Source: Planctomycetaceae bacterium
GTDB taxonomy: Bacteria > Planctomycetota > Planctomycetia > Pirellulales > Pirellulaceae
Reading direction: 5' to 3'
DNA: 32,000 nucleotides
NCBI GenBank assembly: GCA_005778405.1
Contig: SXOA01000175.1
Coordinates: 37,042-69,041, forward strand
This document shows positions 1 to 32,000 of the stretch, piece by piece. A model generated the notes under the pieces. It was not told the origin of the DNA, ran no database searches, and was given only the letters and a program-made list of their open reading frames with translations. The translations under genes were made by a program, and so were the position numbers. How positions within the stretch are numbered: the stretch's first letter is position 1; the number at the start of each line of letters is the position of its first letter.

Positions 1-1153
1 AGGCCGGTCCTAGCGCGATGCCGAGCCGCTTTAAGTCCTCGCCGGAGATGAGTGGCGGCGGATTGAGAGAGGCAGCGGGAAGTGCGAGTTTCTGGCGGCA
101 AAAGGCGATGCTTTCCAGACCTTCTGCCAGCGCAACGGCGACAGCCTCGCTGTAATTCACCAGTTCTTCTGCTCGCGGCCCGACCAGCAGCCGCTGGATT
201 TGCGGCCAGGGACGAGATAAAGCGGAACGCAATAGCGGCTCATCTTGCAGCAGCATGAGAGTGCCGCCGCTGTCCTCGTTGGGGAGCTTCCAGCGAGCAA
301 GGGCCGCTTTGATGGCGGCGAGATCTGAATGGAGGGAGACTTCACGCAGCAGTGACGCCAGCGCGATGGCGAAGGTGGGTTCCCTCAAATATCCAAGGAT
401 GGCGAGAGTTCGGTCCCAGGTTGCCGGCTCGCTGGCAACAAGCTCCGCGAACTCCGGCAGAATCTCTTTCAGCAGCCCCGATTCACGAAGCAGCGCCAAT
501 GCCGCCGCGCGGTTCTCGTGCAGGAGCATCCGCCGCATCTCGGCGGCAATCCGCTCCGCGCTGACGGCTTTAATATCCGGCCCATGAGCTTGCACCGCCT
601 GCAGCGTCGATTCATCCAGGGCAAAATCGAACGTCGTCGCGAAGCGAACGGTCCGCAGCATCCGCAGCTTGTCTTCGGCGAACCGCTCATGCGGATTGCC
701 GATGGCCCGAATGACGTGATTCTTAAGGTCTTCCTGTCCCCCCACAAAATCGAGATACTGCTCGGCGACTGGATCGAAAAAAATACCATTGATCGTCAGG
801 TCGCGGCGTTTGGCGTCCTCCTCGGCACTGGTGAAGGCAACTGCATCTGGCCGGCGGCCGTCGGAATAGCCCAGGTCGCGGCGGAAGGTGGCAACTTCAA
901 TCTGGCCGGCATCCTTGGGGCCGAGGACCGTGATAACGCCGAAGGCTGCGCCGATGGCGAGCGTCCGCCTTTGGCCAAAAACTTCGCGAATCCGCTCCGG
1001 CTGGGCGTCCGTGGCAACGTCGTAGTCTTTCGGCGTCTTCCCCATGAGTTGATCCCGCACGCAGCCGCCAGCCCACAGCGCCTGGTGCCCCGCTGCGCGG
1101 AGCTTCGCCACCACGTCGAGGGCGAACTGGCGGGTGAGGGCGGGGTCGAGCAT
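1..1153 (-). CDS. tRNA nucleotidyltransferase / poly(A) polymerase family protein (CCA-adding-enzyme-like); the C-terminal end runs off the window
   Basis: Absent from the ORF track because it is open at the window edge. My minus-strand translation from the ATG (complement of 1151-1153) reads MLDPALTRQFALDVVAKLRAAGHQALWAGGCVRDQLMGKTPKDYDVATDAQPERIREVFGQRRTLAIGAAFGVITV...FRRDLGYSDGRRPDAVAFTSAEEDAKRRDLTINGIFFDP...RAIGNPHERFAEDKLRMLRTVRFA. This carries the GGxVRD / DxD head domain and the RRD-LTIN motifs. I saw no stop codon down to position 1. Confidence 0.85.
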   Translation of the reverse strand, partial: MLDPALTRQFALDVVAKLRAAGHQALWAGGCVRDQLMGKTPKDYDVATDAQPERIREVFGQRRTLAIGAAFGVITVLGPKDAGQIEVATFRRDLGYSDGRRPDAVAFTSAEEDAKRRDLTINGIFFDPVAEQYLDFVGGQEDLKNHVIRAIGNPHERFAEDKLRMLRTVRFATTFDFALDESTLQAVQAHGPDIKAVSAERIAAEMRRMLLHENRAAALALLRESGLLKEILPEFAELVASEPATWDRTLAILGYLREPTFAIALASLLREVSLHSDLAAIKAALARWKLPNEDSGGTLMLLQDEPLLRSALSRPWPQIQRLLVGPRAEELVNYSEAVAVALAEGLESIAFCRQKLALPAASLNPPPLISGEDLKRLGIALGPA

Positions 1154-1233
1154 GGTACAGGGTGTGGACGAATTTGAAATCGCCGGATAGGCTGCCGGGA
1201 GTTGATTCTACAAGCTAGAGGTGCAGGTTTACC

Positions 1234-1578
1234 ATGAATAGCCAAGGGCCGCTGCCGGCCGATATCGATGTCCTCGCCGTAAGGAAGATGCAGAGCGCGG
1301 GAGAGAGGTTCGTTTTGCTCGACGTTCGCGAGCCGGAGGAGTTCACCACAGCCAGCATTGAAGGGACGCTGCAAATCCCGATGCGGACGGTCCCTTCTCG
1401 GCTGGTCGACCTGGAGCCGCACCGGGGAGAGCGGATTGTGGTCCATTGCCATCACGGCGGACGGAGTGCCCGCGTGGCCCAGTGGCTGCGGGATCAGGGC
1501 TTTGAGCAGGTTCAGAACATGGCCGGCGGCATTGACGCTTGGAGCCAATTGGTGGACCCGTCCGTGCCGCGGTATTAG
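1234..1578 (+). CDS. single-domain rhodanese-like sulfurtransferase
   Basis: 114-aa ORF starting at ATG. It has the rhodanese pattern LLDVREPEEF...VVHCHHGGRSARVAQWL, with an active-site Cys loop CHHGGRS, and ends in the typical GGIDAW. Confidence 0.9.
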   Translation: MNSQGPLPADIDVLAVRKMQSAGERFVLLDVREPEEFTTASIEGTLQIPMRTVPSRLVDLEPHRGERIVVHCHHGGRSARVAQWLRDQGFEQVQNMAGGIDAWSQLVDPSVPRY

Positions 1579-1591
1579 GTGAGGTACGCTT

Positions 1592-1691
1592 CCAGCCTGC
1601 CCAGTAGCCACCTGCCTCCCGCCTACCCCATTTCCCTTTTGCCCTCTAAAATCTCGCCAACTATTCGCTACTCGACTACTGGGCAGGCTGG
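1592..1691. repeat. perfect 16-bp inverted repeat (CCAGCCTGCCCAGTAG at 1592-1607, CTACTGGGCAGGCTGG at 1676-1691) around a 68-nt C/T-rich loop, between the rhodanese stop and the ndk start
   Basis: Read directly from the sequence. The arms are exact reverse complements. A partial third copy, GCAGGCTGCC, follows at 1691-1700. Confidence 0.8.
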
Positions 1692-1718
1692 CAGGCTGCC
1701 CCACTTACGGAGTCTCTC

Positions 1719-2180
1719 ATGGAACGTACTTTGGTGCTGCTCAAGCCGGACTGTGTGCAGCGGCGGCTGATGGGAAAGGTTCTGAGCCGTTTTGAGGAAA
1801 AGGGACTGAACGTCATCGGGCTGAAAATGCTGCAGGTCACGCCGCAATTGGCGAAGACGCATTACGCCGAGCACGTGCAGAAGCCGTTCTATCCGGGCCT
1901 GGAGAAATTCATCACGGCTTCCCCGATCGTGGCAATGGTGGTCGAAGGGCTGGAGGTCATCCGCGTCGTCCGCGATATGCTCGGTGCGACTAGCGGTCTG
2001 AAGGCGGCTGCGGGGACGATTCGCGGCGACTATTCCAGCAGCCGGCAGATGAATCTGGTACATGCCTCCGACGGCCCCGAGGCCGCCGCCAAGGAAATCG
2101 CCCTCTACTTCAAGCCGGAAGAGATTCTGCCGTACGAACCGACACTCATCGGCTGGTTCAAAGCGGACGACGAGAAGTAA
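1719..2180 (+). CDS. ndk: nucleoside-diphosphate kinase
   Basis: 153 aa. MERTLVLLKPD...GTIRGDY...NLVHASD is the NDK signature, including the catalytic His in NxxHxSD. A GGAG lies about 8 nt upstream of the ATG. Confidence 0.95.
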   Translation: MERTLVLLKPDCVQRRLMGKVLSRFEEKGLNVIGLKMLQVTPQLAKTHYAEHVQKPFYPGLEKFITASPIVAMVVEGLEVIRVVRDMLGATSGLKAAAGTIRGDYSSSRQMNLVHASDGPEAAAKEIALYFKPEEILPYEPTLIGWFKADDEK

Positions 2181-2207
2181 GAACGACTCTCCCTGCGGCA
2201 ATCCTGT

Positions 2208-3683
2208 TCACTCCATCTCCACCATGACCGCAGCCGTAATCACCGGGGCCACTGTTGGCTGGAGAGGGTTGTCGCCGTAGCTGACCGTCTGGCCTTGGTC
2301 GTTGATGCCCAGGAACAAGCACTGGGCACCGGCGGCAGGGACATGCAGTTTGCTCGCCAGCGGAACGAGCACCCGCTGTTCGAAGCCGGCGAGCTTCACC
2401 AGCAGGGCCCGCTTGCCGCCTCCTTCCACCTGCCGCTCCACGGTGCCGAAAAAGACCACGCCGGTGGCAGGGCGGGGAATGGCAATAGCGGCATACTCGT
2501 TGAGGATCGTGATCTGCCCGACGTCGTTCCATTTCTCCCGCCGCAACTGGGCGGTGACGATGTCTGCCTGCCGCGCTAATTCCGCCAGACGCTCGTTGAG
2601 CTCATCGCCAGCCGCGGCAACCTCCGGCTGGTTGGCAACCGTGACCATCCAGGCAATCTTTTGCAGCACGGCATAATCCTGGCCGCTGTTGGGCCTCCAG
2701 CGCATGGCCTGGGCCTGCTCATGAAACGATTGGAGCTGTTTGGCGGAAGTGTTCAGGACCAGCGATTTGCGGCGGGCTTCCTGAGTGGCATATGCTTCCA
2801 GGGGAGCAACCTCGGCGAGTTGCCGCTCTCGCAGTGAGATCAGCGCAGCAACATCGAGCGCATAGCCGAAGCCACCTTGTCGGTCGATCCAAGTATTGAT
2901 GCCGAGCACTTCCCCCCGTTCGTTCACGAGAGGCCCGCCGCTATTTCCTTCGGACAGGACCGCGGAATGTTGGATCCAAAGATGATCGGGACCGTTTCCC
3001 GCCAGCACGTGGATAAACCGCTGGGACAAGGCGGAAAGCTCTGATGTGCGAACGGTACGACTGACTCTACCGTCGCGGAGCGCGAACTCGACGCCACGCG
3101 GATGGCCGATTGCAAAGACATTCGCAAGCGGCTTTAGTCCTGGATCGGTTTTCAGGGTCGCCGCCGATAAACCTGCCGCATTTTGGAGTTGCAGAATCGC
3201 CAGGTCGTTTCCCGGATCAACCGCCGCATACCCGGCGATGGCAAAGATACGGCCATCCTGAAAGCGGGCCTGGGCGGAGGTGAGATCGGAAGAGAGGTGG
3301 TAGCTCGTGGCCACGAGACCGGAAGGGTCAATGACGATGCCCGCGCCGACACCCATCAGCCCGCCGGGGCCATCCGCCTGCAGCAGGACGACGGACTTCT
3401 GAGCTTCCAGAATCGCCGCATTAGGATGAGCAGGAACAGCCTCGATCGACTTGGAAGGGGTCTTCTTCTCAGCGACGGACGCCGGAACCAGCGGCACCTT
3501 TCGACGTGGCCAGAGCCCATCCCAGTCGATGTTTGCCCAGGCCACCAACCCCAGCATTAGAAGGACGACGAGCGAGCAGAAAGCGCGAATGCTCGTCCCC
3601 AAAAGCGTACGGCGGCGGCGGACCAGGGCAGGCTGTGCTGGCGGCGCACTGCGAACTTCCGTCGGCCTCAGCGGATTCGACAT
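2208..3683 (-). CDS. membrane-anchored trypsin-like (S1C/HtrA-like) serine protease with a C-terminal domain of about 200 aa that is not a PDZ domain
   Basis: 491 aa. The N-terminus has a basic stretch followed by a TM helix (RRRRTLLGTSIRAFCSLVVLLMLGLVAW). Catalytic triad context: ATSYHL, GNDLAILQL, GNSGGPLVNERGEVLGINTW. Confidence 0.85.
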   Translation of the reverse strand: MSNPLRPTEVRSAPPAQPALVRRRRTLLGTSIRAFCSLVVLLMLGLVAWANIDWDGLWPRRKVPLVPASVAEKKTPSKSIEAVPAHPNAAILEAQKSVVLLQADGPGGLMGVGAGIVIDPSGLVATSYHLSSDLTSAQARFQDGRIFAIAGYAAVDPGNDLAILQLQNAAGLSAATLKTDPGLKPLANVFAIGHPRGVEFALRDGRVSRTVRTSELSALSQRFIHVLAGNGPDHLWIQHSAVLSEGNSGGPLVNERGEVLGINTWIDRQGGFGYALDVAALISLRERQLAEVAPLEAYATQEARRKSLVLNTSAKQLQSFHEQAQAMRWRPNSGQDYAVLQKIAWMVTVANQPEVAAAGDELNERLAELARQADIVTAQLRREKWNDVGQITILNEYAAIAIPRPATGVVFFGTVERQVEGGGKRALLVKLAGFEQRVLVPLASKLHVPAAGAQCLFLGINDQGQTVSYGDNPLQPTVAPVITAAVMVEME

Positions 3684-3733
3684 GCCAGAGATTGCCGCCT
3701 GGATATCAAGGAGCGTTCGTCAATCGCCTGCGA

Positions 3734-4210
3734 TCACTCTGGCACGACAACTATCCGCCAGCCAGGCTCCGTCTTCGCCATGATAATTTGACTCGTCGTC
3801 GTGGAGCCACCGTCGCCAACGCACGTCTCCGTCATTTCCACGATGTCGCTGCGGTTGCGGAAAGGTTTTTTGTTTTGGAAAGTGGACGAGACGCCGCGGA
3901 AATTGGGAAAGCCTTGCTGTTTCATTTCAGCGCGGAATGCCAATTCCAAAACTTCGGTTGTTTGGGCAATAATTTCCTCGTCTTTCGCCAATTCAGGATT
4001 CAACTTCTCGAGCATCAACAGGGCTTCGGTGCGGAAATCCTTGCACTTCACTGCAGCGGCAATATCTCGTGCCCGATATGCTTCCTCCAGGCTGAGGACT
4101 GCCGCTTCTGGAGTCGTCAGATCGATTGGCTTGGTCATGGCGCCGCCACCCGAGCCGCAACCGGCCATGAGCACCAGCGAAACGAACACGACACACCTGC
4201 GCGCCAACAT
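3734..4210 (-). CDS. small lipoprotein of unknown function
   Basis: I use the internal ATG (complement of 4208-4210) of the 280-aa track ORF, giving MLARRCVVFVSLVLMAGCGSGGG. That is a signal peptide with an LMAGC lipobox. The longer ORF would overlap the DUF1552 gene by more than 300 nt. Confidence 0.65.
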   Translation of the reverse strand: MLARRCVVFVSLVLMAGCGSGGGAMTKPIDLTTPEAAVLSLEEAYRARDIAAAVKCKDFRTEALLMLEKLNPELAKDEEIIAQTTEVLELAFRAEMKQQGFPNFRGVSSTFQNKKPFRNRSDIVEMTETCVGDGGSTTTSQIIMAKTEPGWRIVVVPE

Positions 4211-4244
4211 GAATAGGTTTCCCTCAAACTGGACACACCGGTCG

Positions 4245-5570
4245 CTAGGAAAGCGCAAGCGGGCCCTCTTCGCAAAATTTGGGATTGCCGAATTTCTCGA
4301 TCGAGTGCCCCATCCCATGGGCCAGCGACAGCAGCAGCCGGTTGTGGGCGACTCGCTTGAATTTGTGGGAGCGACCCATCTTGAAATCCAGTCCGCCGCC
4401 GACCAGCACGAACGGCACGTTGTCCGGCGTGTGGGAGTTGCCCTTGCCGAGCTCGTTGGTCCACATAATGGTGGTGTTGTCGAGCAAGCTGCCGCTGCCG
4501 CCCGGCTCCGGCGTTTCCGCCAGCCGCTTGGCCAGGTAGGCCATCTGCTCGCAATACCACTTGTTGATCCGCGCAAGCTGTTTCTGCACGTCCTCGTTGC
4601 TGTCGGGCTCGTGGGAAAGCTCGTGGTGCCCCTTCTCGACGCCGAGCCATTTCATGCGGGCCCCGCCGACCGAGTTGGTGTATTGCAACGTGGCCACGCG
4701 GGCGAAGTCCGCGGCAAAGCTATTGACCATCAGCTCGATTTGAAGCTTGCTGATTTTCGGAATGTTGTCGTTTTCTTCCTTGATGCCGAGTTCGAGTTGC
4801 GGAACGGCATGGGTTAGCGATTTGCCATCGCCAGCTTTCAGTTCCTGTTCCAGCTCGCGGACGAAGGTGGCGTGTTCGTCAAGCAACTTTTTGTCCTCGC
4901 TGCTGACGATGCTGCTAATTTTCTTGAGGTCGCCCTGGAGGTCGTCGAGCACGCTCCGCAGGCTCTCCTGATCCTTCAGGCGGCCGTAGAGCTTGCCGAA
5001 CATCTGGTAGGGGTCGTCGATGGGGGCAATCGGCTTGTTGGGACCGGCATAGACCATGCGGGTCCAGGTATCGGCCCGATCGGGGACCATCACGCCGAAT
5101 TCCAGCGAGCCAAACCGCGTACGAGTGGCTTCGTTCTTCTGGAGGTGGTTCTTGATTTCCTGATCAATCGAAATTCCGGTCGACCAGCCGGCGGGAGTGT
5201 CACTCCCTCCTTGGATGTTGCCGGGAAAAAGCTCGATACCGGTCAGCAGGCAGCCGATGCCGCGCATGTGGCCGTCGCCGTCGCCGCGGATCTTGTCGCA
5301 GACGCCGTGCAGAATGAGCGACTTTTCCTTAAACGGCTCCAGCGGCTGAAGACTCTCTTTGAGCGTGAAGTTCTCCCCTTCCTCATCGGGCCAAAACGCA
5401 TTGGGGACGATGCCGTTGGGGCTAAACATCACCACCAGCCGCTTCTTGCGCGTCGCAGCGGCTTGCTCATTGCCCAAGCCGAGGCTGGGCAAGTTGAGGA
5501 CGAACGGCATGGCCGCGGCGGAAATGCCAAGGGAGCTGAGGAACTGGCGGCGGGATGTGGGGTAGGACAT
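4245..5570 (-). CDS. DUF1552 domain-containing protein (Tat-signal, planctomycete-type)
   Basis: 441 aa. The N-terminus [23 protein letters not shown] is a twin-arginine signal. The overall sequence and its position directly downstream of a DUF1592-family gene match the DUF1552 family as I remember it. Confidence 0.8.
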
Positions 5571-5637
5571 CGTGATTCTCTGATTACTGGAATGTCGCCA
5601 TTGTAAGACCTTCTGGAGCCGGAGGCAAACTCAGCAG

Positions 5638-7947
5638 CTATTTCTTTCCCGCCATCGCTTCCTCGGTCACAATGTCGGCTGTCAACTCCTGAATATTGAA
5701 CTCTTTTTTCGTGAAAGAGTCTCGCAGCCGGCGCAAGGTATCCGGCCCATAGGCTCGGATCGGTTGCTTGATCAAGTAGTGGAACAGCCGTTCGACCGTG
5801 GCGTTATGGACTTCCGGGCTGTTCGCCAGAAATCTTGCGAGCTCCGCGGGTCCGCTGAACTGCACGGTCTCGCCCGTGCGGGTCAGGTAGCTGCCGCTGG
5901 CATCGACCGGCTTGTCCTTCTCCTGCTCGCGATACCTTCCGATGGCGTCAAAGTTCTCCAGCGAGAACCCGATGGGGTTGATCATCGCGTGGCAAGTCTG
6001 GCAGGCCTGGGCTTTGGTCTGGAGGAGCACGCGCTCCCGCGTAGTCAGTCCGGCATGCAAATCGGGGGCTAGGGGCGCGACCGCTTCGGGTGGCGGACGG
6101 AGAGTGCGGCCCAGCAGGCTGCGGGAAACAAAAACTCCCCGGTGAATCGGCGAGCTGGTCGAGGTATAGGCGAACGCCGAGAGCAAATACGGATGGGTGA
6201 TCACGCCGGCCCGCTTGCCATCATCGAGCGTCATTTTCTGAAACGTTGAATCCTCGATCAAGTCGGTGCCATACAGTTTCGCCAGCCGGCCGTTGAGATA
6301 AATGGATTCGCCCAGCAGCAACTCGCGGAAGTCGGACCTCCCGCTCCAGACAACATCATCAAGCGTCATCTCCAGGCTGGTCCGCAAATCGGAAGCAACC
6401 TCCGGGCTGAATTCGGGAAAGGCCGCGGAATCCTTGGCGATGTCCGGCACCTGGTCAATCTTGAGTAGTTGCAAGAAGAATCCACCGAGCTTGGCCCGAG
6501 TCCGCAGATCAGGAAGCATCCGATGGACCTGCGCGGAAACTTGCTCCCGCGTGGAAAGTTGCCCGGCAGCAGCAGCCCCCAGCAGTTCTTCGTCCGGTGC
6601 CGAGTCCCACAGTCCGAAAGAAATCCGCGAAGCCACGTCGAAAGCATCCGGCTGGGGCGTGCCGACTTCACGGTAGAGGAACCGCGGCGATTTGAAAATA
6701 AACAGCAGCACTCGCTTCATCGCCAGCTCCAGCTCGCCGGCGAGTTCAAACTGCCGATCCACAAACAGCCGCCGCTGCTCGGGGGAGAGCGGCCGGCGAA
6801 AGGCCCGCTCTGCCAGTTTGTAGCAGAACTCCCGCAGCCTAGGCCCGGCATCTTGCTCATCGACTCTCACGTTAGCGAGTTCCCGCAAATGCTCCAGGAA
6901 AAAACTGGCGGCCTCCAAAGCTCCTACGGTCGTCGCCTGGTCCCAAGCCTTGGAGATCGACGAGCCCCGCTCATAGCCGATGCTTCGATCATCGGGCGGA
7001 AAGTGGGTTTCGCAGACGTAAACCTCTGGCGCTCCCCGTCTCGACAAACAGCGGGCCGGAATCAATTCTTGGGCATGGCTGGGGGTCTTCCACTCCAGAG
7101 CAATTGATGCCTTCCGTGCCGGCGGCGGCTTCTTTTGGTTCTTCGAGTCATCCACTCCTTGCTTGGCCTTGCTGAACTCCAGCTTCAGCGGATAGACCCG
7201 ACCACCGAGCAGCCGAATCGAGCCGCGATACTCGCTGTCATTCCCCGATTTGACCCACTTATCAATCAGCGGCTGGTCAGCCTCGCTACGGGCGTTGCTG
7301 TTCACCCAGAGCCGCGTGGCATGCTCGGTTTTGACGACAAATTCGTACACGCCGCTTTCCGGAGCGAAAACCGAACCCTCCCAGCGGATCGAAAACTCGT
7401 GGGCCTCCATCTTCTCCGGCTCGGGGCTCGCTTCGCCGAAGTCAAATTGCACCACGGGATCAATGCGGTCAATCGCCCGATCTCCCCCTCGCGTCCGCCG
7501 CCCTTTGTAGTATTCGCCGTGCAGTCCCCCTGGTTCTTCCCAGCCGCTCGGCGGGCGAAAGCTACCGATGAGGTCGGTCATCACATTCTGGTACTGCCGC
7601 ACGGTCAGGCGGGAAAGCTCCACGCGGGCCGGCTTGATGCGTGCTTGGGCGATGGGGGAATAGAACGTCTCATGAATGTACGCCGCGACTCTCTTGGCAT
7701 CTTCGCCAACACACTTCTCCGGCTCCCCTTCCGGCATCGTTTTATCGATCACCTTCGTGAGCTGCTCGATCGACAAATCGCCGGCCAGCACCTTCGGCTG
7801 GTCCTTGGTTCCCTCGCCGGCCATGCCGTGACAAGTGACACACAGCTCGCGGTAAATCTGCTCGCCAGTGCGCTCGGCCGCAATAGCCGACGAAGTAGCG
7901 AGCAACCAAGCCGCCGCGAGAGTGAGATGGAACTGCGCGAGCTTCAT
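5638..7947 (-). CDS. DUF1592/DUF1588/DUF1585-family protein with an N-terminal cytochrome c motif and a PA14-like insert
   Basis: 769 aa with a signal peptide. Heme motif CVTCHG near the N-terminus; GLHGEYYKG (PA14-like); C-terminal CQTCHAMINPIGFSLENFDAIGRYR, typical of DUF1588/DUF1585. Confidence 0.8.
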   Translation of the reverse strand: MKLAQFHLTLAAAWLLATSSAIAAERTGEQIYRELCVTCHGMAGEGTKDQPKVLAGDLSIEQLTKVIDKTMPEGEPEKCVGEDAKRVAAYIHETFYSPIAQARIKPARVELSRLTVRQYQNVMTDLIGSFRPPSGWEEPGGLHGEYYKGRRTRGGDRAIDRIDPVVQFDFGEASPEPEKMEAHEFSIRWEGSVFAPESGVYEFVVKTEHATRLWVNSNARSEADQPLIDKWVKSGNDSEYRGSIRLLGGRVYPLKLEFSKAKQGVDDSKNQKKPPPARKASIALEWKTPSHAQELIPARCLSRRGAPEVYVCETHFPPDDRSIGYERGSSISKAWDQATTVGALEAASFFLEHLRELANVRVDEQDAGPRLREFCYKLAERAFRRPLSPEQRRLFVDRQFELAGELELAMKRVLLFIFKSPRFLYREVGTPQPDAFDVASRISFGLWDSAPDEELLGAAAAGQLSTREQVSAQVHRMLPDLRTRAKLGGFFLQLLKIDQVPDIAKDSAAFPEFSPEVASDLRTSLEMTLDDVVWSGRSDFRELLLGESIYLNGRLAKLYGTDLIEDSTFQKMTLDDGKRAGVITHPYLLSAFAYTSTSSPIHRGVFVSRSLLGRTLRPPPEAVAPLAPDLHAGLTTRERVLLQTKAQACQTCHAMINPIGFSLENFDAIGRYREQEKDKPVDASGSYLTRTGETVQFSGPAELARFLANSPEVHNATVERLFHYLIKQPIRAYGPDTLRRLRDSFTKKEFNIQELTADIVTEEAMAGKK

Positions 7948-8072
7948 GGCAAAGCACGGCTGGAAATGGGGCAGTGAATTCCGCCGGCAGGAAGGAAATC
8001 CGGCAGTCGCAGGGCTGAGTGAAAGCCCTAATCATCATAGGCGAAATGCGAGGAAAATCCAAGAACCAGCCG

Positions 8073-8855
8073 TCACTCCATGCTGACGATCGAACCCGAA
8101 GCCATCTCTTCCCGCCCGCTCTCCGTCTGCAAGATCAGCGAGCCGCCGTCATCGATTCCCAGGCAGCGCCCGGTGATGAGCCGCGGGCCGGAGGAGACCT
8201 GAAGCGTCCGGCCATCCAGGATGCAGCGGCGGCGGAATTCACCGGCCTGCGCGGCGAAACCAGCCAGGCCAAGTTCCAGCCAGCGGGTTTGGAGTGCTAC
8301 CAACAGGTGCAGCAAGACACCCGTCATATCGAGCGGCCGCTGGAGGTAGTCGATTAAGGAAACGGCTGCGGCTTGGATTTCCTGCGGAGCATCTGTGAGC
8401 GAGTTGTTGATGTTCATTCCAATTCCGACAACGATGCGACCCCGCGCTGCGGAGGGGGACTCAATCAAAATGCCACCAAGCTTGCGGCCGGCGCAGTATA
8501 CGTCGTTGGGCCACTTAACGCCAAAATCGCCGCCGGGGGCGATCTGCTCCAGGGCTTCGCAAACCGCCAGGCCGGTGGACAGCGAAAGTACCGGCCAATT
8601 CTCCCCAGCAATGCCAAGATGCTGGGCATCGATGAGCAGCGAGAATGTCAGCGATCCCGTTGCCGCCCACCATTGGTTGCTGCCGCGTCCCCTCCCGCCA
8701 GTTTGCTGGTCGGCCAGGATGAGGAGCGGGAGGGTGAGCTGGTCTTGACGGGACAGTTCCAGCGCGCGGTCGCTGGTCGAGCCGATGCGCTCATGATGCT
8801 CGAGCGCCGCAACATACGGCGAAGAGCGGAGTCGGGGCAAATCAAAAGGTGGCAT
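8073..8855 (-). CDS. birA: biotin--[acetyl-CoA-carboxylase] ligase, class I (no N-terminal HTH)
   Basis: 260 aa. QQTGGRGRGSNQWWAATGSLTFSLL carries the GRGRxGRxW biotin/ATP loop, and KWPNDVY is also present. The length is consistent with a ligase-only form. Confidence 0.9.
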   Translation of the reverse strand: MPPFDLPRLRSSPYVAALEHHERIGSTSDRALELSRQDQLTLPLLILADQQTGGRGRGSNQWWAATGSLTFSLLIDAQHLGIAGENWPVLSLSTGLAVCEALEQIAPGGDFGVKWPNDVYCAGRKLGGILIESPSAARGRIVVGIGMNINNSLTDAPQEIQAAAVSLIDYLQRPLDMTGVLLHLLVALQTRWLELGLAGFAAQAGEFRRRCILDGRTLQVSSGPRLITGRCLGIDDGGSLILQTESGREEMASGSIVSME

Positions 8856-8886
8856 CGAGAGGATTGTCCGGGGGGTGAAAGTAAAC

Positions 8887-10089
8887 CTACCCGAACCACT
8901 CAGCTTCCATCATCAAGCGCATCCAGGCGCGGTGCTCACCTTCCATAGCGTGCTCGCCGCGGCGCAGGATAGCGAGCTTCGCTTCTGGAGACTTTGCCTT
9001 GTCCAACTCGTCGAGAAGAAGCTCCAGATGATGGGCCATCGATTCAAATCGCAAGGAATTGCGCCCAAACTCAAAGGCACCCCGAATCGTGCGGATCCCG
9101 GCCGCGAACACGGGAATAATGGCCGCCCCCAGGGCCAAAACAATTGCCCAATCAGGATCCTTTTTGTCGTCCGGTTGTTTGGCTTTAGTCGAAGCATCAC
9201 TAGAAATTTCGCCACCAATTTTTGCGGCCTCTTTCCCCAGCTCATGGGAAGTTTTCTCGGCAACAGCGGTCGCGTGGGATTTCCCCATGATGTGAATCGC
9301 GGCATGGGTTAGGGCGCAAATGACGCTGGCGAAAAACAATCCCGGCCCCACGTAACGGACAATCGATTCCGTGCGGTGCAATTGGTGTCCGCGATCGTGA
9401 AAATAGCGCCGCTGGGGGACCAGCCGCTTCTGGCGGAAATAATCGACAAGCTCCCCCGCCAGATTCGCATCCAGCTTGGCTTCCGGCGTTTCCAACACCG
9501 GCAGGATTTCCTTTTTCCAATGGATCCATTCCTTGATGACGTCCCGGTTGGCTCCGTGGATCCCCGAAATGTACTTGGAGAGATGCTCTGCTCGCTCTTC
9601 CTCGCTGGCCGCAAGCCAACGAGCCGCGTCATGCAGGAAGCGGAATTTGAGCTTTCGGTATTGCTCGGCCTTGAATCGATGCTCCCGCCAGCGGTGGTCC
9701 AGGCTGTGGATAGCGCCGAGTAGGACCGTAATGGCAGCCGCGATAAGGCAGATGACTTCCAGATTCAACAGGGAATTGGTCTCCACTTTGCCAAAGGGAA
9801 GTTGCAGAATGGCCAAAACGACGGCTGTTGTGCCGGCGGCCGCCGCTACAAACACCGCTACCTTGTGCCGCTCTTGCAGCCGGATCGCTTCCTGGTCGTA
9901 ATACCAGCAGCCGCTGGATTCCTTATGGTCCTTCTCCCAAACTTCGGTGTGCCAGGACTTGAGAAGGGGCGCGAGCTCTGGCCACTTCGCCAATTCCGCT
10001 GGCGAGTCGTACAACTCACTTTCGGCATAGACTGGCTGGCTGGGCTGTTGATCTGCCGGTGAGTTTGAGGATGCCGGGGAAGTAGTCAT
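8887..10089 (-). CDS. 4-TM membrane protein, probably tandem SLATT/DUF4231-like 2TM modules
   Basis: 400 aa. Module 1: CWYYDQEAIRLQERHK, then TM (VAVFVAAAAGTTAVVLAILQL), TM (LLNLEVICLIAAAITVLLGAI), then DHRWREHRFKAEQYRKLKF. Module 2: QRRYFHDRGHQLHRTESIVRY, then TM (VGPGLFFASVICALTHAAIHI), a charged loop, TM (WAIVLALGAAIIPVFAAGI), then RGAFEFGRNSLRFESMAHHL. The family call rests on my recollection of the pattern only. Confidence 0.5.
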   Translation of the reverse strand: MTTSPASSNSPADQQPSQPVYAESELYDSPAELAKWPELAPLLKSWHTEVWEKDHKESSGCWYYDQEAIRLQERHKVAVFVAAAAGTTAVVLAILQLPFGKVETNSLLNLEVICLIAAAITVLLGAIHSLDHRWREHRFKAEQYRKLKFRFLHDAARWLAASEEERAEHLSKYISGIHGANRDVIKEWIHWKKEILPVLETPEAKLDANLAGELVDYFRQKRLVPQRRYFHDRGHQLHRTESIVRYVGPGLFFASVICALTHAAIHIMGKSHATAVAEKTSHELGKEAAKIGGEISSDASTKAKQPDDKKDPDWAIVLALGAAIIPVFAAGIRTIRGAFEFGRNSLRFESMAHHLELLLDELDKAKSPEAKLAILRRGEHAMEGEHRAWMRLMMEAEWFG

Positions 10090-10123
10090 AGTAGTAACAT
10101 CATTCCAGCGAGATCAGCGTGGA

Positions 10124-10405
10124 TTACTTCTCGATACGATAACCCATGGCCAGCATGGCACGAAGTGTGTCACGCACCACGCGTCGGTCATATTCCCGCT
10201 CCGATTCCGGCAATTCCTCGTAAGGCCGCAGGCAGGGATGCTCCTTCGTCGCATCATTCCGCGCGGGCCCCAACCTCCAGCCATCTTTGAGTCGCTGGTC
10301 CCACCAGACATCGTGAACATTGGCCGCCAGTTTCTCAATCAGGACAGCCAGGTCAGGCGATAATGGAATGTGCGTGGTGTCCAAAGGCTGAGGGCGGTGA
10401 GTCAT
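10124..10405 (-). CDS. stand-alone RyR (ryanodine-receptor repeat) domain protein
   Basis: 93 aa. LIEKLAANVHDVWWDQRLKDGWRLGPARNDATKEHPCLRPYEELPESEREYDRRVVRDTLRAMLAMGYRIEK matches the bacterial RyR-domain consensus (HxxW...GWxxG...K.HPcLvpYeeLpe.ek.yDR...l...GY.I). Confidence 0.85.
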   Translation of the reverse strand: MTHRPQPLDTTHIPLSPDLAVLIEKLAANVHDVWWDQRLKDGWRLGPARNDATKEHPCLRPYEELPESEREYDRRVVRDTLRAMLAMGYRIEK

Positions 10406-10459
10406 GGTTGCTTGGGAACGGGATTTCGATGAGGAGGAAACGGGGCGAAGGAGAACGGT

Positions 10460-11614
10460 TTACTCGACAACAGCCAGGTTGTCTCGATGAATGACCTCTT
10501 GATACGGACACATTCCCAGCACCTGGGCGATCTTGGACGACTTCAATCCTATGATGCGGGTCACGTCCTCCGACGAATAATTCGACAGGCCGCGAGCCAC
10601 GACGGAACCCTTTTCGTCACAGAGCGAAACAAGGTCTCCTTTGCGGAATTCTCCTTTGCACTTCGCAATGCCAGCCGCGAGCAGACTCTTTCCTTGCTCG
10701 ACAATCGCCCTCCGAGCGCCGCTGTCGAGATGAATTTCCCCTTTGGCCGGGGCACTGTAACTAAGCCAGCGTTTGTAGTGGCTCACTCCTTTGCCGCGGG
10801 CCTGGAAGAGAGTACCGATTTCTTCTCCGGCCATGATGCGGGTCAGCACGTCGTCCCGCCGGCCGCTGGCGACAATCATATTTTCGCCGGCGGAGGTCAC
10901 GATGCGTGCTGCGGCCAGTTTGCTGGCCATGCCTCCCTTGGAAAGCCCCGTCTTCTTGTCTCGCACGTAACTCAGGATTGTGTCGTCGATTTTGTTGACG
11001 GTGGTGACAAGTTTTGACGAAGCAAGTGACGGATCGCCGTCGTACAGCCCTTCGATGTCCGACAGAATGACGAGCAGCGGGGCGCGAATGAGATTGGTGA
11101 CGAGCGCCGCCAGGCGGTCGTTGTCACCGAAAGTGGTTTGCAGTTCCTCGACACTGACAGTATCGTTTTCGTTGATGACCGGGACGGCGCCGAATTCCAG
11201 GATGCTGGCGAGCGTATTTCGCACGTTGAGATAGCGGGTCCGATCGCTGACATCGTCTGCGGTGAGCAGCACCTGGGCGGCGCGGCGGCCATGTTTCACA
11301 AAGGTCCGATCGTAAGTTTGAATCAGATGAGCCTGACCGACTGCCGCCACCGCTTGCAGTTTTGCCAAATCGGTCGGGCGGCTGGTGAGCTTGAGTAGGC
11401 TCATCCCCGCTCCGACGGCACCCGAGCTGACGAGCACGACCTTCCTTCCCGCCGCGGCAATGGCGTGAATCTCTTCCGCCAGTCGTTCGATGCGGGGGTA
11501 GTTGAGCGTGCCGTCCGCGAGTGTCAGGACGCGCGTGCCAACCTTCACGACGACGGTGTGAGCCGCGGCGGTGATAACAAGTCGCTGTTCGTTGATAGTC
11601 ACTGCGTCAGCCAT
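10460..11614 (-). CDS. proB: glutamate 5-kinase with a C-terminal PUA domain
   Basis: I use the internal ATG (complement of 11612-11614) of the 552-aa track ORF: MADAVTINEQRLVITAAAHTVVVKVGTRVLT...VSSGAVGAG...INENDTVS...FGDNDRLAA... The C-terminal PUA-like segment is GEIHLDSGARRAI...GDLVSLCDEKGSVVARGLSNYSS. The upstream extension is Arg/Cys/His-rich and overlaps the next gene. Confidence 0.92.
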   Translation of the reverse strand: MADAVTINEQRLVITAAAHTVVVKVGTRVLTLADGTLNYPRIERLAEEIHAIAAAGRKVVLVSSGAVGAGMSLLKLTSRPTDLAKLQAVAAVGQAHLIQTYDRTFVKHGRRAAQVLLTADDVSDRTRYLNVRNTLASILEFGAVPVINENDTVSVEELQTTFGDNDRLAALVTNLIRAPLLVILSDIEGLYDGDPSLASSKLVTTVNKIDDTILSYVRDKKTGLSKGGMASKLAAARIVTSAGENMIVASGRRDDVLTRIMAGEEIGTLFQARGKGVSHYKRWLSYSAPAKGEIHLDSGARRAIVEQGKSLLAAGIAKCKGEFRKGDLVSLCDEKGSVVARGLSNYSSEDVTRIIGLKSSKIAQVLGMCPYQEVIHRDNLAVVE

Positions 11615-11640
11615 GAACTGATTGTATCGCCCTAAAGGGA

Positions 11641-12966
11641 TTAGGAATTGGAGTAGGGATTGACTTGCAGTTTCTTGAGCAGTTCGCCGCGGAGGCGATC
11701 GATGACGGACTGTTTGTCGGTCTGCGACAAGATTCGCTGCACAACCGCTTTGGGACTTTCCGTTCCCCACGAAGCGCCGTGCTCGAAGTAATAGCGTGCC
11801 GCTTCCCCCACGATGTACGAGCCGTAGCCGGCGGCGGCACCCTGCGGCAGGGCGGTGACGAGCGTCGATTTGCCGAAGGTAAAAGCCTTGAGGGCGCTGA
11901 CGACAACGGTGCTCGCCACAACCCCCACGGTCATCCAGCCGGCGGCAGTGGCGATGGCGATGGCCAGCTTGCGAGCCTGAGCCCATTTCATTTCCAGCCC
12001 ATAAACGGCCGCCAGTGTCAAAATCATCGCCGCGTCGATGGCAATGCCGCCGAAGATGTCGGCGAAAGCAAAGGGATTCAGGCCGACGGCGACCGCCTTC
12101 GTCGAAGCATAGCCCCACACGACCTGCATCGCCCGGCGTTCCCGAAGCTGAATCCGGAGCGAAGCAATCCGATCGCTCTTGTCGGCCGCATAGAGCGCCG
12201 CGTTGAGGGCGATAAGAGCCAGCCCTTCCTTGTCGAGCATTTCCAGGATAGCGGCCTTAAGTTCGGACACATCGGGCGGCGGCTTCTTCCACTCACTCCG
12301 CTCTTTGCCGTCGGCGGACTGAATGACGTACTCTCTTTCGCGGGGATCGGCGGCAGCGGTGACGACTTGCTCCGCCGGCACAATGTCTTGAAGTCGTTCT
12401 TTGCCAAGAACTTCTAGGAGTCGCGCTCGCTGCTCGCGGCTATAGAGGTCGATCTTATTGAGGACGACGATGATCGGCTTGTGGAATGCGGCGAGCTCGA
12501 CGAGGTTAGCATGTTCGGTGTCGTTCAGGTCGGAGTCAGTGCAGAACAAAATCAGGTCCGACCGCTCCGCTGCTTCTCTCGCCATCTGGCCGCGAGCCGC
12601 GCCCCCGACTTCGTTGATTCCCGGCGTATCGACCAGTACCACCTGGCTCTCCCCCAGCCCCGGCAGCCGATAGCCGGTCCCCTGCCAGTTGACGTGCCAA
12701 ACCTCTTTGGTCCAGCCTCCTTGCACATCGACCGCAGCGACCGCCTCGCCGACGAGTGCATTGATGAGGGCACTCTTGCCCGTGCTGATCTCGCCGAAGA
12801 CCACAATCTCCACCCGGCCGCTTTGCAGCTTGTCGTGCATGTCCCGCAGGCCGGCCAGCTCGCTCCGGAGTCTCTCCTTCTCCGCCGGCGTGCAGCGGCG
12901 GTACTTGTCGAGCGTCTGCTCGACGGCGGCCAAGGCCTGCTGGTAGTGGTCGTCGGTCTTTTCCAT
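11641..12966 (-). CDS. GTPase (MMR_HSR1/Era-like G domain) fused to a C-terminal DUF697-type membrane domain
   Basis: G1 GEISTGKS, G3 DTPG, G4 NKID. The C-terminal hydrophobic region NPFAFADIFGGIAIDAAMILTLAAVYGL is DUF697-like. The track ORF begins at a TTG (12990). I prefer the first ATG at 12966 (MEKTDDHYQQ), but the start is uncertain. Confidence 0.75.
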   Translation of the reverse strand: MEKTDDHYQQALAAVEQTLDKYRRCTPAEKERLRSELAGLRDMHDKLQSGRVEIVVFGEISTGKSALINALVGEAVAAVDVQGGWTKEVWHVNWQGTGYRLPGLGESQVVLVDTPGINEVGGAARGQMAREAAERSDLILFCTDSDLNDTEHANLVELAAFHKPIIVVLNKIDLYSREQRARLLEVLGKERLQDIVPAEQVVTAAADPREREYVIQSADGKERSEWKKPPPDVSELKAAILEMLDKEGLALIALNAALYAADKSDRIASLRIQLRERRAMQVVWGYASTKAVAVGLNPFAFADIFGGIAIDAAMILTLAAVYGLEMKWAQARKLAIAIATAAGWMTVGVVASTVVVSALKAFTFGKSTLVTALPQGAAAGYGSYIVGEAARYYFEHGASWGTESPKAVVQRILSQTDKQSVIDRLRGELLKKLQVNPYSNS

Positions 12967-13019
12967 TTGTCCCGTATTTCGTACCTGCAATTCGTCGCCG
13001 GCGCAATAGTCTTGTGCCG

Positions 13020-13922
13020 TTATTGCATTCGCACTCCGCTGTTATCAATGGCGTATGGCACAATCCGCTCATCGCAGGCACTGCCGCGGTGCTTGGCGAC
13101 ATACAGCGCACGGGTCAGACGGTCGCCGCTGCGGACTTTGCCCATGTAGATGATCGTGTTGGCGTTGGAGAGGACGTCTCCCTCGTCCAGCCGCCGGCTG
13201 ATGAGGTCGTCGAGCATGGTCTCGTGTGAAGTGTAAAGGAGCAGGCAGCCAATGCGGGCAGGGTCATAAAGATGCCTGGAGATTTCGGCGGCGTTCCGCA
13301 GATAGGCTTCGCGGAACAAATCCCGAGCGACCCACTCGGGGTCTTTTCGCAAAATCTGGTGATAGAGGTACTCGAACAAATTGAACTGGATCGATTCTCC
13401 CGGCCGGTCGGTCGGCTCGATGCCGTCGATGACCACCCGCTCGCAGCCCCGGACGAAGTTGCCATACAAAAAGGCAATCGCCGCCCGCAGCCGGGCGTTG
13501 AGTTGGGCCTGCCAGGTGTGCCAGTCGTCCCAGTCCAGATCTCGCTTCGTCACCCGGCGGCCGGCGTAATCGAAGATGTGCAGGTACTCCCCCGGCTCAC
13601 TGCTAAAGAAGCTGTCGAGCTGCACCTGCTTGTCGGCATCGGCGACCTTGAGCTTCCAGTCAAAAATTCGCCTCGCATATTCCGCGTGGCTTTGCGAATC
13701 CCCGCGGCTGCTCATGTCGAAGATGATGCCGGGGCGGGAAGTGGGGGCTGGGGACTGGGGGCTAGGGACTGGGGAAGAAAGAATTCCCGCTCGCGCAAAC
13801 TGCACCCCGAACTGCGTCTTGCCAATCCCCGTCGCCCCAACGACCGCCGTCAACGTACCGGGAATCAGCCCGCCGCCAAGCAGCTCATCCAGCCCGGAAA
13901 CACCTGTCAACAGCCGTTGCAT
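13020..13922 (-). CDS. KaiC/RAD55/RecA-superfamily ATPase-like protein (single domain)
   Basis: 300 aa. LTGVSGLDELLGGGLIPGTLTAVVGATGIGKTQFGVQFA contains Walker A, and CERVVIDGIE is Walker B-like. The C-terminus ALYVAKHRGSACDERIVPYAI is typical of KaiC-like domains. A Pro/Ser-rich insert, SSPVPSPQSPAPTS, follows helix 1. Confidence 0.75.
   Translation of the reverse strand: MQRLLTGVSGLDELLGGGLIPGTLTAVVGATGIGKTQFGVQFARAGILSSPVPSPQSPAPTSRPGIIFDMSSRGDSQSHAEYARRIFDWKLKVADADKQVQLDSFFSSEPGEYLHIFDYAGRRVTKRDLDWDDWHTWQAQLNARLRAAIAFLYGNFVRGCERVVIDGIEPTDRPGESIQFNLFEYLYHQILRKDPEWVARDLFREAYLRNAAEISRHLYDPARIGCLLLYTSHETMLDDLISRRLDEGDVLSNANTIIYMGKVRSGDRLTRALYVAKHRGSACDERIVPYAIDNSGVRMQ
13731..13774 (+). other. 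G-quadruplex-prone tract: seven G3-5 runs separated by 1-4 nt
   Basis: GGGGCGGGAAGTGGGGGCTGGGGACTGGGGGCTAGGGACTGGGG, read directly on the + strand. This is the template strand of the KaiC-like gene, and it encodes the PS-rich insert. Confidence 0.6.
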
Positions 13923-13924
13923 CG

Positions 13925-14554
13925 CTACTTTCCTGGCTTCGATTCCAGCCGCGTGAAATAGACCGGCTCAAAGTAAGTGCCTTTCTTCTTTGGCTTACCT
14001 TCCAAGGTGAACTCTTTCAGCAGGCCGCCACAGCGAACGGCGTCCTGATTCAACTGCTTCGCTCGAATCGTAAGAACCATGTGGAGAGGTTGGTCTCTCG
14101 CCATCCGGTCGTCCTTCAGGTCGTACGTTTGGTAGTGGTCGTCAATCGGGATGGGAATCATGATCCCATCGACGAAGAAGAATGTCATCCGCTTATGAAT
14201 GGCTTCCTCGACATAGGTCGGAACGCCTTCGACAATCACCAGCGTCCCCGGCTTGGCTTTGGCGGCTTGCGACGGTTTCAAGATGTTGGGACATTTTTTG
14301 CGATAACGCTGCGCTACTCCCGGCGTGAGCAGATTCGTGACCTGCTGCCGCTGCTCCTCGGGAAGGTCGGCGAGCGCCATATCCAGGAACAGGAAGGCAA
14401 TCGACTCACTGCCGAACACTCCCGCAGCCTTGGTCAACTCATCGCTCGTGATCCGGTCATCGCCGGCACGGGCCCAAAGATTGAAGAAGCGGCCCCCGTT
14501 GTCCAAGGCAGCTTTCGCACCTTGCAGAGTTTTGTACGGCTTGATCTCTTTCAT
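13925..14554 (-). CDS. hypothetical protein with no family recognised
   Basis: 209-aa ORF starting at ATG, with GAGGAG 6-11 nt upstream. Its TAG stop lies 2 nt before the ATG of the KaiC-like gene. Composition is normal (not Arg/Pro/Ala-skewed), so it is probably real. Confidence 0.65.
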   Translation of the reverse strand: MKEIKPYKTLQGAKAALDNGGRFFNLWARAGDDRITSDELTKAAGVFGSESIAFLFLDMALADLPEEQRQQVTNLLTPGVAQRYRKKCPNILKPSQAAKAKPGTLVIVEGVPTYVEEAIHKRMTFFFVDGIMIPIPIDDHYQTYDLKDDRMARDQPLHMVLTIRAKQLNQDAVRCGGLLKEFTLEGKPKKKGTYFEPVYFTRLESKPGK

Positions 14555-14580
14555 GGTCGGCTCCTCGTCTTATCATGGGC

Positions 14581-16143
14581 TCACTTTGCCAGTGCCTTAT
14601 CAATCCTCTTCAGACACACCACTTTCCCCAGTAGGGCCAAACAGTCATACACCCCTGGCCCGACGCTCTTGCCGGTGACGGCAACTCGAAGGGTATGCAC
14701 AATGTCCCCAATCTTGATGTGTTCGGCCTCGATGAATTTCTTCAACGCTTCCTCCAGCGGGCCAACTTCGAAATCCTGCATGCCTGCCAGCACGGCGCGG
14801 AACTTTTCCAACAGGTCTTTGGACTGTGGCGGGGAAACTCGCTTGGCAAAGTCCGTCTCGTCGTAAAGAAAGTCCTCCTCCTTCACGAAGAAGAAGTCTG
14901 AGTAGTTGAGAATGTCCCCCATCACCTTCAGCCGGTCGCCGGCAGCGTCAATGATGCGGGTGAGCTTGGGGCCGACCTCGCAGGGGACGGGCTGCGGCAG
15001 GAGTTTTGCGGCCTGCAAGAAAGGAATCATCGCCGCGACTTTCTTTTTCACATCCAGCTTCTGCATGTGCCGGTCTTGGAAGGACCAGAGCTTCTTCGGG
15101 TCGAAGCTGGCGGGTGCCTTGGTGACGCGGGCGAGCGTGAAGTGGCGGATCATCTCCTCCACGGTCAAGTCCTCGGTTTTGTCGTCGAGCGACCAGCCGA
15201 GCAGCATCAGGTAATTCAGGATGGCACTCGGCAGATAGCCGACCTCGCGGTAAAAATCGACGATGACCGGGTTGAAAGTGTCGGCGGAGAGATTTCCCTT
15301 CCCCATCCGCGTCATGATCTCCACGCCACTGTCGTAGAGCCGCTTGAATTCCGGGTTCTTCAGGTACTGGGCGATTTTGCGCTTGCTCAGTTTGTTGTGG
15401 CTGCCGGGCTCGGCCACGAAGGGTAGATGGGCGTACTCCGGCTGCGGATAGCCGAGCCCCTGGAGGATGAAAATCTGCCGCGGCGTGTTGGAGAGGTGCT
15501 CCTCCGCCCGGATGACGTGGCTGATTTTGAAATCGAAATCGTCCACCACGCTGGCAAGGTGATAGAGGCAGGTCCCATCCGCCCGCTGGATGACGTGGTC
15601 CTGCTCGCGGGACCATTCAAAGACGCACTCGCCGCGAACGTGGTCCGAGAATTTGCATTGCCCCTCCCGCGGAATCTTGAGCCGCACCACTCCCTGCCGC
15701 CCCTCGGCCGCGAATCTGGCCGCCTGCTCGTCGGTCTCGGCCATCCACTTGCGGCTGTAGAGGAATGCTTTTTTCTCCTTCTCCGCTTGCTCCCGCTCGG
15801 CCTTCAGCTCCTCGGGAGTGGCGAAATCGCGATACGCCAGCCCCTTCTCCAGCAACACCTTCACTGCCGACTGATACTGCGGCAGCCGCTGCGACTGATA
15901 ATACGGTCCATACGGCCCGCCGACTTCCGGCCCTTCGTCCCAATCAATTCCCAGCCAGCGAAAGCCGTCCAAAATCGGCTGCAGCGCCTCCTGCACGTTC
16001 CGACCCGCGTCCGTGTCGTCAATTCGCAGCAAAAACTGCCCCCCAAGCTGCCGGGCAAACAGCCAGTTGAACAGCGCCGTGCGAACACCGCCGATGTGCA
16101 GGAAACCGGTCGGGCTGGGAGCGAAACGAGTGCGGACGGACAT
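14581..16143 (-). CDS. gltX: glutamate--tRNA ligase
   Basis: 520 aa. MSVRTRFAPSPTGFLHIGGVRTALFNWLFAR carries the HIGH-type motif, and KLSKRK is the KMSKS motif. Confidence 0.95.
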   Translation of the reverse strand: MSVRTRFAPSPTGFLHIGGVRTALFNWLFARQLGGQFLLRIDDTDAGRNVQEALQPILDGFRWLGIDWDEGPEVGGPYGPYYQSQRLPQYQSAVKVLLEKGLAYRDFATPEELKAEREQAEKEKKAFLYSRKWMAETDEQAARFAAEGRQGVVRLKIPREGQCKFSDHVRGECVFEWSREQDHVIQRADGTCLYHLASVVDDFDFKISHVIRAEEHLSNTPRQIFILQGLGYPQPEYAHLPFVAEPGSHNKLSKRKIAQYLKNPEFKRLYDSGVEIMTRMGKGNLSADTFNPVIVDFYREVGYLPSAILNYLMLLGWSLDDKTEDLTVEEMIRHFTLARVTKAPASFDPKKLWSFQDRHMQKLDVKKKVAAMIPFLQAAKLLPQPVPCEVGPKLTRIIDAAGDRLKVMGDILNYSDFFFVKEEDFLYDETDFAKRVSPPQSKDLLEKFRAVLAGMQDFEVGPLEEALKKFIEAEHIKIGDIVHTLRVAVTGKSVGPGVYDCLALLGKVVCLKRIDKALAK

Positions 16144-16156
16144 GGGAGGGGAGTGA

Positions 16157-16177
16157 GTGGTGAGTGGTGAGTGGTAG
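16157..16177. repeat. tandem heptamer (GTGGTGA)x3 immediately upstream of the gltX start codon; a fourth copy lies at 16198-16210
   Basis: Read directly. On the gltX sense strand the leader is CCUACCACUCACCACUCACCACUCACUCCCCUCCC-AUG, with no GGAGG-like Shine-Dalgarno. Confidence 0.7.
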
Positions 16178-16252
16178 GACTCAGTTCAAATTAGACCGGT
16201 GAGTGGTGAAGGGGGCTAGGGCGGGAATTGTTCCCTTAGGGCATTCGAGATT

Positions 16253-16304
16253 GGTGATTCGTGGCAAAAAGTTATAAGCGGCTGTTAAGAGGAGGTGATT
16301 CGTG
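16253..16304. repeat. 11-nt direct repeat GGTGATTCGTG (16253-16263 and 16294-16304)
   Basis: Read directly. Related TGATTC cores recur at 16303-16309 and, as TTGATTCAT, at 16400-16408 and 16420-16428. Confidence 0.7.
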
Positions 16305-16701
16305 ATTCAGGGCCTTCATTTTCGAGGGTCCATGCGGGCCTTCAATTCTCCTAACCACTTCTCCCGTCGCCACTTTCGTTCTTCCCGGTTCTGACTTTCT
16401 TGATTCATTTGCCGCCAAGTTGATTCATCCCATCTGCTCCCTAACTGGGGGGATGTCACATCGATTTTATAAGCTGTTTTTCATGACACGTTACACAACA
16501 CACTATCTTTTTAATGCGACTTTAACCACCATTAACACATAGTTGTCCAATACCTAACCATCTCCGTCCTTCGCGCGCAGCTCCGCCGCGGCGCCATATA
16601 GTATACACTTGAACCGGTACACTGGGAAGCCCCCAGCCGAAGATTTTTCCAGACTTTTTGGGCCACTGAATGTGGGGGGTGCGAGAAGAGGACGAGCCCT
16701 G

Positions 16702-16742
16702 CGACACGCCGGACGGCCCGCAACGCGAAAGGCGGTGTGTCG
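16702..16742 (-). terminator. imperfect hairpin downstream of the kinase gene; possible terminator
   Basis: The arms CGACACGCCG (16702-16711) and CGGTGTGTCG (16733-16742) pair at 9 of 10 positions, with a 21-nt loop. On the minus strand the hairpin is followed by a C/U-rich run rather than a clean U-tract. Confidence 0.25.
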
Positions 16743-16825
16743 GCAAGCCGTTGGCTCGTCTCAGGACACACTCTACTGATTTTCCGTTCGTGATGCCGGC
16801 ATCCGCGGGCTAGCCTGGGCGGGAC

Positions 16826-19800
16826 CTACTTCCCGTTCTCCTTCCAGAACTCTTCAACCGGCTTGTCGTTGATCTTCTGCAGCGTGGTCAGGGAGCGAAG
16901 GATCTCGCCATCACGCGCCAGATCGAAGTCGAGAAAGATCTGTGTGAGCGGCATCCCTTTCAGTGGGGAGATGTCCTTCACTTTCGTCCCGTGGATCGTG
17001 ATCCATTCCAGCGGCATTCCTTTCACCGGGGTGAGGTCGGCAATTTCGGTGTTGTTGCACCAGAGAATGGTGAGGGGCATACCCTCCAGCGGCTTCAAGC
17101 TCGAAATCTGCGTATAGGAGCAATTCAGCACCTTCAGCTGCATCCCCTGGAGCGGCGACAGGTCGGAAATGGGGGAGTTGTCAAAATGCAGGTCCGTGAG
17201 CGGCATCCCTTGGAGCGGAGTCAGGTCGGAGACTTTGTTCACGCTCAAGGTCAGGCGATTAAGTTGCATTCCCTTTAGCGGTTGCAAGTTGGCCAGTTTG
17301 CCGGGAACCGCGCCATCGGCGCGACAATTGAGAGTGGTCAGACGGGAAAAGGCCCGAATCGGCGAGATGTCCGCCACGTTGTTCGTGAAGAACTCCAGCC
17401 CGGCAACAACCTCGTTTTCGTTCGTGGGGACGAGCGTACCGTCGAACTCAGGGTTGCGTTTCTTCATCTCCCTGCGGAATTCCACGACCTGCTCGGCGGC
17501 GGGCAGTGCAGCGATCCGTTTGACATCGGCATCGGTGAACGGGCCGACGGCAACCGGCGGCGTCTTCGCATCGGGCGAAGGAGCGCCGGACGGAACTCGG
17601 GCCAGACGCAGGCCCAGGGTATTGTGCCGCATCGACGGGGGATGGGGGCTGCGGCGGTACGAGGTCCGGGAAATCCCGGTGTCGTCGCCCCAGCTTCCCC
17701 CCCTGGGCTGGCGCTTGGAGACTTCTTCGTGCATCACTTCGTCCTGGCATAACTCCCAGACGTTGCCGTGCATGTCGCACAGCCCCAGGCGATTCGGCGG
17801 GTAGCACCCCACCTTGCAGGTCCGCTGGAGCGCGTTCTCGCCAGACTTGAAGTTCGCCTGGTCAGGAAGCAGCGTGTTCGTCGGCTCGGCGAAGTAGAAG
17901 TCAAAAGCGCTCTCCTGCTTGTCCGCCAAGGGGCCGCCGCGACACGCATACTCCCATTCCGCCTCCTTTGGCAGCCGATAGACCCAGCCCAACTCCTTCT
18001 CTCGCTCGTTCAGCTTCGCCACAAAGAATTGGCACTCGTCCCACGACACGCTCTCGACCGAGAATCGCTTCAGGTGCGCATCGCTGATGTCCTTCACGGC
18101 GTCCGCGCCTTTACCCGTGCGCGAGAACCAACTGGGGTTCTCCCCCATCACCTTCTCCCACTCCTCCTGAGTGACTTCGTATTTGCCCAGGTAGAAGTCG
18201 GCCGGGATGTCCACCTCGCTATCGACAGGGTTGTTATTGCCTCCACCCAGCCACGACTTGCCCTTCGGCACGATCACGAATTCCATGCCGAGGCTGTTCT
18301 TGAACGTCGGCGGCAACGGCTGCTGCTTCGCCACGGCGGGCGGCGTTTGTTGCTTCGCCGCTTTCACGGCATCCACCGACAGTACCGCGCGAAAACCAAC
18401 CGTCCCGTGAATCGACTTGGCATCAAAGGCTCCACGATCTGCCGCTCGGCAATGCATCGGAGGGACATAAAAATTGCCGCCACGAGCCCCTCGTGCGGCG
18501 GAAGCATCAGGGGGACTCAGCGGGCTGGCGGATTTCTGCTCCTTGAGGGAGGCGTAAAAACTCGGATCCCACCCGTCCTGAACCCATTCCCAAATATTGC
18601 CATGCATGTCGTGCAGGCCAAATGGACTTGCCGGCAGCTCGCCGACATCGTGCGGCCGGCCTGTTGAGTTTTCACCGAACCAGCCAATCTGCTTCAGGTT
18701 CTCAGTCTCGTTTCCGTTCCAGAATTTTGTGGACGTCCCGGCACGGCAGGCGAATTCCCATTCCGCTTCGCTCGGCAGCCGATAACCAGCTCCCTCACGG
18801 AGCTTGATCGATTCGCCATCCCAGGAATAACAGGGTGGGATGGCTTCCTGCTCGCTGAGGCGAACGCAGAAGTTTGCCGCGTCCTGCCAACTCACCATTT
18901 CTACGGGGAATCGGGCGGTGTCCACTCCCGCGACCAGATCTTTTCCCGTCCCCTGCGGACAAAAATAACTGGGATTCACGCTCATCAACTTCTGGTACTG
19001 GGCCTGAGTTACTTCATGAATGCCGAGATAAAAGGGCTGCTTCAGAACGACTCGATGACGAGGAGCTTCGCCTTGAATGTGCTCTTTCCAGGCATTGTTG
19101 ATTTCAGCCGCTTCTAGCAACGCCGCCTCGATCTCCTCGGGAGTGCTCCCCATCTGGAACTCGCCCGGCGGGATGAGACGGAACTTCATGCCGAGGCTGT
19201 TCGTGTACTCGACCGGCACACCGAGATGCTTGGCCCAGGCGTCCTGATGCGCCTTGGCCTGAGCGGTGTCGAACGGTGCGATCGCCGGCGGCGGGGAGTC
19301 GGCGGGCCGCTGAATCGGACTCGTCGTCGTTTTCCTGTCGATGGCCGCCTGAATCACCTCGTCCGAGATCGCCGCTGCCGCGCGGAAGCCGACAACGAAA
19401 AGTGGATTGTCGGGGCGTCTGGTTTCGCGTACGGCCGAGCGGCAGCCGTTGTTCTCGCTCCAGTTTTTGGTATACCCGGAGCCGTCAAAGGAACTTCCGC
19501 CGCGGATGATTCTCCATTCGCCGCTGACTGCACAAATGGGATCGACGTTTTGGGCATTGCGGTAGTCGTAAAACGCGTCCTGACACCACTCCCACACGTT
19601 TCCATGCATGTCGCACAGGCCAAATGCGTTGGGGAGTCTATCACCAATGTTTTTCGACCAGTTGGCTTTGATCACGGCGTGGTTTTCCAGAGATGATGCC
19701 TCATCCCCGGTGGACCACAGCGTGGCCGATCCCGCTCGGCAGGCATATTCCCACTGTGCTTCGGTCGGCAATGCGAACGTCAGACCGGCATCAAGCTGGG

Positions 19801-22800
19801 ACAGCCATGCACAACAATCATTCGCGTCGTTCCACGTGACATTCACGACCGGGCTGTCTGGACCCTGTGGTACTTTCTTCGCTGCTCGTTTCCAATTGAA
19901 TTCGGGATCCCGTTCAGATGGTCCGATCTTCACAATCCAGGCGCCTTTGCCGCTTTTTTCAGGTTCCGTCAGGTATTCGCCCGGTTGTGCCTGAGCGAAG
20001 GAGCGAAACTGGGCGGTCGTGATTTCGTGTTTGCTCAAATAGAACGGCTTCGTGATGCGAACCCGTCGTTGAGGGCCTTCAAGATTGATCTTGTCCAGGT
20101 CTTCGACTCGGAGTCCGCTGGCAGGAGCCTGCTCACGCAGCCTTCCAATCTCGTCTTCGCTGGACCCCATCAGGAACTCTCCCGGCGGAATCAGAATCAT
20201 AGTCAGCTTAACGTCGACTCCGCGCTGGTTACGACCGAGAGTGATTTCTTTCTCCACCGGCACGCCGAGGTAGTCGGCCCACGCCTGTTGATGTGCCCGA
20301 GCCTGAGCGGCGTCGAACGGCGCGATCGCCAGGAGCGGCGTCGGCGCCGTCGGCTTTGGCGAGAGCTCCTTGATCTCGATTTTCTTGAACTCGACGACCA
20401 CCGGTCCATCGAGAGCGTTGAGACCCAGGTGGAAACTTCCTCGGGCCGACGCATGGTCGGTCACCTCGGCAACGACCTGGCCGTTCACCTTCGACGTGAG
20501 CTTAGGACCGTCGGCAATGAGCTCCAGTTTGAACCAGGCATCCGGCTTCACGAGTTCATGTCCCTTGAGGGCGAGCCAACCAAAGGGGGGCTGCACGCTC
20601 AGGCTGCCGGCGCTATCCGCGGACAGCATTTGGGCATAGAGACGCGTGTCATTGGCACGAAAGAGCAGCGATCCTCCAAAGCCCTTCCCTTGGATGCGCG
20701 CTTCCGCCCGGAGGTGGAAATTACTAGCGGGGCCGTGACGGGACTTCATGTAGTGTTGCCCTTCCTGGGCGGTGCCGGTGAGAACGCCCCCCACGACTTT
20801 CCAGTACTGCAGATGCGAGTCTTGAATTCCCGCGCCCTGCTCGGACTTGTCCCAGCCTGCGAGGTCCTGGCCGTTGAAGAGCTGCGTCCAGCCGGGCTCC
20901 TCGGGCGGGAGTTCTTTGATCTCGATCTTGCGGAACTGCACGAGCCCCCCCTTAACCTGCGCAGGACCAATGCCGAGATGGCCGCGCCGCATCGTCATGC
21001 CCGTTACCTGGGCCACTTCCTCGCCGTTGATTTTGAAAGTCGCATCCCGGCCTTTGGCGATGATCTCGAAGACGAACCAGGTATCGGGCGGCGGCTTCTC
21101 CCATTGCCCGGAAATAACCGGCTTGTCGAGGCTGTTGGAATGAAAAGATCCCCCTTCCGTGAAGAACCCGTAAACGGTCCCGTCGGTTCCCCGCCGAATC
21201 TGCACCGAGCCGTGCGAAAGCTCCTTGAATTTAGTTTCGCAGCGCAGATGAAAATTCTCGGAGAATTCGCGGTCGCTCACCAGCGGGACCAAACTGCCCG
21301 TGTAGCGACCCACGATTGCGCCGTCAGCAACCTCCCAGGTGTTCGTCGACGGGACCTTCCAGCCGGTCAAGTCCTTGCCGTTGAAGAGCTGCACCCAGCC
21401 GGGCTCGTCCGGGGGCAGTTCCTTAATCTCGATCTTGCGGAATTGCACCATCGTTTGCGGGCTGTAGATCTGCAGCGCGATATGGCCCACATCGTATTTG
21501 CCCAGCGGATCGTCGCAATCCGCAGTCTGGGTGCCGTTCACTTTGGAGATGATACGGTTGCCGTTCGCGATGATTTCCAAAGTGAACCATTCGTCGGCCT
21601 TGGTGAGTGACTCTTCCTTGGTTCTCCACAAGGCCTTCGGACGGCCGACCGTTTCGGCGTCCCAGACGCTGCCGGTTTTGAGGAGATGTTCCGGGTTTGC
21701 CTGGATTTCCACTTCGTATCCCGCGGCCGGCCGAAGCTGGTCGGCGGTTCGTCCTGGTCGCATTGAGAATGGGCTGCGGAAGTAGATGCCGCTATCTCCG
21801 CCCTGGCTGACTTTCGCTTCAACGCGGAGATGAAAGTTCGCAAACTTTCCGCCGTCACTGAAAAGAAAGCTCGGAATCGTGCTACCCACGAGAACCCCGC
21901 CCTCCACCTTCCAATTGCCCGGCCGATCCGGGTGCGTCTTCCATCCGGTCAAGTCCTTGCCGTTGAAGAGCTGCACCCAGCCCTGATTGGAAGCTGCTGT
22001 GACAACGGGCGTAATCGGGTCGCTCCCGCTCCCCGCCTCTTGCGGCTGGAATCCTGGGCGAGTCATGGCGTACAGTCCGATCGCGAGCAAAGGAAGCAGC
22101 ACGGCTGCCGCGGCAGCCCATTTCCACCATCCTGTTGACTGCATCTTTGCCCGCGGGATCAGCGACAAATCCTTCAGCCTGGAATGCTCCTTGAGCTGGG
22201 ATTCGCAATTGGCGAGTACATCGGCCACTTCCCGCGCCGTCTGGTAACGCTCGTCCGGGTTCTTGGCGTGCAGCTTGGTGATGATGTCGCAGAGCCAGGT
22301 GGGCGTTTCGGGAATGATCTCGCGGATCGGGCGGGGAGTGTCTTCGGTCAGCCGCTTCAGGACGGCCAGTGTGGAAGAGGCGCGGAACGGCGGACGGCCG
22401 CTCGCCATCTGGTAGAGGACGCTGCCGAAACTGAACAGATCGGCCCGCTGGTCGAGTTTCTTCCCGAGGGCCTGCTCGGGGGCCATGTACATCGGCGTGC
22501 CGGCAATCATCCCGCTCTGCGTCATGCTGGCGTCGTCGGCGGCGCGGGCCAGCCCAAAGTCGGTGATTTTCACGCGGTCGCGAATTCCCGTTTCCAGCAG
22601 GATGTTCCCGGGCTTGATGTCGCGATGGATGAGGTCCTTGGCATGGGCCGCCGCCAGCCCTTCGGCAATCTGAACTCCCAGCCGCAGGCAGGTGGGTACG
22701 TCGAGCGGTCCCCGCTCGTCCAGCCGCTGCTGCAACGTCACGCCAGGAATGTACTCCATAACCAGATACGGAAGGGGCCTTTCCTCGACGGCGTAAACGC

Positions 22801-23365
22801 TAACGACATGCTCGTGCCGGATCGCCGCCGAAGCCTGGGCCTCGCGGATGAACCGCTTGCGGGCCGGCGACGTGGCCGCCAGTTCCGGGGCCATGACCTT
22901 AATCGCGACGACCCGGTGCAGTTTTTCGTCAAATGCCCGGAGCACCGTCCCAAAAGCACCTTGGCCAACCACTTCGAGAATCTCGTAATGGGCCAGCCGC
23001 CCGAGGGAATCTGGCTTGGTGGAAGGCTCCAAGTAGCCCAGAGGGGTTTCGTCGGCCATTTTGACGCGCTCCTGAAGCTGCGAAAAATCGAGGATGCTGG
23101 CGGCTGAATCATCGCCCTGGGGCTCTTCGTCCTGTGTGGAGCCGGTTCCCATGATGATGGTGGCGGCAGTCTGTCCCGTCGGATCATCCAACTGTTCCAC
23201 GACTGGGGTCTGAAGGAATCGACTCTCCCGCTCATGGGACGCCAGTAGCGATTCGACGCGGGACAACAGTTCCGCATTATCCGCACAAGCCGATTGCAAA
23301 TGGGCCTTGCGAGCCGCCGAATCCTCGATTTCCAAGGCGGCCAGGAACAGATCTCGTTCGTTCAT
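16826..23365 (-). CDS. giant transmembrane Ser/Thr protein kinase: N-terminal helical region, kinase, TM, 3x DUF1080, 3x FGE-sulfatase-like, LRR
   Basis: 2179 aa. Kinase motifs: VGQGAFGTV, VAIKVM, HRDIKPGNILL, DFGLAR, GTPMYMAPE. TM helix: WWKWAAAAAVLLPLLAIGLYAM. See the domain sub-features below. Confidence 0.95.
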   Translation of the reverse strand: MNERDLFLAALEIEDSAARKAHLQSACADNAELLSRVESLLASHERESRFLQTPVVEQLDDPTGQTAATIIMGTGSTQDEEPQGDDSAASILDFSQLQERVKMADETPLGYLEPSTKPDSLGRLAHYEILEVVGQGAFGTVLRAFDEKLHRVVAIKVMAPELAATSPARKRFIREAQASAAIRHEHVVSVYAVEERPLPYLVMEYIPGVTLQQRLDERGPLDVPTCLRLGVQIAEGLAAAHAKDLIHRDIKPGNILLETGIRDRVKITDFGLARAADDASMTQSGMIAGTPMYMAPEQALGKKLDQRADLFSFGSVLYQMASGRPPFRASSTLAVLKRLTEDTPRPIREIIPETPTWLCDIITKLHAKNPDERYQTAREVADVLANCESQLKEHSRLKDLSLIPRAKMQSTGWWKWAAAAAVLLPLLAIGLYAMTRPGFQPQEAGSGSDPITPVVTAASNQGWVQLFNGKDLTGWKTHPDRPGNWKVEGGVLVGSTIPSFLFSDGGKFANFHLRVEAKVSQGGDSGIYFRSPFSMRPGRTADQLRPAAGYEVEIQANPEHLLKTGSVWDAETVGRPKALWRTKEESLTKADEWFTLEIIANGNRIISKVNGTQTADCDDPLGKYDVGHIALQIYSPQTMVQFRKIEIKELPPDEPGWVQLFNGKDLTGWKVPSTNTWEVADGAIVGRYTGSLVPLVSDREFSENFHLRCETKFKELSHGSVQIRRGTDGTVYGFFTEGGSFHSNSLDKPVISGQWEKPPPDTWFVFEIIAKGRDATFKINGEEVAQVTGMTMRRGHLGIGPAQVKGGLVQFRKIEIKELPPEEPGWTQLFNGQDLAGWDKSEQGAGIQDSHLQYWKVVGGVLTGTAQEGQHYMKSRHGPASNFHLRAEARIQGKGFGGSLLFRANDTRLYAQMLSADSAGSLSVQPPFGWLALKGHELVKPDAWFKLELIADGPKLTSKVNGQVVAEVTDHASARGSFHLGLNALDGPVVVEFKKIEIKELSPKPTAPTPLLAIAPFDAAQARAHQQAWADYLGVPVEKEITLGRNQRGVDVKLTMILIPPGEFLMGSSEDEIGRLREQAPASGLRVEDLDKINLEGPQRRVRITKPFYLSKHEITTAQFRSFAQAQPGEYLTEPEKSGKGAWIVKIGPSERDPEFNWKRAAKKVPQGPDSPVVNVTWNDANDCCAWLSQLDAGLTFALPTEAQWEYACRAGSATLWSTGDEASSLENHAVIKANWSKNIGDRLPNAFGLCDMHGNVWEWCQDAFYDYRNAQNVDPICAVSGEWRIIRGGSSFDGSGYTKNWSENNGCRSAVRETRRPDNPLFVVGFRAAAAISDEVIQAAIDRKTTTSPIQRPADSPPPAIAPFDTAQAKAHQDAWAKHLGVPVEYTNSLGMKFRLIPPGEFQMGSTPEEIEAALLEAAEINNAWKEHIQGEAPRHRVVLKQPFYLGIHEVTQAQYQKLMSVNPSYFCPQGTGKDLVAGVDTARFPVEMVSWQDAANFCVRLSEQEAIPPCYSWDGESIKLREGAGYRLPSEAEWEFACRAGTSTKFWNGNETENLKQIGWFGENSTGRPHDVGELPASPFGLHDMHGNIWEWVQDGWDPSFYASLKEQKSASPLSPPDASAARGARGGNFYVPPMHCRAADRGAFDAKSIHGTVGFRAVLSVDAVKAAKQQTPPAVAKQQPLPPTFKNSLGMEFVIVPKGKSWLGGGNNNPVDSEVDIPADFYLGKYEVTQEEWEKVMGENPSWFSRTGKGADAVKDISDAHLKRFSVESVSWDECQFFVAKLNEREKELGWVYRLPKEAEWEYACRGGPLADKQESAFDFYFAEPTNTLLPDQANFKSGENALQRTCKVGCYPPNRLGLCDMHGNVWELCQDEVMHEEVSKRQPRGGSWGDDTGISRTSYRRSPHPPSMRHNTLGLRLARVPSGAPSPDAKTPPVAVGPFTDADVKRIAALPAAEQVVEFRREMKKRNPEFDGTLVPTNENEVVAGLEFFTNNVADISPIRAFSRLTTLNCRADGAVPGKLANLQPLKGMQLNRLTLSVNKVSDLTPLQGMPLTDLHFDNSPISDLSPLQGMQLKVLNCSYTQISSLKPLEGMPLTILWCNNTEIADLTPVKGMPLEWITIHGTKVKDISPLKGMPLTQIFLDFDLARDGEILRSLTTLQKINDKPVEEFWKENGK
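16871..17413 (-). other. C-terminal leucine-rich-repeat domain with units of about 22 aa
   Basis: LTPLQGMPLTDLHFDNSPISD / LSPLQGMQLKVLNCSYTQISS / LKPLEGMPLTILWCNNTEIAD / LTPVKGMPLEWITIHGTKVKD / ISPLKGMPLTQIFL. Confidence 0.8.
17597..20332 (-). other. three FGE-sulfatase (SUMF1/EgtB/PvdO-like) modules (about aa 1012-1331, 1360-1662 and 1685-1923)
   Basis: Repeated motifs: LP(T/S/K)EAEWE(Y/F)ACR, GL(C/H)DMHGN(V/I)WE(W/L), RGG(S/N). The first two modules are preceded by IAPFD(A/T)AQA(R/K)AHQ.AWA..LGVPVE. Confidence 0.85.
20363..21988 (-). other. three tandem DUF1080 (3-keto-disaccharide hydrolase / concanavalin-like) modules (about aa 460-1001)
   Basis: Each module starts GW(V/T)QLFNG(K/Q)DL(T/A)GW and ends F(R/K)KIEIKEL(P/S)P. 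Confidence 0.8.
22211..22990 (-). other. Ser/Thr kinase catalytic domain (about aa 126-385)
   Basis: Hanks motifs as listed for the full gene. I verified that the HRD codon maps to 22625-22627. Confidence 0.9.
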
Positions 23366-23470
23366 GACGGAATCCCTCAGTCAAGTCGCGGCAGGGAAGA
23401 TGCATCGTAACCAATGCGACGTTTTTGCCGTGGTCACGCCAAGAAACTCTATTTTTCTTCATTTTCCGCC

Positions 23471-23491
23471 CCCTCTCCCCTTGGGAGAGGG
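23471..23491. repeat. perfect GC-rich palindrome CCCTCTCCC-CTT-GGGAGAGGG in the sigma-kinase spacer, followed by GGGGTGAGGG
   Basis: Read directly. It has a 9-bp stem and a 3-nt loop and sits 15 nt downstream of the sigma-factor stop. No adjoining U-tract on the minus strand. Confidence 0.6.
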
Positions 23492-23505
23492 CCGGGGTGA
23501 GGGTC

Positions 23506-24102
23506 TTAGTTTTCTTCCGATTCCCCTTCTTGCCCCGCAATTTCCCGGTGGAGCCAGGCCCGGGCAAAGGCCCAGACCCGGTCTGCCGTGCGGGGGGAGA
23601 TCCCCATCATTTCCGCCGCATCGGCGACCGACAGGCCCGCAAAATACCGCAAATGAACAAGCTCCACGGCCTGTCGGTCCACCGCTTTCAGGCGGTCCAG
23701 GGCCCCGTCCAGGGCCACCAGATCTTCGTGAATCTCCGGTACGACGACGGCGACTTCGTCCAATTCCCGGCGCTTCAATTCTCCCCCGCGCTTCTGCCTT
23801 TTCTTGCTGCGGGCACTTTCCACGAGTATCCGCCGCATGGCTTCGGCCGCCGCGGCAAAAAAGTGGCCGCGGCCGTCCCATTGCTGTTCTTTCTGGCCAG
23901 ACTGTTCCTTGGGCGACTTCACCAAACGCAGGAATGCTTCATGGACTAGCGCCGTCGCCTGCAGCGTCTGTCCCGGTTTTTCCATCGCCAATTTCGCCGC
24001 CGCCAATTTCCGCAACTCGTCATACACCAACGGTAACAGCTTCTCCGCCGCCGACGGATCGCCGGATTCGATTTGTGAGAGGATGCGGGTGACGTCGGAC
24101 AT
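23506..24102 (-). CDS. ECF-type RNA polymerase sigma factor, TIGR02999 / Sigma70_ECF (kinase-associated ECF) family
   Basis: 198 aa. MSDVTRILSQIESGDPSAAEKLLPLVYDELRKLAAAKLAMEKPGQTLQATALVHEAFLRL is the characteristic N-terminus of this family. Region 4: VELVHLRYFAGLSVADAAEMMGISPRTADRVWAFARAWL. Confidence 0.9.
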   Translation of the reverse strand: MSDVTRILSQIESGDPSAAEKLLPLVYDELRKLAAAKLAMEKPGQTLQATALVHEAFLRLVKSPKEQSGQKEQQWDGRGHFFAAAAEAMRRILVESARSKKRQKRGGELKRRELDEVAVVVPEIHEDLVALDGALDRLKAVDRQAVELVHLRYFAGLSVADAAEMMGISPRTADRVWAFARAWLHREIAGQEGESEEN

Positions 24103-24136
24103 GCAGCTAACATACCAAACGCAAATCCAATTACAG

Positions 24137-25336
24137 TCACCCCATACATTCAGCCAGCTTATCCACTACTAACTTTCCCACGTTCAGCGACGAAGTGGCG
24201 GCTGGGCTGGGGGCGTTGAGGACGTTGACGACGCGGTGCTGTGCGTCGATGAGGAAGTCGTCGATCAGGTTGCCGGCGGGAGCAATCGCCTGGGCGCGGA
24301 CGCCGGCGCGGTGAGGGATGAGATCGTCGCTTTGAATGAGCGGCATCAAGCGAGATAGGGCGCGGACAAAAGCCTTCTTGCTGAGCGAACGCCACATCTC
24401 ACCGGCTCCCATCCGCCAATGCCGGGCGGCCAGTTTCAGGAAACCTCCGTAGGTGAGCGTTTCGGCGAGGTCGCGGAAGTTGATATCGGTCTTTTTGTAC
24501 CCTTCACGGGCCAGGGCCAGCACCGCGTTGGGGCCGCACTCAACGCCTCCATCAATCATGCGGGTGAAGTGGACGCCGAGGAATGGAAAGCTGGGGTCGG
24601 GGACGGGGTAGATGAGATTGCGGCAGAGATACTGGGACTCGGGGCGAAGCTCGAAATATTCGCCGCGGAAGGGAATCACCTTTTCCGGCGTGGTGCGTCC
24701 CGTCAGCTTGGCGACGCGATCGGCAAACAAGCCGGTGCAGTTCACGACATAGTCGGCGGTGAAATCGCCGGCCGTGGTCTGAACGGAGATCAGCCGCTCT
24801 TCGTGCCGGATGCCGATGACGCGAGCACAGGTTTGAACATCGCCGTCGTGCTGCCTGACCAACTCCGCCATTTTGCGGCAGACGGCGCGATAGTTCACGA
24901 TGCCGGCTTCGGGGACGTGAATGGCTTTGATCCCCGCTGCGTACGGCTCCAATTCCTTGAGCTGCTCTCGCGAGATGATCTCGCAGCGAACTCCGTTCTG
25001 CTGGCCGCGGTCCAAGATCCGCTGGAGTGCTGGCAATTCCTTCTCGTCCACAGCGACGATGACTTTGCCGCAGATGTCGTGCGGCACGCCATGTTCCAGG
25101 CAGAATCGCTCCATCGCCTGCTTGCCGACGCGGCAGTTGGCGGCCTTGAGGGAGCCGGGCTTGTAGTAGATGCCGGAATGGAGGACGCCGGAGTTGTGTC
25201 CGGTCTGATGCGAGCCGACGCCCGGCTCTTTCTCGATGACCCGTATCGAAAGATCCGGATACCGCTGGGTCAGATTGTAGGCCGTCGCCAGGCCTACGAT
25301 TCCGCCCCCGAGAATGGCCACGTGCGAATGAGACAT
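24137..25336 (-). CDS. lhgO: L-2-hydroxyglutarate oxidase/dehydrogenase (FAD-dependent)
   Basis: 399 aa. ILGGGIVGLA, HQTGHNSGVLHSGIYYKPGSLKA, PFRGEYF, PFLGVHFTRMIDG, AGVRAQA and NAPSPAATSS are collinear with E. coli LhgO/YgaF as I recall it. Confidence 0.9.
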   Translation of the reverse strand: MSHSHVAILGGGIVGLATAYNLTQRYPDLSIRVIEKEPGVGSHQTGHNSGVLHSGIYYKPGSLKAANCRVGKQAMERFCLEHGVPHDICGKVIVAVDEKELPALQRILDRGQQNGVRCEIISREQLKELEPYAAGIKAIHVPEAGIVNYRAVCRKMAELVRQHDGDVQTCARVIGIRHEERLISVQTTAGDFTADYVVNCTGLFADRVAKLTGRTTPEKVIPFRGEYFELRPESQYLCRNLIYPVPDPSFPFLGVHFTRMIDGGVECGPNAVLALAREGYKKTDINFRDLAETLTYGGFLKLAARHWRMGAGEMWRSLSKKAFVRALSRLMPLIQSDDLIPHRAGVRAQAIAPAGNLIDDFLIDAQHRVVNVLNAPSPAATSSLNVGKLVVDKLAECMG

Positions 25337-25432
25337 GCGGCAGTTTTAGCGGGTGGGAAAGTGATTGGGGAGGGGCAATCGGTCGCGTATACTTAAGTCG
25401 TCAGCCCCACCCCATGAATCCAGAGGAATTCG

Positions 25433-26776
25433 ATGAAGAGATCATCCTTTTGGTGCCTCACCGCATTACTCCTGATGGCATCTCCGCTGGTCACCCTGGC
25501 CGACGACCCGCCCAAGCTCGCCAAGACCCCCGATCAGCTCAAGGCTGATAAGGATTATGAGCTATTGAAGCTGTTCGCCGACGCACTCGACCAGGTGGAG
25601 CGGAACTACGTCAAGGAAGTTGATCGCAAGGAACTGATGGAAGGGGCGATCAAAGGCATGCTCTCCAAGCTCGATCCGCACAGCAACTATATCGCGCCGT
25701 CGGATTTGGAAAAATTCAAGAGCAGCGTGGAGAACGAGTTTGGCGGGATTGGCATCAGCGTCTCCGTGGAAACCGGCGAGCTCGTGGTGACCACGCCGCT
25801 GTACGGCACTCCCGCATACCGGGCCGGCATCCGCGGTGGGGACAGAATCACCGAGATCGACGGTCAGCCGACCAAGGGAATCACGATGGACGAGGCGATC
25901 AAGCGGATCAAGGGAAAGCTGGGAACCTCGGTCAAGCTGAACATCCTCCACCTGGCGGACGGCTCCACGGACCTTAGAGAAGTGACCCGCGAGCTGGTTC
26001 GCGTGGATTCGGTCATTGGCGATCATCGCAAGTCGGACGATACCTGGAGTTTTCTAATCGACGAGCCTAAGAAGATCGGCTACATCCGGATTACGACTTT
26101 TTCGCGGCATACATCGGACGAAATCCGTAGCGCGCTGCAGCAACTGTCGGTGAGTGGAGTGAAAGGGCTGATATTGGACCTGCGGTGGAATCCCGGTGGC
26201 CTGCTCACCTCGGCGATTGAAATCTCCGACTTCTTTGTCGCCGACGGCCGCATTGTCAGCACGGCTGGCCGCAATGCGCCGGAGCGGACCTGGGAGGCAA
26301 AGAAGGAAGGGACGTTTGAGGGGTTCCCAATTGCGGTGCTCGTGAATCATTCCAGCGCCAGCGCTAGCGAGATCTTGTCGGCCTGCCTGCAGGATCACAA
26401 GAAGGCGGTGGTCATCGGCGAGCGGACCTGGGGAAAGGGAAGCGTTCAAAACATTATCGAGCTGGACGACGGCAAGAGCGCCATGAAGCTGACGACGGCC
26501 GGCTACAAGCGGCCGAGTGGCCAGAACATCCATCGCGAGGAAGGTGCCAAGGAGACCGATGAGTGGGGTGTGAAGCCCAACGACGGGTTTGAAGTGAAGC
26601 TCACCGACGCGGAAGTCGAGGAATATTTTGCCGACCGCAAAGCACGGGACGTGATTGCCGCCAAACCGAAGGAGCCGGGCCCCGAAGCCGCCAGGAAGTT
26701 TGACAAGCAGGTGCAGAAGGCGCTGGATTATCTAGGGACGGAGTTGGCGAAGAATGAGCCCGAGGACGCCAAGTAG
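25433..26776 (+). CDS. S41 family C-terminal processing peptidase (Ctp/Prc-like) with a PDZ domain
   Basis: 447 aa with a signal peptide. FGGIGISV...GTPAYRAGIRGGDRITEIDG is the PDZ region. Catalytic region: LDLRWNPGGLL, SASASEI, TWGKGSVQ. AGAGGA lies upstream of the ATG. Confidence 0.92.
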   Translation: MKRSSFWCLTALLLMASPLVTLADDPPKLAKTPDQLKADKDYELLKLFADALDQVERNYVKEVDRKELMEGAIKGMLSKLDPHSNYIAPSDLEKFKSSVENEFGGIGISVSVETGELVVTTPLYGTPAYRAGIRGGDRITEIDGQPTKGITMDEAIKRIKGKLGTSVKLNILHLADGSTDLREVTRELVRVDSVIGDHRKSDDTWSFLIDEPKKIGYIRITTFSRHTSDEIRSALQQLSVSGVKGLILDLRWNPGGLLTSAIEISDFFVADGRIVSTAGRNAPERTWEAKKEGTFEGFPIAVLVNHSSASASEILSACLQDHKKAVVIGERTWGKGSVQNIIELDDGKSAMKLTTAGYKRPSGQNIHREEGAKETDEWGVKPNDGFEVKLTDAEVEEYFADRKARDVIAAKPKEPGPEAARKFDKQVQKALDYLGTELAKNEPEDAK

Positions 26777-26788
26777 GCGAAGATTTTG

Positions 26789-26855
26789 GCCACGGATGGA
26801 CCACGGATTTTCACGGATTCAGGCAGCATCTTCTCATCCGTGTTCATTCCGTGGC
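26789..26855. repeat. inverted array of ATCCGTG/CACGGAT heptamer units forming an imperfect 20-bp hairpin between the convergent ctp-like and SulP genes
   Basis: Left arm GCCACGGATGGACCACGGAT (26789-26808), with a third CACGGAT at 26812-26818. Right arm ATCCGTGTTCATTCCGTGGC (26836-26855). The arms pair at 17 of 20 positions. The right arm overlaps the SulP stop codon (26844-26846). Confidence 0.8.
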
Positions 26856-28544
26856 TCCCGTTCTGTTTCCCGCCAGGCCCCGTTGCAGTTTTTGTGTGTT
26901 GCCGGGATTGAATTTCGCGTGCAGCGATTCCCAGTCGATCACGAGCTTGCCCCCCAAAGTCTCATGCTGCTTGGCCCAATTGAGCAGCAGGTCCAGGCAG
27001 GCGTGGTCGATGTAATCCAGATGTTCAAACCGGACGTGCAACTCCGCGCCGGCTGGAATTCGCTCCAAATCGGCGGCCAGCTTCGGCAGCCGCAGGAAAG
27101 TGGCTGCTCCCTGGATATCCAGGGTGACTTTGCTCGTGCCCGCAGTGGTCTGCATGAACGTCTGCAAATGCGAGAAGGTATAGAGCAGCTTGAGTGCGGC
27201 CAGGACGATTCCCACGATGACACCGGTCAGCAGATCCTCGACCACGATGACCGTTAGGGTCACCAAGTAGATCGCCAGCTCGCTCCATCCGTATTTCCAA
27301 AGCTCTTTCATGGCCTTGATATTCACCAGCTTGAAACCGGTATAAACCAGAATGGCCCCGAGGCACGCTTTGGGGACAAAAGCGAGCACCTGGGGCAGGG
27401 CGACCACGAACAGCAGCATCCAAGCGCCGTGCAGAATGGCCGAAAGCCGCGTCTTGGCTCCTGCTTGCACATTGGCGGAACTGCGGACAATGACCCCGGT
27501 CATGGGGAGCGCGCCCAAGCATCCGCAGACGATATTCCCCATCCCTTGCGCGGCCAGTTCGCGGTCATAGTTCGCCCGTTGCCCGCTGTGCATCTTGTCG
27601 AGGGCAGTCGCACAGAGCAATGTCTCGGCACTCGCTACGGCAGCCAGGACTGCTCCCGAAATCCAAATGTCGCGAGTTTGCAGTAATTGCCAGGAAACGG
27701 GGGACGGCCAACTGACCTGGTCCAGCAAGTTAGTCGGAACCTGAATCTTCAGCACGACATAGCCGATGACGGCGGCGAAAATGCTGGCCACAATCACAGC
27801 CACCAGCGGTGCAGGAATGATCTTGACTTTTGCCGGGGCGAATTTTTTCCAGAGCAGCAACGAGGTGATCGTTAGGATGCCAATCACGGCAGCGTGAAAG
27901 TGAGAATTATCGGGAGCGCGTGGATCGCACTTCATGATCGACGAGGGAATATTCAAAATGTTGTCCAGCCCCTTGCCGCCAGGAGACGAATCCAGCATGA
28001 CGTGAAACTGGCTGGCGAAGATGAGCACACCGATGCCGGCGAGCAGGCCATAGATCACGGCCGGAGAGACCGCCCGAAACCATTGCCCCAGCTTCAGCAA
28101 ACCGGCGATGAGTTGCAGGCCGCCGCAAATGAGCACGGACATTCCCAGAGCCAGCATGGCGTGTTCCAAAGCCTGGCCTTCCAGGGCTTTGCGAGCCGCC
28201 GCATCGAGCCTTTCCAGCCCGCCCTGCGCGGCAATGTAGGCCAGCCGCTGGCCATCCACGAGTTGGAAGACAATAACAAACAGCCCCGCTGCCGGGCCGC
28301 TGGCTTGCAGCGGCGAGCCGGCCAGAAAACCAACGACAAGGCCTCCCACGATCCCCGTGATCAGCCCCCGCGCCGGGTCAACTCCCGAGGCAATCGCCAC
28401 GCCCATGCAAAGCGGCAGCGCGACCAGGAAGACCACGATGGAGGAGAGGAAGTCCTGCTTGAGATGCGAAAACATGCCCCCGCCAACGCCAGGCAAAGTG
28501 TCCAAGTTCTGGTAAAAAGGCTGCTCTTCTGCCATCGATTGCAT
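26844..28544 (-). CDS. SulP family inorganic anion transporter with a C-terminal STAS domain
   Basis: 566 aa. DFLSSIVVFLVALPLCMGVAIASGV...GLITGIVGGLVVGFLAGSPLQASGPAAGL is a typical SulP core. STAS-like tail: VTLDIQGAATFLRLPKLAADL...HVRFEHLDYIDHACLDLL. The start could instead be the ATG at 28535. Confidence 0.9.
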   Translation of the reverse strand: MQSMAEEQPFYQNLDTLPGVGGGMFSHLKQDFLSSIVVFLVALPLCMGVAIASGVDPARGLITGIVGGLVVGFLAGSPLQASGPAAGLFVIVFQLVDGQRLAYIAAQGGLERLDAAARKALEGQALEHAMLALGMSVLICGGLQLIAGLLKLGQWFRAVSPAVIYGLLAGIGVLIFASQFHVMLDSSPGGKGLDNILNIPSSIMKCDPRAPDNSHFHAAVIGILTITSLLLWKKFAPAKVKIIPAPLVAVIVASIFAAVIGYVVLKIQVPTNLLDQVSWPSPVSWQLLQTRDIWISGAVLAAVASAETLLCATALDKMHSGQRANYDRELAAQGMGNIVCGCLGALPMTGVIVRSSANVQAGAKTRLSAILHGAWMLLFVVALPQVLAFVPKACLGAILVYTGFKLVNIKAMKELWKYGWSELAIYLVTLTVIVVEDLLTGVIVGIVLAALKLLYTFSHLQTFMQTTAGTSKVTLDIQGAATFLRLPKLAADLERIPAGAELHVRFEHLDYIDHACLDLLLNWAKQHETLGGKLVIDWESLHAKFNPGNTQKLQRGLAGNRTGATE

Positions 28545-28681
28545 ACCTCGGGATTCGCATCGTCTTCAGGGCGTCTGGGATGATGCATGGGTTGCCGGCG
28601 AGTCCATTCCAGGCCCGACTACCTAACATCGTAGAATCACCCCACGGGAGCAAGCGAGCCCCAGATTACAACTCGTTAAGG

Positions 28682-28703
28682 GAGGCCGCGAGATAACGGC
28701 CTC
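28682..28703 (-). terminator. 7-bp hairpin GAGGCCG-N8-CGGCCTC downstream of the metallohydrolase-like gene
   Basis: Read directly. It lies about 35 nt after the stop codon on the minus strand. There is no U-tract, so function is uncertain. Confidence 0.25.
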
Positions 28704-28736
28704 GTTAGGGTGGTGTCACGGCGGAACCGCCCGCGA

Positions 28737-31163
28737 CTATTTCGTGTCGTCAAAAGACTCCATCTGAATCTTAGAATACGCAGCCGTTGCCGCATCGTAG
28801 GCGGCTTTGGCGGCTTCCTTTTCGTTCACACGAGTTGCCTTGACCTTTTCTTTCCAGCAGGTTTCGACGGCATCGACGCACCATTGGGCGGACTTCTTAC
28901 TGGCGCGGATCGGCTTGCCCCCGACTTCCACAAAGACCGGATTGGTGTGGCAGGCGGGGAAGATGCGGAGCGCGACCCAACTGGAAATAGCCGGCTTGTA
29001 GTCGAAGGTGAGTTCCTGCACGTTCCCATTCGCTTCAAGGTCCTTCTTTGCCACAGCGATCCCGTTGACGACGAGTTCCACCGGCACCCTACGACTATCG
29101 CCGATGCGAGCCCGCTCCACGTGCCAGTAAGGCTTGTGATCCAATCGCTGATTGCGGATGAACTTCGACTGGGGATCGTTCGGATCTTCAGTCAACAGAG
29201 CGGCCGCATTGACCTTCACGCTGAGCTTTTCACCGGACTTGATGCCAAGCATGCTGACGCGGCCGTCCTTGGCTTTCTCACCGACCCCGAGGCCGTTGAC
29301 CGAGAAGTCCGCCAGATGCGACAGGCCGTCACAGCAATAGCTGCGGCCGTCCTTCACCCCGAGAATCCAGTCGTCAAAGTTGAGTTGCTGTTTCTGCTGT
29401 TTGGGGTCGAGCTTGACGTAGATGCGGCCGAGGCCGACGCGATCGCCATAAATGCATGGGAAATCGGTCTCACCGCTGATGCGGCACTGGTAGCCGCAAT
29501 TGAGCGTGTGATACCAGGCGTTGAGTTCCCAGACGCTTGGCGTATCGACGGAGGAAATGAAATCGCACACGTCGTGAACGACATCGACCACATATTCATT
29601 CGCCCCAATGCCGTTGAAAGGGGGCATGGCATAGTCTGGCAATTTGTCGGCTGCACGTCCCTTGCCAATCTCCACACGCTCGCCGCCCGGCCCATAGTCG
29701 GGCAGATTCAACCCCCAGCCGCTGTGCGAGAAGCCGACAACGCCCCCTTGTTCCTTGCCCCATTTGAGAATGGGCAGATCCCAGGTCGGCCATTCGCCGA
29801 TGACCGAAGTCTTCGTTCCCTTGAAGTGTCCGTTCAAGCCGTTAAAGGACCAATCAAACTCTGCTTCCTTGGGGTACTCGTAATCGTCTTCCTTCAGCCG
29901 GAGCAGGCAGAGATGGCCGGCGTGCTGACTGGGAAAGCCGGAGACTTCCACGTCATACCGCATGACATAGTCTTTCGTGGAGAGCTTGTGGACCTTCCCT
30001 TCGAAGAACTCCTTCTGGTGATACCAGCATGGTCCCCACGACAGAACGCAGCCGATGTTGAGATCCTCGCCCAGGATGTGCAGCATCATGTCCTGCGGCG
30101 TGACCCCTTCGGTCGGCGCTTCGTAGTGGGCGCATCCGGCGGCATGAACGTGATGGTCGCCGCTAAACCAGCCGCTGTCGGCCAGTTTGATCCAGCGTTT
30201 GAGACGGAAGGACTCGGCGTGTTCCTTGTCCTCGGGAACGGTGATGCTTTTCTTAGCAATGACATATTCCGGGCCGCGCGTGTACGTCACCTCGTACGGT
30301 CCCGGCGGCAGGAGGACGTATTCGCCGCTGTGGCGATAAATCTGGTCGTGAAAAAAGAGATCGGGAGCCAATCGACGCGAGCGGGCGGGATAAACTCGGC
30401 CTTGGGTGTCTCGAATGACAAACTGCCCCGTCGTCGGCGTGCCGTCGTCGTCGAGCACCGTCAGCTTCACCCGCACGGCCGGGGCACACTCGAACAGCAC
30501 GTTGATTTCATTGCGAAATCCCAAATCCTGCGTTCCCTGCCCCACGTCAAAACCAATCTTCGCCTCGCGTTTGCCAGCATCGCGGCTGTAAAGCTGCAAA
30601 ATGCGATATTCGAGCAGCAGTCCGGACAGGGTCGGATTGAGCGGCTGGGCGTCGAAGGTCTGCAGATCGAGCCAGCGATCCGGCACGTCCGTCAGCTTGA
30701 CCGACGGTTTGGGAGAAGGACTGCTGGTCGAACGCTGATAGAGGGGAGCCGCATTGGGACTGCCGGCCCGAAGTTTCGCCGTCACGCCCCCTTCGTTGTG
30801 GACCTTGACGAGAAACACTCGCCAGCCTTGCTGCACGAGCTCTCCAGCCGCCGCACCGCGGGCAACTTTCACGCGGCTTTCCGGATTGATGTTCACGCCG
30901 GCCAGGCAGCGGGCGTCGAGAACCTTCTGAATCGCCACGACCGACTCGGTTTCATCCTTCAGGTTGAGCGCTTCCTCGAGTGCCACCTTCTCAGCCTTCT
31001 TCAGCGGCTCGCCGACGATTTCGAGCGCGTCGGCAATCCGCTTGGCCGAGGCTTGGAACGGCTGGGCCTCGACATTTTTGATGACGGGCAAGGCGTCGGC
31101 ACACAGGCTCACATTCGCGGCTACCAGCAGTGACAAGACGGCGAAAGGGCGGAAGCGATACAT
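28737..31163 (-). CDS. secreted PHP-like (CehA/McbA-family-like) metallohydrolase with a large N-terminal region of unknown function
   Basis: I use the internal ATG (complement of 31161-31163): MYRFRPFAVLSLLVAANVSLCADA, a signal peptide. Motifs WFSGDHHVHAAGCAHYE, GFSHSGWG and SGETDFP resemble the metal-binding motifs of PHP/CehA-type hydrolases. The family call comes from memory only. Confidence 0.55.
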   Translation of the reverse strand: MYRFRPFAVLSLLVAANVSLCADALPVIKNVEAQPFQASAKRIADALEIVGEPLKKAEKVALEEALNLKDETESVVAIQKVLDARCLAGVNINPESRVKVARGAAAGELVQQGWRVFLVKVHNEGGVTAKLRAGSPNAAPLYQRSTSSPSPKPSVKLTDVPDRWLDLQTFDAQPLNPTLSGLLLEYRILQLYSRDAGKREAKIGFDVGQGTQDLGFRNEINVLFECAPAVRVKLTVLDDDGTPTTGQFVIRDTQGRVYPARSRRLAPDLFFHDQIYRHSGEYVLLPPGPYEVTYTRGPEYVIAKKSITVPEDKEHAESFRLKRWIKLADSGWFSGDHHVHAAGCAHYEAPTEGVTPQDMMLHILGEDLNIGCVLSWGPCWYHQKEFFEGKVHKLSTKDYVMRYDVEVSGFPSQHAGHLCLLRLKEDDYEYPKEAEFDWSFNGLNGHFKGTKTSVIGEWPTWDLPILKWGKEQGGVVGFSHSGWGLNLPDYGPGGERVEIGKGRAADKLPDYAMPPFNGIGANEYVVDVVHDVCDFISSVDTPSVWELNAWYHTLNCGYQCRISGETDFPCIYGDRVGLGRIYVKLDPKQQKQQLNFDDWILGVKDGRSYCCDGLSHLADFSVNGLGVGEKAKDGRVSMLGIKSGEKLSVKVNAAALLTEDPNDPQSKFIRNQRLDHKPYWHVERARIGDSRRVPVELVVNGIAVAKKDLEANGNVQELTFDYKPAISSWVALRIFPACHTNPVFVEVGGKPIRASKKSAQWCVDAVETCWKEKVKATRVNEKEAAKAAYDAATAAYSKIQMESFDDTK

Positions 31164-31319
31164 GGCGGGGCTCCGAGAGAAACGCTGAGAGAGGGCAACC
31201 AAATCAGCCGTTAGCGTACAACAGCGGCAACAAGATTGCGACAAGAGGGAGAGGGGATAGAATGAGTAGGTGCAGAATGCTTCCCACCAAGATGCCTGAC
31301 ACCCACCCAGCAGCCCTCC

Positions 31320-32000
31320 ATGCCTTTCACCATCCGTGTTCATTCCGTGTTCCATCCGTGGCTCCTCACCGTCCTGGCCGTGGCAGTTTCATCGTTGGCC
31401 CGTGGCGAAGAGGCGAAGCCCGATCCCAAGATGGAGTTTGACCCGGCTCACGCCGAGAAAATGAAAGAAGGACTCGAACTCTTCAAAGGCCAGGTCCGCC
31501 AGATTCTCGTCAAGAGCTGCGTGGAATGTCACGGCGGAGCAGAGGTGGAATCGGGGCTGGACTTGGCGACACGGAAAGCTCTGCTGCGCGGCGGTTCGAA
31601 GGGGCCGGCGGTCGTGGCCGGCAAGTCCCGCGATAGCAACATGTGGCGGTTCATCGCCCACAAAGAAGATCCCAAAATGCCCGACGGAGCGGATAAGCTC
31701 CCAGAGGACCAAATCGCGGCGGTCGCCAAGTGGATTGACCTGGGTGCTCCCTTCGATGCGCCGCTCGTTCCCAACCCGCGAGATCCCGACCGCTGGACCG
31801 CGACCGTCATCAAGGACGACGCCCGTAACTTCTGGTCGTTTCAGCCGCTCGTCCGCCGCAATCCGCCAGCCGTGAAGAACGCCGCCTGGGTACGCAGTCC
31901 GATGGATGCCTTTGTGCTGGCGAAGCTCGAAGAGAAGGGGCTAACGCCAAATGGCCCCGCGGAAAAACGGCTCCTCATCCGCCGGGCTTACTTCGATCTG
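31320..32000 (+). CDS. PSCyt1 (planctomycete cytochrome c) + DUF1549 (PSCyt2) protein, N-terminal part; continues past the window end
   Basis: Not in the ORF track because it is open-ended. My translation: MPFTIRVHSVFHPWLLTVLAVAVSSLARGEEAK...ILVKSCVECHGGAEVESGLDLATRKALLRGGSKGPAVVAGKSRDSNMWRFI...DDARNFWSFQPLVRRNPPAVKNAAWVRSPMDAFVLAKLEEKGLTPNGPAEKRLLIRRAYFDL. The CxxCH motif and the FWSFQP...DAF...RRxYxDL pattern are hallmarks. The start is uncertain (ATG 31320, GTG 31347 or ATG 31431) because the repeat element overlaps the 5' end. Confidence 0.85.
   Translation, partial: MPFTIRVHSVFHPWLLTVLAVAVSSLARGEEAKPDPKMEFDPAHAEKMKEGLELFKGQVRQILVKSCVECHGGAEVESGLDLATRKALLRGGSKGPAVVAGKSRDSNMWRFIAHKEDPKMPDGADKLPEDQIAAVAKWIDLGAPFDAPLVPNPRDPDRWTATVIKDDARNFWSFQPLVRRNPPAVKNAAWVRSPMDAFVLAKLEEKGLTPNGPAEKRLLIRRAYFDL
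31331..31366. repeat. second copy of the ATCCGTG-heptamer element (three units)
   Basis: CATCCGTGTTCATTCCGTG (31331-31349) is identical to 26835-26853. An extra unit, TTCCATCCGTG, then the same GCTCC tail follow. Confidence 0.8.

What the first reader, a model, noticed from the sequence alone, without database searches (positions are those of the whole stretch)
8887..10405. Stand-alone RyR-domain protein paired with a probable tandem-SLATT 4-TM protein
Seen in sequence:
- A 93-aa ORF (10124-10405, minus strand) is essentially one bacterial RyR repeat: HDVWWDQRLKDGWRLGP...KEHPCLRPYEELPESEREYDRRVV...MGYRIEK.
- 34 nt downstream on the same strand is a 400-aa protein containing the same arrangement twice: a polar helix, two TM helices, then a basic helix. 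The first copy is WYYDQEAIRLQERHK / 2 TM / DHRWREHRFKAEQYRKLKF. The second is QRRYFHDRGHQLHR / TM, charged loop, TM / RGAFEFGRNSLRF.

I read these as SLATT/DUF4231-type modules. Established knowledge: SLATT 2TM modules were proposed as membrane-perturbing effectors of nucleotide-signalling conflict systems (Burroughs et al., NAR 2015). They normally sit beside SMODS, SLOG or TIR genes. None of those partners is present here; the only dedicated neighbour is the RyR domain, whose bacterial function is essentially unknown.

Inference: this could be a two-gene module of a soluble sensor or regulator plus a membrane pore or effector. To my knowledge a RyR-SLATT pairing has not been characterised. 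It is embedded between proB and birA with short spacers, so it is probably co-transcribed with them.
Basis: partly seen in the sequence, partly recalled or inferred. Interest (0 to 1): 0.7.

Follow-up and report, generated by a model that had tools for sequence, protein, structure and literature searches.

The report
RyR-domain sensor paired with SLATT pore
A tiny protein resembling the nucleotide-binding repeat of animal ryanodine receptors sits next to a four-helix membrane 'SLATT' protein; the two are linked or fused across many bacterial and archaeal phyla, usually beside TIR immune-signalling enzymes, so they look like the receptor and pore of an undescribed Thoeris-like defence module, of which this window holds a copy without a TIR.

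Summary
The 93-aa ORF (10124-10405, minus) is a full-length RyR domain (Pfam E=4.6e-32). It keeps the four residues that phage RyR proteins use to bind or cleave cyclic ADP-ribose signals. The 400-aa ORF 34 nt downstream (8887-10089, minus) has four TM helices and two SLATT modules.

The pairing is not local chance. In 70 species-level genomes from at least 10 bacterial phyla plus archaea that encode this SLATT family:
- a RyR domain lies directly upstream on the same strand in 38;
- it is fused into the same ORF in 9;
- it lies elsewhere within 6 kb in 12.

TIR-domain genes are present in 33 of the 70 loci. Other loci carry RelA/SpoT-SLOG-RyR or cyclase fusions.

Best reading: a RyR dimer senses a TIR-made, NAD-derived nucleotide and controls a tandem-SLATT membrane effector. 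This would be a three-part variant of the two-gene TIR+SLATT type VII Thoeris. No held paper describes it.

The window's copy belongs to a vertically inherited Pirellulaceae clade. That clade has no TIR nearby and sits next to birA, so its trigger is unknown. The linkage to proB is not conserved.

Ligand binding, pore activity and defence are all inferred, not shown.

The parts
10124..10405 (-). Stand-alone RyR-domain protein, 93 aa. Predicted soluble homodimeric nucleotide binder.
   Evidence: Pfam RyR E=4.6e-32, full profile coverage. Matches animal RyR R12 repeats and bacterial 3NRT/6UAG. Ungapped alignment with phage RyDEP and its homologs.
10313..10315 (-). Codon for H31, equivalent to RyDEP H75 (catalytic base, ribose contact) and RyR Tad H129.
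   Evidence: Alignment A2. Residue roles. Invariant in every linked RyR domain examined.
10304..10306 (-). Codon for W34, equivalent to RyDEP W78 and RyR Tad W132 (stacks on the adenine).
   Evidence: Alignment A2. Invariant in every linked RyR domain examined.
10238..10240 (-). Codon for H56, equivalent to RyDEP H100 and RyR Tad H154 (phosphate contact).
   Evidence: Alignment A2. Kept in 36 of 37 stand-alone and 9 of 9 SLATT-fused RyR partners; replaced by Ser in 4 of 8 SLOG/RelA-fused ones.
10187..10189 (-). Codon for D73, equivalent to RyDEP D117 (catalytic acid) and RyR Tad D171. Animal RyR2 repeat 1 has Asn at this position.
   Evidence: Alignment A2, and the RyR2 alignment.
10090..10123 (-). 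34-nt spacer between the RyR stop and the SLATT start.
   Evidence: Sequence. In relatives the spacing from the end of the RyR domain to the start of the SLATT alignment is 34-37 nt, and in 9 lineages the two are fused.
8887..10089 (-). 400-aa tandem-SLATT membrane protein with 4 TM helices. Predicted effector.
   Evidence: Pfam and NCBIfam SLATT hits above cut-off. AF2 model all-helical, pLDDT 79.7, pTM 0.75. About 400 family clusters at 50% identity with E<=1e-30.
9529..9903 (-). First SLATT module (aa 63-187): polar helix, TM1 (aa 77-97, nt 9799-9861), TM2 (aa 110-130, nt 9700-9762), basic helix.
   Evidence: SLATT_3 30.2 bits and DUF4231 25.0 bits on the N-half alone. Hydropathy.
9040..9447 (-). 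Second SLATT module (about aa 215-350): polar helix, TM3 (aa 247-267, nt 9289-9351), variable low-confidence loop (aa 268-313), TM4 (aa 314-332, nt 9094-9150), basic helix RGAFEFGRN.
   Evidence: SLATT_1 25.6 bits on the C-half alone. 52 of 59 family C-halves hit SLATT_1. Hydropathy. The loop has pLDDT below 50.
8890..8937 (-). C-terminal family signature EHRAWMRLMMEAEWFG (aa 385-400). Several of its positions are invariant across phyla.
   Evidence: Invariant columns in A1, A3 and A4. It served as one of the two search patterns that recovered the 70 loci.
8073..8855 (-). birA (biotin-protein ligase). Conserved downstream neighbour in Pirellulaceae only; context, not a demonstrated functional part.
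   Evidence: TIGR00121 E=1.3e-42. Synteny in L001, L003-L006 and L074. Absent from the module's neighbourhood in other phyla.

Best explanation
The two genes form a sensor-effector cassette of the NAD-derived nucleotide (TIR/Thoeris-type) conflict-signalling world.

Proposed mechanism, step by step:
1. The 93-aa RyR protein is one RyR repeat. Like its solved bacterial and phage homologs, it should form a homodimer with two pockets for adenine-containing ADP-ribose derivatives, that is cADPR isomers or a related TIR product.
2. Ligand binding by the RyR dimer is transmitted to the cytoplasmic face of the partner protein. That partner is a four-TM protein built from two SLATT modules, with both termini in the cytoplasm.
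3. The SLATT protein then oligomerises or opens and breaches the membrane, which arrests or kills the cell.

In most lineages the signal comes from an adjacent TIR protein that carries its own variable sensor domain.

The window's copy belongs to a Pirellulaceae clade that has kept only the RyR-SLATT pair. The pair is inherited vertically next to birA. It therefore must answer either to a TIR encoded elsewhere or to a cellular adenine nucleotide.

Shown here: domain identities, conservation of the ligand residues, four-TM topology, phylum-wide linkage, gene fusions and the TIR association.
Inferred, not shown: the ligand, the direction of control (activation rather than inhibition), pore formation and a defence role.
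For: Domain identity:
- RyR E=4.6e-32; SLATT_1, SLATT_3 and DUF4231 above cut-off.
- The second SLATT copy is supported in 52 of 59 family members.

Linkage across 70 species-level genomes from at least 10 bacterial phyla plus archaea:
- RyR directly upstream on the same strand in 38.
- RyR fused into one ORF with SLATT in 9.
- RyR downstream on the same strand in 5, and elsewhere in the flank in 7.
- About 20 further fusion clusters exist in the protein database. JGI auto-named one of them 'RyR domain/SMODS and SLOG-associating 2TM effector domain 1'.

Signalling context:
- TIR_2 proteins, fused to varied sensor domains (PsbP, Zn-ribbon, DUF4440, FGE-sulfatase, Ig, TPR, SIR2), occur in 33 of 70 loci and in 8 of the 9 fusion loci.
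- TIR_2 is the top family among genes immediately flanking the module: 20 of 98 genes, with no SMODS in the top 25.
- Other loci carry RelA_SpoT-TPR-SLOG-RyR proteins or TPR-S-cyclase proteins, some of which also contain RyR.

Ligand site:
- Window H31, W34, H56 and D73 align without gaps to RyDEP H75, W78, H100 and D117, and to RyR Tad H129, W132, H154 and D171.
- Those residues bind or cleave 2'cADPR, 3'cADPR and cADPR.
- The tetrad is kept in 36 of 37 stand-alone and 9 of 9 SLATT-fused partners.

Precedent: type VII Thoeris is a TIR plus a SLATT effector (ThsH) that is activated by cADPR.

The N-terminal position of RyR in the fusions matches the usual sensor-then-TM-effector layout and the predicted cytoplasmic N-terminus.
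Against: - The window has no signal generator. No TIR, SLOG or RelA/SpoT was found in the 32 kb. None lies within 6-10 kb in its Pirellulaceae relatives.
- The surrounding genes are housekeeping genes (proB, birA, gltX, ctpA, SulP), not a defence island.
- PADLOC gives only a weak RTasSLATT hit (E=0.033) for the SLATT protein and nothing for the RyR protein.
- In type VII Thoeris the SLATT protein appears to sense cADPR without any RyR domain, so RyR need not be the receptor.
- The characterised RyR-domain proteins are signal sponges or hydrolases (inhibitors). The catalytic His/Asp dyad is intact here, which fits a negative regulator equally well.
- In SLOG/RelA-fused versions the tetrad is partly lost, so in some systems RyR may act as an adaptor rather than a ligand binder.
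- The AF2 fusion model shows only a flexible linker between RyR and SLATT (pLDDT below 50 at 84-114; pTM 0.65). No contact could be evaluated.
- Nothing was tested biochemically.
Confidence: 0.55

Rival explanations
1. RyR acts as a built-in brake, not as the receptor. The SLATT protein senses the TIR signal directly, as proposed for ThsH. The RyR dimer buffers or hydrolyses basal signal, as a host-encoded sponge or glycosidase would, to set an activation threshold and prevent self-killing.
For: - All characterised RyR-domain proteins are sponges or a glycosidase for cADPR isomers.
- The H31/D73 catalytic dyad is intact in the window protein and in nearly all partners.
- The ThsH SLATT effector responds to cADPR without RyR.
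Against: - Repeated fusion of RyR to the N-terminus of the effector itself (9 of 70 loci plus about 20 database clusters) is the typical layout of a cis sensor domain, not of a signal-degrading enzyme.
- RyR is also fused to other sensor or generator proteins (SLOG, RelA/SpoT, cyclase).
- The orphan clades keep RyR even though no TIR is nearby, where a brake would have nothing to buffer.
Confidence: 0.2
2. In the TIR-less clades (Pirellulaceae, including this window, and Acidobacteriaceae) the pair has been domesticated. It would be a nucleotide-gated membrane channel reporting cellular adenine-nucleotide or NAD status (ATP, ADPR, NAD+), with a physiological rather than antiviral role.
For: - The orphan modules form two vertically inherited clades with conserved housekeeping synteny. 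In Pirellulaceae that is RyR-SLATT-birA-PSD cytochrome-HXXSHH in five genomes.
- There is no TIR within 6-10 kb.
- The animal R12 domain binds ATP analogues and has been proposed as a metabolic sensor.
Against: - The pair diverges faster (SLATT 49-74%, RyR 69-73% identity) than its housekeeping neighbours (79-94%), which is more typical of conflict genes.
- The nearest relatives of the window clade (L010, L052) are TIR-linked.
- Defence sensors and effectors can be served by generators encoded elsewhere in the genome.
- No evidence bears on the physiological ligand.
Confidence: 0.15
3. RyR is mainly a protein-protein adaptor. It docks upstream sensors or generators (SLOG, RelA/SpoT, cyclase, TIR) onto the SLATT cytoplasmic face, and its nucleotide pocket is not essential.
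For: - RyR sits at the C-terminus of RelA_SpoT-TPR-SLOG proteins of about 850 aa and of LSDAT(SLOG) proteins adjacent to SLATT.
- In those fusions H56 is replaced by Ser in 4 of 8 and D73 by Glu in 3 of 8.
Against: The stand-alone and SLATT-fused forms, which include the window protein, keep the full ligand tetrad almost without exception: 36 of 37 and 9 of 9. That argues the pocket is under selection in this architecture.
Confidence: 0.08
4. The adjacency is coincidental, or one of the two ORFs is not a real gene.
For: None beyond the short length of the RyR ORF.
Against: - RyR E=4.6e-32.
- Same-strand adjacency or fusion in 47 of 70 genomes across phyla and domains.
- Both proteins have many database homologs.
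Confidence: 0.01

Closest known systems
Type VII Thoeris (TIR ThsB + SLATT effector ThsH; bioRxiv 10.64898/2025.12.03.692087)
   Same: - A SLATT-domain membrane effector sits genetically next to a TIR-domain protein in about half of the family's loci.
- It is expected to be triggered by a TIR-made ADPR-derived nucleotide. ThsH is activated by canonical cADPR.
   Different: - Type VII is described as a two-gene system whose SLATT protein is thought to bind the signal between its own protomers. That paper and its held supplements do not mention a RyR domain.
- Here the effector is a tandem (two-copy) SLATT protein with four TM helices and a distinctive C-terminal EHRxWxRLMxEAEWFG motif, and it comes with an obligatory RyR domain, either separate or fused.
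- The window copy has no TIR at all.
- Homology between ThsH and this family beyond the shared Pfam clan could not be tested, because no ThsH sequences were found in the supplement passages I searched (two of the four files are truncated as stored).
Phage RyDEP / RyR Tad anti-Thoeris proteins (bioRxiv 10.64898/2026.05.28.727677 and 10.64898/2026.06.04.730250)
   Same: - Same Pfam family (PF02026).
- Same ligand residues at the same spacing: H31/W34/H56/D73 correspond to H75/W78/H100/D117.
- A single-repeat protein, expected to dimerise.
   Different: - Those proteins are phage-encoded inhibitors that carry an extra N-terminal region of about 45-70 aa or an additional domain.
- This one is a minimal 93-aa chromosomal protein, genetically locked to a membrane effector and inherited vertically with housekeeping genes.
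- It is about 24-29% identical to the phage proteins, against 41% to animal RyR2 repeat 1.
- The predicted role is host-side sensor or regulator, not evasion.
Animal ryanodine receptor Repeat12 (R12) domain
   Same: - Strong sequence similarity over the whole repeat (70 bits, 41% identity to RyR2 863-949).
- Conserved H, W and H ligand residues.
- The domain is attached to a membrane channel or pore.
   Different: - In animals two repeats lie in tandem within a protein of about 5000 aa; here there is a single repeat.
- The catalytic-acid position is Asn in RyR2 repeat 1 but Asp here.
- The associated membrane protein (SLATT) is unrelated to the RyR channel domain.
SLATT effectors of CBASS and DRT systems
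   Same: The SLATT 2-TM module serves as the presumed membrane-perturbing effector of a conflict system.
   Different: - No SMODS/CD-NTase appeared among the top flanking families.
- The only PADLOC hit is a weak RTasSLATT match (E=0.033).
- Reverse transcriptases were not searched for specifically.
- Partner domains here are RyR and TIR.
- Burroughs 2015 could not be opened, so whether it noted RyR is unverified.

Membership tests
RyR domain (Pfam PF02026) | Profile match above the curated cut-off over the whole domain | tested here: met
   110.5 bits against 27.4, profile positions 2-91 of 91. 70 bits to RyR2 repeat 1.
RyDEP / RyR Tad (phage cADPR-isomer sponge or glycosidase) | Ligand and catalytic residues H, W, H, D at conserved spacing | tested here: met
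   H31/W34/H56/D73 align without gaps to H75/W78/H100/D117.
RyDEP / RyR Tad (phage cADPR-isomer sponge or glycosidase) | Encoded by a phage, in an anti-defence context | tested here: not met
   Chromosomal, flanked by proB, birA, gltX and similar genes. Vertically inherited synteny in Pirellulaceae.
RyDEP / RyR Tad (phage cADPR-isomer sponge or glycosidase) | Binds or hydrolyses 2'cADPR, 3'cADPR or cADPR | not testable with these tools
   Needs biochemistry (EMSA, SPR, TLC), as.
SLATT (Pfam SLATT_1/SLATT_3/DUF4231; NCBIfam NF033634) | Profile match above the curated cut-off | tested here: met
   SLATT_1 33.9 vs 26.3, SLATT_3 29.2 vs 26.3, DUF4231 25.4 vs 24.7, NF033634 49.1 vs 41.
SLATT (Pfam SLATT_1/SLATT_3/DUF4231; NCBIfam NF033634) | Two-TM hairpin flanked by polar or basic helices, present twice here | tested here: met
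   Four TM helices with basic flanks. All-helical AF2 model. The C-half is SLATT_1-positive in 52 of 59 members. However, N-half versus C-half self-comparison was not significant.
SLATT (Pfam SLATT_1/SLATT_3/DUF4231; NCBIfam NF033634) | Genomic association with nucleotide-signal generators or sensors (SMODS, SLOG, TIR) | tested here: inconclusive
   Window: none in 32 kb. Family: TIR in 33 of 70 loci, SLOG in 9, RelA/SpoT in 5; SMODS not among the top flanking families.
Thoeris (TIR-signalling defence), type VII-like | Adjacent TIR-domain (ThsB-like) signal generator | tested here: not met
   Not met for the window or its Pirellulaceae clade. Met for 33 of 70 family loci.
Thoeris (TIR-signalling defence), type VII-like | Effector activated by a TIR-derived nucleotide; protection against phage | not testable with these tools
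   Needs phage challenge and ligand-supplementation assays like those described.
Thoeris (TIR-signalling defence), type VII-like | Location in defence islands | not tested
   Only PADLOC scans of four window proteins were run: a weak RTasSLATT hit for SLATT and LeoBC/LeoA-like hits for the nearby GTPase. The island context of the 70 loci was not assessed.

The most novel reading that the evidence does not exclude
Host-encoded RyR domains would be the original cellular receptors for TIR-made cyclic ADP-ribose signals, wired directly to a membrane pore. That would make them a prokaryotic forerunner of the 'cADPR opens a ryanodine receptor' logic of animal cells. Phage RyDEP and RyR Tad would then be stolen copies of this host sensor. 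In the TIR-less Pirellulaceae and Acidobacteriaceae clades, including this window, the RyR-SLATT pair would have been domesticated into a stand-alone channel gated by an adenine or NAD-derived nucleotide.
Probability: 0.2. Interest if true: 0.85.

Novelty: new variant of a known kind. Interest (0 to 1): 0.68.

Why it matters
- Cellular role for RyR. The prokaryotic RyR domain has so far been characterised only in phage anti-defence proteins. This finding would give it a host-side role.
- New Thoeris architecture. It would add a three-part design (a TIR generator, a RyR receptor or regulator, and a tandem-SLATT pore) to the Thoeris repertoire. The family has about 400 sequence clusters and is concentrated in under-studied phyla: Planctomycetota, Acidobacteriota, Verrucomicrobiota and methanogenic or Methanoperedens archaea.
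- Origin of the phage proteins. It suggests where the phage RyR sponges and glycosidases came from.
- Animal RyR and cADPR. The window protein is 41% identical to the animal R12 repeat and is only 93 aa long. It is a tractable model for the long-debated question of whether the R12 domain of ryanodine receptors recognises cADPR-type ligands.
- Orphan modules. The TIR-less, vertically inherited copies pose a separate question: what triggers a potentially lethal pore that sits in a housekeeping operon?

Tried and rejected
- Internal duplication by self-comparison. hhalign of the N-half against the C-half of alignment A1 gave E=0.21 and aligned only TM2 with TM4. It was uninformative, so I replaced it with a Pfam scan of 59 C-halves.
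- Solved structures of the SLATT protein. A profile search of PDB sequences found nothing. Foldseek with the AF2 model gave only generic long-helix similarity to ABC-exporter TM domains (best E=0.059, TM about 0.2). Rejected as meaningless.
- PADLOC. No model matched the RyR protein, and the SLATT protein gave only a weak RTasSLATT hit (E=0.033).
- Docking of RyR on SLATT. The AF2 model of a natural fusion has confident domains, but the linker is low-confidence and no PAE or coordinates were available. No conclusion on contacts.
- Promoter and terminator scan of 7900-13100. Counts were no higher than in shuffled sequence, so it says nothing about operon structure.
- Literature. Burroughs et al. 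2015 could not be opened by DOI or by a PMC id I recalled from memory, which may itself be wrong. Its treatment of RyR, LSDAT and SLATT therefore remains unverified. Whole-word searches for SLATT+RyR returned no papers. SLATT+ryanodine returned one paper, which mentions ryanodine receptors only in its discussion. The eLife 2021 paper mentions ryanodine only in its reference list.
- proB as part of the module. Rejected, because proB is absent upstream of the pair in all five related genomes.
- Chance adjacency. Rejected.
Full report
**1. What is in the window**

The 93-aa ORF at 10124-10405 is a complete RyR domain.
- Pfam PF02026: E=4.6e-32, 110.5 bits against a cut-off of 27.4, profile positions 2-91 of 91.
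- It aligns over its whole length with each of the four RyR repeats of animal ryanodine receptors. The best match is repeat 1 of the R12 domain (70 bits; 41% identity in alignment A2).
- It also matches the crystallised Bacteroides 'putative ryanodine receptor' proteins 3NRT, 4N05 and 6UAG (E about 1e-24 to 1e-25).

The 400-aa ORF at 8887-10089 starts 34 nt downstream.
- It exceeds the curated thresholds of Pfam SLATT_1, SLATT_3 and DUF4231, and of NCBIfam SLATT_1.
- Hydropathy gives four TM helices (about aa 77-97, 110-130, 247-267 and 314-332), with Lys/Arg-rich segments after TM2 and TM4. This implies that both termini and the long central helical region are cytoplasmic.
- An AF2 model built on 18 homologs is all-helical and reasonably confident (pLDDT 79.7, pTM 0.75). 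Its only poorly predicted parts are the N-terminal 19 residues and the variable TM3-TM4 loop.

**2. Is the membrane protein really two SLATT modules?**

- Scanned separately, the N-half hits SLATT_3 (30.2 bits) and DUF4231. The C-half hits SLATT_1 at 25.6 bits (E=1.4e-5), just below the cut-off.
- A direct profile-profile comparison of the two halves was not significant.
- I therefore scanned the C-halves of 59 divergent family members one by one. 52 of them hit SLATT_1 (best E=1.4e-9) and no other family recurred.
- The tandem-SLATT description stands, with the caveat that the two copies are too diverged to recognise each other.
- The family has a nearly invariant C-terminal signature, EHRxWxRLMxEAEWFG.
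- It has no relative of known structure by sequence or by fold.

**3. Is the pairing more than local chance?**

Close homologs of the SLATT protein are few (25 clusters). A pattern scan of one genome per species with the family alignment returned 70 loci. They come from Planctomycetota, Acidobacteriota, Verrucomicrobiota, Chloroflexota, Vulcanimicrobiota, Dormibacterota, Nitrospirota, Gemmatimonadota, Myxococcota, Bacteroidota and archaea (Methanomicrobia, Halobacteriota, Methanoperedens). Identity to the window protein is 25-74%.

I searched all six-frame ORFs of these loci with a local RyR HMM. I corrected for over-extended start codons by using the position where the SLATT alignment begins. 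The result:

| Position of the RyR domain | Loci (of 70) |
|---|---|
| Directly upstream, same strand | 38 |
| Fused in the same ORF as SLATT | 9 |
| Downstream, same strand | 5 |
| Elsewhere in the 6-kb flank | 7 |
| Not found (two of these loci are cut by contig ends) | 11 |

A database search seeded with one fusion found about 20 more fusion clusters carrying both PF02026 and a SLATT family. JGI's pipeline had named one of them 'RyR domain/SMODS and SLOG-associating 2TM effector domain 1'.

Gene fusion together with conserved order across bacterial phyla and archaea is strong evidence of a functional, probably physical, partnership.

The whole family comprises about 400 clusters at 50% identity with E<=1e-30.

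**4. What else travels with the pair**

Clustering all flanking ORFs revealed one further recurrent family, present in 28 loci.
- Pfam identifies it as TIR_2, fused to a changing set of putative sensor domains: PsbP, zinc ribbon, DUF4440/SnoaL, FGE-sulfatase, Ig, TPR and SIR2.
- A local TIR HMM raises the count to 33 of 70 loci, including 8 of the 9 fusion loci.
- An unbiased Pfam census covered the 98 genes immediately flanking the module in 51 non-redundant loci. TIR_2 ranks first (20 genes), followed by TPR and STAND-type NTPase domains, DUF4062 and nucleotide cyclases. SMODS/CD-NTase is not in the top 25.

Other loci show different arrangements.
- In five loci by the local RelA_SpoT HMM (L028, L031, L034, L041 and L068), the RyR domain sits at the C-terminus of proteins of about 850 aa built as RelA_SpoT + TPR + LSDAT(SLOG) + RyR. 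Pfam confirmed that architecture in the four I scanned.
- In an archaeal locus (L002/L014) the order is LSDAT-RyR, tandem SLATT, TIR-PsbP.
- Two RyR-less loci (L060, L067) instead have a TPR-S + MAP3K_TRAF_bd + nucleotide cyclase protein directly upstream (Pfam-checked for L067 only). Database relatives of that protein carry a RyR domain too.

The family is therefore embedded in nucleotide-signalling conflict systems, predominantly TIR-based ones.

**5. What the RyR domain probably does**

Two 2026 preprints give the prokaryotic RyR domain a biochemical function for the first time.
[quoted passage not shown] Most of its tested homologs are nanomolar sponges.
- 'RyR Tad' from a Pectobacterium phage is a dimer that binds 3'cADPR (KD 43 nM), 2'cADPR and canonical cADPR.
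- The key residues are RyDEP H75 (base), W78 (adenine stack), H100 (phosphates) and D117 (acid). In RyR Tad they are H129/W132, K147/H154 and K170/D171.

Using the sequences in the RyDEP supplement, the window protein aligns without gaps across this region. H31, W34, H56 and D73 match the four RyDEP residues, and R49 matches K147 of RyR Tad.

Conservation of the H-W-H-D tetrad across the RyR domains linked to this SLATT family:

| RyR architecture | Tetrad intact |
|---|---|
| Stand-alone | 36 of 37 |
| Fused to SLATT | 9 of 9 |
| Fused to SLOG or RelA/SpoT | 4 of 8 (four have Ser at H56; three of those also have Glu at D73) |

The pocket is therefore under selection in the architecture found in this window.

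A single repeat is half of the pseudo-symmetric R12 fold. The phage proteins are dimers. The bacterial entries 3NRT and 6UAG hold several chains, but I did not check their assemblies. A homodimer is therefore expected here, though it is inferred.

**6. Mechanism proposed, and its uncertainty**

A 2025 preprint defined type VII Thoeris as a TIR plus a SLATT effector (ThsH) that is switched on by canonical cADPR and is thought to oligomerise in the membrane.

The present family looks like a three-part elaboration of that system. A TIR with a variable sensor domain makes an ADPR-derived signal. The RyR dimer binds it. The tandem-SLATT protein executes membrane damage.

I favour RyR as the activating receptor, for two reasons.
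- It is repeatedly fused to the N-terminus of the effector, which is the canonical place for sensor domains in CBASS, Thoeris and Pycsar effectors.
- That terminus is predicted to be cytoplasmic.

The fusion AF2 model shows two confident bodies joined by a low-confidence linker of about 30 residues. This is compatible with RyR-RyR dimerisation bringing two SLATT proteins together, but it proves nothing.

The main rival is that RyR is a host-encoded buffer or hydrolase that sets the activation threshold while SLATT senses the signal itself, as proposed for ThsH. The intact His/Asp dyad fits that reading equally well. A third option, RyR as a docking adaptor, suits the SLOG-fused forms better than this one.

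None of ligand binding, pore formation or defence has been tested.

**7. What is special about this window's copy**

- The window contains no TIR, SLOG or RelA/SpoT gene in 32 kb (local HMMs; Pfam scans of the neighbouring genes and of ten further large ORFs). Its surroundings are housekeeping genes: proB, birA, gltX, a CtpA-type protease and SulP.
- Five Pirellulaceae genomes share the block RyR-SLATT-birA-PSD cytochrome-HXXSHH. Upstream of RyR they have an intergenic region of about 730 nt and a divergent Ser/Thr kinase plus ECF sigma factor, not proB. proB is therefore a lineage-specific neighbour, and the pair probably has its own promoter in the relatives. Read-through into birA (31-nt spacer) is possible but unproven, and the consensus promoter/terminator scan was uninformative.
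- Within this clade the pair is less conserved (SLATT 49-74%, RyR 69-73% identity) than its neighbours (79-94%).
- In a neighbour-joining tree of the family, TIR-less modules form two vertically inherited clades: the Pirellulaceae clade, which includes the window, and a large Acidobacteriaceae clade. Most other branches are TIR- or RelA/SpoT-linked. These include L010 and L052, the closest relatives of the window clade.
- The simplest reading is that an ancestral TIR-linked cassette lost or unlinked its generator. Whether the pair now listens to a distant TIR or to a cellular nucleotide cannot be decided from sequence.

**8. Novelty**

- No paper in the held library contains both 'SLATT' and 'RyR'. 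The single paper with 'SLATT' and 'ryanodine' mentions ryanodine receptors only in its discussion of animal cADPR signalling, and its supplements contain neither RyR nor PF02026.
- Both RyR-domain papers concern phage proteins only.
- The domain combination is visible in automatic annotations. The founding SLATT paper (Burroughs et al. 2015) could not be read, so an earlier passing mention cannot be excluded.
- I rate this as a new variant of a known kind: a Thoeris-like, TIR-associated SLATT system with a RyR-domain partner. The window holds an orphan member of it.
- It is interesting because it links a newly deorphanised phage anti-defence fold to a host effector module. It also provides a minimal bacterial model, 41% identical to the animal R12 repeat, for the debated link between cADPR and ryanodine receptors.

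Noticed in passing
window 16826-23365 (-): A giant 2179-aa ORF combining a Ser/Thr protein kinase domain, three FGE-sulfatase-like stretches, three 3-keto-disaccharide hydrolase stretches and LRRs. The FGE-sulfatase domain is also the sensor-like domain fused to the TIR protein next to the RyR-SLATT fusion in L025.
   Followed up: no
window 11641-12990 (-) and 13020-13922 (-): A GTPase with a C-terminal DUF697 membrane domain (slr1306 family). It gives PADLOC LeoBC and LeoA hits (E=5.8e-20 and 7.9e-13). Next to it is a KaiC/RecA-like ATPase. Both lie just upstream of proB on the same strand. This may be an unrelated dynamin-like module, and any relation to the RyR-SLATT pair is unknown.
   Followed up: no
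window 10460-12118 (-): The mechanical proB ORF (552 aa from a GTG) overlaps the GTPase gene. The TIGR01027 match starts at residue 32 of a 396-aa trimmed version, so the real start is probably near 11560-11650.
   Followed up: partly
window 28710-31133 (+) and 28737-31355 (-): Two very long ORFs (807 and 872 aa) overlap on opposite strands, and neither has a Pfam hit at E<=1e-4. Which one is the real gene is unresolved.
   Followed up: no
L002 / L014 (uncultured Methanomicrobia archaeon, CAYHCZ010000038.1) 128-4204: An archaeal three-gene array: an LSDAT_prok(SLOG)+RyR fusion (487 aa), a tandem SLATT protein (394 aa), then TIR+PsbP (344 aa). In this fusion the RyR pocket has Ser at the H56 position and Glu at the D73 position.
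   Followed up: partly
L031 3270-5822, L028 6931-9456, L034 7419-9974, L041 2360-5023, L068 5594-8257: Proteins of about 850 aa next to the SLATT gene in archaea, Nitrospirota, Verrucomicrobiota and Planctomycetota. Pfam gives RelA_SpoT (alarmone-synthetase-like) + LSDAT(SLOG) + RyR in the four scanned (TPR detected in L031 only); L068 is included on local HMM evidence only. This suggests a non-TIR signal generator wired to the same effector.
   Followed up: partly
P0134-P0139 (database proteins); L060 3715-5712 and L067 3693-5699: Proteins of about 750 aa combining RyR with TPR-S and, in most clusters, MAP3K_TRAF_bd and/or an adenylate/guanylate cyclase domain (all four only in P0134 and P0138). 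RyR-less versions of the same protein sit directly upstream of the SLATT gene in two Acidobacteriota loci (Pfam-checked for L067 only).
   Followed up: no
L052 7514-9754 (Pirellula sp. MAG): A 746-aa protein with a TrkA_N (NAD-binding, K+-transport-associated) domain and a weak C-terminal RyR domain, downstream of the SLATT gene. A TIR gene lies upstream. This locus and L010 are the window clade's nearest relatives in the tree.
   Followed up: no
L048 3913-5424 (-) and L050 3943-5403 (-): TIR-containing genes flank RyR-SLATT in these Acidobacteriota loci; Pfam on the L048 protein shows a SIR2_2 + TIR_2 fusion (L050 rests on the local TIR HMM only). L048 carries a second TIR gene at 7504-8865 (+), so several effector or generator types may share one locus.
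   Followed up: no
L074 11407-11634 (Pirellulaceae MAG JBPCKT010000025.1): A small Unstab_antitox (antitoxin-like) gene lies between the PSD cytochrome and HXXSHH genes in this relative. I did not check whether the window has an equivalent small ORF.
   Followed up: no
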